Source: a virus
Direction: 5' to 3' (one strand)
Length of the DNA stretch: 64,000 nt
IMG/VR virus record: IMGVR_UViG_3300029305_006397
Shown: piece by piece, positions 1-64,000 of the stretch
How the letters are laid out: the number at the start of each line of letters is the position of its first letter
Position numbering within the stretch: the first letter of the stretch is position 1
Notes under the pieces: model-generated
The model's input: only the letters and a program-made list of their open reading frames with translations
Told to the model about the DNA's origin: nothing
Databases searched by the model: none
Made by a program: the position numbers and the translations under genes

Positions 1-3000
1 ATATTGAAAGTATGTATGGTGCTCTTGAGGATGGGATTGATAGATTAGAGCTTTATCAGTTGTCTTTGAAATACCCTGAATTGTACATTGATTATACTGT
101 ACCTGAAGATCAGTATGAAGCAGAAGTAGAACGCGCAATTGGATTATTAAAAACTAAAATTAACGAAACATATGACGAAGCTCTCAAAGAGGCGGATAGT
201 TTCGAGGAATGGAATCGTCTTCATGAGGAGAAAAAGTCTGCCAATATTATTCTGGGAGGATTTGGGGTAGAAGTCGAAGAGTTTGATTCCAGTGTTATTT
301 CTGATCTTCGTGGTAATATTAATGATCTTCAGGATAAACTAATCGAAGTATATTCTGGTGAACTGACGGATTCTGAAAAGGCTGATATGGCAACTGAGCT
401 TTGGGAAGATTATTGGCAGGATTTTGAAGCTGCTGGAATTGACAGTTTAGATGCCAGTAATCTTGAAGAAGGCATTACGTTGCTTATCGAAAAATATAAG
501 AAAGATGTTCAAGCTGCATTCGATAAAGCAATTCAGGAGCTGAAAGACGCCGGAGATATTGATGCCGCCGCTGCTTTAGAAGAGTTTTGGGAAACAGTTC
601 AGAAATCACTTGAATTTGTTACTCCGGAATCCGCAAAAGCAGCAGCAAAAACAGGCGGTGACGATATTGAAGATGCCGTTGATGATTATGTAGGCAATAT
701 TGAAAAGCTTTATGATTCTTTGAGCAAAATTCGTTCTGGCGAATTTACATCAGAAGACTTATTCAATTTGCAGAAGATTTTTGGAAGCGCCATTAATCCA
801 GATGACCTTGAAGGCACGATCAACACAGCTATTAATAATACAATAGGCGAACTTGATAAAGCTTATGATAAGCTTTATATGGAGACTCAAGATCCGAAAT
901 GGCTTGCGTTGAAGGAGTCTGCTCATGCCTGGTTTGCCGAGATGGCAGAAGTGCCTGATTTGACCTTTGATATGGAGATGCAGACTTCTGGTTTTGATGC
1001 TCTTTATACAGCAATGGAAGAATCTGCAAGTGCCGCAGGGTTGACGGAAGAATCCATTAAGGCTTTAACTGATCGTTATAAGGAACTTGAAGGATTCGAT
1101 CCGAGCAAATTATTTATCAATACAAGTCTTGGTATGAAGGTAAATACCGAAGCCGCAACTAAGCTTGAAAAGGAATATCAAGCTCTTCAAAAATCAAAGC
1201 TTCAAAAGAAGCTATCCGATTTAATTGCTGAATACCAAGATAGCAAGAAAGCTGTTGCAGGACTTACAAAGGGCACAAAAGCTTATAACGATGCTTTAGA
1301 TGGTAGACGTTCAGCGGATGCTATTCTTGCAGATATTCGGAATACGCAGAATCTGATCGGCCAATATGACGGATTGATTTCTGCTTATAATCGCTGGCAA
1401 AAGGCAAAGGAGACTCCGGATGTTGGCTCTGAATATGATGCTATCCGAGACGAGAAGGGCAATGCGGAAGACCTTGCGAAACAAGGAGCTTGGGGATCGG
1501 ACGATCTTAAAACCTGGGTTGATTTGATTTCTTATCAGGATTTGGCCGCTGCTGGAGCAGACGAAGTTAGAACTGCATATGAAAAGTTCGGTCAAAAGAT
1601 GGAGGGAACTAGCTATACCGTAAACGATCTTTTGAAGGATGGGAATAAGGGCGTTGAAAACTTTCTGAAATCTCTGGAACAGATTGGACAAGCTGAGTTT
1701 GAGAATGGCAAATGGGAATTTGACCTTAATCCAGATGAGATCGAAGCTATTGCTAAACAATGGGGTATCTCTGTTGAGTTCATAGAGGCCATGATGGAAA
1801 AGCTGAAATGGTATGGATTCGATATTGATACTTATCCTGCCATTGAAGGCTTAGAAGAAATGACGACGGCAGCTATGGAAGCCGAAGAAAACCTCAAAAA
1901 TCTTGGCGAAGAATCTACTATCAATGTTGATGTGGATACCGTAGAAGAGGCTAATGCGGAAATTGCAAAAGCAAAAGCACTTATTGAGGAGCTTCAAGGC
2001 AAAAAAGTTTTAACCGAAATTGAAACTGCACAACTCGAAGACGCCCAGGCGAAGCTTAGGTTATTAATCTACACTACAAATCAACCTGCCTTCATGAGTA
2101 TCGATGTTTCGCAAGCAGATGAAAAAATGCAAGGTATTCTTGCTAAACTTCAGGAATATCAAAATGCAGTTAACGAACTTGAATATCTTAAAAGCATAAA
2201 TGCGGATGCAAGCCAAGTTGAAACTGCACAGGGTAAAGTAAGTGCATTAGCAACTGAAATATCCGAAATGCCTGAAGCAGTTGATATTGGGATTAACGTA
2301 AAAACTAATGATGATGGTTCTATTACAGGACTTGAAAATGTTGAAAATCTTGATGCAACTGTATTCTACACTGCTGATACAACGGAAGTTGACTCATATA
2401 AAGAAGAAGATAAAAATAGTGATGGCACAGTTAAATGGTCAAATGATGCTGGTTTAGTACATGCTTTCCAAATTCAAAATCATAATACAAGCGGCACAGT
2501 TAAATGGTCAAATGATGCTGACCTGGTTACATCTTTTAAGAACGTTACACATAAAGCTTACGGCAAAGTATATTGGACGAATAGTGGTTCTGGAAGTTTT
2601 AGAGGAACTGCACACGCAGGAGGAACAGCTTATATTAATGGCTCCTCTGGTAAAGCGTATAAACGTGGGGACTGGGGAACCAAGGAATCTGGTATGGCCC
2701 TGGGTGGAGAGCTTGGCATGGAAACCATCGTTCGAGATGGGCGATTCTTTACCATCGGAGATCACGGCGCAGAGTTTTTCCAATATAAAAAAGGAGACAT
2801 CATCTTTAACCACAAGCAAACGGAAGAGTTGTTTAAGTACGGTAAAATAACCGCTAATGGGGGCAGAGGTCACGCTTATGTAGAAGGTACGGCATTTAAA
2901 AATGGATATGCTGGTTCAGGTAGTTTTACGAGTTCTTCCGGAAGTTCAAGTAGTTCCAGCGGCGGCAAGAAGTCAAGCAGCTCTTCGAGCAGCAATAGCA

Positions 3001-5156
3001 GCAGTTCATCCAAAGACGATTTCGAAGAGATTTTTGATTGGATCGAAATTGCCATTGATCGAATTGAGCGTAAGATTGAATCTCTTGGGCGGGTTGCAGA
3101 AAGCTTATTTAAATCCTGGAGTAATCGCAATGATAAGCTGCGCGACCAGATGCAGGAAGTTGCTAATGAAATAGAACTTCAAAATCAAGCTGTAGCTCGA
3201 TATCTGCAAGAGGCTAATTCGGTAGGTTTGGATGAAAAATGGGCCAAACTTGTACGCGAAGGCAAAGTAGATATCAGCACGATTAAAGATGAAACTTTGG
3301 CGGAAAAGATACAACAATATCAAGAATGGTATGAAAAGGCTATTGATTGTCGTGATGCTATTGAAGAATTAAGGGAGACTGAAAGCGAGCTTTATCAACA
3401 GGTTTTTGATAATATTGTCACTCAATACGAGGGATATATTTCTGTTATCGAGCAAGAAAAGAATATGATAGAGGCTTATATTGACCAGGCAGAAACTGCT
3501 GGACAGATGGTAAGCACTAATTATTATGAAGCTTTGATTGCTTCCGAACGGAATAATCTTAAACAACTTCAGGATCAAAAGGCTGCAATGCAGGCCGCAC
3601 TCGATGAAGCAGTGGCATCCGAAAAGATTACTGAGGGCAGCGAAGCATGGTATGATATGGTAGGCCAAATCAACGATGTTTCTTTGGCAATTACGGAATC
3701 AGAAACTGCAATGATTGAATATAATAATGCAATTCGAGATATTGAATGGCAGATATTTGACAAGATGCAGGAGAAGATTTCTCAAGTTGCCGCCGAGGCA
3801 GATTTCATGTTGAATCTTTTAGAACGAAAAGATTTGTATGATGATAAAGGCCAGTTGATGGACGAAGGCAGAGCCGCAATGGGCATGCATGGTATGAATT
3901 ATAATTTGTACATGCAGCAGGCGGACGCATATGCGGAGGAAATGACCCGTATTAATGCAGAGCTTGCTAAAGATCCTAACAACCAAACTCTTTTGGATCG
4001 TAGACAAGAATTGCTTGAATTGCAGCAAGAATCAATTTTGGCCGCAGAAGATGAAAAACAGGCCATTATTGATATGGTAAGTGAAGGCATTCAATTGGAG
4101 CTTGACTCTTTAAGCGAATTGATTGATTCTTATACTGAAGCATTGGATTCTCAAAAGGATTTATATGATTATCAGAAGAAAGTCAAAAATCAAACCAAAG
4201 AAATTGCTTCGCTTGAAAAACAGATGGCTGCATATGCCGGAGATAATTCTGAAGAAACCAGAGCTAAGTTACAGCAGTTGAGAGTTTCATTGCAGGATGC
4301 AAAAGATAATTTGCAGGAAACCGAATACGACAGGTATATTTCGGATCAAAAGGAATTACTTGACGAATTGTATTCTGAATATGAAAAGGTACTAAATGAA
4401 AGATTGGATAACGTAGACGTTTTGCTTGCTGATATGATAGAAGATATGAATAGCAATTCTTTAAGTATCAATGCGACGCTTACGGAGACAGCCGGAAATG
4501 TAGGTTATACGCTTTCAGATGCAATGAGTCAGACCTGGGGAACTGCTACGGATAATATTACGGATGTTTTAGAGGTTCACGGAAAAAGTATAGAAGACGG
4601 CATTACGGATTCTACGACTACATTAAACAATACGTTGGCTGTAATGAATAGTAACCTGCAGAGCATGATTTCACAGTTGAATAAGGTTGCTAAAACCAAC
4701 ATTGCATTTAATCCAGTACAGGTTCCAAATCCGGTAGGCGGATACGCAAAAGGAAAATATAAGTTATCTTCTGACAAGTTGGCATGGACACAGGAGGGAC
4801 GCAACGCAGAAGCGATTATACGACCCGCAGATGGTGCAATATTGACTCCTTTAATTAAGGATGACAGCATATTAAATCCTGTTGCAACAAGGAACTTGTA
4901 CAGCTTTATGAACAATCCAAATGCTTTTATCAAAGATAGTTTGAATACGGGTGTTCTTGCAAATACATCTATTTCACAACCGATCAATGCTACATCTTCC
5001 AATGCATTTACTTTTGAAATTACTCTTCCGAACGTAACGAATTACGAGGAATTTAAGCGTAAGATGCAAAGCGATAAGAAGTTTGAAGATATGCTGAGGG
5101 CAATGACGACAGATCGCTTATTTGGTGGGAGCAGCATGAAAAAATACAGGATATGA
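1..5156 (+). CDS. tail tape measure protein (5' end lies outside window)
   Basis: ORF of more than 1,700 aa dominated by coiled-coil-like E/K/L/Q/A stretches. It has a Gly-rich globular insert (GGELGMETIVRDGRFFTIGDHGAEFF) and a poly-Ser linker. The frame is open from nt 3 to the first ATG at 12. Dit-like and Tal-like genes follow directly. Confidence 0.85.
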   Translation, partial: IESMYGALEDGIDRLELYQLSLKYPELYIDYTVPEDQYEAEVERAIGLLKTKINETYDEALKEADSFEEWNRLHEEKKSANIILGGFGVEVEEFDSSVISDLRGNINDLQDKLIEVYSGELTDSEKADMATELWEDYWQDFEAAGIDSLDASNLEEGITLLIEKYKKDVQAAFDKAIQELKDAGDIDAAAALEEFWETVQKSLEFVTPESAKAAAKTGGDDIEDAVDDYVGNIEKLYDSLSKIRSGEFTSEDLFNLQKIFGSAINPDDLEGTINTAINNTIGELDKAYDKLYMETQDPKWLALKESAHAWFAEMAEVPDLTFDMEMQTSGFDALYTAMEESASAAGLTEESIKALTDRYKELEGFDPSKLFINTSLGMKVNTEAATKLEKEYQALQKSKLQKKLSDLIAEYQDSKKAVAGLTKGTKAYNDALDGRRSADAILADIRNTQNLIGQYDGLISAYNRWQKAKETPDVGSEYDAIRDEKGNAEDLAKQGAWGSDDLKTWVDLISYQDLAAAGADEVRTAYEKFGQKMEGTSYTVNDLLKDGNKGVENFLKSLEQIGQAEFENGKWEFDLNPDEIEAIAKQWGISVEFIEAMMEKLKWYGFDIDTYPAIEGLEEMTTAAMEAEENLKNLGEESTINVDVDTVEEANAEIAKAKALIEELQGKKVLTEIETAQLEDAQAKLRLLIYTTNQPAFMSIDVSQADEKMQGILAKLQEYQNAVNELEYLKSINADASQVETAQGKVSALATEISEMPEAVDIGINVKTNDDGSITGLENVENLDATVFYTADTTEVDSYKEEDKNSDGTVKWSNDAGLVHAFQIQNHNTSGTVKWSNDADLVTSFKNVTHKAYGKVYWTNSGSGSFRGTAHAGGTAYINGSSGKAYKRGDWGTKESGMALGGELGMETIVRDGRFFTIGDHGAEFFQYKKGDIIFNHKQTEELFKYGKITANGGRGHAYVEGTAFKNGYAGSGSFTSSSGSSSSSSGGKKSSSSSSSNSSSSSKDDFEEIFDWIEIAIDRIERKIESLGRVAESLFKSWSNRNDKLRDQMQEVANEIELQNQAVARYLQEANSVGLDEKWAKLVREGKVDISTIKDETLAEKIQQYQEWYEKAIDCRDAIEELRETESELYQQVFDNIVTQYEGYISVIEQEKNMIEAYIDQAETAGQMVSTNYYEALIASERNNLKQLQDQKAAMQAALDEAVASEKITEGSEAWYDMVGQINDVSLAITESETAMIEYNNAIRDIEWQIFDKMQEKISQVAAEADFMLNLLERKDLYDDKGQLMDEGRAAMGMHGMNYNLYMQQADAYAEEMTRINAELAKDPNNQTLLDRRQELLELQQESILAAEDEKQAIIDMVSEGIQLELDSLSELIDSYTEALDSQKDLYDYQKKVKNQTKEIASLEKQMAAYAGDNSEETRAKLQQLRVSLQDAKDNLQETEYDRYISDQKELLDELYSEYEKVLNERLDNVDVLLADMIEDMNSNSLSINATLTETAGNVGYTLSDAMSQTWGTATDNITDVLEVHGKSIEDGITDSTTTLNNTLAVMNSNLQSMISQLNKVAKTNIAFNPVQVPNPVGGYAKGKYKLSSDKLAWTQEGRNAEAIIRPADGAILTPLIKDDSILNPVATRNLYSFMNNPNAFIKDSLNTGVLANTSISQPINATSSNAFTFEITLPNVTNYEEFKRKMQSDKKFEDMLRAMTTDRLFGGSSMKKYRI
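2424..2520 (+). repeat. 28-nt perfect direct repeat inside the tape measure gene (2424-2451 and 2493-2520)
   Basis: ggcacagttaaatggtcaaatgatgctg occurs twice. It encodes the duplicated peptide GTVKWSNDA. Confidence 0.9.
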
Positions 5157-5167
5157 TATTCGACTTG

Positions 5168-5194
5168 GGAGGGGCTTAGCCCCTCCTCTATTTT
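5168..5194 (+). terminator. intrinsic terminator after the tape measure gene
   Basis: GGAGGGGC-TTA-GCCCCTCC hairpin followed by TCTATTTT. Confidence 0.7.
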
Positions 5195-5207
5195 ATAGGT
5201 GAAAAAT

Positions 5208-5504
5208 ATGAATCGAAATAAGCGAACAGAGTTACTTCGAAAAAAGAATATTGAACTTACATCCCAGCTGGCAGAGCTTCATCAGAAACTGGATACGCAA
5301 TCAGATGCAAAACAATTAATTGCTAAACTGCAAGAACTTGAGCAGGAATGGATTAATGCTATTCAAGAGCTGAACAAGCGTAGAGATGCATACGACAATC
5401 TTATTGCAGATATGCAAGCAATAAAAAAAATAATGATTGAAACTGGATATAAGATTCATATTCCATGGTATAAAAAACTAATTATAAAACTTAAAAGCCA
5501 CTAA
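5208..5504 (+). CDS. hypothetical coiled-coil protein (98 aa)
   Basis: ATG at 5208 lies 5 nt after AGGTGA. The track's GTG at 5199 is part of that SD. Heptad-like L/Q/E/K sequence with no catalytic motif. Confidence 0.5.
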   Translation: MNRNKRTELLRKKNIELTSQLAELHQKLDTQSDAKQLIAKLQELEQEWINAIQELNKRRDAYDNLIADMQAIKKIMIETGYKIHIPWYKKLIIKLKSH

Positions 5505-5525
5505 ACGCAGATTGGAGGTGCGATT

Positions 5526-6320
5526 ATGAAGGCTTACGATTTTGAATACGACGGACTCAAGTTAAGCAGCTTTGGATACATGATTTGCAATTTTGGTTCA
5601 AATGGTTTGCAGACTGTATCTGTAGGATCGCAGATAACCTTCAATACTGTATCTATAATGAATGGAAGTCAATATCATTTAGCGAGTATAGAATATAAAG
5701 ACTGTCTGAAAACAACATTCCAGATTTGCAAAAATGGATGTGGTTCTGGAAATTTTGAAATGACAGCAGGTGAAGAAAGACTTTTATCGAGATGGTTGAA
5801 TCGTAATGAATTTAAAAAGTTTAAGATTCTGAATGCAGATTATATAGACGTTTATTTTGAAGGCAGTTTTAATATAAGCAGGTTGGAGTTTAATGGCATG
5901 GTATGCGGTTTTGAATTGGAATTGATAACAAATAGACCGTATGCTTTGCAAGAAACGAGAACTAAAACCATTTTCAACGTGAAGCCTAATACGGAGCATG
6001 TTATAAAGGATTACTCTGAAATTGAGGGTTTTATTTATCCCAAGACCGAAATTGAAATAAATGAAGCAGGCACACTTGAGATTTATAATGCATCTGAGGA
6101 TCGAACAACTGCAATTAGAGATTGTCTAGCCGGAGAAAAGATTATTATGAATTATCCGGTTATTACAACAAGTGCGCCTGGACATAAAATTCAAAATGAT
6201 TTTAATTGGAAATTCTTTAGGCTTTTTAATTCATTTAGGAATAGCGGAAATAAGATTACAATTTCTTTGCCATGCACAATGAAGTTATCTTATTCGCCTC
6301 CTGTAAGATTGAGTTTATAA
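5526..6320 (+). CDS. distal tail protein (Dit)-like / siphovirus tail component
   Basis: 264 aa, immediately downstream of the tape measure gene. The N-terminus (AYDFEYDGLKLSSFGYMI) resembles Sipho_tail-type Dit proteins. GGAGGTG SD. Confidence 0.6.
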   Translation: MKAYDFEYDGLKLSSFGYMICNFGSNGLQTVSVGSQITFNTVSIMNGSQYHLASIEYKDCLKTTFQICKNGCGSGNFEMTAGEERLLSRWLNRNEFKKFKILNADYIDVYFEGSFNISRLEFNGMVCGFELELITNRPYALQETRTKTIFNVKPNTEHVIKDYSEIEGFIYPKTEIEINEAGTLEIYNASEDRTTAIRDCLAGEKIIMNYPVITTSAPGHKIQNDFNWKFFRLFNSFRNSGNKITISLPCTMKLSYSPPVRLSL

Positions 6321-6332
6321 GGAGGGAAGGAT

Positions 6333-9300
6333 ATGGTACATGCACTTTGTTTTGACAACATGAATCATTTAGAACCGCCTACCTTATTATTAGCTAATCG
6401 CAATGGTTATGTCCTTGGTTTGCTGCAAGCCGAAAATATAAAAAGCAAAGGCAGTATGATAAGCGCCGATGAAATTTCTTTTACAGCACATAAGTTTATA
6501 GATGGCGTGAAGGATTGTCTTTGGGATAATATCGTTGATTATAAATTGGTATGGTATAAAGAAGTAGACGTATGGTTTGAGCTTAAAGTTGATATCGATG
6601 AAACAAATGAAACCATTAAAAATGTGGTCGGAACTCAACTTGAATATGCAGAGTTGGGGCAAATTAAGCTTTTTTCTATAGAAATAAATACTGAAGCAGA
6701 CATTGCCAGAGATGATTATGAAAAACCTACGGTTCTGTATGATCCAGATCACCCGGAGATTTCATTGCTTCACCGAATCGGTGAAAAGGCAAAGCATTAT
6801 GAAATCGCACATGTAGATACGACAATTAAAAATATACAGAGATCGTTTTCTTTTGATGATATTACAATTTTAGAATCACACCAGCAAATAGCAGAAGAAA
6901 TAGGATGCTTATTTGTATACAGTTCTTATTTAGATGAATATGGAAAACTGCGTCGAACATATTCGGTATATGATTTGCAGTCAAATTGCAGAAACCCGAA
7001 ATGTAACCATAGGGGCGAATTTACATCGAAATGTCCTAAATGTGGAGGCATAGATATTGACGAAGGATTCGGAGAGGATACCACAATATTTATTACTGCC
7101 AACGAATTAGCAGAAGAGGTTCGATTTTCTACCGATACGGATTCAGTAAAAAACTGTTTTAAGTTAGAAGCCGGAGATGAGTTGATGATGGCTGTGATTC
7201 GCAGCTGCAACCCAAATGGCACTGACTATCTGTGGCATATATCAAAAGCAATGAAAGAAGACATGTCGGATGATTTGGTAAACCGAATTGAAGAATATGA
7301 AGCGGAGTATTCAAAATATGAAACTCAAGAAATTTCTATTGATTCAGGAAAACTAAGCCGATACAATGGCTTAATTGAAAAGTATTCAAGAAAGAATACA
7401 GATCTTGAGGGTCTGCCGGAAAGAATTAGTGGATACGCCGCTATGACGGAAGCATATTTTAATACAATAGATTTTAAGTTGTATCTTGAATCTTCGCTTA
7501 TGCCTAGTATTGAAATGAGCGAAATAAAAGCTTCTGATGAAATTAAGAAATTAACTGCCAGCAATTTATCTCCTGTAGCTGTTCCAGATATATCAGTTAT
7601 TTCGAAGGCTAGTGCGGATAGCGCTGTTCTTTCAATGGCGAAAATACTTGTAAATTCAAGGTATAAAATAAGAATTATATCATCTGATGATTTAGTGTCG
7701 AAGGTCGGAGACGATGGTATAAAAATATGGAATGGCCGTTTTGCAATCACAAACTTTTCTGATGAGGACGATAATGCTGAGACCGAAGAAATTGAAGTTG
7801 AAATTAATGATGATTACGAGCAGTTTATAAAACAAAAGCTTGAACTAGCAATTCGAGACGAAGAAACCGATGATTTGAGTTTTTCAAGTTTATTCAAGCT
7901 GAATCATAATGATGAAAACGAACACGAGATTGATCCGAATACCGGAAGCATGGAATGTCAGTTTTGTAATGAGCTGACGAAATATTCTTTGAATCGATTG
8001 AAGGCATTTTATGATGCATGTCAGGCTTGTATTGACATTTTGATTGAACAAGGCATCGGCAATGAGGAATCTTGGTCTGGAAAAGAAGGTGAAGGGAATC
8101 TTTATCAGAGCCTTTATCTTCCGTACTATAATAAGCTAAATTGCATTGATAGAGAAATTAAAGTCAGAGAAACTGAAATCAAAACAATCACACAATTGCA
8201 ATCAGAAATTGAAGAAATACAAACTGTGATACATCAGGCTCTTAATTTCGAAGATTATTTAGGCAAAGATTTATGGTGTGAGTTTTGCGCTTATCGAAGA
8301 GAGGACAAGTATTCGAATGCAAACTATATTTCTGATGGCTTAAACAATTCAGAACTCTTTCAGAAGGGATTCGAATTTTGGGAAACTGCAAGAAATGAAA
8401 TTTATAAATCTGCTGAGTTACAACATTCAATTACCAGCTCTTTGAAAAATCTCCTTGGCAATAGCAAGTTTAAAGTTTTGCTCAATTCATTTATGCTTGG
8501 GAATTGGCTGCGTGTTGAATGCGATGACGGAATCTATAAATTGCGATTTCTTGAATACGAAATTGATCATGATTCTCCCGATAGTATCGCCGTTGAGTTT
8601 TCTGATGTGACAAAAATCAGAAATGGAATTAGCGATCAGCAATTTTTGATTTCTAAAATGGCTGCTGTTACAGGTTCGTATGGTGCGGTGCAGAGACAGG
8701 CAAAACAAGGTTCAGAAAGCAAAGGGATATTGGATAATTGGGTAGAAGACGGACTTGATGCGACAAATATAATGATCACTGGCGGTTCGAAACAACAAAC
8801 CCAAAAGTGGGATTCACACGGCATGTTATTTAGAGCTTATGACCCGATTACGGAGACATATGCTCCGGAGCAAACAAAGATTATCAATTCGACAATAGCT
8901 ATAACGAACGACAACTGGAAAACAACCAAGACTGCTATTGGACTTTTTAGCTATCGTGATCCATCATCAGGAGAATTAAAAAAAACTTATGGCATTAATG
9001 GCGAAACCATTGTAGGTAAGTTTTTACTTGGTGAAAATCTAAGCATGCAAAATTCTGATGGAAGTCTGGTTTTTAATGATAATGGGCTGATAATAACCAG
9101 TGTTACCGACGACGGCATCGGAACAATGGAATTTGGGCAAGATGGGTTAATTGTTCAGCGTGATAATAATATGATTAAAATCAGTCCTCAATCCAATGAA
9201 ATTATGGACATTAAGATTGGCGAAGAACATGTCTTTCTTGTTGATGACGATGGAAATTTGCGCATTAATGGTCATATTATGGCACGAAGTTTGGCATTGG

Positions 9301-9725
9301 GAAACGATGTTACTATTGATTCAAGCGTTGTTACTGGTTTGCATGAAGTCGCTTTTAGCGGAGATTATACAAAACTGGATAATTTGCCTAATTTAAAGCA
9401 AGTTGCAACCACTGGTGATTATAATGATTTATTGAACTTACCAACATTGTTTGACGGCAAATATTCAAGCTTAATTGGTGCGCCAAATCTAGCAAAGGTA
9501 GCTACTTCGGGAAGCTATAATGACTTGTTAAACCTGCCAAGTATTGCAGAAACAGTTGTCCAAAGCAATACAAGTAATGCCGTCAGCGGCAAAGCAGTAT
9601 ATGATTATGCCTTGCCGAAGAGTCTTGGAAGCGCTAATGCGAATAAAATTTTATATACCGACACAAATGGCAATGCATCATTTATTACAATAAGCAGCTT
9701 AAAAACATTGCTTGGAATTGAGTGA
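6333..9725 (+). CDS. tail-associated (Tal-like) minor structural protein / baseplate hub with fibre-like C-terminus
   Basis: 1,130 aa in the position after Dit. Internal 4-Cys ribbon (CRNPKCNHRGEFTSKCPKCGG). Four C-terminal repeats of the (S/T)G(D/S)Y(N/T)xLxNLP type that are common in phage fibres. Confidence 0.65.
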   Translation: MVHALCFDNMNHLEPPTLLLANRNGYVLGLLQAENIKSKGSMISADEISFTAHKFIDGVKDCLWDNIVDYKLVWYKEVDVWFELKVDIDETNETIKNVVGTQLEYAELGQIKLFSIEINTEADIARDDYEKPTVLYDPDHPEISLLHRIGEKAKHYEIAHVDTTIKNIQRSFSFDDITILESHQQIAEEIGCLFVYSSYLDEYGKLRRTYSVYDLQSNCRNPKCNHRGEFTSKCPKCGGIDIDEGFGEDTTIFITANELAEEVRFSTDTDSVKNCFKLEAGDELMMAVIRSCNPNGTDYLWHISKAMKEDMSDDLVNRIEEYEAEYSKYETQEISIDSGKLSRYNGLIEKYSRKNTDLEGLPERISGYAAMTEAYFNTIDFKLYLESSLMPSIEMSEIKASDEIKKLTASNLSPVAVPDISVISKASADSAVLSMAKILVNSRYKIRIISSDDLVSKVGDDGIKIWNGRFAITNFSDEDDNAETEEIEVEINDDYEQFIKQKLELAIRDEETDDLSFSSLFKLNHNDENEHEIDPNTGSMECQFCNELTKYSLNRLKAFYDACQACIDILIEQGIGNEESWSGKEGEGNLYQSLYLPYYNKLNCIDREIKVRETEIKTITQLQSEIEEIQTVIHQALNFEDYLGKDLWCEFCAYRREDKYSNANYISDGLNNSELFQKGFEFWETARNEIYKSAELQHSITSSLKNLLGNSKFKVLLNSFMLGNWLRVECDDGIYKLRFLEYEIDHDSPDSIAVEFSDVTKIRNGISDQQFLISKMAAVTGSYGAVQRQAKQGSESKGILDNWVEDGLDATNIMITGGSKQQTQKWDSHGMLFRAYDPITETYAPEQTKIINSTIAITNDNWKTTKTAIGLFSYRDPSSGELKKTYGINGETIVGKFLLGENLSMQNSDGSLVFNDNGLIITSVTDDGIGTMEFGQDGLIVQRDNNMIKISPQSNEIMDIKIGEEHVFLVDDDGNLRINGHIMARSLALGNDVTIDSSVVTGLHEVAFSGDYTKLDNLPNLKQVATTGDYNDLLNLPTLFDGKYSSLIGAPNLAKVATSGSYNDLLNLPSIAETVVQSNTSNAVSGKAVYDYALPKSLGSANANKILYTDTNGNASFITISSLKTLLGIE

Positions 9726-9738
9726 GCGAGGTAAAAAT

Positions 9739-9996
9739 ATGAATGAAGGTAAACCGCTTTCTATGTTGTGCGAAGAATTTAGAAACGCGATTGCAAATAC
9801 AATTAATAATTCTCAATTGCCAGCTTATATAATTGAGCCGATATTGAAAAACTATTGGAATGACGTAAGAGCAATTGCAAAGCAGCAATATGAAACTGAG
9901 AAAGCAAATTTTGAAAATCAAATTAGTATTAATACGAAATCAGATATGACGGGTTGTGAATCTCATGAGATATATGACGAAAGAAGAGTATATTGA
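9739..9996 (+). CDS. hypothetical protein (85 aa)
   Basis: ATG at 9739 is preceded by GAGG. The upstream in-frame extension overlaps the Tal stop. No motif recognised. Confidence 0.5.
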   Translation: MNEGKPLSMLCEEFRNAIANTINNSQLPAYIIEPILKNYWNDVRAIAKQQYETEKANFENQISINTKSDMTGCESHEIYDERRVY

Positions 9997-10345
9997 AAAA
10001 TTTAAGAATCTGCATGCGCGAAATGTGCAGATCATGCGAAGAAGGAAGCTTCGAGAAGAGAGGTTTAAACTCTTCCCTAAAATCAAATGGCCTAGCACCA
10101 GCAAACTTGTTTTGTGGGGTGTTTTTTTGATTTGTATTGAAATGCTTGCATTTTCGCAATATGCGATGATTGCGCTGGGTGACGCCAGCGCAATGTATGT
10201 GCTGCTTGGTATTCCTGCGGCATTGATACCTACATGCCTTGGATATTTTAGCAAGGCGAAGGCTGAAAACACAATCGGTGGAATTACATATGAAACTGTG
10301 ATTCGGCAAAATAAGACCGATTGCCCCGAAGAAGCCGTAGGATAA
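9956..10345 (+). CDS. two-TM membrane protein, holin candidate
   Basis: Two hydrophobic helices (LVLWGVFLICIEMLAFSQYAMI and MYVLLGIPAALIPTCLGYF) follow a basic N-terminus. The start is ambiguous (GTG 9956, ATG 9965 or ATG 9974). It lies just upstream of the lysin region. Confidence 0.5.
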   Translation: MNLMRYMTKEEYIEKFKNLHARNVQIMRRRKLREERFKLFPKIKWPSTSKLVLWGVFLICIEMLAFSQYAMIALGDASAMYVLLGIPAALIPTCLGYFSKAKAENTIGGITYETVIRQNKTDCPEEAVG

Positions 10346-10359
10346 CGGAGGGATAAAAT

Positions 10360-10767
10360 ATGGTGATTTTGAATGGCATTAAGAATTTTTTGCAGTTTGT
10401 AAACGATAACTGGACAATGATTGCGGCGATTGTTTTGCTTACATTGGCCCTGGCGAAAAAGATTATGAATTTCATGGGCAAGAGCAATGAAGAAAAGATT
10501 GCGATTGTAAAGAAGCAGATTCGTGAGTCCATGCTGAAATTTGTAACTGAAGCTGAAATTGATTATCAGGAATGGATGAGCGCTGGCAAGATTAAGCGCA
10601 GCCAGGTAATCAATTTGATTTACGAAAAGTATCCTGTGCTTTCAACAGTTGCGGATCAGGATGAACTGATTGCCTGGTTGGATGCAATGATTGATGAATC
10701 GCTTGCGATGATGCGCGAAATCTTCGAACAGAATGCAAAGGATACTGCGATAACGGAAGACGCATAA
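10360..10767 (+). CDS. holin, LL-H-family-like
   Basis: Single N-terminal TM (WTMIAAIVLLTLALA) followed by a helical tail (..GKIKRSQVINLIYEKY..LIAWLDAMIDESL) that resembles LL-H type holins. GGAGGG SD. Confidence 0.55.
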   Translation: MVILNGIKNFLQFVNDNWTMIAAIVLLTLALAKKIMNFMGKSNEEKIAIVKKQIRESMLKFVTEAEIDYQEWMSAGKIKRSQVINLIYEKYPVLSTVADQDELIAWLDAMIDESLAMMREIFEQNAKDTAITEDA

Positions 10768-10784
10768 ACCATAAACGAGTATAT

Positions 10785-10815
10785 GGGGAGGGCAAACTTT
10801 CCTCCCCTATTTCTT
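10785..10815 (+). terminator. intrinsic terminator
   Basis: GGGGAGGG / CCTCCCC stem followed by TATTTCTT. Confidence 0.7.
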
Positions 10816-10893
10816 ACAAGGTGTAGTTTAAAAAAGTGAATTTATTAATGAGGAAGAATTGCAATAGTGAAACGAGGGTTTCAGGCAGTTTCT

Positions 10894-10930
10894 AAAGGCA
10901 TCATATCATGTATGGATGCCTTTTAATTTA
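10894..10930 (+). terminator. second hairpin, terminator-like
   Basis: AAAGGCATC ..12 nt.. GATGCCTTT followed by T and AATTTATAT. It sits in an intergenic gap with no ORF. Confidence 0.45.
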
Positions 10931-10956
10931 TATGAAAGGCATGGTGTATATGCGAT

Positions 10957-11622
10957 ATGGGTTACTTTGAGTATTTGGGCTTGCCAGCAAAAGTAGGATT
11001 GGCGTTGGCAGCATTATTTTTAACCTCGCAGGTGGTTGGCGAAATATTAGAATTGAAGGGCAAAGTTGTTCCGGAGTTTTTAAAGCTGAGAAAAATGTAT
11101 AAGCGTAGAAAGTCCGAGAGAGAGGCGCTGGCAAAATTACCAGCTTTGATTGAGACATTTGAGCATGTGCCAGAAACACTAAAGGAAGTTAGATCATTAT
11201 TAAATGAGGTGAACCAGCATTATAGCAGTGATAACATTGCAAAGCGTGATTGTTGGATCAAGGAAGTAAATGAGCATATTAACGAAAGCGAACAGAAACG
11301 CGCCGCACAAGATGCATTAATGCGAGAGTTAGGCGAAAAGCTTGATAGGAATACCGAAATGACGCTTTCGATTTCTATAGAAAATAAGCGTAAGGAAATC
11401 ATTGATTTTGCGGCTTATGTGGCAGAAGAGAAGAATCCTGTAACCAAAGAACAATATACACGAATTTTTAAATGTCACAGAGAATATGAGGAAAGTATTT
11501 CAAGAAATGATCTTACAAACGGAGAAGTAGATATTGCAATTCGGATTATCAAAGAATCTTATGAGAATCATTTGAAGAATCATACTTTTATTGAAGATAT
11601 TCGTGGATACGATGTTCATTAA
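10957..11622 (+). CDS. N-terminally membrane-anchored protein of unknown function (lysis-cassette member by position)
   Basis: TM segment VGLALAALFLTSQVVG followed by a charged helical region. It lies directly upstream of the endolysin. Confidence 0.5.
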   Translation: MGYFEYLGLPAKVGLALAALFLTSQVVGEILELKGKVVPEFLKLRKMYKRRKSEREALAKLPALIETFEHVPETLKEVRSLLNEVNQHYSSDNIAKRDCWIKEVNEHINESEQKRAAQDALMRELGEKLDRNTEMTLSISIENKRKEIIDFAAYVAEEKNPVTKEQYTRIFKCHREYEESISRNDLTNGEVDIAIRIIKESYENHLKNHTFIEDIRGYDVH

Positions 11623-11664
11623 CGCTGGATTTCTTTTACAATTACATGGAAAGGAAGATATACG

Positions 11665-12660
11665 ATGGCAGTTAAAATTGGGAATGCATCAATTAGTGAA
11701 AATGGGTCGATTTCAGGCAAAGCTGGCGATCAGACTGGAAGAGAGGTCTATATTAAAAATTGGAAAACTCGTTCTGGAGGTTGGGTAACTCTTCGTTGTA
11801 AAAATGTAGCAATGAGAGAATACATCGCTGAAGCCATGGAAAAGGCATGTAAAAATGACGATATCGGATACGACCAGTACGATAATGATTCTCTTTGGGA
11901 TAACGTAAAAGACAAAGGATTTGATCCAAGTAAGACAACTAAAAAAGTTGAAACCGATTGCGCACGACTTGTTCGTGTATGTGTTCAGTATGCAGCTGTT
12001 AAAGTAGGATTGGACATTACTATTCCTGACTTTTATACTGCAACGCTTGTTTCAAAACTTATGTCTACTGGTTTGTTTGAGAAGATGAGTGCAAGCAAAT
12101 ATGGTTCTTCTAGCGCTCTGTTGGAGCGCGGAATGATCCAATGCTCGAACGGGAAAGGTCATACTTGGATTATTCTTTCAAATGGAGATAAGGTTGGCTC
12201 TACGACTGCGGCTCCCGGAAATGCATTGGAGTTTGGAGACAGGACTCTTGAAAAGGGAGACAAAGGCGATGACGTAAAAGAACTTCAGCAATATTTGATG
12301 AAGCTGGGCTATAAGTTGCCTAAGTACGGCGATGACGGAGATTTCGGCAGCGAAACATTGACAGCCGTTAAGCAGTTTCAAAAGGACAAGGGACTGGAAG
12401 TAGACGGTATTGTTGGTAAAAATACCACCGCTGCCCTGAAAGAATTGATTGGAACAAAGACGAAAAAGGTTGTTGTAACAGGCGGAAGGGTAAATGTGCG
12501 AAAAGGATATAACACAGATTATGATATTTTGTTTACCGCCAGTAAGAACGACGAATTTGTTTGGATTTCTACATCTACCCAAAATGGATGGCATGAGATC
12601 AAAACGAATAAGGGCGACGGTTGGATCAGCAATAAATATTCAAAAGTAATTGAAAAATAA
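11665..12660 (+). CDS. endolysin: Cys/His peptidoglycan hydrolase domain + PG_binding_1 + SH3-like domain
   Basis: Peptidoglycan-binding repeat (GDKGDDVKELQQYLMKLGY..DGDFGSETLTAVKQFQKDKGLEVDGIVG). SH3-like C-terminus (GRVNVRKGYN..NGWHEIKTNKGDGWIS). The N-terminal domain has candidate catalytic Cys (ETDCARLV) and His (KGHTWII). Confidence 0.85.
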   Translation: MAVKIGNASISENGSISGKAGDQTGREVYIKNWKTRSGGWVTLRCKNVAMREYIAEAMEKACKNDDIGYDQYDNDSLWDNVKDKGFDPSKTTKKVETDCARLVRVCVQYAAVKVGLDITIPDFYTATLVSKLMSTGLFEKMSASKYGSSSALLERGMIQCSNGKGHTWIILSNGDKVGSTTAAPGNALEFGDRTLEKGDKGDDVKELQQYLMKLGYKLPKYGDDGDFGSETLTAVKQFQKDKGLEVDGIVGKNTTAALKELIGTKTKKVVVTGGRVNVRKGYNTDYDILFTASKNDEFVWISTSTQNGWHEIKTNKGDGWISNKYSKVIEK

Positions 12661-12699
12661 TATTTAGATGCAAGATATAAAGAAAGGAGGATGAATGAC

Positions 12700-14016
12700 A
12701 TGGACTTAGCGATAATCAAACATATTAAAGTTGATTTTCACGATTCAAGATATATATCTGTTAATGCCAAACAATTTGACGAAGGTTCTCGTTATATTTT
12801 AGTTTCATGTTATAACCAAGGCAAATTTCATCGTTTGGATCAAATGTACAACATGGCGTTCATTAGGTATCGCAAACCAGATTTGAAAAATGTATTTAAC
12901 ATGTGTCAGATTAATGAGAATGGTGAAATCCTTGTTGAGCTCACGATGCAGATGCTGTCTGAACCAGGTGGATGTTACGCAGATTTAGTAATCGTTCGCA
13001 ACGAGCCCATTTCTCCTTCAAGCATTACGTTTAATAGCGGAGAATTGTTATCCAACGAAAATACACAAATTTTGTCTACTATGCTGATTTGTGTCAATTG
13101 TATTCAAAACGCTGTTGATAATAGTGAAATTGAATCTTCGGACGAATACAATGCCTTGAATGAATTGTTGATTAAGGCGACAACGGATTATTCTTATGTT
13201 ATGACTGCGTGCAAGATATCGGCTGAAAATGCATTAGCCTCTGAAGATGCAGCTGCTTTATCGGAAAATAAGGCCGCTATTTCAGAGCAAAACGCATATG
13301 ATTCAGAGGTAAAAGCCAAAGAATCTGAAATGAACGCTGATACTTCAGAGACAAATGCTCTGACTTATTCAAATAACGCCAAGATATCGGAGGAACATGC
13401 ATTGGCGTCCGAAACGCATGCCGCAGAATTTCAAGAAGCTGCGGAGACAAGTGCCAAAGAAGCAGATAATTCTGCTTCAATATCTATTGAAAATGCAAAA
13501 ATTGCGACGGATAAAGCCCTTGAAAGTAATGATAATGCCTTAATGGCAAAATCATATGCTGTCGGAAACGCAGGAATTAGAGTGGACGAGGACAACGACA
13601 ATGCCAGATATTATTTCCATCAAGCCAAGGCAATTAAAGAAGGCTTGGACGGGGCTTTTCTGGCTATGGGCACAATTGAATTTTCTCAATTGGATAGCGT
13701 TACATGTGAAACCGGATATGTATATCATATTGTAGATGCATTCGTTACGGATGAAAGATTTAAGCAAGGCGCAGGACTTTCCTTTGGTGGTGGCACAAAC
13801 GTTTATTATACGGCGGATGGCTATTGGGATTGCTTTGTCGGTGAATCTACAGTAGTTGTTGATGATGGCATTGGCCTGATTGTTACTGACGATGGAGAAG
13901 GAAATGTGACTATTACCGGATATTCTGACTATTTATCAAGCAGCAGAATTATTGAGGAACTTAAAGCAAGGATAGAAACTTTAGAAAATCAGCTTGCATC
14001 TGATGCAAGCAATTAA
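12700..14016 (+). CDS. baseplate upper protein (BppU_N-like) / fibre protein
   Basis: The N-terminal domain resembles BppU_N (VNAKQFDEGSRYILVSCYNQG..ENGEILVELTMQMLSEPGGCYADLVIV). It is followed by an A/E/S-rich coiled segment with repeated (S/T)E.NA units. ATG 12700 has better SD spacing than ATG 12691. Confidence 0.65.
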   Translation: MDLAIIKHIKVDFHDSRYISVNAKQFDEGSRYILVSCYNQGKFHRLDQMYNMAFIRYRKPDLKNVFNMCQINENGEILVELTMQMLSEPGGCYADLVIVRNEPISPSSITFNSGELLSNENTQILSTMLICVNCIQNAVDNSEIESSDEYNALNELLIKATTDYSYVMTACKISAENALASEDAAALSENKAAISEQNAYDSEVKAKESEMNADTSETNALTYSNNAKISEEHALASETHAAEFQEAAETSAKEADNSASISIENAKIATDKALESNDNALMAKSYAVGNAGIRVDEDNDNARYYFHQAKAIKEGLDGAFLAMGTIEFSQLDSVTCETGYVYHIVDAFVTDERFKQGAGLSFGGGTNVYYTADGYWDCFVGESTVVVDDGIGLIVTDDGEGNVTITGYSDYLSSSRIIEELKARIETLENQLASDASN

Positions 14017-14030
14017 ATGGAGGTGATTAT

Positions 14031-14726
14031 ATGTACGTCATATTGGCTCATGATGATAATACTTTGTCAGCTCCTGTTAAACAACGCATTGTGCAACGGA
14101 GCAAGCTGGTTGATACTATGTGGTTTTTGGTTAAGCCTGTATACAATGGACATGATCTTTCATCTGCTACGGTATTACTTGAATACTTAAAACCAACGAG
14201 TAAAAAATATGAAACCGAAGTGCTCAGACTGGCAAAGGATAAATACGAGGATCATTTAAAATATGTCTTGCCTGTTGATACCAAACTGACAGATGAGGCT
14301 GGAAGTTTAGAGTTGCAACTTAGTTTTTTGTATGTGGACATTGATCCAGATGGCAATCCTGTGCAAAAAGTGCGCAAAACAGCTCCAGCGCTGAAAGTGG
14401 AAATTGTTCCAATTAGTGCTTGGAGCGACATTATTCCAGATGGTGCATTAAGCGTTATTGATCAAAGGCTGCTTAAAGTAGATGCGCAAATTAAGGCGCT
14501 TGACGATATGAATACCATTTTGATTGACGGCAAGGCAGATGATTTGACTTACGACAATAATAAGTTACAGTTGTTGGCAAATGGAAAGCGTATTGGCAGC
14601 GCGGTGAATATTGCATCTGGAGATGGTTGCGGTAACGAGGATGGAGTTCCCGTGATTGACTTTAGTACCGTAAAGGATGAAGCCCCAGATGAGTTGGAGC
14701 ACGTTGATAACGTGGTCGAATTTTAA
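14031..14726 (+). CDS. putative baseplate/fibre-associated structural protein
   Basis: 231 aa with GGAGGTG SD. The N-terminal half is loosely BppU_N-like (..TDEAGSLELQLSFLYVD..). Placed between two fibre genes. Confidence 0.5.
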   Translation: MYVILAHDDNTLSAPVKQRIVQRSKLVDTMWFLVKPVYNGHDLSSATVLLEYLKPTSKKYETEVLRLAKDKYEDHLKYVLPVDTKLTDEAGSLELQLSFLYVDIDPDGNPVQKVRKTAPALKVEIVPISAWSDIIPDGALSVIDQRLLKVDAQIKALDDMNTILIDGKADDLTYDNNKLQLLANGKRIGSAVNIASGDGCGNEDGVPVIDFSTVKDEAPDELEHVDNVVEF

Positions 14727-14736
14727 TAATTTCTAA

Positions 14737-14770
14737 AAAAGAGGACGAAGCATGCCTCTTTTTATTTCGT
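14737..14770 (+). terminator. intrinsic terminator
   Basis: AAAAGAGG ..10 nt.. CCTCTTTT followed by TTATTT. The track's ATG at 14752 lies inside this hairpin. Confidence 0.6.
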
Positions 14771-14790
14771 TAGAAGGAGGATGGATATTC

Positions 14791-17700
14791 ATGGCTTTAT
14801 CTTTTGAAGATTCATTAAAAAAAGCTTTGGAGGAAAGCAGAACAGAGAATGCAGGAATAGCTGTTGCATCATTTGAGCCGGACAATTATATGGTTGCTTC
14901 TGCTGATGTTGGAGAAGAACTTGCTGCGATTCCTGATACAATGGAAGAAACCAGTGGCATGATAGCGGCATATGACGGCTGGATGAAGCCAAACAATGCT
15001 TCGTTCTATACATATTATAATGACGAATACTACGACGATGATTATTCAATTGTAGATGATAAAAAGAACATCGAACTTAGTTCGGAACAGATTAATCTTA
15101 CACAAGAAAATAATTCGCAGTATATACCATTTCAAATTCCGCGATTCTATGACGGATACGATTTAACTACCACTGAGATTTCGATATATTGGGTTAATAA
15201 GAATCAAAGCGGATGCAGTTCAATCCCTGTTGATGTTTTTTATAATTCGGAACATATAAGGTTTGCATGGTTGATTGACAATAAAGTAACTGCATTAGCA
15301 GGTAAAATTGAGTTTGAGATTCAAGCCAGCGGAACTAACTCTCAGGGTTTGCCTTATTTGTGGAAAACAAAGAAAAACGATGGTATCAACGTAATTCAGG
15401 CATTAGAAATCAAGAAGTTTATAGAACCGGACGAAACATGGCAGGAAAGTTTTATTCGAAGGATTTCTTCTCAGGTCGGGATGGTTTCAAGCGCCAAAGA
15501 CGAAGCGGTTGCTGCTGCAAACGAAGCAAAAAAAATAGTCACTGAATTACAGAATGGCATTGACAACGAAGTTCAAAAAGCTATCGGCGATAATTACTAT
15601 ACCAAGGACGAAGTAGATACAGCAATAGCAAATGCAGATGTTGATTTGACAGGTTACGCTACGGAAGAATTTGTTCGAGAACAAATTGGCTCCATTCCTG
15701 CGCCAGATTTAAGTTCTTATGCATTGAAGAATGAATTGCCTCAAGTTCCTGAGAATATATCTGCATTTCATAATGACGCTGGTTATTTAACTGAACATCA
15801 GAGTCTGGAAGCATATGCGTTGAAATCACAGATTCCAAGCATTGAAGGATTGGCTTCGGAAGCATTTGTTCAGGAACAAATTGAAAATGCTGATCTTGAC
15901 AGTTATTATAAAAAAGAAGAAACATATAATCGAGATGAAATCGATGAAAAAGTTACAAATGTAAGTATCGATCTGACTGGTTATGCGACGGAAAAATATG
16001 TGGACGATAAGGTTGCACCGATTTCTTCCTCTGTTTCTACAAATGCAGATAATATTTCTTCTTTGAGTACAACCGTTGGTGGCCTACAAAAGACTGTTGG
16101 TTCTATTGACACTTCGCCTCGTCTCACTTACGATGTGGCTTACAATGACACAGATGATTCAGATGTAGGTGAAAACGTATTTGTTTTCTATGAAATTGAA
16201 AACGAAGGCACAGAAAAGGAAGTCAAGGAAGCAAAGAAGAAATTCACAATTGTTGGCGGCAGTGGCGGTTCGGCTACGAGCAGCACATTGAAAATTGGTT
16301 ATGTGACTACATCTCCCCTTGTTGTCACTACAAACGATAATGCGATTATCTCATACACCTTTTCCGGCACGGATTCTTCCGGCGATGCTGTGCCAGAAGG
16401 AATTGCGACATGGAAGGTTGCTGGCAGAATCGTTGCAACAAATACTGCAATTGCTGGCGAAAACTCTTTTGATGTTACGGATTATCTTTCTATCGGCACC
16501 CAGAAAGTTAATTTGTCTATTGTTGACGAAGCTGGCAGCTTGGTAACTAAAACATGGACTGTGCAAAAGATCGATGTAAGGTTGGAATCTACTTTCAATG
16601 ATGCATTAACTTATCCTATTGGAACAGTATCTTTTGATTATACTCCGTATGGCGCTATTTCCAAGGATATCCATTTTGTTCTTGATGGAACAGAAATAGG
16701 CTTGGTTACTACTACTGCATCTGGCATCCCGATGGCATATGAGCTTCCAGAGCAAGAACATGGTTCTCATTTGTTAGAAGTTTATATGACTGCTGAAATC
16801 AATGGAAATTCGATTGAATCAAATCATATAGTAAAAGATATTCTTTGGTATGACGGAGTTACTTCTGCTGTAATTGGTTCAATATATCAAGAGTTTACTG
16901 CAAGACAGTATGACTCCACAAATATTAAGGCAACAATATATGATCCTGCAACTGAAACGCCGACCGTAGAAATTGCAGTCGATGGGACTATTGTTTCAAC
17001 TCAGACATTAACTGAAAGTACGCTGACATATTCCTACAAAACAGATATTGTCGGAAAGCATACGATTACGATTAAATGCGGAGAGGTTGTCAAAACCTTA
17101 ATTGGTACGATTATAGAATTAGATATTGATGTCTCTCCTGTTACTGCTGGCTTAGTTTTTGACTTTAACCCTACTGGAAAATCAAATAATGATTCGGATA
17201 GAATTTGGAACAATGATACTGTTTCCATGTATGTATCTGATAATTTCGACTGGATCAATGGCGGATATCAAATCGACGAAAATGGAGATCAATACTTCTG
17301 CATTAAGACCGGAACCAGTGCGACGATTGATTACAAGCTGTTTGAAGATGATGCGAAAAAGAACGGTAAGGAAATGAAGCTGATCTTCAAGACCACAAAT
17401 GTGCGAAGTTCAGACGCCATTTTTCTGCATTGTATGGATAATACCACTGGTACAAATCATATTGGCATTGAGATGGGAGTGCATGAAGCGACCATTTATG
17501 GACAAGCGGGCAGCTTGTCTCTCCCCTATTCTGAAAATGATATTATTGAGTTTGAGTTTAATATCAGCAAGGATACGGAAGCAATTCCGATTGTGATGGG
17601 CTATGAAGACGGCGTATCAACCAGAAATATGGTATATGATGAATCGCACAGCTTTACGCAGAATACTCCGCAGATGATTACACTGGGTTCAGACAAGTGC

Positions 17701-20700
17701 GACCTACATATTTATAGGATGAAAGTGTACCGCACTTCTTTAACGGACAGAGGCATTTTAAACAACTTTATCGCCGATGCGCGAAATGCTGAAGAAATGA
17801 TTAATCGTCACAATCGAAACCAGATTTATGATGAGAACAGTCAGCTTGATCCTGATGTATTGGCGGAAAAGTGTCCCCATTTGAGAGTGTACAAACTTTC
17901 TGCGCCTTATTTCACTAATAATAAGTCAGACAAAGTTCCTGGAACAACCATTCAGCAGATTTATAAGAACGGCGATCCAACGCTGGATAACTGGACATGC
18001 TATGATTGTATGCACAGTGGTCAGGGTACAAGCTCTAATAACTATGGTGCTGCCGGACGCAATTTGGATTTTATTATGAATAAGTCAGGCGTAGATGGCA
18101 TAGACCCCTATTTTATTATGGGTGACGGCAGCAGGGCAACGGAAATTACTATGAGCAGGGCCTCTGTGCCCGTTGCATATTTGAACGCTAAGGTCAATAT
18201 TGCGTCAAGCAATAATCTGACGAACGCAATGCTGGCAAACAGATACAATACTTATAATCCTTATAAGAGGCCATTTATTCGCGAAGAAGGTGTGGACACC
18301 AGCTTTATTAAGGATACTATGGAGTTCCACAACTGTGTAATTTTCATTAAAGAAACAGATGCCGATTTGAGTACACACAGAGAATTTGCAGATAACAACT
18401 GGCATTTCTACGCTATCGGAAATATCGGAGATAGCAAGAAGACGGATGACACTCGTCTGACTGATATGGATGATAAGTACGAATGTTGTGTTGAGATCAT
18501 GGACGTAGAGCTTCCGCTTTCTGATTTCCCCGCAGATACTATGTATGACGCTATGGGATACAATATTGACGATACGACTGGCGAAAAGATTTATATCTGG
18601 GCAAAGGATGAAAATTTAGGTATTTTGCATGAGAAGATTGATGGAGAATATGTGCCAACGCAAGATGAACATGTGGACTTAAATAAGACATATTATGTAG
18701 ATATTCTGGAACACGATGATTTCAGCGAAGATTTTACATATGGTTGGCGCTATCTTTATGAAGGCGATGATGATGAAGAAAATGTAGAAGTATTTGATTA
18801 TTGCAAGCAGAAGTGGATTGAGGCATATAGATTCATAACAACTTCGACCGATGAAGAGTTTAAGGCTCACATCGGTGATTATTTTGTTTTGGACTCTGCG
18901 CTCTATTATTACTTGTTCACTACACGATATTGCATGCCAGATAATCGTGCCAAGAATAGCTTTTGGCATTACGGTAAGACTGGTGAAATGGATACGGAAG
19001 GTAATCCGATTCGCAAGTGGGATTTGAGTTGGGGATACGATATGGATACCAGCTTGGGTCTTAACAACTATGGCAAGCAGGTATATCGCTATGGCCTGGA
19101 AGATACAGATGTGGATGAAAAGGGCGAAGAGGTATTCCGTGAAAGTGGCAGTACATTCTTCTGTCGAATCCGTGATCTATTCCCCGCAGAGCTGAAAGCA
19201 ATGTACAATACACTGGAATCTGCAAATGCTTGGCATGCGGAAAGTTTCCTGGCTCAATGCGACGCATGGCAAGATGAGTTCCCAGAAGAATTATGGAGAG
19301 TTGATATTGAGCGCAAATATATTCGCACATATACTACAAGCTTTATCAATGGCAAGCCTGATTCTCAATTCCTGGTGAATATGGCAAACGGCAAAATGAA
19401 ATATCACAGACGACAATGGGAACGTAGTCAGGAAAAATATATGGCGTCTAAATATCAGAGCAGCATTGCAAGCAGCGACAATGCTGTTTTGCGCTGTACT
19501 GTTCCGACTGGAGATTTAGCAGTTCAACCTAATTACAGATTAAAGCTTATCCCCTATGCATACATGTATTTGAACGTGAAATATGGTACGCAGAATCCGA
19601 TTCAGGTAAAAGCTGTGCCGAACGTAGAATACGAGATTCCATTTACAGGGACAAGCGCGGACATCATTGATGTTTACAGCGCATCGCTGATTAAATCTCT
19701 GGGCGATCTCTCCACATGTTATCCTGCAACCGTAGACACAAGCCGTGCAAGTAAGCTGACAGAACTGATTATTGGTAACGATACTGCAGGATATGATAAT
19801 CCCAGCATGACCACATTGACCATGGGTGCAAATTATTTACTGGAAACATTGAATGTTGAGAATGTATCTGGCCTTGCACAATCTTTGAATTTGAGTGCGT
19901 TGAATAATTTGAAAGAATTGTATGCGGACGGATCGGGAGTCAGCGGTGTTACATTTGCAGATGGCGGACTGATTGAAACTGCTGAACTTCCGGCAATTAG
20001 TTCGATGACGGCAAAAAATTTGACGTATTTATCAGACCTGAAAATTGATTCATTTAGTAATTTGACTACCTTAGTAATCGAAAACTGCAATACGATTGAT
20101 CTACTGAATATTTTTGAGACGGCGGCAAATTTGAATCGTGTACGCATTACTGGAATCGATTGGACTTTGAGCAGCACTGATTTGCTAGATCGGATTTATT
20201 CAATGTCCGGTATTGACAAGGATGGCTATAATACTATGAAAGCAGTGTTAGCTGGAAAGGTACATATCCCGGTAATCCGGCAGCAACAATTACGCGAATA
20301 CCAAGAAGCATGGAATGATCTTGAAATTGTATACGATACATTGATTGAGCAATTTGCGGTCACATTTACAAATGACGATGGAACTATTTTAGAGGTTCAG
20401 TACGTTGATAAAGGATCGGATGCTATTGATCCTTCAACAAGAGAAAATGATCCCCTTATTCCAAACAAACAGAGCTCTATAAGTCATGATTATACGTTTG
20501 CCGGATGGGATTCTGAATTGACTCAAATTTTTGCAGATCGAATGGTGATTGCTACTTATTCTTCTTCTTTAAGGAGTTATACAATTAAGTATGTTTCCAA
20601 GGGTACGGTTATGCAGGAAAGCGTTGGCTTGTATGGTGAAAACGTACCGTATGCAGGCAGCACTCCTATTTATACATTAGAGGAGTCAGCATATGTATAC

Positions 20701-22011
20701 CATTTATTTAATCGTTGGGACAAGAGTGGCTTTATTGATGGAGATAAAGTTGTAAATGCAATTTTTGACAAATTTGAATATACCACAAGTTCTTTTGTTG
20801 GTAAAGAATTGAAGGATTTGACTCCTGTAGAGATTTATGCCATGAATAAATTAGGATTGGCTGAAAGTATCGTACAGGATAAGGATGAATTTTCTTTTAC
20901 CATTGGAAACGATGTAGACTATGACGATATTGAGTCCGAATTGATTATATCAGAAAAGACTGTATTTGATGGAACAAATCATTTTGATACGGGAATAAAA
21001 TTGTTCGATGAAGATAGAGATTTTGTACTTGTTATCGATTACGAATTTTTGAGTGGGAATACAACCAACGCCGTTCTCGCACAATGCTTCCAAGCGAATG
21101 GTACGAATGGATTTAAATTGTGGTATAATTCAAATTCTGATTATACCGGGGCAAGATTTACCTGGGGTACGACATCCCATAATATTGCAATCACGAATAA
21201 ACGAGAATTGGTAGTTATCAGGCATAAAAAGGGAGAGAATAACCTGATAATTTATAATTCTAATCTGGATGGAGATACTCTTACAACAGTAAATCTTGAA
21301 AGAACCAGATCAACACTTGGAGACAGTACGTTGGTATTTGGCTGCGCAAAAGCTGATGATGGTATTTATGAAAACTATGGTATTGGTAACATCAACTGGT
21401 GCAAAGTATGGTATAAAGACCTTGGAGAGTCAGTTTGCAGAAATCTTGCAATTTGGACACATGAAAGAATTACACTTGAAGCGTGTGGATTTAGAAAATA
21501 CTATTTAACTGAAAACGCTTCTAAAAGATGTTCGTTCAGCTTATTGGCCTCTCACTTATTAAATCGTAATAAAAAATGGAATATATCAAACAGTAATGCG
21601 GGAGGTTGGGCAGACTCTGCATTGAATGCGTCGTTAAATGGAAGGCTGTATAACGCTATTCCAGAACAGATTCGCTCTTTAATCAAACAGGTGAAAGTCC
21701 CGTATCAGCTTGGATCAAAATCGGTTGATATTGAAACGACAGATTGCTATATCACTGTTCCCGCCTGTATAGAAGTTGATTCTACAATGAATACTGAGCC
21801 ATATAGCAATGAAGGAACAGCTATTTCCTATTTGACAACTAATGAATCCAGAATACGAGCATACTTTGATGGAGATGATGCTAGATATTGGCTACGCTCT
21901 CCAAATGCCGGATATGTTAATTATGTTTATTGCGTTAACGCGGATGGATCATTGTATGGATTTGCGAATCCTTATTCTGAATATGGAGTATTAATTGAGA
22001 TTTCATTTTAA
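14791..22011 (+). CDS. giant multidomain tail fibre/adhesin (about 2,400 aa) with CotH-like, LRR, LamG-like and Listeria-Bacteroides-type repeat regions
   Basis: One uninterrupted ORF. ATG 14791 follows GGAGG. Domains read by eye, in order: BppU_N-like N-terminus; DLTGYATE(E/K) coil repeats; Ig-like segments; two ConA/LamG-like segments; a CotH-like core ([37 protein letters not shown]); LRRs (19.7-20.2 kb); two repeats ending F(A/N)(G/R)WD; and a C-terminal YWLRSP domain. Confidence 0.8.
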   Translation: [2406 protein letters not shown]

Positions 22012-22021
22012 TTAAGGTACT

Positions 22022-22046
22022 GAGGCCAGGTAAGTTACCTGGCCTC
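22022..22046 (+). terminator. GC-rich hairpin (weak terminator or RNA-stabilising element)
   Basis: GAGGCCAGGT-AAGTT-ACCTGGCCTC, a perfect 10-bp stem. The downstream T-tract is poor (GTATTGGG). Confidence 0.5.
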
Positions 22047-22063
22047 GTATTGGGAGGGATAGG

Positions 22064-22378
22064 ATGTATTACAAGGTTATATGCAATGGTAAGGTTATTG
22101 ATATATTAGATCGACTGGTTTTTATGAAATATCAACCCAAACATAGAATTATGGTCTTATGTGATGAATCAGAAGCGCAAGCAATTTTATCTTCTGATAA
22201 AAATACGGTTTGGCACGAAGCAACTATGTATAAAATACCTGTTGAAGGTTACGATACTGTAACCGTTGAAAGAATTGACGAATATGAATATAAGCAATTA
22301 AAGATGCTGCAGGGAAAAACGCCCGAAGAAATTATCGATGCTTTTGTATTGGATTTGATTCAAGAGGGAGTGCTTTAA
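22064..22378 (+). CDS. hypothetical protein (XkdW-like by position only)
   Basis: 104 aa with GGGAGGG SD. Sits between the giant fibre gene and the XkdX-like mini-gene. Confidence 0.5.
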   Translation: MYYKVICNGKVIDILDRLVFMKYQPKHRIMVLCDESEAQAILSSDKNTVWHEATMYKIPVEGYDTVTVERIDEYEYKQLKMLQGKTPEEIIDAFVLDLIQEGVL

Positions 22379-22379
22379 G

Positions 22380-22511
22380 ATGAGGCAGATTATCGAATCA
22401 TTCAAGCGATTATATCAAGATAATAAGATAGACAAAGAAGTGATCGAGTCCATTTATAATAAGGGAACGATCAATGAAAGTGAAAAAAAGTATATCATGA
22501 ATATTGAATAA
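22380..22511 (+). CDS. XkdX-like small protein (43 aa; below the ORF-track size cut-off)
   Basis: Sequence MRQIIESFKRLYQDNKIDKEVIESIYNKGTINESEKKYIMNIE. GAGGGAG SD lies 9 nt upstream. Size and the ..Y..g.I(T/N)..E(Y/K) pattern match XkdX-family proteins found after fibre genes. Confidence 0.6.
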   Translation: MRQIIESFKRLYQDNKIDKEVIESIYNKGTINESEKKYIMNIE

Positions 22512-22512
22512 G

Positions 22513-22542
22513 AAGATCACGATTATTTGTGATCTTTTTATA
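22513..22542 (+). terminator. intrinsic terminator
   Basis: AAGATCAC-gattattt-GTGATCTT followed by TTTATATATA. Confidence 0.7.
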
Positions 22543-22568
22543 TATACAAACTCAAGGAGGAAACTATT

Positions 22569-23558
22569 ATGAGTGAGTTACTTAGATCAAAACATGCCTT
22601 TGGTAACAAGGACAATATTGAAGCTGCGAAGGCAGCAGGCAGTATTGATGCATATGATGTGTTGTTCTTGAACAATGGCGAATTGGGCTGGATTGACAAA
22701 GAAGGCGAAACTGTCATTCATGCAGAACGAACTCAGGAAGCCCACACCCTCAATGGCACCAGCATTGGTGCCTTAGCTGATGGAACAACTGTTCCGGTCG
22801 GCGTTACTATTGATCAGTTTATCAAGATGATTTCTGAAAAAGCTGTTCCCGCCACTTACACTAAACCCACTGTAGCCATCACAAACAACGGCGGTCAGGC
22901 AAGCGGCAATGTAGAAGCTGGTACTTCTATTACTCCTAAGCTGAAGGCTACTTTCACCAAAAATGATGCAGGTGCTCTTTCTGAAATTAAAATCATGAAA
23001 GGCAGTACTAGCGTAGCAAATGGCACTACTTCTCCTCTTACTTATGACGGAGAAGCCGTTGTTATTGGCGATGAGACTATGACCTTCAAGGCATCTGCTA
23101 CTTATGGCGATGCTCCTGTAAAGAGTAATAACCTGGGTGCAGAATCCAAAGAAAACTGGTTTGCAGGCGGAACTGTTGAATCTTCTGCTTATAGCATTTC
23201 CGGTAAGCGTAATCTGTTCTATGGCACTGGCGTAGGTGCAGTTCCTGCTGCTACTTCTACTATGGTTCGTGGCCTTACTAACACTAAGCTGGCTCCTACT
23301 CAGGGCTATAGCTGGAATATCAACGTTGATGTTGGACAGCAATACATTGTTATTGCATATCCGGCAACGCTCCGTGATATTAATAACGTTACTTATGTGG
23401 AAGCAAATGATAGCGGCATGGCATCCAATTTCGCTAAGACTACAATTGATGTTGCAGATGCCCGTGGTGGCGAAAATGGTCTGACCTCCTACAAGGTCTA
23501 TACTTATGGCATGGCAGTTCCTGCTGCCGCTGCAATGACCTTTAAGGTCACAATTTAA
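22569..23558 (+). CDS. virion structural protein, fibre-associated (function unknown)
   Basis: 329 aa, strong AAGGAGG SD, G/A/T/S-rich beta-type composition. First gene of a terminator-bounded block of fibre-like genes. Confidence 0.55.
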   Translation: MSELLRSKHAFGNKDNIEAAKAAGSIDAYDVLFLNNGELGWIDKEGETVIHAERTQEAHTLNGTSIGALADGTTVPVGVTIDQFIKMISEKAVPATYTKPTVAITNNGGQASGNVEAGTSITPKLKATFTKNDAGALSEIKIMKGSTSVANGTTSPLTYDGEAVVIGDETMTFKASATYGDAPVKSNNLGAESKENWFAGGTVESSAYSISGKRNLFYGTGVGAVPAATSTMVRGLTNTKLAPTQGYSWNINVDVGQQYIVIAYPATLRDINNVTYVEANDSGMASNFAKTTIDVADARGGENGLTSYKVYTYGMAVPAAAAMTFKVTI

Positions 23559-23575
23559 TAAGGAGGTAAGATATT

Positions 23576-24967
23576 ATGGCTACTATTGAAAGCAAGAATT
23601 TACTTGTATGGGTTAAAGCGATGTCCAGAGGCCAAGCTTTACCGCTTGATGCTTCTGAAATTCATGAATCATTAGCTGCTGCTGAAGGCTATGCTGCGTC
23701 AGCGATTGCTTATGCGGGTCAGACTGTAAAGGCGTTGCTCGAAGACGGCAAATATCATGAGTACATTCTGCAGCCTACTGATGCTGGTTATGTTCTCGAA
23801 GAAGTTGGTGCAATCAAACAGAGTGATTTAAAACAGTATGTTCAGGTTATAAATGCGCTGCCTACCTCTAATCAGGAGCAGGGCGTTGTTTATATTAATA
23901 CTGCTGATTCCATCGGTTCCATTTGGACTGGTGAGGCATGGAGAGAAGTTTTTCGCGATGTTCAGCCTGTAATTGCAGAAATGCAGGAGGATATTTCAGA
24001 ACTTCAGGATGCCGTTGCAGAGAAGGCTCCTATTGCGAACCCTGTTTTCTCCGGTACTGTTAAAGTAGGAGAAGATGAAGTTGCTCTGAAGTCCTGGGTA
24101 GAAGGTTTATTTGCTAATTTAGAAGAATCTTGTGCAACCCCTGAAATTGTCGATAGTGAGCATCCTCTGCCGATGAATTATAAGGCAGGTAAGACCTATC
24201 GCGTGGCGGAAGCTGGTGTTTATGCTGGTGTTCAGTGTGAAATTGGCGACTTGATCCTGGTTGTTAAGGATTATGCTGAGGGCACTGCTTCCGACAATGA
24301 TTTCATGGTGCTTCAGGCTAACATTGACGGAGCTGTAACTTCTACTGCAAACGTTACTACTGTTGGCGAAATTGTGGTTTTTGACTCTGTAACTGGCAAG
24401 GTTATTAAGGGTTCCGGTGTTCAGATTGCGTCTTTAAATGATGCTATTGCAAAAGCGCATGAACATGCCAATGCAACTCAGCTTGCTACATATGATAAAA
24501 CCCAGGCAGAACTGCTTGCTGCTGCAAAGGCAGAAGCACAGGGTCTGGTAGACGCCCATGACGCAGCTGTTGCTGAAGCTCTTGGAGACAAAGCTGATAA
24601 AGCTACTACTCTGGCAGGTTATGGCATCACAGATGCTTATAACAAGACAGAGATTGACGCATCTTTACTGACCATTAGTGAGAACTTAAATACCAAAGTT
24701 AGCGGTGCAGAAGTTGATACTAAGATTTCAGACGCTAATAAGGAAGTATTGGAAGATGCTGCTACGGCTGCCGCCGAGGCACTTGAAGCTCGTGTAGGTA
24801 ATATTCCTGCGGATACCACTATCCAGAGCTACATTGACACTGCTGTTGGTTCTGGTGGCACTGCTTCTGCTACTGCCATTGCTACTGCAAAACAGGAAGC
24901 AATTGATACTTCTAACGCATATACTGATCAGCAGATTGCATCTGCTCTTGAAGTCGTAGAGTTCTAA
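23576..24967 (+). CDS. tail fibre protein
   Basis: Contains LAGYGITDAYNKTEID, the GYGITDA motif typical of phage tail fibres. Has Ala-rich coiled segments and AAGGAGG SD. Confidence 0.65.
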   Translation: MATIESKNLLVWVKAMSRGQALPLDASEIHESLAAAEGYAASAIAYAGQTVKALLEDGKYHEYILQPTDAGYVLEEVGAIKQSDLKQYVQVINALPTSNQEQGVVYINTADSIGSIWTGEAWREVFRDVQPVIAEMQEDISELQDAVAEKAPIANPVFSGTVKVGEDEVALKSWVEGLFANLEESCATPEIVDSEHPLPMNYKAGKTYRVAEAGVYAGVQCEIGDLILVVKDYAEGTASDNDFMVLQANIDGAVTSTANVTTVGEIVVFDSVTGKVIKGSGVQIASLNDAIAKAHEHANATQLATYDKTQAELLAAAKAEAQGLVDAHDAAVAEALGDKADKATTLAGYGITDAYNKTEIDASLLTISENLNTKVSGAEVDTKISDANKEVLEDAATAAAEALEARVGNIPADTTIQSYIDTAVGSGGTASATAIATAKQEAIDTSNAYTDQQIASALEVVEF

Positions 24968-24990
24968 TTGCCTAATATGGAGGTATAAAC

Positions 24991-25458
24991 ATGGCAGATG
25001 TAGTAACGACAAAAACGATTCTGTCAGTTTGTGCCACGGTCGCAAGTAAACTGCCTAATCTTGCATTGCAGGACGGCAGATTAATTTTCGTTAAAGATAA
25101 ACACAGACTTGCCCTTGATTTAGACGGTAAGAGAACATTCTATAATCAAATCGAAGAGCTGGCTACAGAGTCAGATCGCAAAGCGATTTTGGCTCCTGTA
25201 GCTGGCTTATATTATTTTGTTATAGATACGGCTGTATTATGGACTTATCAAAATGGGTGGATTCAAGTAACAACGCAGCCGCATGAAATTGTGTTTATTG
25301 GCGCAAGCATGCCAGAATTAGGTTCGAGCAAAACGCTTTATGTAAACAAAGTTGAAAAAAATATTTCTGTGTGGGACGAAGCATCTGGCAAATATGTACA
25401 GGTTGCGAATAACACAGAAAGAGCAAGCGAAGCAGATATTGATCTGCTTTTCATATAA
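24991..25458 (+). CDS. hypothetical fibre-block protein
   Basis: 155 aa with GGAGGT SD. The C-terminal ..ASEADIDLLFI motif is shared with neighbouring fibre genes. Confidence 0.5.
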   Translation: MADVVTTKTILSVCATVASKLPNLALQDGRLIFVKDKHRLALDLDGKRTFYNQIEELATESDRKAILAPVAGLYYFVIDTAVLWTYQNGWIQVTTQPHEIVFIGASMPELGSSKTLYVNKVEKNISVWDEASGKYVQVANNTERASEADIDLLFI

Positions 25459-25487
25459 ATGAACGTAAAAAAAGGAGGTAATGAATT

Positions 25488-26948
25488 ATGGCACAGACTA
25501 AATATGTTGATTATATTGGCCTTAAATATTATGATGAGAAACTGAAGGCATGGGTCGAAGACGCTGATGAGGCTATTTTGAAGAGCGCAAAAGATTATGC
25601 TGATGGTTTAGCAGACAATTATGATGCTTCCGGTACTGCTCAGACTAAGGTTGATGCACTTGCTAATGGTCAGGTAAAAGCAAATACCGAAGCCATTACA
25701 AAGCTGAATGGTGCAGAAACTGCTGCTGGCTCTGTTGCAAAGGCTGTTAAGGACGCAAAGGATGCACTGACTGTCGATATTGAAGCAGCTGCCGCTGCTG
25801 CTGAAGCTGCCCAGGAAGCTGCTGATGCTGCTCAGGGTGATGTAGATGCATTGGCTGAAGATGTCGGCAATGTCGAAAACCTTGATACCAGCAATCAGAC
25901 TGTTGTTGGCGCTATTAATGAAGTGCTTGCTGCAGTTGGCACTGGCGGCACTGCTGCTGTGGTGACTATTACATCTGATACCACAACCTCTGGCGCGCTA
26001 AAGTCTTACACCATTAAGCAGGGCAATGTAACCGTTGGCGTAATTGATATTCCCAAGGATATGGTTGTAGAATCTGGTGAAGTTGTCACCAATCCTGCTG
26101 GTCAGGCTGCAGGCACTTATATTAAGCTAGTGCTTGCGAATGTTGCCGATCCTCTGTACATTAATGTTGGCACTCTTGTAGATATTTACAAGGCGAAGGC
26201 AAATGCTTCACAGGTTCAGATTGCAATTGATTCTTCGACTCGCGAAATCAGCGCATCTATTGTTGCTGGTTCCGTGAACACCACTGAACTTGCTGACGAT
26301 GCAGTAGTTACTGTGAAGATTGCAGATGCTAACGTCACCAAGGCTAAGCTTGCCACCAGTGTTCAGGCGTCTCTTGACAAGGCAGATGCAGCAGCTACCA
26401 AGGCCGAATTTGACACTGAAGTTACTCGTGCAAAGGCTGCTGAAGCACAGGCTCTGACTGACGCCAAGAGTTATGCTGACACTGAAATTGGTAAGGAAAA
26501 GACTCGTGCAGAAGGCATCGAAGGTGGACTTGATTCTCGTATCCAGGCGCTTGAAGACAAATTTGGCGATGGCACTGGCACTGTTGAGGCTCAGATCGAA
26601 GCAGCCCAGGAAGCAGCAGAAAAGCATGCTGACGATCTTAATACTGCCATGGATACCCGTGTTAAGGCCGTTGAAGGCGCAAAGCATACTCATACTAACC
26701 TGGCTCTGCTCGAAACCTATACTCAGACTGAAGCAAATCTCGCTGATGCAGTGGCCAAGAAGCACAACCATACCAATAGTGCCGTATTAAATGGCATTAC
26801 TGCAGGTAAAGTAACGGATTGGGATAATGCTGCTGCGGCAATTGCCGATGGTGGTTCTCTGGAAGTGCGCATCGATGCACTTGAAGGTAAGGTAGGCGAT
26901 GGCTTTGTTGCCATTACCAATGCCGAAATCGACACTATGTTCGCTTAA
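25488..26948 (+). CDS. Ala-rich coiled-coil fibre protein
   Basis: 486 aa. N-terminal YVDYIGLKYYDEKLKAWV anchor-like motif, long A/E/K/T coiled regions, and a C-terminal ..ITNAEIDTMFA. Confidence 0.6.
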   Translation: MAQTKYVDYIGLKYYDEKLKAWVEDADEAILKSAKDYADGLADNYDASGTAQTKVDALANGQVKANTEAITKLNGAETAAGSVAKAVKDAKDALTVDIEAAAAAAEAAQEAADAAQGDVDALAEDVGNVENLDTSNQTVVGAINEVLAAVGTGGTAAVVTITSDTTTSGALKSYTIKQGNVTVGVIDIPKDMVVESGEVVTNPAGQAAGTYIKLVLANVADPLYINVGTLVDIYKAKANASQVQIAIDSSTREISASIVAGSVNTTELADDAVVTVKIADANVTKAKLATSVQASLDKADAAATKAEFDTEVTRAKAAEAQALTDAKSYADTEIGKEKTRAEGIEGGLDSRIQALEDKFGDGTGTVEAQIEAAQEAAEKHADDLNTAMDTRVKAVEGAKHTHTNLALLETYTQTEANLADAVAKKHNHTNSAVLNGITAGKVTDWDNAAAAIADGGSLEVRIDALEGKVGDGFVAITNAEIDTMFA

Positions 26949-26967
26949 TAAAACTATACTTTAATAC

Positions 26968-27000
26968 GAGGCGCAGCACATTCTGCGCCTCTTTTATTTT
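26968..27000 (+). terminator. intrinsic terminator
   Basis: GAGGCGCAG-cacatt-CTGCGCCTC followed by TTTTATTTT. Confidence 0.8.
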
Positions 27001-27018
27001 ATATTAGAGGTGAAAAGA

Positions 27019-27450
27019 ATGGCTGAGAAAACAATGAAAACGCTTACATTCAATGATTTAAAATATGAAATTGTTGATTCAGAAGCAAGAATAAAAATAG
27101 AAGAAATGCAAGAAGATCGGAGCAAGTTAATCGACGCTACTTTATCTCAATCTGAAAAGGCAGCTGATGCAAAAGTAGTAGGTGATACTCTTGCTGAAAA
27201 AGTACCTGTTACTCGAACAATTAATGGAAAAAAATTAAATGAAGACATTGAACTTTCCGCATCTGATATAGGTGCGTTATCAAGTGATGATATAGATAAA
27301 ACATTACTTATTGAGGGTTCTCCGGCAGATGCGAAAGTTACCGGAGAAAAAATAAGTGATATAGAAACTGAGCTTTCAGAAATTACGATTGATGAAATCA
27401 ACGAAATTGTAGGAAACACTTTGTATTCAGGAGATATGGAGGTGTTATAA
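27019..27450 (+). CDS. fibre adaptor-like protein (paralog of 29953-30306)
   Basis: 143 aa with AGAGGTG SD. Two ADAK(V)xG motifs. The C-terminus IDEINEIVGNTLYSGDMEVL is shared with the 29953-30306 protein. Its stop overlaps the next ATG (TAATG). Confidence 0.55.
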   Translation: MAEKTMKTLTFNDLKYEIVDSEARIKIEEMQEDRSKLIDATLSQSEKAADAKVVGDTLAEKVPVTRTINGKKLNEDIELSASDIGALSSDDIDKTLLIEGSPADAKVTGEKISDIETELSEITIDEINEIVGNTLYSGDMEVL

Positions 27451-28598
27451 TGGCTGTTTTAAAACGGAATGGACTTGAGCACTTATGGATGCAAGTTGTT
27501 CAAAAAATTGAGAACGCTATCTCAAATATTAATTATAAAGATGTCGGCGCAGCTCCGGATCAGCATGAGCATTCTTATTTAGGCATTGAAACAATTAATT
27601 ATAATTTGCCAGAAGGCACATGGAGAGATATTGCTTATGGCAATGGCGTATATGTTGCAATTGGAGATGGGCTTAAAGTAGCATATAGTTATGATTGTGT
27701 CACTTGGAATATTGTTGACGTTTCCGGATTGCTCAACAATCTCGATACGGTATCAACTGCATTATATGTAGTTTGGGGAAATGACAGGTTTGTGATCCAG
27801 ATTTATTATAGTGATCAAATATTATATAGTTCTGATGGTATTGAATGGCATGCTGCTTCCTTACCATCTTTTGAATACTGGCATGGTATAGCTTATGGCA
27901 ATGGAAGATTTGTGGTAGTTTCTCATGGCAGTATGGGAAGTAAAGTAGCTGCTTATAGTGATGACGCCATCACATGGACACCGACAGTATTGTCTACTTC
28001 TGCGCTTTGGAGCCAAATGACATTTGGAAATGGAACATTTGTCGCTGCTGCCACTAATTTGGGATACATTAATTACAGTACAGACAATGGTGTAACATGG
28101 AATGCAAGCAATTTACCTGATGAATGTTATTGTGCTAATATTGCCTTTGGGAATGGCGTATTTGTTGCAATCGATCACTCCTCCGGGAACACAGGTGTTT
28201 ATAGTAATGACGGTAGTAATTGGACAAAGGTTGAATTGCCTGTGTCTGCGAAATGGGAATTTATTTTATATAATGGAAACAAATTTTTAGCCGCGTCATC
28301 TGACGCTCATTTTATTTACAGTAGTGATGGAATAACATGGATTGAAGGCTCGGTTTTAAATTTTGCTTGGAGGAATGGAACAAGCGACAATCATAAAACC
28401 TGGATGATTTCTGAAAACGGAGTAATATCAAACAGTGAGGATGGCGTTGAATGGGCAATCGAAACTCCTTTTTTAATGCAAGATCATGAAGATTCATCGC
28501 AAACTTTGAAAGCTATTATTGGTAATCCATATCAATATGGAACAACTCTCCCCGAAACGGCTTCCGAAGGAGAATTGTTTTTTTTGTTAAATAGCTAG
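27450..28598 (+). CDS. receptor-binding protein candidate, BNR/Asp-box beta-propeller (about 7 blades)
   Basis: Repeated W..(I/M)(A/T)(Y/F)GNG.FV(A/V) strands alternate with S.DG..W Asp-box-like motifs (YSSDGIEW, YSDDAITW, YSTDNGVTW, YSNDGSNW, YSSDGITW, NSEDGVEW). Confidence 0.6.
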   Translation: MAVLKRNGLEHLWMQVVQKIENAISNINYKDVGAAPDQHEHSYLGIETINYNLPEGTWRDIAYGNGVYVAIGDGLKVAYSYDCVTWNIVDVSGLLNNLDTVSTALYVVWGNDRFVIQIYYSDQILYSSDGIEWHAASLPSFEYWHGIAYGNGRFVVVSHGSMGSKVAAYSDDAITWTPTVLSTSALWSQMTFGNGTFVAAATNLGYINYSTDNGVTWNASNLPDECYCANIAFGNGVFVAIDHSSGNTGVYSNDGSNWTKVELPVSAKWEFILYNGNKFLAASSDAHFIYSSDGITWIEGSVLNFAWRNGTSDNHKTWMISENGVISNSEDGVEWAIETPFLMQDHEDSSQTLKAIIGNPYQYGTTLPETASEGELFFLLNS

Positions 28599-28613
28599 TT
28601 GGGTGGTGTTTTT

Positions 28614-29201
28614 ATGACAGGCAACTTAGAGGTTACAAGTAGCGGAGGCTCAAATCATCAGGGCCTTGATAGTGTAAACAGCTATGGTTATTTAATGAGT
28701 GGAGGTACAGGAGGAAAGCTGTATTTCACAATAGGCGCAAACTCTATTAATGAAGGTAAGCCAGCAGAGATTATCGGCATTAAAACGAAGACTTCATGTC
28801 CATATGGGGCACAAGCTGATACATTTAGCTGGTATTTTGTTAACACTGAAAAACAAACAGCTACTTTAAGTCAAAACATTGTCCGCACTTTAACATGGGG
28901 GCAAAAGACAATTGATTATTTTAATAGCTTCAGAGATGAAAGAAAGTGTTTTTCAAAAGCAAAAAGCGGAATTGCTTTGCATATTGCAGACACTTCTTAT
29001 AGTTCTTCCAGTCAAGATACTGATGGAAATATTAGAATTGCGCGCACTGGATCAGTATTGACAATTACCTGGAAAGCATTGAATCAAGCGAAAATATTTG
29101 TTAATGGACAATGGATAAATGCAGAACCTCATATTTACACTCAATCTATGTGGATACCTGTTGATTTTTATATTTGTCACAATAACGAATGGAAAAATTA
29201 G
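28614..29201 (+). CDS. RBP-associated protein (paralog of 33927-34511)
   Basis: The start is set at ATG 28614 (MTGNLEV..) by alignment with the paralog's MTGRVSV. Shared motifs are INEGKPA.I.GI, I(D/E)YFNS.RD and a terminal EWKN. Confidence 0.55.
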   Translation: MTGNLEVTSSGGSNHQGLDSVNSYGYLMSGGTGGKLYFTIGANSINEGKPAEIIGIKTKTSCPYGAQADTFSWYFVNTEKQTATLSQNIVRTLTWGQKTIDYFNSFRDERKCFSKAKSGIALHIADTSYSSSSQDTDGNIRIARTGSVLTITWKALNQAKIFVNGQWINAEPHIYTQSMWIPVDFYICHNNEWKN

Positions 29202-29224
29202 AATTTTGAGGGAGATGGGTAAAA

Positions 29225-29395
29225 TTGAAATATATAAATTGGGATGGCCTTAAATACTTTCTCGATAAAATTTTAGAGACGGTTATGGGCTTACTTTCAG
29301 ATAAAGTAAGTACGACTGATTTAGTAGAAACAACGGATGCCGAAATTGATGAGATTTGCGGAGCTGAAGTTGTTGCTGATGGGGTGAGTTATTAA
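29225..29395 (+). CDS. mini fibre adaptor (56 aa, TTG start; absent from the ORF track)
   Basis: The frame is open from 29210. TTG 29225 lies 10 nt after GAGGGAG. It carries both the N-terminal (WDGLKYFLDKI) and C-terminal (TDAEIDEICG) family motifs. Its stop overlaps the next ATG (TAATG). Confidence 0.45.
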   Translation: MKYINWDGLKYFLDKILETVMGLLSDKVSTTDLVETTDAEIDEICGAEVVADGVSY

Positions 29396-29937
29396 TGGCA
29401 AATGTTATTATTGACGATACTAGCTTAGTGAATATTGCAGATGCAATTAGAGAAAAAAGCGGAAGTACAGATGTGTTTTTGCCTGGTGAAATGGCTAATG
29501 CCATTCTAAATCTTGCTACAAATGCGGGATGGGATGTAGTGACAAAATCCGGATTTAAACCAACTGTAAATGGAACGGCAGAAATAGTAAATCATAATTT
29601 AGGTAGAAAGCCACGTTTTATTATATGGAAAACAAATACAAGAACAAGTCCTTCAACTAGCACTAATTATTCTTCATATTATGAAAGTCTATTTAGCGTA
29701 TCTATATACAATGAAACGACCGATACATATACAACAACTGGTTGGGCAGTTCAACATAGTAGGTTTTCTTATTATTCCACTGCATCGGCAACAACGCCCT
29801 CTTATATGGATAAATTATATTTAACATCCTCAACTGGCGGAACATCGGTTAATGTAAATAGTATAACGGAAAATACATTTACGACACCATCATATATAAG
29901 GACAAATGCTGGTTATACATATTGGGTAATTGGATGA
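29395..29937 (+). CDS. small receptor-binding head candidate
   Basis: 180 aa. The N-terminal motif VNIADAIREKSGSTD is shared with the 30306-30731 protein (VAVADAVRVKTGESK). S/T/Y-rich beta-type remainder. Confidence 0.55.
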   Translation: MANVIIDDTSLVNIADAIREKSGSTDVFLPGEMANAILNLATNAGWDVVTKSGFKPTVNGTAEIVNHNLGRKPRFIIWKTNTRTSPSTSTNYSSYYESLFSVSIYNETTDTYTTTGWAVQHSRFSYYSTASATTPSYMDKLYLTSSTGGTSVNVNSITENTFTTPSYIRTNAGYTYWVIG

Positions 29938-29952
29938 AGGAGGTAATTATAA

Positions 29953-30306
29953 ATGAAAATTGTTACTCGATCTGGGATAGAACGTTTATGGTCTCATATC
30001 AGTATTAGACTCAATAACAAAGTAGATAAGATCAACGGAAAAGGCTTGTCTTCAAATGATTACACAAATGAAGAAAAAACAAAACTCGGCAACATCGAAA
30101 ATGGGGCTACCAATACAACAATTGATGCGAGCTTGGTTACAGCTGGAGCAGCTGCAGACGCCAAAGCGACAGGAGAAAAAATTGCAGAGGAAGTTGATGC
30201 AATGGCGGAAGAAATTCGTACAACTGATCTGGCAGACATAAGCAATGAGCAAATCGATGCTATGTTTGGCGAGACTTTGTATTCTGGCGAGGAGGAGGTA
30301 TTGTAA
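29953..30306 (+). CDS. fibre adaptor-like protein (paralog of 27019-27450)
   Basis: Motifs SGIERLWSHI, GKGLSSNDYTNEEKTKLGNIE and AADAKATGEKI. C-terminus EQIDAMFGETLYSGEEEVL. Its stop overlaps the next ATG (TAATG). Confidence 0.55.
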   Translation: MKIVTRSGIERLWSHISIRLNNKVDKINGKGLSSNDYTNEEKTKLGNIENGATNTTIDASLVTAGAAADAKATGEKIAEEVDAMAEEIRTTDLADISNEQIDAMFGETLYSGEEEVL

Positions 30307-30731
30307 TGAGTGACAAGCTTATATGTAATTATGAAGATATGGTTGCGGTAGCAGATGCAGTTCGCGTTAAAACTGGCGAATCAAAAAAATATTCTGTTCC
30401 GCAATTACGAGAATACCTGGTAAAAGAAATAACAACTCCCACAATATCTCTGCCTAAGCTTGAAAATCCCGCAAGCGAGGCGGAGATTTTTTATGGATAT
30501 GAAACAATAGACGCCGCTGGCAATAAAAAAACTGGTAATTTTACCATTGATAATGAACTTATCGATCAGAACTCACTTCTTACGAGCATCGTAGAAACTT
30601 TAAGAATGAGAGTGCTCGAAGCAGCTGGCATGATTGTTACAGATTACGACGAAGAGACGGCAACATTGTCTCTTTCATTATCTAACGCTACAGTTACAAC
30701 TCAGGGCGATACAGTGGTTATTACCGGATAA
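30306..30731 (+). CDS. small receptor-binding head candidate
   Basis: 141 aa. The N-terminal ADA(V/I)R.K(T/S)G motif is shared with the 29395-29937 protein. Confidence 0.55.
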   Translation: MSDKLICNYEDMVAVADAVRVKTGESKKYSVPQLREYLVKEITTPTISLPKLENPASEAEIFYGYETIDAAGNKKTGNFTIDNELIDQNSLLTSIVETLRMRVLEAAGMIVTDYDEETATLSLSLSNATVTTQGDTVVITG

Positions 30732-30746
30732 GGAAGGTGAACTAGA

Positions 30747-32168
30747 ATGAAAATGAGCAATTTATCGATAAACCAAAATGCATTTGATTTCATTGATGAT
30801 GAAGCTGTGCATTTTACAGAACAAGATTTAACCAAGGAACAGAAGGCACAAGTTAGAAAAAATATAGATGCTATTTCGATGACTTATTCTCCACCCGCAA
30901 ATTTACCTTCCGGAAACTGGGATGGGTTTACCTATGGAAATGGCATGTATATTGCAGTAGGTTATAAAGTAAGCGGAGGTGTAACGGGGTGCGCTGCATA
31001 TAGTTATAATGGTTCTGAATGGTATGAAGCTGTGCTTGATCGAGTTATGTCATCAGGCGGACTTAACTCTGTTGTTTATGCAAACGGTAAGTTCGTTGCG
31101 GTTGGAACAATGGGACATGGAGCATACAGTATTGATGGAGAGAATTGGACAGTCACAGAAACGGGAGAAGTAGAAGATCATTGGGAAAAAATCGCCTATG
31201 GAAATGGAAAATATGTGGCAGTTAATTCAGAAGGCTACATGATATGTAGTAACGATGGTATTACATGGGATGAAAAAATTCAGCCTTTTGAAAACACTAT
31301 TTGGAGAGATATAACTTTTGGAAATGGCGTATTTGTGGCTGTACGTTATAGTAGCGGTTCTAGTCCCACTGTATATAGTGTTGATGGAATTAATTGGGAT
31401 TTATGTAATACAAATTTTTCAGCTCTTTATGTTACATATACAGGCGATAGATTTATTGCATCTAGTTTTGGAGATATTTATTATAGTACGGACGGAATAA
31501 ATTGGACGCAAGGTGGTAGTGTTGGAGTTGACGTTGATCCTCAAATTGTTTATTTCAACGGGAAATATGTTGCCGTAGGTGTTAGTCAAATGAGAGGAGA
31601 TGGATTCTCATATATTAGCGATGATCTTAACACATGGACGGAAACAAATATTGATGACAGTATTGGATGGTATCATTTATTATCTACTGAAAACAGTTTA
31701 ATTGCAATTTCAGAAGATAGTAAATTGCTTTTTAGTAGCAATGGCATTGATTGGAGTATTGCCAATGTCGTATTTACCAAAGGTAATGAAAATATTACAG
31801 AAGACATGAAGAGTGCTATGGGCATTTGTTATAACACTGTGGAACTAAAAACTGGAGATTTTTGGATTGATGGTAAACCTATTTATAGAAAAACAATTGA
31901 ACTTCCGGAAATTGCAGCAAATAGAACTTCAACGGATGTATTGATAACCGTGAGCACAGATTGTGAAACAATTATTCGCGCAGAAGGAATGGTAAACAAC
32001 GGTAGCGGTGTATACTATCCGATAAATTTTGCCAATTTATCCTCATCTGGTTATAAGGTTTCTATGTGGTTTAAATCTGGTGGAATTGCTATTCAAACAG
32101 GAACTTCGATAGAAATTGCAGGCGGATTTGTTACTGTTTATTATACTAAAACAGTTACTTCCGCATAA
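30747..32168 (+). CDS. receptor-binding protein candidate: BNR/Asp-box beta-propeller + C-terminal 'WIDGKPIYRK' domain
   Basis: Seven YGNG(K/M/V)(Y/F)(V/I)AV-type blades with S.DG..W motifs (YSIDGENW, CSNDGITW, YSVDGINW, YSTDGINW, SSNGIDW). A C-terminal domain starting TGDFWIDGKPIYRKTI follows. Confidence 0.6.
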   Translation: MKMSNLSINQNAFDFIDDEAVHFTEQDLTKEQKAQVRKNIDAISMTYSPPANLPSGNWDGFTYGNGMYIAVGYKVSGGVTGCAAYSYNGSEWYEAVLDRVMSSGGLNSVVYANGKFVAVGTMGHGAYSIDGENWTVTETGEVEDHWEKIAYGNGKYVAVNSEGYMICSNDGITWDEKIQPFENTIWRDITFGNGVFVAVRYSSGSSPTVYSVDGINWDLCNTNFSALYVTYTGDRFIASSFGDIYYSTDGINWTQGGSVGVDVDPQIVYFNGKYVAVGVSQMRGDGFSYISDDLNTWTETNIDDSIGWYHLLSTENSLIAISEDSKLLFSSNGIDWSIANVVFTKGNENITEDMKSAMGICYNTVELKTGDFWIDGKPIYRKTIELPEIAANRTSTDVLITVSTDCETIIRAEGMVNNGSGVYYPINFANLSSSGYKVSMWFKSGGIAIQTGTSIEIAGGFVTVYYTKTVTSA

Positions 32169-32183
32169 TAGGGAGGGATATCA

Positions 32184-32618
32184 ATGTCTTATAATACAGA
32201 CTTACAAGAAAACAACGCTACTTTACAATCAATATTAGAAGTAGCACAGGCTCTTCCTACTCATGGAGTAAATTATAGTACGGAAGAGACTCTTACTGGC
32301 GGAACATGGATTGATGGGAAGCCAATTTATAGGAAAGTAATTCCTTTTGGACAAATAAACAACGGTACAATAATGTCTAAACCAATGAATACAGGCCCTC
32401 TTTCCTCTCTTGTACATCTATGGGGATATGGTAGACGCGATACAGATTTGCGTCCCTTACCGGTAGTAGCTACGGATATGCCTCAAACGGCAGGTATTGC
32501 TATTTCGTATTTTGATACCGATCCACAAGTCTACGTCTCAGCAGGCACAAATGGTGGCCTTCATGAGTCCTGGTTCATAGTGGAATACACCAAAGCAGCC
32601 GATGTAGCTACCACTTGA
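32184..32618 (+). CDS. stand-alone 'WIDGKPIYRK' domain protein
   Basis: 144 aa. TGGTWIDGKPIYRKVI parallels the C-terminal domain of the preceding gene. GGGAGGG SD. Confidence 0.5.
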   Translation: MSYNTDLQENNATLQSILEVAQALPTHGVNYSTEETLTGGTWIDGKPIYRKVIPFGQINNGTIMSKPMNTGPLSSLVHLWGYGRRDTDLRPLPVVATDMPQTAGIAISYFDTDPQVYVSAGTNGGLHESWFIVEYTKAADVATT

Positions 32619-32640
32619 TATAAAGAAGGGAGCGAATGAT

Positions 32641-33897
32641 ATGGCGGTTTTAAAAGAGACAGGACTGCAGCATTTATGCAATCATATTAATTCTCAAATT
32701 ACTATATTAGAAGGTAATATGACGTGTTGTCCGCGTAAAGCAACTGGAAATCCTATTATATTTGAAAATGGTATAGAAAACTTTAGAGTGAGTGCTAAAA
32801 TTATAAATGAATTTGAGAGACCAACCAGTAATGGCGGAGAGGAAACTATTATTGAAAATTGGCCCACACCAGATTCTCCTGCGGATATTCCAGTAAAGAA
32901 AACAAACTATTTCATATATTCTGGCATTAATAACAATATGTTTAATAAAGATGCTCTGAATTATGGTGTAAATGAGTCTGGAACGGCTGTTGCGTCTATG
33001 GCAATTAGCAATAAAATTTATATTCCTACTCAGGGAGAATTATTTATCAATTTATTCAATGTTCCCGATACGGTTAGTATATCTTGCATAGTATGCGACC
33101 GGGCATCTGATGGTATATATAGCTATGGCAGTGTTGATATTATGGAATCTGGATCACCGTATGTGAGCTATGGAGATTGGGGACTTGGCGGCGTAGTTGA
33201 TAGCATTATAATTTCAATTTCAAAGCTGGATGAAAGCGAGCTTACGTCAAGCGATCTAGCTGAATTGCGTGTAGGCGTTTATGCTACTTATGATCCGGAA
33301 GAGCTTACTTTTGAGGCAGGAAAAGGCAATTTCATCAGCATTGATGTGGATAGTGCCTGGGATGCTAGTGCAGGATACTTTGGCATTGTAGACTTAAATC
33401 AGGGGATTATCGAGATGAATTATGGCGTGGTAATGCTCTCTGATTTGGTCGCTGAAACTGTGACTTGGACTAAAAACACAACAGCAACTCCAACAGGCGA
33501 TTCAATTTCATATTGGTCTACATCAGATATACAGATTGATGATTATGATAGCGACTTGTTTTGTACACACTATTCTACCAATAGTATCGGCAGCTATGGA
33601 TTGGATTATGATGGAGATACACTGTCAATTTATAATGCAACTGATTTTGCTACTGAGGATGAATTTAAAGCATTTGTAGGTAGTTTAAGCGGTATGATTA
33701 TTTATAAAAGAACCGAGCCTCTGATTTATCAAATTTCTACTCCCAATATTTATTGTTATGAAGGTTCTAATTATTTATATGCCGATGGTAATATAATTGA
33801 ATCAATATACAACATTCCCGACACGGCATATAAATTTGGCACTTCTTTACCTGCTAACGGTAAAAAGGGCGATGTATTTTTCCTTTTGACTGCTTAA
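32641..33897 (+). CDS. receptor-binding protein candidate (shares both termini with 27450-28598, unrelated core)
   Basis: N-terminus MAVLKETGLQHL and C-terminus FGTSLPANGKKGDVFFLLTA match MAVLKRNGLEHL and YGTTLPETASEGELFFLLNS of the 27450-28598 protein. Confidence 0.55.
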   Translation: MAVLKETGLQHLCNHINSQITILEGNMTCCPRKATGNPIIFENGIENFRVSAKIINEFERPTSNGGEETIIENWPTPDSPADIPVKKTNYFIYSGINNNMFNKDALNYGVNESGTAVASMAISNKIYIPTQGELFINLFNVPDTVSISCIVCDRASDGIYSYGSVDIMESGSPYVSYGDWGLGGVVDSIIISISKLDESELTSSDLAELRVGVYATYDPEELTFEAGKGNFISIDVDSAWDASAGYFGIVDLNQGIIEMNYGVVMLSDLVAETVTWTKNTTATPTGDSISYWSTSDIQIDDYDSDLFCTHYSTNSIGSYGLDYDGDTLSIYNATDFATEDEFKAFVGSLSGMIIYKRTEPLIYQISTPNIYCYEGSNYLYADGNIIESIYNIPDTAYKFGTSLPANGKKGDVFFLLTA

Positions 33898-33926
33898 ATC
33901 TATTATGTTGAAAGGAGATCGTTACA

Positions 33927-34511
33927 ATGACAGGAAGGGTAAGCGTATCTGGTTATAGAGGCCAGAATTGCAACGGCGTTGGATCTGGAGGAACGGCTAC
34001 TTCATATTATAGCCAGAGTGCTTCTTACACAATAAGCACAGGAACAAAAGGCATCGTCCAATTCAGAGTTCCATTTGGAGACATTAACGAAGGTAAACCA
34101 GCTAGAATTACGGGGATAAGTGTACAATTAAAAGCCAACTCTGGCTCTGACGCATTTAATGTTATTCTTAATGGAGAATCCCAAACAGTAAGTATTTCTA
34201 CGACGCCTACAGTCGTTATATTTGAAAACGAAACAATTGAATATTTTAATAGTAGGCGCGATTCCAACAATTGTTTTCCTAGTTCAACTTCTTACATTAC
34301 ATTGCGTTTTTTAGATAGAACGGTAAGTGGAGGTTCTTGCAAAATTTCGCCAATTAATCAAAAATTATTTATTCAATGGGAATCTTTAGACCCAATTCGT
34401 GTTTTTGATGGTACGGAGTGGAAAGCGGCAGATGCGTATGTCTATACTGGCGAGACTTGGGCTAAGGCAGCATGTTATATTAATGACGGCAGTGAATGGA
34501 AAAATAGTTAA
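33927..34511 (+). CDS. RBP-associated protein (paralog of 28614-29201)
   Basis: Shared motifs INEGKPARITGI, IEYFNSRRD..NCF and a terminal SEWKNS. AAAGGAG SD. Confidence 0.55.
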   Translation: MTGRVSVSGYRGQNCNGVGSGGTATSYYSQSASYTISTGTKGIVQFRVPFGDINEGKPARITGISVQLKANSGSDAFNVILNGESQTVSISTTPTVVIFENETIEYFNSRRDSNNCFPSSTSYITLRFLDRTVSGGSCKISPINQKLFIQWESLDPIRVFDGTEWKAADAYVYTGETWAKAACYINDGSEWKNS

Positions 34512-34673
34512 TGTACAGTCGGCATGAAGACGATAAACTCATGCAATTGGGTGATCAGCAGCCCTATAAATGCGAGTCGGCCATGACGGCGAGAATATCA
34601 TGGACGTGTAGTAGATGCTCGGAAGGGCATTGCGGCTGTTTGCCTAGCATAAAAGGCATCCACATACGATAAT

Positions 34674-34704
34674 GGGGAGAGCGATTGGCTCTCCCCTATT
34701 TTTT
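34674..34704 (+). terminator. intrinsic terminator closing the plus-strand arm
   Basis: GGGGAGAGC-gattg-GCTCTCCCC followed by TATTTTTT. Confidence 0.8.
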
Positions 34705-34718
34705 ACGATTTTGAATTA

Positions 34719-35687
34719 TTATTGTGTTCTGGAAACACGATGAACTCTACTATTCTTTTTCTTAATTACATCAAGAGGACTAAAGTCTTCGTAATTTTCT
34801 TTCAGATCTTCAGAGAACATTTTTACATATCTTCTAGTCATTTCAAGAGTGCGATGATCAAGTAGTTTTTGAAGCTTGAAAACGTCTCCTTTATTGCGGA
34901 GCCAATGTTTTGCGAAGGTGTGACGGAACATGTGAATTGATGTTTTGCCTACCTCGCGATATTCATTATATCTACGAATTGATATTTTGAGCGCATTGAC
35001 AGTCAGTTTTTCGTCGCCAACATTTGGGAAGAGATAGTCTTCTGGATCAGACATGCCGCGCCAAAGATCAATATAGTCCGCTAAGGCATTCTTTAAGGAA
35101 ATCGACATTGGCAGTATCATTGCATTTTTAGCTTTAGTGAATCTAATTGTGATTTCTTTATTGGCTAAATCTGCGTCTTTTATTCTGACGTTGCAAATAG
35201 TCGAAGCACGATTTCCTGTTGCAAGAATCCAATTTACAATTGCCCATGATCTCCATTCTGTAAATGAATCTTGCTTAGAAGGACGTTTCAGCAGAGCAAG
35301 CAGTTCCTGATCGTTATATGTTTCTATTATACTTTCTTGTTCTCCGACCAATTTTATTGCAAATTCGCTAAGGTACTTATGCTCCATGCACCAATACAGA
35401 AATGCCCTAACGTGGCGCAGATAGTGATTTACGGAAGCTGGGGAAAGGTCTTCGTCTAACAGTCGTTTTGAAAACTTGAGTATATATTCTTCTGTTACAT
35501 CTTTGATATTAGTCCGTAGACCCTCTTCGTCTAAAAAACTGTTCCACCTCTTGAAGCTGTCGTTGGCTGAACGTATCGTATCTTTAGAAGCATTTGATGC
35601 GATTTTCTCAGCGATGTACTTGTAATATGCTTGTTCAATTGTCAAACTAACTTCGTTCGTTCTGACCATTTTTCTTTGAGTTGCCAT
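34719..35687 (-). CDS. int: tyrosine recombinase / phage integrase
   Basis: Catalytic signature: R in ATGNRAS, HxxR in HMFRHTF, and H..Y in LLDHRTLEMTRRYV. ATG 35687 lies 7 nt after GGAG. The longer track ORF (to 35759) has no SD. Confidence 0.9.
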   Translation of the reverse strand: MATQRKMVRTNEVSLTIEQAYYKYIAEKIASNASKDTIRSANDSFKRWNSFLDEEGLRTNIKDVTEEYILKFSKRLLDEDLSPASVNHYLRHVRAFLYWCMEHKYLSEFAIKLVGEQESIIETYNDQELLALLKRPSKQDSFTEWRSWAIVNWILATGNRASTICNVRIKDADLANKEITIRFTKAKNAMILPMSISLKNALADYIDLWRGMSDPEDYLFPNVGDEKLTVNALKISIRRYNEYREVGKTSIHMFRHTFAKHWLRNKGDVFKLQKLLDHRTLEMTRRYVKMFSEDLKENYEDFSPLDVIKKKNSRVHRVSRTQ

Positions 35688-35726
35688 ATGGGTTCTCCTT
35701 TCATAATGGTGATTAAAAGGTGAAAC

Positions 35727-35770
35727 CCTGATTTGATTTTGGGTGTCTGAAACTGACATCCTGATTTAAT
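35727..35770 (+). repeat. two direct copies of CCTGATTT(G/A)AT (35727-35737 and 35760-35770) between int and the tRNA
   Basis: Read directly from the sequence. The same core CCTGATT is the plus-strand reading of the tRNA anticodon arm (35884-35900). Confidence 0.8.
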
Positions 35771-35850
35771 TGGTTTCTTGGAGTCCTTTGAACGAATTAC
35801 AGATAAACAAAAAAGGCCAAAAGCCTTGAAATCAAAGACTTTTGACCATT

Positions 35851-35926
35851 TGGTACACCTTCAGGGGCTCGAACCCTGGACACCCTGATTAAGAGTCAGG
35901 TGCTCTACCAACTGAGCTAAAGGTGC
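35851..35926 (-). tRNA. tRNA-Lys: tRNA-Lys (anticodon CUU), 76 nt with encoded CCA
   Basis: The minus-strand sequence GCACCTT-TA-GCTC-AGTTGGTA-GAGC-A-CCTGA-CTCTTAA-TCAGG-GTGTC-CAGGG-TTCGAGC-CCCTG-AAGGTGT-ACCA folds as a cloverleaf. The anticodon CTT is at plus coordinates 35891-35893. Confidence 0.9.
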
Positions 35927-35997
35927 ATGTCAAAATGCCGCGTTTTCAAGGGGTTTGGGATTTTTGTCTCCTCGTGTTTTTCAAAGGTGACTACATG

Positions 35998-36048
35998 ATT
36001 AAAATCAGGAATACCTAAATTTCGCTTGATGACCTGATCAAAATCAGG
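35998..36048. repeat. two inverted-orientation copies of the CCTGATTTT(A/G)AT motif; the second forms the palindrome CCTGATCAAAATCAGG (36033-36048)
   Basis: attaaaatcagg at 35998-36009 and atcaaaatcagg at 36037-36048 are reverse complements of the motif found at 35727 and 35760. Confidence 0.8.
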
Positions 36049-36064
36049 GGTTCTACTTACTTTA

Positions 36065-36093
36065 ATAATACAAAAAAATGAGCCTAAAGTCAA
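36065..36093 (-). promoter_or_regulatory. sigma70/sigmaA-like promoter reading toward the tRNA and int
   Basis: The minus strand reads TTGACT - 17 nt - TATTAT. It lies about 140 nt upstream of the tRNA 5' end. Confidence 0.45.
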
Positions 36094-36130
36094 GTGAATT
36101 ATAGACAATTTTATATCGCTTAAGACAAAT

Positions 36131-36172
36131 AAAAAAGCCGCCACTCCAATAAAGGAGCGACGGCTATTTTTT
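36131..36172. terminator. bidirectional terminator ending the minus-strand replication operon
   Basis: An interrupted stem AGCCG.C.CTCC / GGAG.G.CGGCT is flanked by an A-run on one side and a T-run on the other. It lies immediately after the kinase stop codon (36171). Confidence 0.6.
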
Positions 36173-36734
36173 ACGATTTAGGCACAGCACATTTGCAGTC
36201 AGATTTAAAACCACACATGGAACAGTTTACTTCCAGAGCCATTTGCCCAATTGTTTTTTCATATCCAGGATTTTCAATCACATAATCGCATTCATCTGCA
36301 ATTCCAGTGAACTGACCTTCATCGGAAAGACTACGACGATAAGCTTCTTCGATATTATCTCCTCTTTGTAAAATCTTGATCAATCGATCTCTGCGAGGTA
36401 CATCAATATAAAATGCGATGACATTAACTTTGTCATTTTTGCGAAGCTGACGAAGGCCATGAGGATTAGCAACGATAACTTTATCATCAGTACAATCTTC
36501 TACGGCGCAGCCATAATGCCAACCATTATAACAGGTAGATTCGGCAAAGAATCCTTCGTTCAGTCGTTTTTCAAATTCTTCTTCCGTGATAAAGTGATAA
36601 TCTACACCATTCACTTCCCCGCTTCTGGGTTGACGAGTAGTGTATGAAACCACATGGTTGTATCCGTATTCTTCTACGAGAAATTTTTCGATGCTGGACT
36701 TGCCAGATGCGCTTTCTCCTACGAGGACGATCAT
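36171..36734 (-). CDS. gmk: guanylate kinase-like nucleoside monophosphate kinase
   Basis: P-loop GESASGKS. Guanylate-kinase signature SYTTRQPRSGEVNGVDYHFITEEEF. ATG 36734 lies 9 nt after AAAGGAG. Cys-rich C-terminal tail (CSMCGFKSDCKC). Confidence 0.75.
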   Translation of the reverse strand: MIVLVGESASGKSSIEKFLVEEYGYNHVVSYTTRQPRSGEVNGVDYHFITEEEFEKRLNEGFFAESTCYNGWHYGCAVEDCTDDKVIVANPHGLRQLRKNDKVNVIAFYIDVPRRDRLIKILQRGDNIEEAYRRSLSDEGQFTGIADECDYVIENPGYEKTIGQMALEVNCSMCGFKSDCKCAVPKS

Positions 36735-36778
36735 AAAAATCAACTCCTTTAGAGTAGTTTATAGTAACTTTAGAGTAA

Positions 36779-36997
36779 CTAGGAATCTTTATGTTCCAAC
36801 CAGTATAATTTTTGAATAACCTTTTGAACCCATAGAGTATGCTGCAAACAAGGACATATACTGGTTTGATAATAAGGATTGCCTCTTCCACTTAAATACT
36901 CGACACAATTTTTACAAGGTGAATTATCTGTAAGTATTTCGCGTTTCCAATCTTCATTTGGATGAAAAACCGAATCAAAATCTACGAACATAGGCAT
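36779..36997 (-). CDS. hypothetical small Cys-containing protein
   Basis: 72 aa. Its start is coupled to the upstream stop (TAATATG). No motif recognised. Confidence 0.4.
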   Translation of the reverse strand: MPMFVDFDSVFHPNEDWKREILTDNSPCKNCVEYLSGRGNPYYQTSICPCLQHTLWVQKVIQKLYWLEHKDS

Positions 36998-36998
36998 A

Positions 36999-37310
36999 TT
37001 ATATCAGCATAGCCAATTTCTTCGCGAGAATCTGTTTGGCATTCTTTTCGATAATATCAGCGATAACGGATTCGGTTTTGGTATTAACGTACTCTGCGAA
37101 AGTTACACCTTGAATTTTAGAACGGACATCCCATCGAGAACCATTAAGTAGGAAATTAATTCTATCATTGACTGCCTTTTCAATTGCAGAATCAAGCGAT
37201 TTATAAATGACCTTTTCCAGATATTGATCCATTGCAATTGAAACCTTCTGTTCAAGTTCTTCATTTTCAAAACTTACATTCAGGATAATTTTAGGTTCGC
37301 TTTTTTTCAT
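36999..37310 (-). CDS. hypothetical protein
   Basis: 103 aa, helical and charged composition, minus-strand operon context. Confidence 0.5.
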   Translation of the reverse strand: MKKSEPKIILNVSFENEELEQKVSIAMDQYLEKVIYKSLDSAIEKAVNDRINFLLNGSRWDVRSKIQGVTFAEYVNTKTESVIADIIEKNAKQILAKKLAMLI

Positions 37311-37331
37311 ATAAGTACCTCTTTTCGAAAT

Positions 37332-37829
37332 CTAACATTTCACAACAAAAACGTTTCCATGAGAGCTTGACTTAGAATCAGGTAACGTATCGCCAGAAGG
37401 AACATCTGTTTTTTCAGATAATGGCTTTACGCCCAGCTTTTTAGCAACATGGTCAGGGATTGGCTTGTGCCAGCACTTATACGGAGCTTGCATACATCCG
37501 TCGTGCTCAATACTGCATCCCAGTTCCTTGGGCGATACAAATGCGCAGGGTTTCAGCATTCGTCTGCCTTCGCTTTTGAAGTTTTCTTCCCACCATTGAT
37601 ACCAGGTAGGATAAACGGGAGAAGGATGATCTTCTGCCCATTTTTGGATTGCATGTTCTACTTGATGCATGTCTCTATTTATTTCGATATTTAAAAAATT
37701 TTCTATAAACGGACAATTATAAAAGGCACCATCAGAATCTCGAAATTTGTAAATTGGACAATCCTCGCATAGTTTGATGCTTTTGCACATTCTATTAGCG
37801 TTTTGAATTACTTCTATAAATTCAGCCAT
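37332..37829 (-). CDS. 'MAEF' family paralog 1 (unknown function, Cys-rich)
   Basis: N-terminus MAEFIEVIQNANRMC. Motifs W.EDHPSPVYPTW and KPIPDHVAKKLGVKP are shared with the 37841-38248 and 38756-39178 proteins. Confidence 0.6.
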   Translation of the reverse strand: MAEFIEVIQNANRMCKSIKLCEDCPIYKFRDSDGAFYNCPFIENFLNIEINRDMHQVEHAIQKWAEDHPSPVYPTWYQWWEENFKSEGRRMLKPCAFVSPKELGCSIEHDGCMQAPYKCWHKPIPDHVAKKLGVKPLSEKTDVPSGDTLPDSKSSSHGNVFVVKC

Positions 37830-37840
37830 AATTGTTCTCC

Positions 37841-38248
37841 TTAATGTGTAATACGAGGCTCTTTAAGATCGCTGATGTTTATGATATCTGCTTCCCTACG
37901 TTTTTCTTTTGCAGCTTGAACATCGGGCACATCTTTTAATCGAACACCAAAGAAATCTGCAACTTGCTTGGGAATCGGAGTATCTAAAAACTCTTCCAAG
38001 GATACATTCTCCATCTTCGCAAATGCGGTAAATACCTCTTTCCAGGTCGGATACGGAATGTAGGGATTGTGATCGTTATAATAAGCAATTGCATCGAGAA
38101 TCAATTGGGGTTCCTGCAAAAGCAGAGCTGCACAATCATCCATATTGTCTATCTGACGAACCTGATTAATCACACATCCATCCTCGCAGTTCTTGAAGCA
38201 AGAGCACATGTTGTTATATTCTTTGATTGTTTCAACGAAATCAGCCAT
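37841..38248 (-). CDS. 'MAEF' family paralog 2
   Basis: Motifs MADFVETIKEYNNMC, NPYIPYPTWKEVF and TPIPKQVADFFGVRL. Its ATG overlaps the DHFR stop (ATGGCTGA). Confidence 0.6.
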   Translation of the reverse strand: MADFVETIKEYNNMCSCFKNCEDGCVINQVRQIDNMDDCAALLLQEPQLILDAIAYYNDHNPYIPYPTWKEVFTAFAKMENVSLEEFLDTPIPKQVADFFGVRLKDVPDVQAAKEKRREADIINISDLKEPRITH

Positions 38249-38759
38249 TAGAATCACCTTCTATTCTTCCATAAAGTTCAAATTGATATTGGATATCACA
38301 CCATTGCTTGACTTCGCTGCAAGAAATGCGTTCCCATTCAGGCATGGATTCAATATCGGGGAAGTAGGTATCTGCATTGGGATACTTGTGAAGAATGCGG
38401 GTAAGATATACACAATCACAATACGGAAGGAGCTGTTCGTAGATTTGCCCTCCACCAATGATAAAAATATCTTGTTCGCGCTTTATGAGACTTAGATTTA
38501 TTATCGCAGATATCAAGTCAGACTCGAAATAGGAATTATTTTTGTATATGGCTTCATGACTATTCGAAGTAATTACCCAATTGAAGCGATTGGGCAATGG
38601 CTTTACAGGTAACGAATCCCATGTTTTTCTGCCCATTATGATAAGTTTGTCGGTAGTAAGTTTTTTAAAGCATTCCATATCTTCGGGAATGCGCTCAAGC
38701 AATTCACCTTTATAGCCAATGGCATTATTTAAATCGGCACATACAATAGCAGAAATCAT
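38241..38759 (-). CDS. folA: dihydrofolate reductase
   Basis: MISAIVCADLNNAIGYKGELLERIPEDM..F...T....IIMGRKTWDSLP..PLPNR.N.V.T; ..IFIIGGGQIYEQ; ..DTYFP. Confidence 0.85.
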   Translation of the reverse strand: MISAIVCADLNNAIGYKGELLERIPEDMECFKKLTTDKLIIMGRKTWDSLPVKPLPNRFNWVITSNSHEAIYKNNSYFESDLISAIINLSLIKREQDIFIIGGGQIYEQLLPYCDCVYLTRILHKYPNADTYFPDIESMPEWERISCSEVKQWCDIQYQFELYGRIEGDSNG

Positions 38760-39178
38760 TTAACCACTCCAATCAAAGGTATGATTTTTTGTTTTTTGAC
38801 GCCGAGTTTAGCTGCGAGTTCATCCGGAATAGTGCGATTCCAACATTCAGCGCAATGAGAGCGTTCACATTCAATTAAAGCAGGGCGTTGATCTGCGCCA
38901 TAGATAAATTCCACACAGATTTCGTCTTTCTGGCACATAGGAAAAATTGATTCAAAATGTTCCAGGAAAGAGGGGTATTTAGGTTCAGGATTTGCAGCCG
39001 CCCAATCCATAATGTATTTTTCAATTTCTTCTGGAGAAGACGCATACAATGTAGAATTTGCATATACAGGTTGATCGTAACAATTAAACATAAAATCGAT
39101 ATAATCCAAATTTTTATTAGGATCTTTAGCTTCCATAAGACGTTGAGCCTGTCTTATTACCTCTACAAATTCAGCCAT
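38756..39178 (-). CDS. 'MAEF' family paralog 3
   Basis: Motifs MAEFVEVIRQAQRL, NPEPKYPSFLEHF, HCAECWNRTIPDELAAKLGVKK. Its stop overlaps the DHFR start (ATGA). Confidence 0.6.
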   Translation of the reverse strand: MAEFVEVIRQAQRLMEAKDPNKNLDYIDFMFNCYDQPVYANSTLYASSPEEIEKYIMDWAAANPEPKYPSFLEHFESIFPMCQKDEICVEFIYGADQRPALIECERSHCAECWNRTIPDELAAKLGVKKQKIIPLIGVVK

Positions 39179-39189
39179 ATAAAATCACC

Positions 39190-40059
39190 TCAAATTCCAA
39201 GTTCCAGTTCGATTTGGGGAGTTATAGGATAATAATTTTTCATTTCAAAATGCTCTATTCTGAAATCATAGAAATTTGTGACATCGGAAGACAACACAAG
39301 TTTGGGAGGATACATAGCAAAACTTGTTTTAGAAGTCATAGCCCGATCTACTCCCCTGCCATAGATTTCCATAGCTTCGGACTGATGGCGATCATAAATT
39401 TGTTCATTAGCGACAAAGTGGCTGAATACGCCAGGAAGATAGTCAGTATGACGGGCGATCATCATGAGCAAAGCTGCATACTGCACTTCATTGATTCCAC
39501 CAGGGCCGGATGCTGTAAGGAGATCACCGGAGCGCTGGACAAGAACCATATCGAGATATTCTTTATCACCTTTATTTCTGACATTCCAGATGGTGAGGAA
39601 TGCGCAGGGAGCGAGACCGGAAGTTTCATGAAGATCGGATTCCTGCCATAGAGACATAATTTTTCTACGGCCATAGGGATCATTCTCAATATCATGAATC
39701 AAATTATTGACGAGATCATATCTCTTGACGGTTGCGCCATAGCGCTGACCGATAGTACCATCTCCAATATCCCAATCATTCCACCACTTAACACCCATGG
39801 ACTCCATTTCCGAGATAGAATTGGTAGGCCGCTGATAAATAGAGAAGATTTCACGGATACCAGTTTTCCATGCAATCGGACGAAGAGTACAAATAGGAAA
39901 TTCGCCAGCGGATAAATCATAAGTTCTGAAGGTATGGTTGATAGAAATGGTGTGCGCCGGAGTTCCATCTTTATATTTGGGGCGAGGATTTTTATCAAGA
40001 TAACCATTGTTTATGATTTGTGATATTGTTTGCATCATATAATTATCTGCTTTGGTCAT
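39190..40059 (-). CDS. thyA: thymidylate synthase (ThyA family, divergent)
   Basis: Resembles B. subtilis-type ThyA: DGTPAHTIS, IAWKTGIREI, WWNDW, GTIGQRYG, DPYGRRKIMSLWQ, LAPC (catalytic Cys), VQRSGD, GINEVQY, IYDRH, FYDFRIEHFEMKNY. The start is either ATG 40059 or GTG 40071. Confidence 0.8.
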   Translation of the reverse strand: MTKADNYMMQTISQIINNGYLDKNPRPKYKDGTPAHTISINHTFRTYDLSAGEFPICTLRPIAWKTGIREIFSIYQRPTNSISEMESMGVKWWNDWDIGDGTIGQRYGATVKRYDLVNNLIHDIENDPYGRRKIMSLWQESDLHETSGLAPCAFLTIWNVRNKGDKEYLDMVLVQRSGDLLTASGPGGINEVQYAALLMMIARHTDYLPGVFSHFVANEQIYDRHQSEAMEIYGRGVDRAMTSKTSFAMYPPKLVLSSDVTNFYDFRIEHFEMKNYYPITPQIELELGI

Positions 40060-40231
40060 AGGAAAATTCACATCCTTTGCAATCGCATAACGATTTAATT
40101 AGTTTCAAAAGGCTTCTTAATTCATCGTTGCTGAGAAGAAGGAAAGGGCCGGATTTGCAATGTATATTGCTTGTTGCAGTTTTCAAAAGAGCTCTAATAT
40201 CTTCAATTATTTTCTTTTGATAATGTGTCAT
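40043..40231 (-). CDS. hypothetical small protein (paralog of 40260-40487)
   Basis: 62 aa. Shares LL(K/R)(T/E)AT(S/T)N and LS(N/I)DE(L/V)(R/K)SL motifs and an identical 14-nt SD region with the upstream gene. Confidence 0.5.
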   Translation of the reverse strand: MTHYQKKIIEDIRALLKTATSNIHCKSGPFLLLSNDELRSLLKLIKSLCDCKGCEFSYDQSR

Positions 40232-40259
40232 AGTTAACTATTCTCCCAATAACGCCGTT

Positions 40260-40487
40260 TTATTTGCTTTCGAGTATTTGGCTGAAAAGTTCTACAAGAG
40301 ATTTAACTTCATCAATGCTGAGAATAATAAAGTCAATCGGAACTCCATATTGGTTTTGCACTTGCAGTTTCTTTGTGAGGATTATTGGAGCTTCAAGTGG
40401 CTTAGAATCAAACGCGATTTGATTGGTTGTTGCCTCTCTCAATAGAGTATGTAGTTGGCCTAGCAACTCAATTTTGTGCTGATTCAT
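40260..40487 (-). CDS. hypothetical small protein (paralog of 40043-40231)
   Basis: 75 aa. Paralog relationship as described for 40043-40231. Confidence 0.5.
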   Translation of the reverse strand: MNQHKIELLGQLHTLLREATTNQIAFDSKPLEAPIILTKKLQVQNQYGVPIDFIILSIDEVKSLVELFSQILESK

Positions 40488-40489
40488 AT

Positions 40490-40900
40490 TTATTCTCCCA
40501 ATAATGCAGCGATAGAATCAAGTTCAAGCTCAGTGCGTTTATCTTCAGACAAGAGGGAATCAAGCTGCTTTTCAAGCTTGGCAAGATCGGATTTCTCTTT
40601 TCGATACTGCTGTATAGCCAGGAAAGATTTGATATCCTCAATCCAATCAATAAGGCTATAACCAGAGATAATGCATTCCTTGGGATCAATGCCTAAATCC
40701 TGAGCAGCCATTACCAGAGAATTAAGTCTGAGGAGCAGAAGCTGAGATGCCTCTACATAAAGGTTATATGTGACTTTATCAAAAACCAGGAGGCAATTTG
40801 TAATAGGTGTGAATCGATCAGATTTGCCTTTGAGTGCATTTCGTTTGGAATCCACCTTTTGCTTGAGCAGCATAATACGATCATCATTTTTCTGTGCCAT
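40490..40900 (-). CDS. hypothetical coiled-coil protein
   Basis: ATG 40900 follows AAAAGGAGAGG. 136 aa. Overlaps the upstream stop by 17 nt. Confidence 0.5.
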   Translation of the reverse strand: MAQKNDDRIMLLKQKVDSKRNALKGKSDRFTPITNCLLVFDKVTYNLYVEASQLLLLRLNSLVMAAQDLGIDPKECIISGYSLIDWIEDIKSFLAIQQYRKEKSDLAKLEKQLDSLLSEDKRTELELDSIAALLGE

Positions 40901-42095
40901 AGTAACCTCTCCTTTTATACAGTTTGCCATTTGTCAGGAATTGTTCCCCATATACAGGCTGGAATAATTCATATACTTTTCGTAGTTCAAAATCAGAAAA
41001 CGGATCAAAGAAAATCTTATTTACGCCAGAATAATAGTAGTAATGTCTTTCTTTATCATATCTTCCATCGTAGTAATAAGTAGGAGAAATACGACGTTCA
41101 TCAAGATAACCATTATAATTGGAGTAAAAATGAAAATCTCGCAAGATACTTCCATTGACGGTAAATTCCATAAATCCTGCTTTAAATGCTTCAAATGATA
41201 ATGGCAGGATTTGGGAAGCGTCAAAATCAATCGGCGAATAATTATCAGACTGTTCCATTTCGGCATAAAATTCAGGATACTGTTCGTATCTTTCAGAGAT
41301 CATACGGCAGAACTTACGGCTTACAGATTTATAGCAGCACAATCTGTTTTCGCGTTCCCACCAGGATGCATTCGGATCGCCAAGGCGCATGAACCAGAAC
41401 CATTTACCACAATTTTTAGCGCGAATGCGAACATCATCATTTCTGAACACAATATCTTTTTTCCATGTTTCATCAAGAGGGTGAATCCATTCCTGGTTAC
41501 GATATCGCTTTGAATTGGTTTCATACTCAAAGCAATCGTGTTTTCCAAGGAATACAAATTTTTCGCCTTTGACAGTTTCATAAACTGCCCCAGGAATTAA
41601 ATCCTTTGCTGATATAAAATCATTGGAATGAATGATTTCATTTTTCGCCTGAATTTCCCGATAATCAGGTGATTCTATAGGAACAAGGACGAGTTCTTTA
41701 CCATCCCATCCATAGACGAATTGACCTTCAAGCCCCTTACCTTTGATAGAATTACAGTTTTCCAGAATCCAAAGGAGATTCGGAATGGTAATTTCAAATT
41801 CAAAACCGCGAGGATCATAGACACGAACATAAGTTTTGCGAACATTATGGCTCCATGAGGCTTCTACTCCTCCGGCATTTTTATTGATTACAAAACCTTC
41901 AGTGGGTTCATTATCAAAGATTTCATTGGGAATATCCTGGTTGCGCCAATTATCCCATGAGCTTTGCTTGCGGAGCTTCCCCTTTTCATCGAAATAGACG
42001 ATATAGGCAAGCTTGCCAGTATATGTATCATCACGATTCTGAAAGCCGACATTGATCTTTTTTGGTACAAATATATTAGTATTCAATAAGATCAC
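40884..42095 (-). CDS. conserved-looking protein of unknown function (about 400 aa)
   Basis: Long uninterrupted ORF, W/Y/F-rich, no nucleotide-binding or metal motif recognised. The start is ambiguous: GTG 42095 lies within the SD, and TTG 42086 has better spacing. Confidence 0.6.
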   Translation of the reverse strand: MILLNTNIFVPKKINVGFQNRDDTYTGKLAYIVYFDEKGKLRKQSSWDNWRNQDIPNEIFDNEPTEGFVINKNAGGVEASWSHNVRKTYVRVYDPRGFEFEITIPNLLWILENCNSIKGKGLEGQFVYGWDGKELVLVPIESPDYREIQAKNEIIHSNDFISAKDLIPGAVYETVKGEKFVFLGKHDCFEYETNSKRYRNQEWIHPLDETWKKDIVFRNDDVRIRAKNCGKWFWFMRLGDPNASWWERENRLCCYKSVSRKFCRMISERYEQYPEFYAEMEQSDNYSPIDFDASQILPLSFEAFKAGFMEFTVNGSILRDFHFYSNYNGYLDERRISPTYYYDGRYDKERHYYYYSGVNKIFFDPFSDFELRKVYELFQPVYGEQFLTNGKLYKRRGYYGTEK

Positions 42096-42100
42096 CTCGA

Positions 42101-42376
42101 TTAGTATTCATACAGAAGAAGATCAAGCTTGCAACGGAAAATCCGCTTTAAGGCTTCCTGAACTTCGGCACAAACGCCTTTGCAATAGGCAGTGGTGATG
42201 CCATTGGAAATGCATTCGCAAATCAAATCGTGATCTCGGTTATAACCTACTACAACATCGACTTCGTGCTTATTGGCATAATTAATCAAAGGTTTGATCA
42301 TTTCCTGAATTTCATTCCAGTTTGTAACCTTTGTATTGATGCGAATTATTCTTCTTGCGTATTTTTCACCTGTCAT
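42101..42376 (-). CDS. hypothetical protein
   Basis: 91 aa, operon context only. Confidence 0.45.
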   Translation of the reverse strand: MTGEKYARRIIRINTKVTNWNEIQEMIKPLINYANKHEVDVVVGYNRDHDLICECISNGITTAYCKGVCAEVQEALKRIFRCKLDLLLYEY

Positions 42377-42393
42377 GTTGGATACCTCATTTT

Positions 42394-42687
42394 CTAAACG
42401 ATTTTAGTTTCAGGATCGCTAAAAGAAATACCGATGACTTTGGCTCCTTCTTCGAATCGGAATTGTTCTTCAAGTTTTTCATCCCATTTATGGAGAAGTA
42501 CATTTCGATTACGGGCATCGTATACTTCATACGGAGCTACAATTTCAAGATCATCAAAGCCAAGAGATTTTGCCTTTACCTTAAGCTGACGGGCATAATC
42601 AGAAACAATAATTGCGTTATTGGCCCTTGCGCATTCAAAACATTTAAGGGTTCTGCCGGAGCCGCGACCACCAAAAATTAATTCCAT
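42394..42687 (-). CDS. hypothetical protein
   Basis: 97 aa. GGRGSGRT resembles a degenerate P-loop (Arg in place of Lys), which is not enough to call an ATPase. Confidence 0.45.
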   Translation of the reverse strand: MELIFGGRGSGRTLKCFECARANNAIIVSDYARQLKVKAKSLGFDDLEIVAPYEVYDARNRNVLLHKWDEKLEEQFRFEEGAKVIGISFSDPETKIV

Positions 42688-42699
42688 AAAATCACATCC

Positions 42700-42915
42700 T
42701 TAACTGAGCTTCTTTCTTTTAAAATCGCATATGCAATAACGATAGCAGCCATTAAGAGAACAATCTTTGCTTATGGCACAACCAACATCATTGGGAAGTC
42801 GAGATTGCTGAATAAGCTTTGAGTATTCTTTGATGAACACATCATGTTTATTTTTTTGATTTCGTTTATCAATTTCCCGAAATACTTCAAGAGCGTAATT
42901 CCGTATAAATCCCAT
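42700..42915 (-). CDS. hypothetical small protein
   Basis: 71 aa, basic, Cys-containing. Confidence 0.4.
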   Translation of the reverse strand: MGFIRNYALEVFREIDKRNQKNKHDVFIKEYSKLIQQSRLPNDVGCAISKDCSLNGCYRYCICDFKRKKLS

Positions 42916-43346
42916 TAAGACACCTTCTTCTTACGGCCTCGTTTGGGTTTCTCAGATGTAGGTTCGGGGCTATCTTGCGTATTATCTTGCTTATTATCTT
43001 GTTCGTTTACAACGTCTTTTACAGGTTCATTTACATTATCAAATGACAAAGAAGAAACGACACCCATAGCATCTATCAGACTCTTATCTACGGCTTGTAT
43101 AGCTGCTATGGCATCTTCAAGAGAGCCATTCATAGACTTAATAGCCTTTTGACGGAGGCGGCGAGAAAGGGCTTGTAGACAGCCAGAGAATGTTGTGTGA
43201 TACATGGGATTCTTTATATACTCTCTATCTTCATATCCTTCTTCGCCATTATCCAGCTTTATTTTCACTTTCGTTGTATCTAATTCACCACAAGTGAATT
43301 GACGACCATCGGAATCGATGACCCATTTATCGAATACGCGAATCAT
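42915..43346 (-). CDS. hypothetical protein with acidic linker and basic C-terminal tail
   Basis: ATG 43346 follows GGAAAGTGG. The C-terminus reads ..QDNKQDNTQDSPEPTSEKPKRGRKKKVS, possibly nucleic-acid binding. Confidence 0.5.
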   Translation of the reverse strand: MIRVFDKWVIDSDGRQFTCGELDTTKVKIKLDNGEEGYEDREYIKNPMYHTTFSGCLQALSRRLRQKAIKSMNGSLEDAIAAIQAVDKSLIDAMGVVSSLSFDNVNEPVKDVVNEQDNKQDNTQDSPEPTSEKPKRGRKKKVS

Positions 43347-43351
43347 TTTTT

Positions 43352-43633
43352 TCACCACTTTCCTTTTGAAAAAGCATCTGCTAATTTTTGAGCTGCTTCA
43401 GCTACGTTTTGCATTCCGTCTAAAACGCCGCACATTTCGCGATCCCATATAAGACAAAAACGAACCAGTCTTTTTGCCCTGTTGCGCACAGGAGGGATGC
43501 CATGATTTCTTAGGTAGTTATTAGAGAAGTATAAAAGGATATACCATACATCAACATTTTGAGAAAGCAGAAGGGATATATAAGGACTCTTCTGGGCTTC
43601 TTTTTGTAAAAACTGATCGATTTTATTCTTCAT
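43352..43633 (-). CDS. hypothetical protein ('N(Y/F)LRNHG' paralog A)
   Basis: SNNYLRNHGIPPVRNRAKRL parallels PNNFLRNHGYHALRRIKAMRRL of the upstream gene. Confidence 0.5.
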   Translation of the reverse strand: MKNKIDQFLQKEAQKSPYISLLLSQNVDVWYILLYFSNNYLRNHGIPPVRNRAKRLVRFCLIWDREMCGVLDGMQNVAEAAQKLADAFSKGKW

Positions 43634-43946
43634 AAGCAATCACCGGAGCTCCATACGGAACATCTTTAATATCTACCATATTGTTTATAAAATTTGAGAT
43701 AGTACCGCTAATGCTGCGCTCAATTTCCGCTTGAATGGCATAGAAAAACGGCATTTGAGATCGCTTCATCGCCAAACGGCGCATGGCCTTTATACGGCGA
43801 AGCGCATGATAACCATGGTTGCGAAGAAAGTTGTTTGGAATGAAGTACAGAATATCTTTTCTGGGAATGCCTGAGAATCGCATGAAATGTACGAATCCCG
43901 CATGACGTTTTTCATATGCTGCTATAACACAATCAAGTTTATCCAT
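43623..43946 (-). CDS. hypothetical protein ('N(Y/F)LRNHG' paralog B)
   Basis: 107 aa. Paralog relationship as described for 43352-43633. Confidence 0.5.
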   Translation of the reverse strand: MDKLDCVIAAYEKRHAGFVHFMRFSGIPRKDILYFIPNNFLRNHGYHALRRIKAMRRLAMKRSQMPFFYAIQAEIERSISGTISNFINNMVDIKDVPYGAPVIAYEE

Positions 43947-44334
43947 TTGGTTCCTCCAACAGTTTTACACGATAAATGCCTTCGTTTTTATAATGATCGA
44001 GAATTTCATAGGTAGACATGACATCGTTGAATCGCACTGAATCGTCAATTACAATTTCGTATTCCATATGCGTATTATGATATTGACGATAAAGGCTGAT
44101 ATCCCCAATAATGGTTAATACAACAAAGAGCAATGAAATCATGGCTAAAAATGCTTTCGCTATGGATAAGTCTTTAGGATGAATACATGATTTTTTGAAA
44201 CCAGGGTATATAAGCTTCCAGTATGCAAAAATCGCCAATAGCATTAAAGCACTTGTAAATATTCCTGTGCCAAGTGTATCTGCCAGTGAACGTTCACGGC
44301 ACAAAATTTCAGACATTATGGTTACGCCATTCAT
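43939..44334 (-). CDS. two-TM membrane protein in the early region
   Basis: TM segments GIFTSALMLLAIFAYWKLIY and AFLAMISLLFVVLTIIGDISLY. ATG 44334 follows GGAGGAAG. The longer track ORF overlaps the upstream gene. Confidence 0.5.
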   Translation of the reverse strand: MNGVTIMSEILCRERSLADTLGTGIFTSALMLLAIFAYWKLIYPGFKKSCIHPKDLSIAKAFLAMISLLFVVLTIIGDISLYRQYHNTHMEYEIVIDDSVRFNDVMSTYEILDHYKNEGIYRVKLLEEPNG

Positions 44335-44593
44335 TAAGTTCTTCCTCCTCACAAGGAATTGTAATAAGATAAAGAGCGTTATCTTCATCGGGCATTAATC
44401 TGAGATCATTGAAGGAATATGGAGCCTTATATTTTTCATCTACCAAGACATCGTTGATATAGAAATAATTAGTTTCTCGATCATATTTGATTGAAATAGG
44501 CCCATGCTGTGTATTGAATTTGAAAATACAATAAGGAACATTCAATTCATCACAGAAGCTTTTTATATCTTGAAAATTAAATTTGAACATCAT
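44309..44593 (-). CDS. hypothetical protein
   Basis: 94 aa, operon context only. Confidence 0.45.
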   Translation of the reverse strand: MMFKFNFQDIKSFCDELNVPYCIFKFNTQHGPISIKYDRETNYFYINDVLVDEKYKAPYSFNDLRLMPDEDNALYLITIPCEEEELNEWRNHNV

Positions 44594-44778
44594 TAATTCT
44601 CCTTATAGAAAGGTTCGTTCCATTCAAATCTTTTGAGGTTAGCTCCGCATTCAGGACAAATATAATACATTCCCATGTTGAAGAATCCGCATTTGCATTT
44701 ACGTTCAACGCATTTGATTGAGGAGATAAATTCAATATCAATCGCGTACAAATCCGATTTCATTGGCTTTAACGGCAC
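44593..44778 (-). CDS. zinc-ribbon mini-protein
   Basis: 61 aa with C.C....CPECG pairs. Confidence 0.45.
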   Translation of the reverse strand: MPLKPMKSDLYAIDIEFISSIKCVERKCKCGFFNMGMYYICPECGANLKRFEWNEPFYKEN

Positions 44779-45164
44779 TATTCTTCACCTGCCCGTAAAA
44801 CATCGCAAACCATATCAGCTAATTCCTCTGCTTCATCGAAATAATCACGAATGCAATCGTGGCGTATATCCCAGGCATATTTTTCAATTATGATAGATTG
44901 CCGTTCTGTAAGATCGTTGGAGTAAGCAATGGCAGCAACCACATCATTGCGCATTTCCTGTTGACGGCGTTGTTTTTCTTGGGAAATCGCCAATCTCTTT
45001 TCCGCGACCTGACAATTGTATTTTTCAATCATTTCGCGATTTTCTTTGATTGAAAGATTTTCATCAAACACATGGTTTCTAGTTACAGGATAGGGCCATG
45101 TTTCGTTGACAGAATAATTTCCCATTTCGTAATTATTGCGAACATCATATAAAGTAGTTCTCAT
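44778..45164 (-). CDS. hypothetical protein
   Basis: ATG 45164 follows GAGGT. 128 aa. Confidence 0.45.
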   Translation of the reverse strand: MRTTLYDVRNNYEMGNYSVNETWPYPVTRNHVFDENLSIKENREMIEKYNCQVAEKRLAISQEKQRRQQEMRNDVVAAIAYSNDLTERQSIIIEKYAWDIRHDCIRDYFDEAEELADMVCDVLRAGEE

Positions 45165-45172
45165 ATGTACCT

Positions 45173-45475
45173 CTAAATCCAATGGATATTTTCTTTATTG
45201 CAATGGATCATCGAATGAAAAAATACATCTCTAATAATTTCAGTAGTGCGTAGAGATTCATCTATCCACATGCGATCCAATTTTAATCCACGAGCAGATT
45301 CGGTTGGCTTTACCCATCGCAAAATACAACCATTAGTAAACCTGACTTCCATGCGATAAGAGCCGTTGACCCTTTGAACGACTTCAGAATCAATTTTTGT
45401 TTCGATTTGTGACATAGCTTTTTCGGCTTTAGTTCGATCATTTGTAATTACTGCCCACATAGGCATATTCAACAT
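45173..45475 (-). CDS. hypothetical protein
   Basis: 100 aa. Its start overlaps the upstream stop (ATGTTGA). Confidence 0.45.
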   Translation of the reverse strand: MLNMPMWAVITNDRTKAEKAMSQIETKIDSEVVQRVNGSYRMEVRFTNGCILRWVKPTESARGLKLDRMWIDESLRTTEIIRDVFFHSMIHCNKENIHWI

Positions 45476-45660
45476 CTCACTTTCATTTCAGATTTGCAAT
45501 ATGGGCATAAACTCCCATAATTAGAATCATCAGAATCCCAGGATTTTGTTTCCTTTTTCAGGTTGCGGATGGTATCAGGAGAATACCATCCGCTTGCATT
45601 TGCAACCTTACCACATTTGCGACACGAAACTTCGCACCAGATTATAAGACGTTTTTTCAT
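45469..45660 (-). CDS. zinc-ribbon mini-protein
   Basis: 63 aa with CRKCGK .. CPYCK. Confidence 0.45.
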   Translation of the reverse strand: MKKRLIIWCEVSCRKCGKVANASGWYSPDTIRNLKKETKSWDSDDSNYGSLCPYCKSEMKVRC

Positions 45661-45945
45661 TTACATCTTTCCCCATCCAATTGGATCACCGAATATATCA
45701 GTAAAAGATTTAAGAATTTTATCTTCAGGATGTCCGCCAGGAACATAATCCGGACAGTTTATAATGCACTTCATGGAAGGAATTTCCTTTCCAAGAGAGC
45801 ATTGAATTTTAATCATACCAGTGGCATTGCCACAAGTGGTACATGCCCTGACCGAAGGATTATTGGGACACACTGATTCATGATCTAATATTTCTTTATG
45901 AGTGCCCATTTGCTGACAATATTCACATTTGAAAACAAGATTCAT
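45661..45945 (-). CDS. Cys-rich mini-protein
   Basis: 94 aa with CEYCQQ .. CPNN .. CTTCGN .. C..C. Confidence 0.45.
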   Translation of the reverse strand: MNLVFKCEYCQQMGTHKEILDHESVCPNNPSVRACTTCGNATGMIKIQCSLGKEIPSMKCIINCPDYVPGGHPEDKILKSFTDIFGDPIGWGKM

Positions 45946-45957
45946 TAAATCACCGCC

Positions 45958-46428
45958 TTAATATCGAGCACGGTTGAACGCTGCTTCAACTTCGGCAGCA
46001 ATCATATTGCGCACTCTTTCTGTGTAATTGTACTCGCTGGAAAACAAGGCAGCGTCCATACGGGAGAACATAACAGAAGTAAAAACACGAGGAAGCATAT
46101 CAAGCATGATGTTTTTCAAATGATCTTCGTTGAAATCTTCGGAAAAGATTTTTTTCATGATTTCATTAACACGCCGTTCGATTGTTTCTTTTGTGATTTT
46201 TTCAATGAGGTTTTTGCCTTCGGGCGTATAACCACACCAACAACGATCAAGATATTGATTGTATGCTTCTTCCACCTTATTGTGAATAACACTGGATATT
46301 GTTGACGCAATTTTAGATTCAAGGTCGTGCGAATCCGCGATGTCCATTTGTGCTATTTTTTGAGTAATTTGAGTATTGATCGAATCATAATCGATTTTAT
46401 TGAGATCGAGTTCAATTTCTAACTTCAT
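45958..46428 (-). CDS. hypothetical protein
   Basis: 156 aa, helical. Confidence 0.5.
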   Translation of the reverse strand: MKLEIELDLNKIDYDSINTQITQKIAQMDIADSHDLESKIASTISSVIHNKVEEAYNQYLDRCWCGYTPEGKNLIEKITKETIERRVNEIMKKIFSEDFNEDHLKNIMLDMLPRVFTSVMFSRMDAALFSSEYNYTERVRNMIAAEVEAAFNRARY

Positions 46429-46441
46429 ATCATTTACCTTT

Positions 46442-46696
46442 TTATGTTTTCATCAGGCCGCGCCATTCAAAACAATCATTTATATATTCATTAGGATTGC
46501 GTTTGCCCTGGCAATCATTCGGATCATCTCTATCATGTTTACAGAAATCGCAAATGGTTCTTCGCTTAATGAAATATGCAAGTTCTGTAAGATCAGCAAT
46601 GGCAGCATCGCGCTCTTTTTTAAGACGATCCATTTGTGCTAAAAGACCATCACTTAAATTATTGCCATTTCTCCATTTGATTTCATTTAATTCCAT
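46442..46696 (-). CDS. hypothetical Cys-containing protein
   Basis: ATG 46696 overlaps the upstream stop by 14 nt. The longer track ORF would run antisense-free but fully inside the neighbouring gene. Confidence 0.45.
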   Translation of the reverse strand: MELNEIKWRNGNNLSDGLLAQMDRLKKERDAAIADLTELAYFIKRRTICDFCKHDRDDPNDCQGKRNPNEYINDCFEWRGLMKT

Positions 46697-46994
46697 CAAG
46701 CACCGCCATCCCTTCGATAATCCGAATAAACTTTCCGGATTCCCGGTCAAATTCTGCTTTGAGATTCCAGCATTCTTCGCAATTCTTTGCATTCTTAGGG
46801 CATCCGAACTTGCCATCACCCTTTTTGAAGCCTAAACCAGCTTCTTTGATACAGAGCATGGAGTCGATATAGGACTTAGGGTTTTTAGGATAAATGCTAT
46901 TTACCCTACCATATTTATTGTTTTCCGGGATTTCAGGATGGAGTTGATTGTAAGCTTCTAAAAAAGTGCAATACCGAGTATTTACAGATAACAT
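46683..46994 (-). CDS. hypothetical Cys-containing protein
   Basis: 103 aa. Contains ..CPKNAKNCEECWNLK... Confidence 0.45.
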   Translation of the reverse strand: MLSVNTRYCTFLEAYNQLHPEIPENNKYGRVNSIYPKNPKSYIDSMLCIKEAGLGFKKGDGKFGCPKNAKNCEECWNLKAEFDRESGKFIRIIEGMAVLDGIK

Positions 46995-47008
46995 AGAATC
47001 ACCCGGCC

Positions 47009-47542
47009 TTACTTATCAGTGGAACCAAACCCACCAACACGGACGCCATCTGCAGTATCATCGTCTGTTACGCCGAAGGGTAGGAAGATGCCCTGGGCAA
47101 AGGCTTTACCACGGTCGATTTCAATCGCTTTACTAATGGAGCTATCGTTTACCAATTTGATAAAGATGTGGCCTTCATTATCTGCATTGTAATAATCAGA
47201 ATCGATAATACCGACAGTGTTTGCAAGGCGGATACCGTATTTAAACCCAAGGCCGGAACGAGGGAATGCAGTAAGCACCCATCCATTTTCAATACGGCAG
47301 CGAATACCAGTGGGAATTTTATAAGACTCAAGAGAACGAACAACAAATCTATTCGGGGCAAAGAAATCATAGCCAGCAGAGCCAGATGTGCTGCGCTTGG
47401 GAAGCCGGATAGAATCATAAATATTGCGAATATGATCTTTCATCCATTCGTTATCTTCGGACAAATCAATATCAAAGGTTTCTACCCAATCCTTTTCAAA
47501 TTGTTCATATGATACTTTTTCAAAATGAGCGACAACATTCAT
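47009..47542 (-). CDS. dut: dUTP diphosphatase (trimeric dUTPase)
   Basis: Motifs SGSAGYDFFAP, RSGLGFKYGIRLANTVGIIDSDY and RVGGFGSTD. Confidence 0.9.
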   Translation of the reverse strand: MNVVAHFEKVSYEQFEKDWVETFDIDLSEDNEWMKDHIRNIYDSIRLPKRSTSGSAGYDFFAPNRFVVRSLESYKIPTGIRCRIENGWVLTAFPRSGLGFKYGIRLANTVGIIDSDYYNADNEGHIFIKLVNDSSISKAIEIDRGKAFAQGIFLPFGVTDDDTADGVRVGGFGSTDK

Positions 47543-47562
47543 AAAATCAGCCTTCTTTCAAT

Positions 47563-47853
47563 TTAATCATCAAAGGAGTTCAATTTGATCATTTCAGGAT
47601 TTTCGATCAAATTATCTAAAGCTTCTGCTTGATCTTCGTTGAGCCAATATGGATATAGATTAATGCAATTCGGATCATTAGATTCAAATTGTATTACCGC
47701 AACACCAAGATCAATTTCGCCAGCATCATATTCAGAACAAACGATATAGCCATTATTCATAAGAAACACAACTGCCTGACCAATTGCAGTTTCAAATTCA
47801 TTTTTTGTTTTATAATGATCTTTCAGAATTACGAGAGTATTTATTTTGTTCAT
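47563..47853 (-). CDS. hypothetical protein
   Basis: 96 aa, acidic. Confidence 0.45.
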   Translation of the reverse strand: MNKINTLVILKDHYKTKNEFETAIGQAVVFLMNNGYIVCSEYDAGEIDLGVAVIQFESNDPNCINLYPYWLNEDQAEALDNLIENPEMIKLNSFDD

Positions 47854-48222
47854 TTAATCCACTTTAGTTGTTTCAATATAGAATAACTTTTCTCTATGCT
47901 TCACAGATGTTCCAACCCTACCGGATTCAAGGTCATTTAGATAGTTAAATACCCAATCCCAATTTTCAAAATGATACCCGCCAGCATAACCAAAGATCAG
48001 GTTGTCCATGGAGCAAACCATACTTCCCTTGGGAATCCCATTATATGTATAGGAACATGGATAGATATGAAGAATAGAATATTCAGAATTTTCAGGGCAG
48101 TAGACGAGAACATAATGTTCGGATACACCGCAAACCTTAAATACACCATCCCAGTCATTGATGCGAACCAAATCTCCGCGACACAAAGAAGCGACCGCAG
48201 ACTGGATTTCATCATTCTTCAT
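47854..48222 (-). CDS. hypothetical protein
   Basis: ATG 48222 follows GGGGTGA and overlaps the upstream stop. 122 aa. Confidence 0.45.
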   Translation of the reverse strand: MKNDEIQSAVASLCRGDLVRINDWDGVFKVCGVSEHYVLVYCPENSEYSILHIYPCSYTYNGIPKGSMVCSMDNLIFGYAGGYHFENWDWVFNYLNDLESGRVGTSVKHREKLFYIETTKVD

Positions 48223-48562
48223 TATTATCACCCCAACACATGCCAAGTTCTTCAAGGGCTTCTGTAATGCAAGCTTTAACTTCTTCGGCATCGATTTCAT
48301 AATCATCGAGCCATTCCTGGATAGGCAAATTTGCCTTCAGGAATTTATAAATCCATTCAGAAAGGCCATACGGATTGTGACCGGAAACAGATGCATTCTC
48401 AGGAAGATTCATCATGGAGCAATCCCTGAAATTATGAGCAAAACCATCTACGCCAACAATAAGTTTCGTACCTTTGGGAAGAACTTCCTGGGTTCCGGTA
48501 AATTCACGTTCGGTTACAATATCTTGATTCGTAGTAAGAATTTGACCGATGTTATAAGTCAT
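48212..48562 (-). CDS. hypothetical protein
   Basis: 116 aa, operon context only. Confidence 0.45.
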   Translation of the reverse strand: MTYNIGQILTTNQDIVTEREFTGTQEVLPKGTKLIVGVDGFAHNFRDCSMMNLPENASVSGHNPYGLSEWIYKFLKANLPIQEWLDDYEIDAEEVKACITEALEELGMCWGDNNEE

Positions 48563-49052
48563 AAAGCATTACCTCCGAAAGCTGCCATTGATTATTTTTC
48601 TTTTGCCATATGCGCTGATTGCTGCTACCTCTGAAATGCAGGGAAACATCGCGCTGTTTTTGAATAAATGGGCCATCTATAAGATATGCGCATTTATCAA
48701 GTAATGCCGCCATATCGGGATCGGCCTGAATTTCCTCTATGGTGAAACCGGAATAACACCAAAGATTGTTTTGGGGAATATGAAGTTTCTCAACGATAGG
48801 AATAAGATCTTTAGCTGAATACATTGGATCGCCACCAGATAAAACCAATGCATTTAAATAAGGACGCTTGTCAATTTCCTTATTAATTTTCTCAATCAGT
48901 GAATCATCCAGCGGTTCACCGAAATCAAAAGAATGAGTTTGAGGAGAATGGCAACCGGGGCAATTATGGTTGCATCCACTAATAAAGAGAACACAAGATA
49001 CCCCGATTGCATCCACAAAAGATTCATAGGTTAGGCCGCAAAGATTAGGCAT
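48552..49052 (-). CDS. nrdG: anaerobic ribonucleotide reductase activating protein (radical SAM)
   Basis: CxxxCxxC cluster in FISGCNHNCPGCHSP. ATG 49052 follows AAGGA and overlaps the nrdD stop. Confidence 0.85.
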   Translation of the reverse strand: MPNLCGLTYESFVDAIGVSCVLFISGCNHNCPGCHSPQTHSFDFGEPLDDSLIEKINKEIDKRPYLNALVLSGGDPMYSAKDLIPIVEKLHIPQNNLWCYSGFTIEEIQADPDMAALLDKCAYLIDGPFIQKQRDVSLHFRGSSNQRIWQKKNNQWQLSEVMLYDL

Positions 49053-51282
49053 TATTGATTTCCTTTGCATCGATATATTGGCTGTGCTTTACGCGCTGCC
49101 CTACTTCTGCCTGTTTTCCATCGTTGAAATTATGGTAGTCGCTAGTGAGATATCCGGTGACGCGGCGCAACTGCTGGATATTTGTACTGCCGCATTCAGG
49201 ACAATGATCGTTAAATTCGCCCTGATAACCGCAATCAAGACAGGAATCAATGGGGAAATTAAAGGCCAGATACGGGATATCCAATTCGCGGAAAGCGTAG
49301 TCAATGATATCTTCGACTGCCTGAGTGTTCTTAACGAATGTAGAATCGAGTTCTACATAAGTAATGCATCCTCCGGTAGGATACTTGCAGAACGGAGCCT
49401 CGATACGAAGCTTATCATAGATAGAAACTTTCTCCCACACGGGAACATGATGGGAATTGGTAAGGTATTCGCGAGAGGTTACATTTTCAATGACACCATA
49501 TTGCTTACGCAGGGCCTGTAATGCAGTTCTGCAAAGACCTTCTGCCGGAGTTGCATAGCAGCTAAAATTCAAGTTATTACGTTCAGATGCCTCTGCAGCA
49601 AAACGATTAATTCGATAGACTACATTCAAAGCAAACACCAGCGCTTTTTCATCCTGTGCGTGATTTTTGCCAAACATAGCCTGACACATTTCTGCAATGC
49701 CGATATAACCGATGGCGAGAGTATTATGCTTCAAAGCATTAAACACATCTTCTTCGCAAGCACGGGCATCCTGAATGGTATTATTCTGATACATAAAAGG
49801 TGCAGATTTGGGAGACTGACGAATCATGATTTCAAATCTCTCAAGCAGACCTTTTTCCGCAAGTTTCAAGGTTTCTTCGAAGGCGTCCCAGAAACCATCC
49901 AGATCAGGTTCAGTACGTTTACCCTGGCAGATACCAAATTCGATACCAAGTTTAGGCAGAACGATGGTAACAGGAGTGTTATTTCCCCTACCCTGCCGGA
50001 TATATCCAAGGCCATGGCGATCAAACCCAATGAGAGTTCTGCAACCCATGGTACTGAAATATGTATCAGGATTTTCAGGGTCTTCATGTGCCTGAGACCA
50101 ATCGCAATTGCACCAATTGGGATAAATGCGCTTGGACATAGAATCCAAAGCAAGCTTTTTCAGATCGTAATTTGCATCACCAGCTTCGGCATTGGTTCCT
50201 TGCTTATACTGAAAGATGGAGATCGGAAAAATGGATGTAAGATGATGTTTGCCGATACCGTCAAGACTTGCCTCCATAATCCAACGAGTAACCATTCGAC
50301 CTTCGGTAGAAGTATCACGGCCAAGATTGATAGAAGTAAAGGGAACCTGGGAACCTTGGCGAGATTCGAGTGTATTGAGATTGTGGTAAAGACCCTGGGC
50401 GGACTGCTTGCCTTCCTTTTCCAGCATATCCATGGCATACTGATAAGCTTTTTCAGAATATGCCTTGTAATCAGGATCATCAATGGACATATCAGGATGG
50501 AAAGAATAATCCAATTCACGACCATCAATATACTTGACACCATCCTTATAATGCTTGAAGAAGGATTTCTTTACGAAAGGAGCCAGATCATAATCCAAAT
50601 GAATGGTTCCAACGCCGCCGAACTGAACTTGACTTTGGCACTGGAATGCAACGGCTACAAGCTGACATGCAGTGGAGAAATTAGACGGCGGACGAACATC
50701 GCCATTGCGAGTTTTAAATCCATAGGTGAAAATTTCCTGGAAATTGAGTTGCAAGCAATTATGAATGCCGTATACTGCTTTTTCCAGATCATGCTGATAG
50801 ACGAGCATTTCCTTATGCGCATCGGCAACTTCTTTGGAAAGACCGCCGAAATCAAGGGCGATAATTTTGCCGATATCGGCAGAAGCTTCCTTTTCGCGAC
50901 CAGAGAAAGACTTTTCATCTACATTGGCATTGGAGCGATTATCAACTTTGAAATCAACACGCTCCATTACGCGCTGCACAAGTTTGGAATTTCGATCTCG
51001 AATCTTGGTACGCTCATTACGATAGAGAATATATGCCTTTGCCACATCGGGGCGAGAGGACTGCATGAGCTGCGTTTCCACAATATCCTGAATTTCTTCG
51101 ACGGACAGCGTATCGATCCGCATATTTTCGATATGATCAGCAATTCGATTAGCGATAGAAAAACCTTCGCTTATTTCGAGTGCGTTTTTGTCAACATCAC
51201 TAAAAGCCTTCATAATGGCAGCTGAAATCTTTTCTTTATTGAACGGTACTTTCCTGCCATCGCGTTTAATTACATAGAGCAT
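49045..51282 (-). CDS. nrdD: anaerobic ribonucleoside-triphosphate reductase
   Basis: N-terminal ATP-cone (VIKRDGRKVPFNKEKI). C-terminal Zn site CLDCGY..CPECGS. Glycyl-radical motif RRVTGYL. Confidence 0.9.
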   Translation of the reverse strand: MLYVIKRDGRKVPFNKEKISAAIMKAFSDVDKNALEISEGFSIANRIADHIENMRIDTLSVEEIQDIVETQLMQSSRPDVAKAYILYRNERTKIRDRNSKLVQRVMERVDFKVDNRSNANVDEKSFSGREKEASADIGKIIALDFGGLSKEVADAHKEMLVYQHDLEKAVYGIHNCLQLNFQEIFTYGFKTRNGDVRPPSNFSTACQLVAVAFQCQSQVQFGGVGTIHLDYDLAPFVKKSFFKHYKDGVKYIDGRELDYSFHPDMSIDDPDYKAYSEKAYQYAMDMLEKEGKQSAQGLYHNLNTLESRQGSQVPFTSINLGRDTSTEGRMVTRWIMEASLDGIGKHHLTSIFPISIFQYKQGTNAEAGDANYDLKKLALDSMSKRIYPNWCNCDWSQAHEDPENPDTYFSTMGCRTLIGFDRHGLGYIRQGRGNNTPVTIVLPKLGIEFGICQGKRTEPDLDGFWDAFEETLKLAEKGLLERFEIMIRQSPKSAPFMYQNNTIQDARACEEDVFNALKHNTLAIGYIGIAEMCQAMFGKNHAQDEKALVFALNVVYRINRFAAEASERNNLNFSCYATPAEGLCRTALQALRKQYGVIENVTSREYLTNSHHVPVWEKVSIYDKLRIEAPFCKYPTGGCITYVELDSTFVKNTQAVEDIIDYAFRELDIPYLAFNFPIDSCLDCGYQGEFNDHCPECGSTNIQQLRRVTGYLTSDYHNFNDGKQAEVGQRVKHSQYIDAKEINNA

Positions 51283-51296
51283 AAAATCACTTCCCT

Positions 51297-51680
51297 TTAA
51301 TCATTTTGTTCAAGAGTTGCTTCAATACAATTTATATACTTACTGATTTCAGCAATCTGTTTATCCGATAATTCTCTACAAAGCTTTTCATCTATTTCTT
51401 TGGTGATAGAATACTTTTTCGAATAGATGTTCTGAGCACATTTTACCACCGCATTTCTTTTATTAATTTCCTTATCAATATCGACAAATGAAGTACGGTT
51501 TGAATATTCCTCTCCATCCGTCATTACGAATTTTGTTCTAGCAGGGGTAATCCTTGCGATTTGTTTTGTTTCAACATAATCGTATCTGAAATTACCCCAT
51601 CCAATAGAAACGCGAACAGGAATGCCAACATAATCCCCGACCTGTAAAGTACTTTTATCTATATATCGATAGTTGTACAT
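51297..51680 (-). CDS. hypothetical protein
   Basis: 127 aa, operon context only. Confidence 0.45.
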   Translation of the reverse strand: MYNYRYIDKSTLQVGDYVGIPVRVSIGWGNFRYDYVETKQIARITPARTKFVMTDGEEYSNRTSFVDIDKEINKRNAVVKCAQNIYSKKYSITKEIDEKLCRELSDKQIAEISKYINCIEATLEQND

Positions 51681-51681
51681 A

Positions 51682-53673
51682 TCAGTTTCCTTCCATCATG
51701 ACAAGCAGTTCTTCTTCGGTAATAATTGGAATGCCGAGTTCCTTAGCCTTTTTGTTTTTGCCGGAAGTAGAATTGATGTCGTTGTTGACGAGATAATCAG
51801 TTTTCGAATTTACCGATCCAGATACCTTGCCGCCATAAGAAACGATATTGAAGACCGCATTATCACGATTGGTAAAATGATTAAGCTTACCTGTAATAAC
51901 AAACGTTTTGCCTTCAAGACACTTTCTGTAATCAGGAACCGCATTTGAAAGTTCTCTATTGTTATAGAAGGTTAAGCGGTTTGCGAGATCGGCAATCCAA
52001 TCTTTGTATTCATGCAAATGACGATTCAAGGACTCATTGATTTGCTTTCCAAAGCCTTGAAGCGTAGTGAAATCAAATTCAGATTCACAGCACTGATTAT
52101 AAAAAGCATCGAAGGTTTCAAAATGGTTTGCGATTGCCTGACTTGCAGTTTTGCCAACATTCGGAATACAGAGCGCATTAATAAATCTTGCAAGAGTAGT
52201 GACCTTACTTGCTTCGATGGAATCAAGAAGCTTATCGACGGATCGAATGCCAAATCCGGGAAGCTGAATCATTTCAGACCGAGCTCTATGTAAGAGATAA
52301 ATGTCCAGACCATCATTTAGCCAGCCTAAATCAATAAATTTCTTTAATGTGGACTCAGACAAACCATCAATATTCATTGCTTGTTTGGAAACAAAGTGTG
52401 TGAGTTGACCGAGCCTTTTACCCGGACAATCGAAGTTCTTGCAGACAAGCACCTGAGAATCCTTTTCCTGCTGAATAACAGTAACAGCACCGCAATAAGG
52501 ACAACGATAAGGAATCTGGAAAACAGCAACGTCATGAGGCTCTGTTCTATCCGCACTAATTACTTGGGGAATAATATCATTTGCCTTGCTTACGGATATT
52601 CGCTGACCAATATGAGGCCATTCTCCCAATACAGATCGCAAAATACTGAGATTATGCAAGCTTGCACGAGACACAGAGCTGCCACTGATTTCGACGGGAT
52701 TAAACACTGCTGTAGGAGTAAGAACGCCCGTTTTACCAATAGTCCAATCGATATCCGTTAAAGTGGTTTCAAAAGTATCATCTTCAAACTTAAAAGCAAT
52801 AGAATGAAGAGGATGGTGATCGGTTGCACCAAGAGACTGCCCGTATTTCACATCATCAAAAGCCATTACAAGACCATCAATAGGATAAGAATATTTTTGG
52901 GCGCTGTTTTTCAGAGCTTGAATCATTGCTTCGATATAGTCTTTATCTGTGTTTTGAGAATAAGTAAGCAGCGGAACAACATCAAATCCCATTGATTTTG
53001 CTTTTCTGAGCCCACCAAGCATCGATTCTGTTTCACCAGGTACTTTCCATGCAATGAAACGCAGAGATCGCTTGGCTGCAATTCCGGAATCCAACTGGCG
53101 AACAGAGCCACTTGCAAGATTGCGGGGATTTTTATATTCAGATTCGCTTTCGGCATTAATACGATTGAAATCATCGTAAGTAATGATAGCTTCGCCTTCA
53201 ATTTCATAATGGCCGGGATACGGAATCGTGAGGGGAATATTTTTAAACACCCTAGCATTATGGGTAATATCTTCACCGATTTCGCCGTCACCCCTGGTTT
53301 CTGCCTGGACAAGATTCCCATTATCATAAGTGAGCAATACGGTAAGACCATCCATTTTAAGGCTAAGAATACAATCCCGATCTCCTGCAAAAGAAATGAG
53401 ATCATCAACGGACTTGGTTTTATCAAGGGACAACATGGGATGAGAGTGCGTAACCTTTTTAAGATTACCTACTACTTCATATCCTACAAATTGAGTGGGC
53501 GACGCACTGAAAACAATGCCGGATTCATTTTCAAATTTGCGTACTGCATCAAACAACTCATCATACATAGAATTAGGTACGGGTGACTGATTATCATTGT
53601 AATAGGCATTCGCATAAGCATTAAGTTGACGAACGGCATCTTTGTACTCAGCGATATTGGTAATTTCAGGCAT
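51682..53673 (-). CDS. ligA: NAD-dependent DNA ligase
   Basis: Adenylation Lys in LSLKMDGLTV. Four-Cys Zn finger CPYCG..CKNFDCPG. HhH region. BRCT (GKTFVITGKL..GGKVSGSV..TDYLV). Confidence 0.9.
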   Translation of the reverse strand: MPEITNIAEYKDAVRQLNAYANAYYNDNQSPVPNSMYDELFDAVRKFENESGIVFSASPTQFVGYEVVGNLKKVTHSHPMLSLDKTKSVDDLISFAGDRDCILSLKMDGLTVLLTYDNGNLVQAETRGDGEIGEDITHNARVFKNIPLTIPYPGHYEIEGEAIITYDDFNRINAESESEYKNPRNLASGSVRQLDSGIAAKRSLRFIAWKVPGETESMLGGLRKAKSMGFDVVPLLTYSQNTDKDYIEAMIQALKNSAQKYSYPIDGLVMAFDDVKYGQSLGATDHHPLHSIAFKFEDDTFETTLTDIDWTIGKTGVLTPTAVFNPVEISGSSVSRASLHNLSILRSVLGEWPHIGQRISVSKANDIIPQVISADRTEPHDVAVFQIPYRCPYCGAVTVIQQEKDSQVLVCKNFDCPGKRLGQLTHFVSKQAMNIDGLSESTLKKFIDLGWLNDGLDIYLLHRARSEMIQLPGFGIRSVDKLLDSIEASKVTTLARFINALCIPNVGKTASQAIANHFETFDAFYNQCCESEFDFTTLQGFGKQINESLNRHLHEYKDWIADLANRLTFYNNRELSNAVPDYRKCLEGKTFVITGKLNHFTNRDNAVFNIVSYGGKVSGSVNSKTDYLVNNDINSTSGKNKKAKELGIPIITEEELLVMMEGN

Positions 53674-53692
53674 GATTTAAAGCCCCTTTCGA

Positions 53693-53857
53693 TCAGAATA
53701 ATACATGTTCTTTTTTTGCGAGATAATATTCACAATTTTGGATATCTTCAGCAGTACATTCTTTAATTTCTTTAAAGATGCAATCCACCTGATCGGGTTT
53801 AAAATTTTCGCAACGCTTACACTTTTTCATTGCCTTTTTCTTTTCTTTTTCTTGCAT
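53693..53857 (-). CDS. small Cys-containing protein
   Basis: Sequence MQEKEKKKAMKKCKRCENF..C..C. The start could also be ATG 53869 or GTG 53890. Confidence 0.4.
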   Translation of the reverse strand: MQEKEKKKAMKKCKRCENFKPDQVDCIFKEIKECTAEDIQNCEYYLAKKEHVLF

Positions 53858-53883
53858 AGTTAAATCCATCCCTATTATTAATG

Positions 53884-53902
53884 TTTGCACTTAATGTTTA
53901 TT
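53884..53902. repeat. 19-nt exact repeat tttgcacttaatgtttatt (copy 1; copy 2 at 61095-61113)
   Basis: Read directly. Both copies have the same orientation and both lie just upstream of a minus-strand gene start. Confidence 0.85.
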
Positions 53903-53943
53903 ATGTTTTCATTTGGTACAATTATTTTTTGCACCACATGATT

Positions 53944-53972
53944 ATAATAACACATTTTTGAATCAAAGTCAA
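53944..53972 (-). promoter_or_regulatory. sigma70/sigmaA-like promoter inside the replication arm
   Basis: The minus strand reads TTGACT - 17 nt - TATTAT with TG one base upstream of the -10 (extended -10). It lies in the only sizeable intergenic gap of the arm. Confidence 0.55.
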
Positions 53973-54001
53973 TGTATATTTTTTATTTTTGCAGATAATA
54001 T

Positions 54002-56317
54002 TTATTGCATTCTTTTCTTTTCTACTTCTGATTTGAGTAGACGCTGCATGAAAGTATGCCTGGTTAGATTCTCTTTCTTCAAAACTGCTTTATTAATCGT
54101 ATCTAGTTCTCCCAAGTGAAAACAGGTTTTGCGCATTCGGGTCAAACCAACATAAATCAAATTGCTATTAAGCATGAAAAAATGGCTTTTAGGAGTGCAA
54201 AGAATTACATTATCAATGGAAGAGCCCTGAGATTTATGTAATGTAATTGCATATCCCAAGCTTAGATTGTCAAAATCACTTTGAGAATAGCGGACGAATA
54301 CATTATCAAATTCAATAATGGCATATGACGCGCAGATGGATCGGATAATTCCCGTTTCGCCATTTGCAATAAACGCAGTAATTTCTTTATTTGGATACTC
54401 ATCAGCCAACAACCTTTCTGCTGGTGAATAATGATCCGGATCAACCATCGCTTTATAATTATTTGCCTTTTGAATTACCAGATCGCCTTCAAAGAAAACA
54501 GACTCGCCATGACTAAAGCAAGCTGTTTTACTGTAATTTGGGTTTGCAATGCGTTGGATTTCATTATTCAAGTCAATTGTGCCACATTCCCCTCCATTCT
54601 TAGCGGTAAGAACCTGGATATTTTCCATTGAATTTCCCAAAGACAAGAGTTTACGATAAAGTTGAACAATGGTTTGCTGCATAGATTGCGCTGGCACATC
54701 CACAAAAGTGTAATCTTTATTATTGCCAAAGACTGTAGCCTTACTTCGCATACCTGAATTGAGATACGGTTTCCTGAATCGAACATCGGTTGCTACTTTC
54801 ATTAAGCCACCTTCCGAATATCGAAACACTGTTTTTAATGTAACAGACGGAATCAATCTGGTTTCCATAAAGTCATGAAGAAGATTCCCACATGATACGG
54901 ATGGCAGCTGCGCATTATCGCCAATCAAAAGTAGCTTAGTTCGATTAAAATCAATGGCCTTAAGTAGCCTTTGAAAAAGCCAGATATCTACCATAGAAAA
55001 TTCATCTACAATAACAATGTCTGCATCCAGTTTGTTACTTTCGCAAAACGTCCATTCACCGTCTCCGGGATTCCATCCAAGACCACGATGAATTGTAGAC
55101 GCATGACGCTTAGTATAGTTTGTCAATACTTTTGCGGCTTTTCCAGTGGGAGAAAATAGCCTATATGTTTTCTGGTTGGCTTCCAGAAGATTGATTATAG
55201 CCTGGGTAGAAAACGACTTTCCTGTTCCGGCAGCACCATTTAAAATACTGACAGTATATTTACATACGTTTTTAGCACAACTTAATTGTTCATCTGAAAG
55301 CGCGATTCCATCCACCATGCGATAAGCTTCTACATCATAATCCCAAACGGTGTTTTGAGCTGCAAGACCGGATATAATTGTTTGTGCAATATATTGCTCG
55401 GTATTAAAAGTATTTTTAAGAGAAGCTTCGTTTGCATCAGGACAGAAATAAAATTCAGGATCATTCAAAGCATCAAAGAAATGCTTTGCACAGGCAGGCG
55501 TAAGATTTTGACAAGCTGCCTTTAAATCGGCAACGGACATTTTTGTATGTCCTTCGCCTTCATTTTGAGAAAGTAAATAATAAATACATGCCTGACACCT
55601 TTCTATGCTGGTTTTTAAATCTGAGTTAAACTGAATCGAAGGTTCTTTTCCGTTTTTAACAGCTTCTCGACCTGCCGCCTCCATAGAAAGCAAGATGGAG
55701 TCTGCAGTTTTAAAGCCTACACGCGCAAGATCGCACAAACACTTATAGGGTTCAATTCTGAGATGATGCTTAATTGTTTCAATTGAAGGATACTTTTCGT
55801 AGAGTTTCCTCATTATAGTGGTAGAAATAGCACCATCAAACAAGGCGATCAAATCAAACAAGCAGAAGTTTTCAATGATTTTTTCTTTGATCTTTTCAAA
55901 TGTTTTTTCTTTTATACCGTACAGCTTGTTCAAATCGATATCATCGAGCCTGTTTTCACGGACGCGCTGAATGATATCGGGATAATGCTTGAGCAATTCA
56001 TCTGCTTGATTCAAGGTCAAAACTTCGCGCAAGAAGGCGCGGGTACTATCAAGGGTAATAGGAACATCGCGGCGAATGCTCAAGACATTGTATCCTATGC
56101 CATATTTGCTGTGTTGTTCAGTTGCAACAATTTCATATTCTACGCCAGTGCTTAAGCCCTGAAGATCCCCAATTAATGATACGTTGCCATATTTGTTGCA
56201 GCGAATCGCCGGATATTTGCCTTTATCAATGTCGGCAGCATAGATTTTGAAAGATGGGTAATCGCATATACATTTTGCAATAGTTGCCCTGAATGAAACC
56301 TTTTTATCTTTATTCAT
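54002..56317 (-). CDS. RecD2-like SF1B DNA helicase
   Basis: Walker A NGAAGTGKSF. Walker B IVIVDEFSMVD. Also LLLIGDNAQLPSV and a C-terminal ITLHKSQGSS. The long N-terminal HhH-type region matches RecD/TraA-family helicases. Confidence 0.8.
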   Translation of the reverse strand: MNKDKKVSFRATIAKCICDYPSFKIYAADIDKGKYPAIRCNKYGNVSLIGDLQGLSTGVEYEIVATEQHSKYGIGYNVLSIRRDVPITLDSTRAFLREVLTLNQADELLKHYPDIIQRVRENRLDDIDLNKLYGIKEKTFEKIKEKIIENFCLFDLIALFDGAISTTIMRKLYEKYPSIETIKHHLRIEPYKCLCDLARVGFKTADSILLSMEAAGREAVKNGKEPSIQFNSDLKTSIERCQACIYYLLSQNEGEGHTKMSVADLKAACQNLTPACAKHFFDALNDPEFYFCPDANEASLKNTFNTEQYIAQTIISGLAAQNTVWDYDVEAYRMVDGIALSDEQLSCAKNVCKYTVSILNGAAGTGKSFSTQAIINLLEANQKTYRLFSPTGKAAKVLTNYTKRHASTIHRGLGWNPGDGEWTFCESNKLDADIVIVDEFSMVDIWLFQRLLKAIDFNRTKLLLIGDNAQLPSVSCGNLLHDFMETRLIPSVTLKTVFRYSEGGLMKVATDVRFRKPYLNSGMRSKATVFGNNKDYTFVDVPAQSMQQTIVQLYRKLLSLGNSMENIQVLTAKNGGECGTIDLNNEIQRIANPNYSKTACFSHGESVFFEGDLVIQKANNYKAMVDPDHYSPAERLLADEYPNKEITAFIANGETGIIRSICASYAIIEFDNVFVRYSQSDFDNLSLGYAITLHKSQGSSIDNVILCTPKSHFFMLNSNLIYVGLTRMRKTCFHLGELDTINKAVLKKENLTRHTFMQRLLKSEVEKKRMQ

Positions 56318-56333
56318 ATAGAACTCCTATATA

Positions 56334-56358
56334 GGTAGGGCAAAAGCAATGCCCTACC
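56334..56358. other. 9-bp GC-rich hairpin overlapping the dnaE stop and abutting the helicase SD
   Basis: GGTAGGGCA-aaagcaa-TGCCCTACC. No clear U-tract on the minus strand. Confidence 0.5.
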
Positions 56359-59300
56359 TTATTTCAATTTTAGACTTTGCTTCCGGTAATTTTTCGGGAA
56401 CATTATTCTTAATCACTTCATAATATTCAAGAACAAACTCTGTTTCATCGGATTTGATCCATTCGCCACCCACGAGCTTTATCTTAGGAACTTCAGTAAA
56501 ATTATCTATCTTTAATAGATCAAATTCACCAAATGGATTTTCGCGATAGATTTTTCCCTGCTTGATTCGTGTTTTGATTTCTTTGCCGGATTGAATTTGG
56601 CGCAGAAGCAACGAAGGACGGGACGGATCAGAATAGGTTTTGAAATCAACTACAACATAAAAACACGGATAGCATGCTGGATTAATATATGTAGTATATT
56701 CAAGGTATTCCATTTCGAATTTAACCTGATCAATGATTTGCATGGGTTTATTAGGAACTTTAGACGCCAAAAACTGAATAAGGCCGATATTGTTTAATTC
56801 GCGGAATTGAGCTGGCGTTTCTTTTCCGGAATAATCGCGAATTTCTGTTTCGCCAAGATTGAACTTATGAGAATAGACATCCAGTTTTTTCTTTGAAATA
56901 ATTTTTGAAGTTGCAAATTCATCATAAATTTCAATCAATTTTAAGAGATACTGATTACAACCGAAATCTTCAAAAAAATTCAGTCCGGTAAGAATTACCA
57001 ATTGCCTTGAATCCAGAGTTTTATTTTTCTTTATATCTTCAAGCAGATCAATAAACGAAGCATACTTATTTTCAGAAAGAGCAAGCAACTTATTGGCAAT
57101 TTCAGCATTACAATACTTTACTGACGCAATTCCCTTGTAAATGCAGTTGTTTTCACGATCCATAGAATAATCTGCACCGGATTTGCCGAACTTAATAGGC
57201 TTTAAATCAATACCAAAGTAAGGAAGTTCTGCAATCAGATTTGCAGTACGAGCCATATCGTCGGCATACAAAGACAGAGTGACGGTATAATACTCCAAAG
57301 GATAATGGGATTTAAGGTATGCTCCATAAACACTATCGATAGCAACGGAAAGCGAATGAGAAGCATTAAAAGAATACCTTGCAGCATCCTGAACGACCTG
57401 CCATGTTTCTGCAAAACCATCCATGGAACCAACATTTTTAATCCATCCGGATTCAAGCTGTTTCTGAAGAGCCAGAAGTTCTTCTTCCTTGAACTTCTTT
57501 TTGGCTATTTTTTTGATAATGTCATAAGTACCCTTTTCTTCAATGCCCAACCATACGAGATATTTCATAATGGATTCCTGGTACATCATAAAATGGAAAG
57601 AATCTTCGAGTATTGCATCCAGTTCTGCAACGCCAGTGGAGTATGGTTCGCGATCCAAGAAGGTATTAAGCAGCGATGCAAATCCCGGTCTGATGGATGC
57701 CACCCATGCAGACATTTCCGCCAAAGACCTGGGCTTATAACGCTTTAATGTTTGTTTGCCAAAGTCGGAATCGGACTGATTTATGGTTGTGGTAAGCGCA
57801 TTGGCGTAAATATCCCATACTTTATCATCACAATTCTCAAGCAGGGTATTGATATCATCAATTGGACGGCCTATGAGCTTATAAACGCGGTCAATAATGT
57901 CATATACCTTAACGGTTAAGTAATCATTCTTCAGGTATTTATAAACATCACAGTTGTAACCATCCAGGGCACAGCACATGGTATAATTGGTGGCGTTGCC
58001 TACGCGAATCAGGCCAACTTCATCCGGGATCGGATGATCCAGAAGAAGGAAAGAACACGGAGACGGAGCAATAGATTCGATAACACCACGGAAAACTTTA
58101 CTTGCTTCAATGATATCTTTCCAACGGGCATCGTCAAGATGATCTTCGAGATTCTTAGCAATTTCATCATAATCTTCAAGATTGTACCCATTGGCTTTGC
58201 ACCACAGGCGAAATGCAGAAGACTCTTGAAGTGGCTTATAAGCCACCATATAATAAATGCCCTCTTCGCCCAGGATGTCCTTTGATGCCTGTATAACGGG
58301 CTCTACGGACGCGAAATTAAGGTCTATATCCGGTAGCGACCTGGAGGATAAAATACGTTCCGCAGACATAAAGCGCGTGGGATACAATGTAATTGGTGCG
58401 GCAAGACGATCAATTTCTGTAAGCCCAAGAAGATGATTAATATAGAAAGAAACTGCACTACCACGACCGGAACGGGTAAGAACGGCTCCATACTCATTGA
58501 CGGCCCTTTTGACGATCAGATGATCCAAGATAAAATATCTTGCCATACCACATTTTTCTACGATATCAGTTTCATAATATATAGCATCCTGATATTCTGG
58601 AATGCGCTTTGCCCGTACTTTACCCTTTTCTCTTCTCCATGCTCTTGCCAGAATTGCTTTAAGCACTTGATTATCATCAGAATAATCAAAATTTGGGATA
58701 TGTAAATCCTTACGAAGAAGCTCTTCTTTGATCTTAGGAATTTTGAACTCCTTATCTACATGAACACCTTCTGCTTGATCAAAGACCAATGTATTTTCAA
58801 GCGCTTCGATTGCCTGTTCCCTACTGAGAACGCCCTGCGTTTCATATCTGGCAAGAATGGTTTCTGCATCAGGATAATCAAGTTCAAATCCAGATTCATC
58901 ATCATAATAGATGCCCTTGGCCCGGAGAAACAAATCGCGATACTTAGCGTCTTCGGGATAAATATAATGGGAGTCATTTGCATGAATAAGACCTACATTA
59001 TATTTTTCTTTCAATTTCAGGATTCGCATATTATAAAGAATCTGCTGCTGCGCAGAATGCGCCTGAACCTCTAAAAAGAAATTTGAACCGAAATGATTCA
59101 TAACAGGCTGCAGAAAAGCCGTTTCCCAATCATCACCTTTGAAAAGACGACCTGCGATACATGCTGTTGTTACAACAGTATCAGTTGGAGTGAGAGAAAG
59201 CAAAGACTGAAGATCTATGCGAGGCTTATAATAAAAACCATCCTGATTCGCAATAGACATGATACGATTGATTTCTCTTCTGGCCTTTTCGGTGAGCGCA

Positions 59301-59569
59301 ACAAGCATAATATGATACATTGATCTGGAGGATTTATCAAACATATCGTCTACATAATATGCTTCTACGCCATAGATGCATTTAAGACCATGCTTTTCGC
59401 AAAGAGTTTGAGCTTCATATATATTCCCCTGATAACCATGTTCAGCTGTAAAATATGTTGTATGCCCCAGTTCCAAAGCACGGAGGATATAATCCTCCGG
59501 CTTTGAAACGCAATCAAGAGTTCGAATATTGGAATAATGAGTATGTTTATGGTAATTGTTATACCGCAT
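56354..59569 (-). CDS. dnaE: DNA polymerase III alpha subunit (DnaE-type, N-terminal PHP domain)
   Basis: PHP motif YHKHTHYSN..D....PEDY..RA.ELGH..YF.AEHG. The length and core match Pol III alpha. ATG 59569 follows AGGCAGGGGA. Confidence 0.85.
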   Translation of the reverse strand: MRYNNYHKHTHYSNIRTLDCVSKPEDYILRALELGHTTYFTAEHGYQGNIYEAQTLCEKHGLKCIYGVEAYYVDDMFDKSSRSMYHIMLVALTEKARREINRIMSIANQDGFYYKPRIDLQSLLSLTPTDTVVTTACIAGRLFKGDDWETAFLQPVMNHFGSNFFLEVQAHSAQQQILYNMRILKLKEKYNVGLIHANDSHYIYPEDAKYRDLFLRAKGIYYDDESGFELDYPDAETILARYETQGVLSREQAIEALENTLVFDQAEGVHVDKEFKIPKIKEELLRKDLHIPNFDYSDDNQVLKAILARAWRREKGKVRAKRIPEYQDAIYYETDIVEKCGMARYFILDHLIVKRAVNEYGAVLTRSGRGSAVSFYINHLLGLTEIDRLAAPITLYPTRFMSAERILSSRSLPDIDLNFASVEPVIQASKDILGEEGIYYMVAYKPLQESSAFRLWCKANGYNLEDYDEIAKNLEDHLDDARWKDIIEASKVFRGVIESIAPSPCSFLLLDHPIPDEVGLIRVGNATNYTMCCALDGYNCDVYKYLKNDYLTVKVYDIIDRVYKLIGRPIDDINTLLENCDDKVWDIYANALTTTINQSDSDFGKQTLKRYKPRSLAEMSAWVASIRPGFASLLNTFLDREPYSTGVAELDAILEDSFHFMMYQESIMKYLVWLGIEEKGTYDIIKKIAKKKFKEEELLALQKQLESGWIKNVGSMDGFAETWQVVQDAARYSFNASHSLSVAIDSVYGAYLKSHYPLEYYTVTLSLYADDMARTANLIAELPYFGIDLKPIKFGKSGADYSMDRENNCIYKGIASVKYCNAEIANKLLALSENKYASFIDLLEDIKKNKTLDSRQLVILTGLNFFEDFGCNQYLLKLIEIYDEFATSKIISKKKLDVYSHKFNLGETEIRDYSGKETPAQFRELNNIGLIQFLASKVPNKPMQIIDQVKFEMEYLEYTTYINPACYPCFYVVVDFKTYSDPSRPSLLLRQIQSGKEIKTRIKQGKIYRENPFGEFDLLKIDNFTEVPKIKLVGGEWIKSDETEFVLEYYEVIKNNVPEKLPEAKSKIEIR

Positions 59570-59870
59570 TGGTATCCCCTGCCTTTCCGGCTTCACGATC
59601 TATCCATGCAAAATTTTCAAATGAAATGCTATTTTCGTGTTCGATCCATCGCTGCTCAAGTTCAAGCCAAAAGGGACAAGAGCGATACAGGGTAATTCGA
59701 ATCGGAGAAGGTGATCGAGCTGCCTGCTTCATTAACGCCAGGAAATTTTGCTGAATCATGATTTTAGGAGCCTGCATAAATTGCCTTCTGACGGAATCAC
59801 CTTCCTCGATACATAATTTGCATTCATAGACTTCAAAATCATCAGAAAAACCTTGATGATGTACATACAT
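59559..59870 (-). CDS. hypothetical protein
   Basis: 103 aa. Overlaps the dnaE start. Confidence 0.45.
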   Translation of the reverse strand: MYVHHQGFSDDFEVYECKLCIEEGDSVRRQFMQAPKIMIQQNFLALMKQAARSPSPIRITLYRSCPFWLELEQRWIEHENSISFENFAWIDREAGKAGDTNAV

Positions 59871-59883
59871 AAAAGTTCACCAC

Positions 59884-61071
59884 CTACATGGCATTCAGCC
59901 AGGAAAGATCAAGTTCGGGTTCAGGCTCTCTTCTCACCGATGCATTAACTTGAGAGCCGACGCCAGCAAACAAATTACCTCCGTTTTTACTATCGTTTTT
60001 CTTTTCAAGATAGGCATAGTACGGACGATGTAAAATGGGAGAATATCCACACAGAGTAGACAAGAAGTATTCGTTTTCTTTGATGCTTTCATCGCTATCC
60101 CAGAAGGCAAGATCGGTATTACGAGCCTTGTGCTCTTCAATTCTCATATTGATATCGACAATCGCCTTATTGATATAATCAATCCAATAAGAAATGATTT
60201 CCTGATTGATATCGATATAGACATAGCAATCGGATATTTTATACAGGGCCTGAATTTCAGGCGGCAATACCTTGATGGAATTAGAATCCAGTAATTCACG
60301 AAGATATTCATCTGTGATTTCATCGGAATATCCATAGGTTTTAAGCCACATTTTTACATTTGCCTGAAGAGATTCGCCAATTTTACAACGCTCAATATCG
60401 CGAACCTTGGTAGAACCATTTTTCAATGGATGTTCTACCGTTACATACTTTAAGAAGTTCCAGGCACAGCGGATTTTATCAAGCGGAATACCCATTTGGT
60501 TCAAAGCTATGGCATAGATTACCAACTGACCGGATTTTTCCTGAGCTGTTTTTCCTGCATAAACTGTTGATGTTTTCCAATCGATAATATGGAAATTATC
60601 TTCATCATCCTTCATAGTTACATCGATATAGCCCTGGAATACATGATCTCCAATTTTCGCAGCCACAAACTTTTCAAGAGCAGGTTTATACTTTAACTTA
60701 GTATGATTCGCAAAGAAGTGCAGGAGGTTTTCTTTGTACTTACGAGCAATATTTGCATTTTTGTTAGGATCATTACGATCAAATTTCAGGTCTGCCAAAT
60801 CAATGGCAGTGAGCCAGCCATCTTCAAAATGAGATAGCATATCAGAATATTTAATTTCGCCATTATAAAAGGCTTCAAGAGCTGAATGACAAATGGAACC
60901 CATAGGTGCATAAGCAGAATCATTTCTATCTTCTTCTACATGGCGGATATATTTCAAATAAAAAAGATAAGGAGAAATAATAGCAGTGTCCAATTTAGAC
61001 CAAGACCATAATTCAGATACGCCATATTTTTCTTTTACAGCATTTAGTTGTTCCCTTGTAAGGCGAGCCAT
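59884..61071 (-). CDS. PD-(D/E)XK (RecB/Cas4-like) nuclease
   Basis: Core GYIDVTMKDDEDNFHIIDWKTS (D...D.K) plus QLVIYAIAL (Q..xY). Confidence 0.7.
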   Translation of the reverse strand: MARLTREQLNAVKEKYGVSELWSWSKLDTAIISPYLFYLKYIRHVEEDRNDSAYAPMGSICHSALEAFYNGEIKYSDMLSHFEDGWLTAIDLADLKFDRNDPNKNANIARKYKENLLHFFANHTKLKYKPALEKFVAAKIGDHVFQGYIDVTMKDDEDNFHIIDWKTSTVYAGKTAQEKSGQLVIYAIALNQMGIPLDKIRCAWNFLKYVTVEHPLKNGSTKVRDIERCKIGESLQANVKMWLKTYGYSDEITDEYLRELLDSNSIKVLPPEIQALYKISDCYVYIDINQEIISYWIDYINKAIVDINMRIEEHKARNTDLAFWDSDESIKENEYFLSTLCGYSPILHRPYYAYLEKKNDSKNGGNLFAGVGSQVNASVRREPEPELDLSWLNAM

Positions 61072-61094
61072 ATATTATCACTTCCTTTATTTTT

Positions 61095-61113
61095 TTTGCA
61101 CTTAATGTTTATT
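61095..61113. repeat. 19-nt exact repeat tttgcacttaatgtttatt (copy 2)
   Basis: Overlaps the methyltransferase stop codon and lies 24 nt upstream of the nuclease ATG. Confidence 0.85.
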
Positions 61114-61839
61114 GGTGCTTGACAATCGCCGAAAAGCAACATCGAAGTATTTATCATCAAGTTCAAAGCCAATATAATGTCTATCCTCAATTTTCGCAGC
61201 CAGACAGGATGTACCGGAGCCCATGCAATTATCGAGGACGATATCTCCCGGATTTGTGTATGTGCGAACAAGCCATTGGCAAAGTTCCAAGGATTTTTGA
61301 GTTGGATGAATTGCCACAGAAGGATGCGGCTTTGGAAAAGTGAGAATAGATTTGGGATGTTTCATATTGCCAAGCTGATCAGAGTTATCGACAAAGTTGT
61401 AATCGCCGTAATTCTCGTTGGCATTTTCTTTTGGACGGCCTTTTGAGTGATTCTTCGCTCCGACTACCTTCTGAGGATTGTATGTGGGCTGCTTTTGATA
61501 GAAAACACAGATTTCTTCGTGAGAGCGAAGCGGCATGCGGTTTGCATTTAAAAATCCTGATGTAAGAACCTTGTCCCATACAAGGTTGTAACGCCACCAT
61601 TTAGGATTTGAAAGCATGAGATTTGCTTCGAACATGCCATCTGCGAATAGGCAAATGGCTGTATTAGGTTTTGCGATTCGCCTATATTGCTCCCAAAGTT
61701 TATCCAGAGGGATAACCGAATCCCATTTATTCTTGGTGACGCCATACGGAAGATCGCAGAGAATCATATCTATACTGGCATCCGGAAGATCGGACATAAG
61801 CTCAAGACAATCACCCTGTTTTAAATAATCGCATTTCAT
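61102..61839 (-). CDS. DNA methyltransferase (N6-adenine/N4-cytosine, beta-class order)
   Basis: Motif IV variant ILCDLPYG lies near the N-terminus. The AdoMet motif VLDNCMGSGTS lies near the C-terminus. ATG 61839 follows AGGAGG. Confidence 0.8.
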   Translation of the reverse strand: MKCDYLKQGDCLELMSDLPDASIDMILCDLPYGVTKNKWDSVIPLDKLWEQYRRIAKPNTAICLFADGMFEANLMLSNPKWWRYNLVWDKVLTSGFLNANRMPLRSHEEICVFYQKQPTYNPQKVVGAKNHSKGRPKENANENYGDYNFVDNSDQLGNMKHPKSILTFPKPHPSVAIHPTQKSLELCQWLVRTYTNPGDIVLDNCMGSGTSCLAAKIEDRHYIGFELDDKYFDVAFRRLSSTNKH

Positions 61840-61840
61840 T

Positions 61841-62917
61841 TTATCCTCCTTTGTTTTTGCAGCTATCGATAAATTTCTTATGTTCAGATTCGTCATAGGT
61901 TATTCTGAATTGAAAGAGATAATCATAAATCTTCATCCGCGCATCAGCTGGACTGTCCTTTTCACCCAGAAGATCAAACTTATCATAAATATAAGACACT
62001 TTGCGATGTCTCCACAGTTTCTCACACATATTCCAAACTTCTCTCTGCGGCACATCCTTATCCAGTGCAATCACAATTTCCTGTACATCCAGCCCAAGCA
62101 AAATGCGCCGTTGCTCTTCTGACATGAACTTGCCAGACAAAGCAACTAAAGTAGGATCGTTCAGTGAATCGCGTTTCAAAACAGATTTTTCGCTTTCTAC
62201 AACGACTACATATCCGGCTTTTTCGATGCTTTCCCGGTTTTCCCATAGTCCATAAAGATTGATGGATTTGTTGTAACCCGGAGGCAGATAATACTTTTTA
62301 ATTCCGAGCATTTCCCAATTTGGAACAGTAGTACGCATGTTATACCCGATTAGATCGCCCGTAAGCCAATATCGATGCGGGATTACGACCCTGCTATATT
62401 CATAAGAATACATGAGTCCAAATTTCTTGCGTGTCCATTCCATTACACCTTCATGCACCCAATCTATGTGGAGATACGGAACATAGTCTTCAAAAATAGC
62501 TTCGTCATAAACATCAATTTCTTCGACATTAACGCGAGAATATGTTGCATAGCTCTTAATTCTTCTGCCAAATCCGTTCGACTTCTTTTTAATTGGCTTC
62601 TTTGCATTTTTATATTCCAGGCCAAGAATAGAGTGCAAATACTTTATTGCTTCAATAAAAGACATTTGCTTGGCATACTGAACAAGTGTAATTAAATCTG
62701 ACATTTCATCGAAATCAGCCGGACGAGTCCAATTAACAACATTAAGATATTCATTATTTTGAACATTAATGGCCGTATCATTATCGCCGTCATGATTTGC
62801 ACAGGAATAATAATTTTTTTGCGGATGATATTTGATGTGATGACAGCCAATGCTTTCAAGCACATGTTCTATCTTTTCATTTTTGAAAATGTGTTGCTTT
62901 AATTCAGTTACTGTCAT
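61841..62917 (-). CDS. DNA primase (DnaG-like, Zn-binding + TOPRIM)
   Basis: N-terminal CHH..(x)..SCANHDGD. TOPRIM acidic motifs VVVESEKSVL and IALDKD. Confidence 0.75.
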   Translation of the reverse strand: MTVTELKQHIFKNEKIEHVLESIGCHHIKYHPQKNYYSCANHDGDNDTAINVQNNEYLNVVNWTRPADFDEMSDLITLVQYAKQMSFIEAIKYLHSILGLEYKNAKKPIKKKSNGFGRRIKSYATYSRVNVEEIDVYDEAIFEDYVPYLHIDWVHEGVMEWTRKKFGLMYSYEYSRVVIPHRYWLTGDLIGYNMRTTVPNWEMLGIKKYYLPPGYNKSINLYGLWENRESIEKAGYVVVVESEKSVLKRDSLNDPTLVALSGKFMSEEQRRILLGLDVQEIVIALDKDVPQREVWNMCEKLWRHRKVSYIYDKFDLLGEKDSPADARMKIYDYLFQFRITYDESEHKKFIDSCKNKGG

Positions 62918-62939
62918 ACAGAAGCTCCTTTACAAAGGA

Positions 62940-64000
62940 TTACCAATCCAGGGGTACATTACAGAATCCAATATCTTTATATGTATTGGTAGACAAATCA
63001 CATTCAGATATAATCTGACGGACATCAGTATTACCGAAGCGATTTTTCAATACGAATGTAATCATATAACTCTTACCTCGTTCAAGTTCAAAATTTACAA
63101 GAGTTCCTTTCCCTTCTTCGCGCCAACACTTCAATGCTCGTGGTTCACCCTTATATTCATCATCATAAGGGCGGCGCATCATGAAATTTACAGACATGAC
63201 ATCCAGAATGGATTTTGCTTGTCCAATTTCATTGTTGGTAAGATGACGCATTTTTAAGCTGCCTTTGCCAAGCTGATAAGTTACGAAGAGTCCAACATTT
63301 CTTGCAGCAGGTTTTACGACATCATAAAGAGCGACCATATCTCGCATCATAGATTTAAAAATTTCATCAGTTTTTGCGTCTGCGCTTTCTTTTAGCGTAT
63401 CGAGGACAAAAATTTTAACGCCAAACGAAGCATATTTATTGATAATTTTTTTAGCAGTATTGACCGTATATCGCTCCAAAGGAATCACAATAACATATCC
63501 AGCCTTTTTACGCTCATCGATCCATGCCTCGCATTTGCTCATAAGCTCAGAATGGTTTTCTAAAAAACCACCGCGCCTGAACACCTGCTTTTGAAAATCA
63601 GCTTTGTATATATTATTTGCCACCCATATAACAAGTTCCAGCTGAAATTTGCGCTGATCTTCTTCATTAATAATGAATACGACTCTCTGATTTGTGTCCA
63701 TTGCAGATGGGAACAAGTAATTAAATGCCATAGTAGATTTACCGACACCAGAACCAGCACCAAGGCCATAAATGTTTCCATCATAATTGAATCCACAAGT
63801 TTCATTAGTAAGAAGTTCTGCTCCATGGAACGGGATACCGCACGAGATACCACTGTCCATTTCGCGAATATACTCACCGATATTATCAAAAATATTGTAT
63901 TGCTTAATGCCTTCGACTTTATTTGCAAAAATACTGCTGATGACATATTCAAATTCATCATAAATATCTTCAACGGAAACATCTGCAAAACGTGAAAGTT
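62940..64000 (-). CDS. DnaB-like replicative helicase / RecA-fold ATPase (5' end outside window)
   Basis: Walker A GAGSGVGKST. Walker B IFVLDTLKES. The reading frame stays open upstream of the track's ATG (63860) to the window edge. Confidence 0.7.
   Translation of the reverse strand, partial: LSRFADVSVEDIYDEFEYVISSIFANKVEGIKQYNIFDNIGEYIREMDSGISCGIPFHGAELLTNETCGFNYDGNIYGLGAGSGVGKSTMAFNYLFPSAMDTNQRVVFIINEEDQRKFQLELVIWVANNIYKADFQKQVFRRGGFLENHSELMSKCEAWIDERKKAGYVIVIPLERYTVNTAKKIINKYASFGVKIFVLDTLKESADAKTDEIFKSMMRDMVALYDVVKPAARNVGLFVTYQLGKGSLKMRHLTNNEIGQAKSILDVMSVNFMMRRPYDDEYKGEPRALKCWREEGKGTLVNFELERGKSYMITFVLKNRFGNTDVRQIISECDLSTNTYKDIGFCNVPLDW

Follow-up and report, generated by a model that had tools for sequence, protein, structure and literature searches.

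The open reading frame at positions 14791..22011 (+) of the viral DNA analysed here, a stretch of 64,000 nucleotides that we refer to as the window, encodes a giant tail-fibre protein of 2,406 aa. The whole is best explained, with a probability that we put at roughly 55%, by a long tail fibre or receptor-binding protein whose CotH-like domain would be catalytic and would act in virion assembly. The structural model indicates that the central domain has the CotH kinase fold, and the protein belongs to a very large, previously noticed family of giant phage fibres. The window is most likely from a large phage of a Clostridia host in the gut or rumen; it had no match by megablast against the INPHARED phages.

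The open frame spans 14752..22011 without interruption and closes with a TAA stop. Its start was assigned to the ATG at 14791, which is preceded by the Shine-Dalgarno sequence GAAGGAGG and gives an N-terminus in agreement with the homologue consensus MALSFE. A frameshift artefact is unlikely, since the homologues L004, L021, L032, L038 and L007 are full-length and collinear with the window ORF, with lengths of 2,387-2,444 aa. The original prediction of one unbroken ORF, read from the sequence by a model, is therefore borne out, the motifs that it quoted are each found where it had placed them, and its giant modular tail protein with a CotH-like core is supported by synteny, by a shaft match and by a CotH fold match, as described below. 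A scan for promoters and terminators around the ORF gave nothing above expectation.

The giant ORF is located within a tail module, downstream of the tape measure and the distal tail proteins. The upstream part of the module (12..14726) includes a tape-measure-like ORF (12-5156), a DUF6558 phage tail protein (5526-6320), a tail protein of 1,130 aa (6333-9725), an endolysin-like protein with PG-binding and SH3 domains (11665-12660) and a tail-fibre-like ORF (12691-14016), and these genes, like all domains and motifs of the giant ORF given below, lie on the + strand. The order of tape measure, hub/Dit, large tail protein and giant ORF is also found in Hankyphage and in NatCom_3357, and it is this synteny, together with the likeness of the N-terminal shaft to an L-shaped tail fibre of known structure, that identifies the product as a tail fibre. 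The N-terminal domain (14791..15435, aa 1-215) is the least conserved part, at about 41% identity, and, from its position, is presumed to attach to the tail tip or baseplate. The shaft (15436..16125, aa 216-445) carries repeated motifs of the DLTGYATEEFV and YYTKDEVD type, and its profile (positions 217-417) matches the L-shaped tail fibre 8hqz_d with E = 5.5e-8, a likeness that is limited to the shaft, the match to 8hqz chain d being without a CotH or lectin core; weak matches to reovirus sigma-1 were also obtained, and one homologue matches PF12789 (phage tail repeat). The next region (16168..17100, aa 460-770) probably contains about three Ig-like beta-sandwich domains, with sub-threshold matches only to FlgD_ig, Big_7 and NusG_II; it also matches phrog_14959 and phrog_24896, neither with an assigned function, and is homologous to aa 408-985 of the Hankyphage target protein. 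It is followed by a beta-rich segment (17113..17805, aa 775-1005).

The CotH-like region (17878..19425, aa ~1030-1545) was modelled by AF2 with a pLDDT of 80.3 and a pTM of 0.83, and a Foldseek search of this model against the PDB recovered the CotH kinase of B. cereus (5jd9/5jda) as the sole significant match, with E = 1.4e-8 and a probability of 1.00. The TM score of the modelled core against 5JD9, normalised to CotH, is 0.69, at a sequence identity of ~10%. The secondary structure of the model suggests that the helical end of the domain and a small beta-sandwich occupy 19426..19710 (aa 1546-1640). At the level of sequence profiles, a Pfam scan of the whole protein returned DUF6273 only, and PF08757 was not matched until segments were scanned separately, when the window segment scored 16.6 bits (E = 0.006), below the gathering cutoff of 23.8 bits. 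Three homologues that share 44-50% identity with the window protein pass the cutoff (P0086 with 31.4, P0007 with 25.1 and P0106 with 24.9 bits), and PF08757 is matched at E<=0.01 by 8 of 26 family members, three of them above the cutoff. Searches of the PDB with the core, by sequence (phmmer) and by profile, gave no match; default hhalign of the core against 5JD9 yielded a weak alignment of 47 columns only (E = 0.048), and relaxed hhalign a collinear alignment of low confidence. The direct Pfam score of the window protein is thus not a significant CotH hit but it is outweighed by the fold match, and the CotH-like core of the original prediction stands on this match and on the PF08757 matches of the relatives. 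For the other families that had been named, DUF6273 was found above its cutoff, whereas LRR and Flg_new, like CotH itself, fell below theirs and Laminin_G had no match in Pfam, either in the whole protein or in segments. The central core is also the best-conserved part of the protein: identity reaches 75-80% there, but only 54% in DUF6273 and 33-41% at the N-terminus.

Inspection of the core revealed an N-lobe motif, HSGQGTSSNNYGAAGRN (18013..18063, aa 1075-1091), an invariant motif, FYAIGNIGDSKK (18406..18441, aa 1206-1217), a catalytic-loop motif of the D-x4-N type, DNRAKN (18940..18957, D1384-N1389), which is the proposed equivalent of CotH DGFVHN, and YDMDTSLG (19036..19059, Y1416-G1423), the equivalent of CotH WDYDATWG. 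In B. subtilis CotH, D228 and D251 are essential (PMC7821199); we propose D1384 as the equivalent of D228 and, by alignment, the first Asp of YDMD, D1417, corresponds to D251 in the WDYD motif. Residues D1384, N1385, K1388, N1389, D1417 and D1419 are invariant wherever the family alignment covers them, and the catalytic motifs are present in 130 of the 141 divergent representatives checked, the remaining 11 being short (557-1500 aa) and taken as fragments. The same motifs are common to the window protein, Hankyphage, NatCom_3357 and phage G gp353. In a MAFFT alignment with the 5JD9 sequence D1417 and D1419 fall opposite the D-Y-D of CotH, and relaxed hhalign shifts the first Asp of YDMD by two residues onto a variable position, a minor ambiguity in register. 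D1384-x4-N1389 meets the D-x4-N of CotH without a gap if the default hhalign alignment is extended, whereas relaxed hhalign and MAFFT place the loop differently, so that the register against CotH is consistent across methods for the D-x-D motif only. Proposed equivalents of the Asp residues essential in CotH are present and invariant in the family, with the register of the loop depending on the method.

In many relatives the gene is split by inserts, which are probable group I introns and not errors, and the break that had been raised as a concern for the window ORF is absent from it. Their positions coincide exactly with the three CotH motifs of highest conservation: the N-lobe motif between nt 18024 and 18025 and the invariant motif between nt 18405 and 18406, both sites being used in relative L030, and, in at least 10 relatives, the YDMD motif between nt 19047 and 19048. 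All three sites are empty in the window. The exon sequence A(C/U)AUGGAU pairs with GUCCAU(G/A)U of the intron to form a P1 helix with a U.G at the splice site, position -7 of P1 covaries (C-G, U-A, U.G), the terminal G is present with every insert ending in AGUAACAGAUUG, and the second intron site of L030 has its own matching P1. Splicing of relative L001 in silico restored the reading frame to give a stop-free protein of 2,418 aa. The ORF within the insert encodes GIY-YIG and NUMOD1 domains (homing endonuclease), and 7 compensatory pairs support a conserved fold of the ORF-free 3' part of the intron; no match to the Rfam Intron_gpI covariance model was obtained in L001 8600-10300 or in this ORF-free part. 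In the split relatives exon 1 continues for 2 codons beyond the break, and exon 2 is startless except for the terminal TTG of the intron. An intein as the cause of the split was ruled out, the exons being in different frames at several loci, and two genes parted by a free-standing endonuclease are unlikely, as the break lies inside the invariant YD-x-D-T motif, between its second Asp and the Thr. Introns with homing endonucleases placed in the most conserved motifs are typical of strong functional constraint. The placement of the introns on the CotH motifs is new in this analysis.

The C-terminal part of the protein is made up of modules for which the evidence varies. A probable leucine-rich-repeat solenoid (19711..20310, aa ~1641-1840) scored at best 17.0 bits in Pfam against a cutoff of 27.9 and matched the LRR protein DIA2 weakly among PDB profiles (E = 0.1), but the periodic short strands of the AF2 model and the LxxLxxxN spacing are compatible with an LRR, and we regard the predicted assignment as plausible despite the sub-threshold score. 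Two beta-rich modules ending in YTFAGWD and LFNRWD (20338..20790, aa 1850-2000) had been taken for Listeria-Bacteroides repeats, and this was not supported, since Flg_new (PF09479) matched one copy below its cutoff (14.9 bits versus 27) and none of 22 homologues, and no similarity between the two repeats was detected. Two ConA/LamG-like segments had also been proposed. The first, aa 775-1005, gave no Pfam or PDB match, and its sole hhalign match to the second is out of register. The second was confirmed, on the modelled fold, as a ConA-like/CBM40-like lectin beta-sandwich (20887..21510, aa ~2033-2240; AF2 pLDDT 85.5), placed at these residues from a block of 14 strands because Foldseek gives no aligned query residues. 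Its best fold match is the sialic-acid-binding CBM40 of the R. gnavus IT-sialidase (6ER3; E = 1e-5, TM 0.60), CBM40 modules being 12-14% identical to it, and further matches are other CBM40s and legume lectins (E = 1e-5 to 5e-4); the legume lectins fit nearly as well, and no sugar specificity is implied by the fold. The YWLRSP motif at the distal tip belongs, as had been suspected, to a DUF6273 domain (21565..21990, aa 2259-2400; PF19789, 58.1 bits, E = 1.3e-15, cutoff 23.5). DUF6273 is present in 17 of the 22 homologues and is the most variable C-terminal module, its 54% being a mean identity. Swapping of C-terminal modules is seen among the relatives, some of which carry BspA-type LRR_5/LRR_8 modules in the C-terminal half.

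A CotH-like module on a phage tail had been considered unusual, and this view has to be abandoned given the number of relatives. The same core occurs in 3,086 representatives of clusters at 50% identity, mostly of 2,000-4,000 aa, about 20 phage proteins in BFVD have the same fold, several of them already annotated as CotH, and Hankyphage carries a homologue; such fibres are abundant in gut viromes. Wu et al. 2018 (PMC5758913) had already reported proteins of ~2000 aa that combine CotH with Laminin_G_3, an architecture that Benler et al. 2021 (PMC8008677) noted to be unstudied, and our literature searches found no experimental work on phage CotH-like fibres. The target of the diversity-generating retroelement (DGR) of the widespread Hankyphage (Bacteroides phage p00, BK010646.1), referred to as its tail fibre, is also giant (2,245 aa) and, like the window ORF, follows the tape measure, baseplate hub and minor tail protein. 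The homology covers aa 556-1102 and 1349-1826 at 24-28% identity and includes the catalytic motifs (DQRAKN...YDGDTQMG in Hankyphage, DNRAKN...YDMDTSLG in the window), whereas the N-terminal 550 aa are unrelated. The two also differ in host, Bacteroides as opposed to Clostridia, and at the C-terminus, where Hankyphage has a DGR-diversified C-type lectin with VR/TR repeats and an adjoining reverse transcriptase and the window protein has the ConA-like lectin and DUF6273. The window protein is not a DGR variable protein of this type, as TR/VR repeats are lacking and no direct repeats of >=40 nt involving the ORF were found in the 64-kb window. The DGR targets of 'category f1' (Wu et al. 2018, PMC5758913), which are found in a phage context and probably include the Hankyphage-type proteins, share with the window protein the size class and the pair of weak motif matches, but what defines that category is a CLec3 variable region together with a DGR, and the window has neither.

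Bacterial CotH (B. cereus 5JD9/5JDA, B. subtilis CotH, PF08757) shares with the modelled core the atypical kinase fold and the order of D-x4-N followed by aromatic-D-x-D-x-(S/T)-x-G, and both proteins are part of a large protein assembly. Bacterial CotH has 358 aa, whereas the phage domain has ~515 aa with large insertions and is embedded in a predicted virion protein of 2,406 aa, and the CotH substrates CotB and CotG cannot be those of the window protein. Among phages, gp353 of Bacillus phage G (2,055 aa) carries motifs of the window type (DNLGKN...YDVDSLYG), and similar giants are found in entries of uncultured Siphoviridae and Myoviridae named 'CotH kinase protein' or 'Spore coat protein H kinase fold' and in the crAss-like phage proteins cr52_1 ('Internalin-like'), cr124_1 and cr272_1. 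These annotated proteins have ~1,000 aa or more, several with added LRR or lectin-type domains, and match the fold of the window core with E = 1e-7 to 1e-16, but they are only 13-22% identical to the window protein and have other flanking domains. The core is kept in phages that infect Gram-positive bacteria and in those that infect Gram-negative ones, a distribution that would suit a purely structural or ligand-binding role as well.

In the mechanism that we propose, the ORF product would be a long and probably trimeric tail fibre that is fixed to the tail tip by its N-terminal domain and repeat-rich shaft, with a strongly conserved centre of predicted Ig-like domains, a beta-sandwich, the CotH-like domain and a further sandwich. 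The distal exchangeable modules (LRR, two beta modules, ConA/CBM40-like lectin, DUF6273) may bind host-surface or mucus glycans and set the specificity, in the position that is taken in the Hankyphage homologue by the diversified C-type lectin. Because the Asp-x4-Asn of the catalytic loop and the Mg-binding Asp-x-Asp are kept, the CotH-like domain most likely binds a nucleotide and a metal ion and transfers a phosphoryl group, and since ATP is available only inside the cell it would most likely act during virion assembly. Its substrate could be the fibre itself or neighbouring tail proteins, as CotH acts on spore-coat proteins, and after assembly the domain would remain in the virion as a structural part. 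Judged by its sequence, the domain is not a relic, and we infer that it is catalytically competent. That it is an active phosphotransferase carried by the virion, with tail or fibre proteins or a component of the host envelope as substrate, can be put forward only tentatively and is on balance doubtful. A virion outside the cell has no ATP supply and no substrate is known, which speaks against a kinase role.

The lack of ATP outside the cell would also fit a protein that is an adhesin only, in which the CotH-like domain is a catalytically silent scaffold or a pocket for a ligand such as an anionic or phosphorylated surface polymer and the Asp and Asn residues serve metal-mediated binding. The same protein holds many predicted binding modules (lectin, probable LRR, DUF6273), the phage loop DNRAKN is unlike the DGFVHN of bacterial CotH, and the CotH proteins of Mucorales are ligands for host cells (PMC9973265). 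We nevertheless consider an adhesin without catalysis rather unlikely, given that the full set of catalytic-type motifs is kept almost universally at a divergence of ~25% identity, that pseudo-enzymes usually lose such residues, and that the core is constant across host types while the distal modules vary. An enzyme other than a depolymerase that works on a glycopolymer of the host envelope during adsorption (wall teichoic acid, capsule or another) and transfers or cleaves its phosphate-linked groups would agree with the predicted glycan-binding-type modules of the fibre and with a protein of GDPD phosphodiesterase and Big_2 domains encoded a few genes downstream in the close relative L001, and the kinase-like superfamily does include sugar kinases such as Fam20B, a xylose kinase (PMC5865150). 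However, the energy donor is absent outside the cell, such an activity is known from no member of the CotH family, and the core is shared by phages of Bacteroides, Clostridia and Bacillus despite their differing envelopes, which makes surface chemistry improbable.

It appears very improbable that the protein decorates the head or neck, or that it is a late protein kept out of the virion whose phosphorylation targets, of host or phage, are in the cytoplasm. The DUF6273 region matches phrog_10993, and a match of this region to a PHROG labelled 'Hoc-like head decoration' is a point in favour, but three unrelated phages have the gene within their tail module, the shaft matches a solved tail fibre, and the Hankyphage homologue is treated as a tail fibre in published work. 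Furthermore, MS of PEG-precipitated Hankyphage particles found the two large tail proteins whose genes follow the hub, the homologue among them (PMC12135933, S6 Table); the naming of proteins in that table is ambiguous.

For this family, which at ~3,000 clusters already included the DGR-diversified fibre of Hankyphage, our analysis adds near-universal catalytic-type residues, a core under stronger constraint than any other part of the protein, and selfish introns on its conserved motifs. Taken together, the retention of residues, the constraint on the core and the targeting by introns make an enzymatic role of the fibre a concrete and testable hypothesis in which the residues are named. Should the domain prove active, phage receptor-binding proteins would have in it their first enzymatic module of this kind and would gain a new class of chemistry beyond depolymerases and esterases. 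Phosphorylation could then control the assembly or activation of the fibre or modify the host envelope on contact, thousands of gut phages, Hankyphage and some crAss-like phages among them, would be expected to have the same activity, and the clustering of introns on three catalytic-type motifs would reflect essential chemistry. We also observed that intron-split and amber-recoded copies of these genes are listed in public databases as separate genes of ~1,000-1,400 aa.

The giant gene occupies a single, uninterrupted open frame (14752-22011, + strand). The ATG at 14791 is preceded by a Shine-Dalgarno sequence, GAAGGAGG, and the product from it starts with MALSFE, the consensus start of the homologues, giving a protein of 2,406 aa. 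Collinear full-length homologues of 2,387-2,444 aa are present in five fetched loci, which argues against a frameshift artefact; the ORF is real, and all the motifs quoted in the original prediction were located where it had placed them. DUF6273 (aa 2259-2400, 58 bits), the sole Pfam match in a whole-protein scan, corresponds to the proposed YWLRSP-type C-terminal domain. A PHROGs scan returned two families of unknown function across aa 460-1150. When the first 1,030 aa were searched as a profile, residues 217-417, which are rich in repeats, matched the solved "L-shaped tail fiber" 8hqz (E=5.5e-8). The C-terminal 787 aa were modelled with a pLDDT of 85.5 and the best PDB matches were sialic-acid-binding CBM40 modules and legume lectins, confirming by predicted fold a ConA-like lectin, to which, judging by the arrangement of strands, we assign aa ~2033-2240. 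This is the second of two suspected ConA/LamG-like segments; the first could not be substantiated, nor could the assignment of two repeats to Flg_new. The leucine-rich repeats are backed by sub-threshold matches and the periodicity of the model, with nothing above threshold.

The Pfam CotH score of the core is 16.6 bits (E=0.006, segment scan), below the cutoff of 23.8, which makes the window protein an outlier as far as Pfam is concerned. Three core homologues, 44-50% identical to it, pass the cutoff (31.4, 25.1 and 24.9 bits), and 8 of the 26 aligned family members match CotH at E<=0.01. Modelling aa 1030-1640 with AlphaFold2 from the 26-member family alignment gave a pLDDT of 80.3 and a pTM of 0.83. 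The model matched just two PDB entries significantly, both of them B. cereus CotH kinase (E=1.4e-8, probability 1.00, TM 0.69 normalised to CotH), which confirms a CotH-like fold for the modelled core. The CotH-like module originally proposed is thus upheld by fold and by homologues over the cutoff, but not by the direct Pfam score.

The activity of B. subtilis CotH is lost with D228Q or D251A (PMC7821199). In the sequence of the B. cereus structure 5JD9 the two aspartates are 23 residues apart, in NFD-GFVH-N and PW-D-YD-ATWG; the window has D1384-NRAK-N1389 and Y-D1417-M-D1419-TSLG. In the family alignment every sequence with coverage keeps D1384, N1385, K1388, N1389, H1393, Y1416, D1417 and D1419, position 1415 is variable, and in a broader alignment the CotH D-Y-D is matched by D1417 and D1419. 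Since the register of the catalytic loop against CotH differs with the alignment method, the equivalence of D1384 to D228 is graded as probable, not proven. The same motifs recur in Hankyphage as DQRAKN...YDGDTQMG, in phage NatCom_3357 as DSRAKN...YDFDTAIG, and in Bacillus phage G gp353 as DNLGKN...YDVDSLYG. In an exhaustive search the strict catalytic-motif pattern was found in 128 of 141 representatives; two further full-length ones carry the variants DNWAKN and DNVVKN, and the remaining 11 are short (557-1500 aa) and are taken to be fragments.

A CotH module on a phage tail had been considered unusual, a view that does not survive the database counts. At E<=1e-3 the core profile matched the representatives of 3,086 clusters built at 50% identity, and at E<=1e-30 those of 1,394; the matches listed have a median of 2,321 aa, and the longest of them has 3,975 aa. 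About 20 phage proteins in a viral structure library have the core fold, phage G gp353 and crAss-like phage proteins among them, and several are already labelled CotH. Searching annotated phages by tblastn matched 22 Bacteroides phage records, of which one, Hankyphage (BK010646.1), was examined. Its homologue is a 2,245-aa ORF after the tape measure, baseplate hub and minor tail protein, and bears a DGR variable repeat; no DGR was found in the window. This protein was reported without similarity to any characterised protein (PMC6199706) and is now termed a tail fibre, and the large Hankyphage tail proteins after the hub were seen by MS in particle preparations (PMC12135933). DGR targets of ~2000 aa with CotH and Laminin_G_3 motifs were described by Wu et al. 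(PMC5758913), and Benler et al. (PMC8008677) pointed to phage CotH domains, in fusion with hypervariable lectins, as unstudied. Together with the cluster counts, these two reports indicate a widespread, functionally uncharacterised architecture whose outline was already known. The window gene is a new member of this large, already noticed kind, one locus of thousands; the original observation was largely right, and its question of enzyme or adhesin is real and now sharper.

The possibility of a split ORF does not apply to the window, where there is one frame, but it does to relatives. In locus L001 the gene was called as 1,437 aa, 283 aa and 984 aa, with exon 2 96% identical in the compared part, and in silico removal of the insert (8871-10003) gives a 2,418-aa ORF again. 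Ten fetched loci (L001, L006, L027, L039-L043, L051 and L062) carry an insert exactly between the D1419 and T1420 codons of the invariant YD-x-D|T motif, 1,127-1,210 nt long in the nine with measured boundaries; the window site, between nt 19047 and 19048, is empty. The insert encodes a GIY-YIG/NUMOD1 endonuclease. An intein was ruled out because the exons are often in different frames. GUCCAU(G/A)U at the 5' end of the insert is complementary to the exon end A(C/U)AUGGAU, forming a P1 in which the splice site is paired U.G and position -7 covaries; every copy ends in ...AGUAACAGAUUG with a conserved terminal G, and the 3' part has a conserved fold with 7 compensatory pairs. Rfam did not recognise the insert, which from these sequence features is probably a group I intron. 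Locus L030 has two further inserts, at about 1379-2274 after Q1078 (HSGQ/GTSS; empty window site 18024/18025) and about 2659-3718 after H1205 (NWH/FYAIGNIGDSKK; empty window site 18405/18406), each with an ORF whose N-terminal sequence looks NUMOD4-like. The second has a matching P1 of its own and an intron core in common with the D1419 intron; the 5' splice site of the first would have C, not U. All three sites, each without an insert in the window, coincide with the motifs that are best conserved in the CotH-like domain. Among the protein database matches P0020-P0102 and P0121-P0240, dozens of ~1,000-aa clusters begin at aa 1420, others of ~1,050-1,240 or 1,400-1,440 aa end at intron sites, and the 984-aa "gene" of L001 begins at the terminal TTG of the intron; many database "proteins" of these sizes are exon fragments called separately. 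The homologue in locus L003 (7724-15169), fragmented in public gene calls, is one continuous frame with seven in-frame TAG and no other in-frame stops, which suggests an amber-recoded relative phage.

Identity among relatives is highest centrally (75-80%, Ig domains through CotH) and lowest at the N-terminus (33-41%) and in the distal DUF6273 (54%). The database matches P0103 and P0109 share the CotH C-lobe with the window and have BspA-type LRR_5/LRR_8 modules without DUF6273, a modular exchange of the distal binding end. The gradient and the swaps fit a fibre with a three-part division of roles, in which the N-terminus would co-evolve with each tail, the distal modules would follow receptors and the central CotH block would serve a host-independent function. 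The CotH-like domain could be an adhesin-only pocket or an enzyme acting at the surface, or the giant protein could have a non-tail role. We favour, because catalytic-type motifs are retained, a predicted catalytically competent phosphotransferase that would act in the cytoplasm during assembly, where ATP exists, by analogy with CotH in spore-coat assembly; both activity and substrate are inferred.

Upstream of the giant ORF lies a tail module with a tape-measure-like ORF, a DUF6558 "phage tail protein", a 1,130-aa tail protein, a tail-fibre-like ORF and an endolysin-like protein (11665-12660, + strand; ELLD, PG_binding_1 and SH3_3), which may be a tail-associated lysin rather than a lysis-cassette endolysin. 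The close relative L001 encodes, a few genes after the fibre, a GDPD (glycerophosphodiester phosphodiesterase) and Big_2 protein (14039-15532) that may serve in the virion to degrade teichoic acid. Relatives were found in assemblies of Clostridia, Lachnospiraceae and Ruminococcus, two of them isolate genomes, often on contigs of ~147-160 kb, which points to a large phage with gut or rumen Clostridia as hosts; where bins of other phyla hold relatives, mis-binning of phage contigs is the probable cause. A 42-nt direct repeat family with a TTTGGAAATGG core (28006-28047, 31180-31221 and 31300-31341) is common to two downstream ORFs (27450-28598 and 30747-32168) and presumably encodes a repeated peptide motif of further fibre-like proteins. 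A single tRNA-Lys(CTT) (35851-35926, - strand) lies just past the point, at about 34.6 kb, where + strand structural genes give way to - strand genes and where the GC skew also reverses sign.

Follow-up and report, generated by a model that had tools for sequence, protein, structure and literature searches.

The locus analysed here raises the question of how small genes at the end of a phage tail module, each sharing one base with the gene that follows, could work together with their larger neighbours. In the window (the whole stretch of DNA analysed, 64,000 nucleotides), eleven co-oriented genes, g07-g17, were found on the + strand at positions 27019-34511, and the layout and coordinates given for them by the sequence-only reading were correct. 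Upstream of this array, which stands at the end of the tail module, are genes for a tape-measure protein, tail proteins and a 2419-aa protein. We favor, at a probability of roughly 60%, two-piece fibres in which a stalk carries a docked head, the translation of both being coupled; they would form the variable tail end with which a large phage recognises its host.

Layout and boundaries of the array

The array was divided into five cassettes of two or three genes: g07-g08-g09, g10-g11, g12-g13, g14-g15 and g16-g17. The conserved core ends with g06 (25488..26948, + strand), whose 486-aa fibre protein has the N-terminal anchor motif Y.D..GL..YDEKIK and the C-terminal ITNAEIDTMFA and matches PHROG tail-fibre families. 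At the boundary between this core and the variable array lies an intrinsic terminator (26968..26991, + strand) with a 9-bp stem containing 7 GC pairs, followed by TTTTATTTTA, and a second one (34674..34696, + strand), also with 7 GC pairs in a 9-bp stem, closes the array. The presence of two such strong terminators on either side suggests that the 27.0-34.7 kb region is its own transcription unit. A tyrosine integrase gene, by its looks that of an ordinary phage integrase, is located at 34719-35759, adjoining a tRNA-Lys gene.

Among the matches listed, public contigs from several metagenomes had the same layout wherever they covered it, many being short or partial, the start called for g10 being their sole difference; the layout is therefore not an assembly artefact. 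The longest public contig with the array is 146 kb, and the phage is large and of the gut type. The proposal that these are modular fibre or receptor-binding cassettes is supported, g07 and g12 matching PHROG tail-fibre families. The weak family matches, together with the gene context, point to array products that would be present in the virion and bind receptors.

Small genes and their C-terminal joint peptide

The gene g07 (27019..27450, + strand) encodes a putative stalk or adaptor of 143 aa with the N-terminus KTLTFNDLKYEIVDSEAR, two D.TL..G.AADAK.VG repeats and the C-terminal EINEIVGNTLYSGDMEVL. It shares 55% identity with P0003, the closest homolog, and it matches the interior of the tail-fibre family phrog_23008 (1.6e-11). 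The 117-aa product of g12 (29953..30306, + strand), with the N-terminal anchor helix MKIVTRSGIERLW, one AADAK repeat and the C-terminal EQIDAMFGETLYSGEEEVL, is a paralog of g07 (E=5e-12), and for both the match to long tail-fibre PHROG families is confined to interior segments. The minimal adaptor g10 (29225..29395, + strand; 56 aa) has nothing but an anchor helix, MKYINWDGLKYFLDKIL, and, at the C-terminus, a plug, TDAEIDEICGAEVVADGVSY. Its TTG start is supported by an N-terminal HMM match over residues 1-17 (E=1.3e-5), and g10 is called as 56 aa in some public gene calls as well.

A related peptide had been claimed at the C-termini of all three genes. Apart from the alignment of g07 with g12, a plug HMM built from the relatives' peptides only had g10 (2.6e-4), g07 (0.009) and g12 (0.17) as its top three of 386 six-frame ORFs, which bears the claim out. 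At the ends of g10 and g12 this joint has the form ...EID.(I/M)(C/F)G....(E/G)V.(L/Y).

TAATG junctions and the IADAIR module

The genes g07, g10 and g12 each end with TAA, overlapping by one base the ATG of the next gene. The resulting TAATG was found at all three of the expected places on the + strand: g07/g08 (27448..27452, with GGAGGT 7 nt upstream), g10/g11 (29393..29397) and g12/g13 (30304..30308, with GGAGGAGGT upstream). It is also true, as had been noted, that the Shine-Dalgarno GGAGG is spelled by the last codons of two small genes, g07 (ATGGAGGTG) and g12 (GAGGAGGAGGTA); g10 has GGGGTGAG instead. By itself the TAATG pentamer is not rare, with 119 observed and 116 expected in the window, yet in the 36-gene + strand module -1 overlaps occur only in these three pairs and in the pair of g17 with the 34511 ORF, so that it is the placement of TAATG that is notable.

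The N-terminus of g11 and g13 is a helical module of about 45 residues, IADAIRxKTG. The module is present in 22,491 protein cluster representatives (E<=1e-3) and is almost always N-terminal, starting at residue <=5 in 260 of the 266 top matches; searches for a Pfam family or a solved structure matching it gave none. The domains after it are LRR_5, DUF4082 or Big_3 heads. An AlphaFold2 model of the module shows a strand, a helix, a loop and a second helix (pLDDT>90), for a relative with tandem modules AlphaFold2 gave the joint peptide as low-confidence coil, and a single-sequence model of g10 with g11 reached a pLDDT of only 33. Counted over non-redundant cases, genes with an N-terminal IADAIR module had a -1 overlap with the upstream gene in 11 of 15 pairs, compared with 11 among the 945 other pairs (Fisher p=6e-17), and the upstream partner, of 52-1086 aa, ended in a peptide of the same kind. 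Relatives also have 52-56-aa proteins composed of module and joint, and three-protein chains are found in unrelated phages (L059/L060, L061, L065). Some IADAIR genes come after genes with no joint or start 15-21 nt downstream (L024:14462, L065:5223). The g07/g08 junction is unlike the other two in that the joint peptide and TAATG are followed by a gene with an anchor-helix N-terminus in place of the IADAIR module. These exceptions, like the models of the joint and of g10 with g11, speak against the two-piece reading.

At nearly all junctions the codons GAG GAG GTN for the E-E-V of the joint yield a GGAGGT that is ideally spaced from the ATG, a near-perfect Shine-Dalgarno (GAGGAGGT), and part of the conservation of the peptide could therefore be a constraint at the nucleotide level. 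Taken further, the peptide would be mostly a by-product of the embedded Shine-Dalgarno, and the small proteins and heads would be unbound, each docking on the baseplate via its own N-terminal module. This reading, which we consider unlikely, would also fit the disorder of the joint in the AlphaFold2 model, the joint-less genes before some IADAIR genes, and the position of the g07 joint before a gene of another kind. However, residues beyond the Shine-Dalgarno are conserved as well (P/A at -6 to -8 and an aromatic residue or Leu at the last position), and LP.AE(E/D).SFG is found inside single-chain relatives, where no start codon comes after the peptide and a Shine-Dalgarno is unneeded; the joint is thus a motif of the protein and more than a Shine-Dalgarno. 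Moreover, for the 52-56-aa proteins with module and joint, as for g10 with its anchor helix and joint, no function other than that of a connector is obvious.

Variation among related loci

Forty related loci were compared for cassette variation. The upstream core g01-g06 was kept, g06 having an ortholog in essentially all of them, and everything downstream was replaced by differing gene sets, in agreement with the idea of exchangeable cassettes. No homolog of g08, g09, g10 or g14-g17 was found in the 40 loci, and g11 and g13 had only their first ~45-108 residues in common with them; compared with the heads of relatives, g11 shared the first ~45-70 aa only. The sequence of locus L064 resembles g07 as far as TAATGGCTG and g13 over the next 83 aa (55% identity, 5e-29), after which comes a different head. 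The g07-like and g13-like genes are joined exactly at TAATG, which indicates recombination at the junction and bears out the suggestion that the junctions are natural recombination points.

Such replacements could also have left g07, g10 and g12 behind as decaying, non-functional stubs, the N-terminal fragments of former full-length fibres. The matches of g07 and g12 to fibre interiors alone, the occasional full fibre of >1000 aa as the upstream partner in relatives (L048, L053) and the apparent parting of g07 from a native g13-type partner agree with this. Nevertheless the ORFs are intact, each with a ribosome-binding site of its own and with the motifs at both termini, the small genes are identical across several independent metagenome contigs, and short partners (56-124 aa) having the same ends are seen again in the distant relatives L020, L024, L057 and L064, which makes decay improbable.

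Head genes

The head gene of the second cassette, g11 (29395..29937, + strand; 180 aa), has an IADAIR-type, putative docking module at residues ~1-45 (module HMM 8.1e-18), followed by an S/T/Y-rich beta domain, and matches phrog_29123. That of the third, g13 (30306..30731, + strand; 141 aa), has an IADAVR module (7.4e-14), an internal LPKLENPASEAEIFYG that resembles the plug and, at its C-terminus, a small domain. The 382-aa product of g08 (27450..28598, + strand) has the N-terminal anchor helix MAVLKRNGLEHLW, a beta-propeller with Asp-box-like YS.DG..W blades, the repeat of which is the direct-repeat family D1, and the C-terminal GTTLPETASEGELFFLLNS; it gave weak DUF6242/BNR/Sortilin matches and a sub-threshold match to the F510_1955 glycosylhydrolase family. 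The beta-propeller of g14 (30747..32168, + strand; 473 aa; DUF6242 match 5e-7) ends with a WIDGKPIYRK domain. A stand-alone copy of this domain is encoded by g15 (32184..32618, + strand; 144 aa), the resemblance appearing also as direct-repeat family D6, and the N-terminus of g15, DLQENNATLQSILEVAQALP, is common to genes in L048 and L020. In g16 (32641..33897, + strand; 418 aa) the N-terminus MAVLKETGLQHLC and the C-terminus GTSLPANGKKGDVFFLLTA are as in g08, including the end GT.LP....G..FFLL common to both, and the middle differs. The beta-rich g09 (28614..29201, + strand; 195 aa) may be a tip or accessory protein of g08; a search outside this phage found no homolog of it.

The heads had been described as mutually unrelated, which was wrong: g08 aligned with g14 (1e-32), g09 with g17 (33927..34511, + strand; 194 aa; 2e-30) and the C-terminus of g14 with g15 (1e-7). 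Judged by these alignments, the heads are partly paralogous.

A fibre gene followed by a chaperone gene is a common order in phages, and the downstream genes might accordingly encode chaperones for assembling the upstream fibres, as Tfa, T4 gp38 and gp57 are, rather than heads of the virion. Neither g09 nor g17, which come after g08 and g16, has a recognisable binding domain or relatives. This is very improbable, however, since the downstream genes of relatives are large, with LRR_5, DUF4082 or Ig-like binding domains, an upstream partner as small as 52-77 aa is too small for a dedicated chaperone, and chaperone-family matches are lacking. That stalk and head are one polypeptide, produced through a programmed ribosomal frameshift or a bypass of the stop codon where the genes overlap, can hardly be upheld: the overlaps are tight and conserved and natural single-chain module-joint-module versions exist, but the frame varies with the class of junction (-1 at the 1-nt TAATG overlap, +1 at a 14-nt overlap), positive gaps of 15-21 nt are also found, no downstream gene lacks an ATG and a Shine-Dalgarno of its own, and a search of the window junctions for a canonical slippery heptamer found none.

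N-terminal modules and anchoring

One N-terminal motif had been proposed for five genes. An HMM built from relatives only matched g06 (1.5e-7) and g10 (1.3e-5), and a GLxxLW HMM that included g12 among its seed sequences ranked the ORFs g08 (5e-5) and g16 (0.037) directly behind g12. The motif is therefore statistically supported on g06, g08, g10 and g12, and only weakly on g16. The array has a GL..LW helix on g08, g10, g12 and g16, IADAIR on g11 and g13, YEIVD..AR on g07 and DLQ..L.SILE on g15. With at least three or four N-terminal classes, the modular cassettes stand but one common anchor is too simple, and a hierarchical or branched assembly is more likely.

Comparison with known systems

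The split into adaptor and head had been thought to have no described counterpart, but the design principle has precedents. The T2/T6/S16-type phages have a long tail fibre, gp37, and a separate tip adhesin, gp38, which in T2/T6 is a head docking on the fibre tip (PMC3157838). As there, the array has a two-gene design with a small modular protein directly after the fibre gene and easily exchanged parts. It has, however, no sequence relation to gp37/gp38, no gp38 glycine-rich motifs and no Pfam/PHROG match, and it repeats the design two or three times in tandem, with an upstream partner down to 56 aa and a conserved -1 stop/start overlap at the junction. In Klebsiella podophages of the KP32/K11/KP34 type, RBP2 has a conserved docking peptide to which RBP1 binds with its branching domain (PMC13352976, PMC8262889), such peptides being carried by the secondary receptor-binding proteins of KP32-type phages (PMC13352976). 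There, as proposed for the array, a short conserved N-terminal element joins the secondary protein to a primary one that is the sole carrier of the virion anchor, in a plug-and-play architecture open to domain swapping. In contrast, a T4gp10-like branching domain was not detected in the array, the modules differ, the cassettes are more numerous, the hosts are Gram-positive-type gut bacteria, and docking is deduced from the genes. The tail of this phage appears to be long and non-contractile (sipho-like), judging from the tape-measure gene and the gene order. The modules are undescribed, though the overall design resembles those of T2 gp37/gp38 and the Klebsiella anchor-branch systems.

Multi-tailspike complexes are known from Ackermannviridae (CBA120-type) and Alcyoneusvirus (RaK2/phiK64-1) (PMC11414711, PMC10253068). 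In these, as may be the case in the array, several co-encoded receptor-binding proteins are mounted together via conserved N-terminal domains, and tailspikes are gained by exchange downstream of these domains; they differ from the array in their large tailspikes with XD/TD docking domains, in belonging to myoviruses with no homology to the array, and in having no split into tiny adaptor genes. In the lactococcal P335-type baseplates (TP901-1/Tuc2009 BppU-BppA-BppL) the adaptor BppU carries separately encoded BppL receptor-binding trimers, these phages being siphoviruses of a Gram-positive host with one adaptor and one receptor-binding protein type each. The array would share with them the separate adaptor and receptor-binding protein in what appears to be a siphovirus of a Gram-positive-type host, but is arranged in tandem and has no detected sequence similarity. 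Invertible or shuffled tail-fibre cassettes are known from Mu Gin, P1 Cin and the R64 Rci shufflon, where alternative C-terminal specificity cassettes adjoin a recombinase gene, as the array adjoins the tyrosine integrase. The cassettes here are all co-oriented, each with its own start codon, and a repeat search found no inverted or direct recombination-site repeats flanking them.

Proposed arrangement

Physical docking of stalk and head, like the coupling of their translation, is what we infer from the gene sequences for the two-piece fibres. A short N-terminal helix on g07, g10 and g12, and on the larger g08 and g16, would fix the proteins to the virion. The genes g11 and g13 begin one base before the stop of the preceding gene, and their strand-helix-loop-helix IADAIRxKTG module would dock the head non-covalently onto the end of the stalk. 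With the Shine-Dalgarno in the last codons and the TAATG overlap coupling translation, stalk and head would be made together. Since joint and module are conserved and the flanking domains are not, the junction could double as a point of homologous recombination at which heads are exchanged between phages. It is a real, conserved element that many unrelated phages have as well, and the variable host-recognition end of the tail would be put together from a limited number of portable modules.

Locus layout

The first 34.7 kb of the + strand of the window form a phage tail module, which encodes a tape-measure-like protein of 1714 aa, a 2419-aa protein with a C-terminal DUF6273 domain and an uninterrupted ORF, further tail proteins and an endolysin-like protein. 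The 331-aa protein encoded within this module at 11665-12660, whose C-terminal half is of the endolysin type, may be a virion-associated lysin. The gene for the 2419-aa protein is followed by seventeen genes in a single orientation, g01-g17, and the interval 27019-34511 corresponds exactly to g07-g17. Two strong intrinsic terminators, one upstream of these genes (26968-26991) and one at their end (34674-34696), flank exactly this variable array and set it apart from the conserved core g01-g06. In the JGI and ENA contigs shown, many of them short, the gene order was the same wherever the locus was covered, the called start of g10 being the sole difference; the layout is no assembly artefact.

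Beyond the second terminator, a tyrosine integrase gene (34719-35759, - strand) directly adjoins a tRNA-Lys(CTT) gene (35851-35926, - strand), and both the coding strand and the GC skew switch there (34719-35926). The integrase and tRNA genes may be phage-borne rather than mark the end of a prophage, because public contigs with these exact proteins reach 146 kb. At 28596-28616, the g09 ORF lies in frame behind the TAG stop of g08, so that read-through would give a fusion; the shared frame is probably due to chance, since the paralogous pair g16/g17 is out of frame. Stop-codon recoding was considered for the window phage and rejected, as TAG is an ordinary stop there, the sole tRNA is Lys-CTT and the 2419-aa ORF is unbroken. 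In-frame TAG codons were found in structural genes of two contigs from phages that are related or share the module described below, L016 (for example 10001-10579, 10576-11670 and 11670-13064) and L061 (2058-2465, 2610-4055 and 4385-5506), where public gene calls read through them; both are probably TAG-recoded phages.

Adaptor junctions and terminal motifs

The three small putative stalk or adaptor genes, g07, g10 and g12, lie where the sequence-only reading had placed them, with the peptides it had given and with a stop codon overlapping the ATG of the next gene by one base as TAATG. Its observation that the last codons of two adaptors contain GGAGG was also correct; these are g07 and g12, and g10 has GGGGTGAG instead. 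The TAATG pentamer as such is not over-represented (119 copies in the window versus 116 expected). Within the 36-gene + strand module, one-base stop/start overlaps occur only at these three sites and between g17 and a 53-aa Cys-rich ORF at 34511-34672 (MYSRHEDDKLMQ...CSRCSEGHCGC...), which is absent from public gene calls and ends 2 nt ahead of the downstream terminator.

The proposed relationship among the C-terminal peptides of the adaptors held in alignment and profile tests. The g07 and g12 products aligned with E=5e-12, and a profile built from relatives only ranked g10 (2.6e-4), g07 (0.009) and g12 (0.17) as the top three among the window's 386 six-frame ORFs. Recurrence of an N-terminal motif on several genes was likewise borne out, by a relatives-only profile for g06 (1.5e-7) and g10 (1.3e-5) and by a second profile for g08 (5e-5) and g16 (0.037). 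The remaining parts of the genes had been described as unrelated to each other. This description fits the middles of g08 and g16, which have both ends in common, and is wrong in part: the propellers encoded by g08 and g14 are paralogs (1e-32), as are g09 and g17 (2e-30), and g15 repeats the C-terminal domain of g14 as a gene of its own (1e-7).

Further terminal elements were noticed in the family. The N-terminus of g15, DLQENNATLQSILEVAQALP (window 32184-32270), is another conserved module common to otherwise different genes of relatives (L048 19806-20213; L020 15524-16327). The C-terminal motif I(T/S)xx(E/D)ID.(L/M)F ends g05 (24991-25458), g06 (25488-26948) and many unrelated fibres of relatives, and (V/I).(E)F is the ending of several further tail proteins, such as g00 (...EISF) and g04 (...VVEF). 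Such an ending may be a general element of the fibres in this phage family.

The N-terminal module of g11 and g13

The genes downstream of two adaptors, g11 (MANVIIDDTSLVNIADAIREKSG...) and g13 (MSDKLICNYEDMVAVADAVRVKTG...), begin with a module that in relatives also heads genes following those that end in the adaptor peptide. The family, designated IADAIRxKTG, was defined here from alignments A4 and A6. It comprises about 45 residues with a strand-helix-loop-helix arrangement and the core (I/V)A(D/N)A(I/V)R.K(T/S)G ... (M/L)...I at the extreme N-terminus. Both g11 (E=8.1e-18) and g13 (E=7.4e-14) matched the module HMM from residue 1, and g08, g14 and g16 gave no match to it. An exhaustive profile search returned 22,491 cluster representatives at E<=1e-3 and 4,852 at E<=1e-10. 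Of the 266 best proteins, 260 had their first copy within 5 residues of the N-terminus and 59 carried two or more copies in tandem; the domains that follow the module include LRR_5, DUF4082 and Ig-like domains.

No Pfam family covers the module, and no significant match in the PDB was obtained by sequence search with g06, g07, g11 or the module profile. A relative with tandem modules was modelled by AlphaFold2 from a 37-sequence alignment (mean pLDDT 77.7, pTM 0.64). Each module was predicted, with pLDDT>90, as a short strand and a 15-residue helix followed by a loop and a 9-residue helix, and the linker that carries the adaptor-type peptide as a low-confidence coil. Foldseek found no match for this model in the PDB at E<=0.001. 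Keyword searches of the literature gave no description of the module, and the string 'IADAIR' retrieved unrelated text only.

The adaptor peptide as RNA signal or protein joint

The conservation of the C-terminal adaptor peptide, hereafter the joint, could be explained at either of two levels. The codons GAG GAG GTN encode E-E-V and at the same time provide GGAGGT at ideal spacing, and, judged from these codons, an RNA-level constraint would certainly contribute. It could then be supposed that the heads dock independently and that the joint is a by-product of the Shine-Dalgarno sequence. This explanation is rather unlikely, however, as the same peptide, LP.AE(E/D).SFG, occurs inside single-chain relatives (P0132, P0141, P0162, P0172, P0177, P0203, P0207 and P0245), lying between a module and either the head or a further module, with no start codon after it. 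The peptide is therefore a joint between domains at the protein level, and the split genes are cut exactly there. In addition, the stalk ends ...ITxxDIDxICGG....NEVSF resemble the second half of the module plus the joint, ...LTLDEMPxEIxxIxxGG..LPxAEEVxF, which suggests that a stalk end may pack on the next module as tandem modules pack together.

The 56-aa g10 product consists of an anchor helix and the joint and of nothing else, and for this reason the adaptor role is best argued from g10. That the small genes are decayed stubs is improbable.

Relatives and the variable region

Relatives were retrieved with a profile built for g05, a conserved protein of 155 aa, and the search yielded 39 IMG/VR loci on contigs of 19-156 kb and one contig of a Waltera intestinalis (Lachnospiraceae) metagenome-assembled genome; L018 was added as a further relative by protein look-up. 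Scans of viral and genome collections with the single g05 protein found no relatives, which appeared once an alignment was used, and the INPHARED phage collection held neither near-identical DNA nor a g05 protein match. Orthologs of g01-g06 are kept in essentially all relatives, and downstream of g06 the set of fibre-like genes changes with almost every lineage. In the 40 related loci, no homolog of g08, g09, g10 or g14-g17 was found, and the similarity of g11 and g13 to relatives is confined to their first ~45-108 residues. Since the core is kept while the downstream genes are absent, partial or different, the cassette-level variation that had been predicted for related genomes is real in this phage family.

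For g09 and g17, searches of viral contigs and of a set of 5.8 billion proteins returned only the phage itself. It is very unlikely that the genes downstream of the adaptors encode chaperones, as no family match was found in Pfam, PHROGs or NCBIfam, a negative result which does not extend to the relative-less g09 and g17.

Two near-identical phages, L045 (16113-19800) and L046 (16152-19914), carry a tandem series of 6-7 paralogous genes of ~190 aa that all begin alike (MALVKSIAGNEICDQ..R) and end alike (DDGNGNVTI). The two phages differ in how many paralogs they have and in what order, and one copy is split in L046.

The junction in other phages

Over non-redundant loci, 11 of 15 module-bearing genes had an exact one-base overlap with the upstream gene, as compared with 11 of 945 other adjacent pairs (Fisher p=6e-17). 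The g10/g11 and g12/g13 pairs follow the pattern of the module family, with an adaptor ending in the joint and a TAATG overlap. Upstream proteins end in ...NAEEVSF* in L018 (TAATG, followed by a 551-aa LRR_5 protein), ...NAEEASF* in L020, ...NANEVSF* in L057 and ...ASEVTF* in L016, and they are long fibres in L048 (1072 aa, ...NMNEGAF*) and L053 (1086 aa, ...QAEGVGF*). A second junction class, conserved in L016, L018, L061 and L066, has a 14-nt overlap of ...ENGSY* over MALIDKLTAIGDAIREKTG. The frame relation thus varies among junction classes, and positive gaps occur too; a frameshift that fuses stalk and head can hardly be the explanation.

Chains of three proteins occur in unrelated phages. 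In L059/L060, a 173-aa protein (...PASAEEVEY*) is followed by a 56-aa protein, composed only of the module and ...LPAAEGVEF*, and by a 504-aa protein that starts with the module, both junctions being TAATG. In L061, a collagen-like protein, a 52-aa connector and a 481-aa protein are encoded in succession between head-tail connector genes and tail genes. A junction of module and joint with a 14-nt overlap (...VEDGAY* / MVLIDKLTAIGDAIREKTG) was also observed at 4544-5183 of L066, between head-completion and tail genes; the connector would therefore not be limited to distal tail fibres.

The junction had also been proposed as a natural recombination point, and one contig, L064, is mosaic at this position. 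The closest homolog of g07 is P0003 on L064 (55% identity, ending in ...HSGDEEVL*), and across TAATG it is followed by a gene unlike g08. The product of this gene matches g13 over the first 83 residues (55% identity, E=5e-29) and then continues as a different, LRR-like head. In the DNA alignment, L064 follows g07 to TAATGGCTG and thereafter g12/g13. Two breakpoints follow from this, one at the junction and a second after the docking region of the head, and the mosaic suggests that the native partner of a g07-type joint is a g13-type module. In their C-terminal parts, g12 is a diverged copy of g07, and one may speculate that the block g08-g12 was inserted between g07 and g13 in the window phage.

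Comparison with known systems

The design had been thought to be without a described counterpart, a claim that did not survive comparison, as its working principle matches three described systems. In T2/T6 phages, the small adhesin gp38 binds the tip of the gp37 fibre via an N-terminal attachment domain (PMC3157838), and the head gene directly follows the fibre gene as in g10-g11 and g12-g13. However, the glycine-rich motifs of gp38, which alternate with hypervariable segments, have no homolog among g07-g17 by Pfam, PHROG and NCBIfam. Klebsiella KP32-type phages use a branching domain paired with a docking peptide (PMC13352976). No T4gp10-like branching domain was found by Pfam and PHROG in the proteins of 22-34.5 kb, and the conserved N-terminal elements of the array, for which docking is putative, are analogous but unrelated to the docking peptide. 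The multi-spike complexes of Ackermannviridae and RaK2 share the working principle of the array. Judged by homology, the array would belong to none of the three. It differs from them in its modules, which are undescribed in Pfam and PDB, in having very small connector proteins and a standardised -1 overlap, in being repeated in tandem and in the breadth of its module family.

Two mechanisms of variation were also considered and rejected. For a shufflon or invertible segment, all 11 genes lie on the + strand and 22.0-36.5 kb contains no meaningful inverted repeats, the best being 39 nt with 72% complementarity and away from gene borders. For a target of a diversity-generating retroelement (Mtd-like), the same interval contains no direct repeat pair of ~100 nt of the template/variable type.

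Proposed assembly and significance

We propose that the array consists of five cassettes of separately translated fibre parts. The N-terminal anchors would be the GL..LW/YLD..GL helix on g06, g08, g10, g12 and g16 and the YEIVD..AR element on g07. The heads g11 and g13 would dock by their IADAIR module on the C-terminal joint of the stalk, and the overlap with its embedded Shine-Dalgarno sequence would couple the synthesis of stalk and head. An AlphaFold2 run on concatenated g10 and g11, made without an alignment, was unusable (pLDDT 33). The Asp-box-type beta-propellers of g08 and g14 have weak similarity to DUF6242 and a glycosylhydrolase family and are glycan-binding candidates. Since a single array contains no fewer than three or four N-terminal module classes, five heads on one anchor are less likely than a hierarchical or branched assembly.

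More generally, the joint and the IADAIR module could form a portable, self-assembling connector present in >20,000 phage protein clusters, by which arbitrary binding heads (LRR_5, DUF4082, propellers, Ig-like) are chained onto fibres, necks and collars. The -1 overlap would serve as a standard "socket" for cassette insertion by homologous recombination, and pure connectors of 52-56 aa would allow daisy-chaining, the whole making up a general plug-and-play host-range system in uncultured gut Firmicutes phages. We hold this reading tentatively, at a probability of roughly 0.35.

The module, absent from Pfam and without a solved structure, is a concrete target for structural work. If joint and module are a genuine connector, phages or tailocins could be engineered to bear several exchangeable heads by means of this compact natural docking pair, much as was done recently with the branching domain and docking peptide from Klebsiella phages. 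For the abundant, mostly uncultured Firmicutes phages of gut and rumen, host range can for the most part not be read from sequence; such a connector would mark where receptor-binding heads start in tens of thousands of unannotated proteins, and would explain how heads are reshuffled in these phages.
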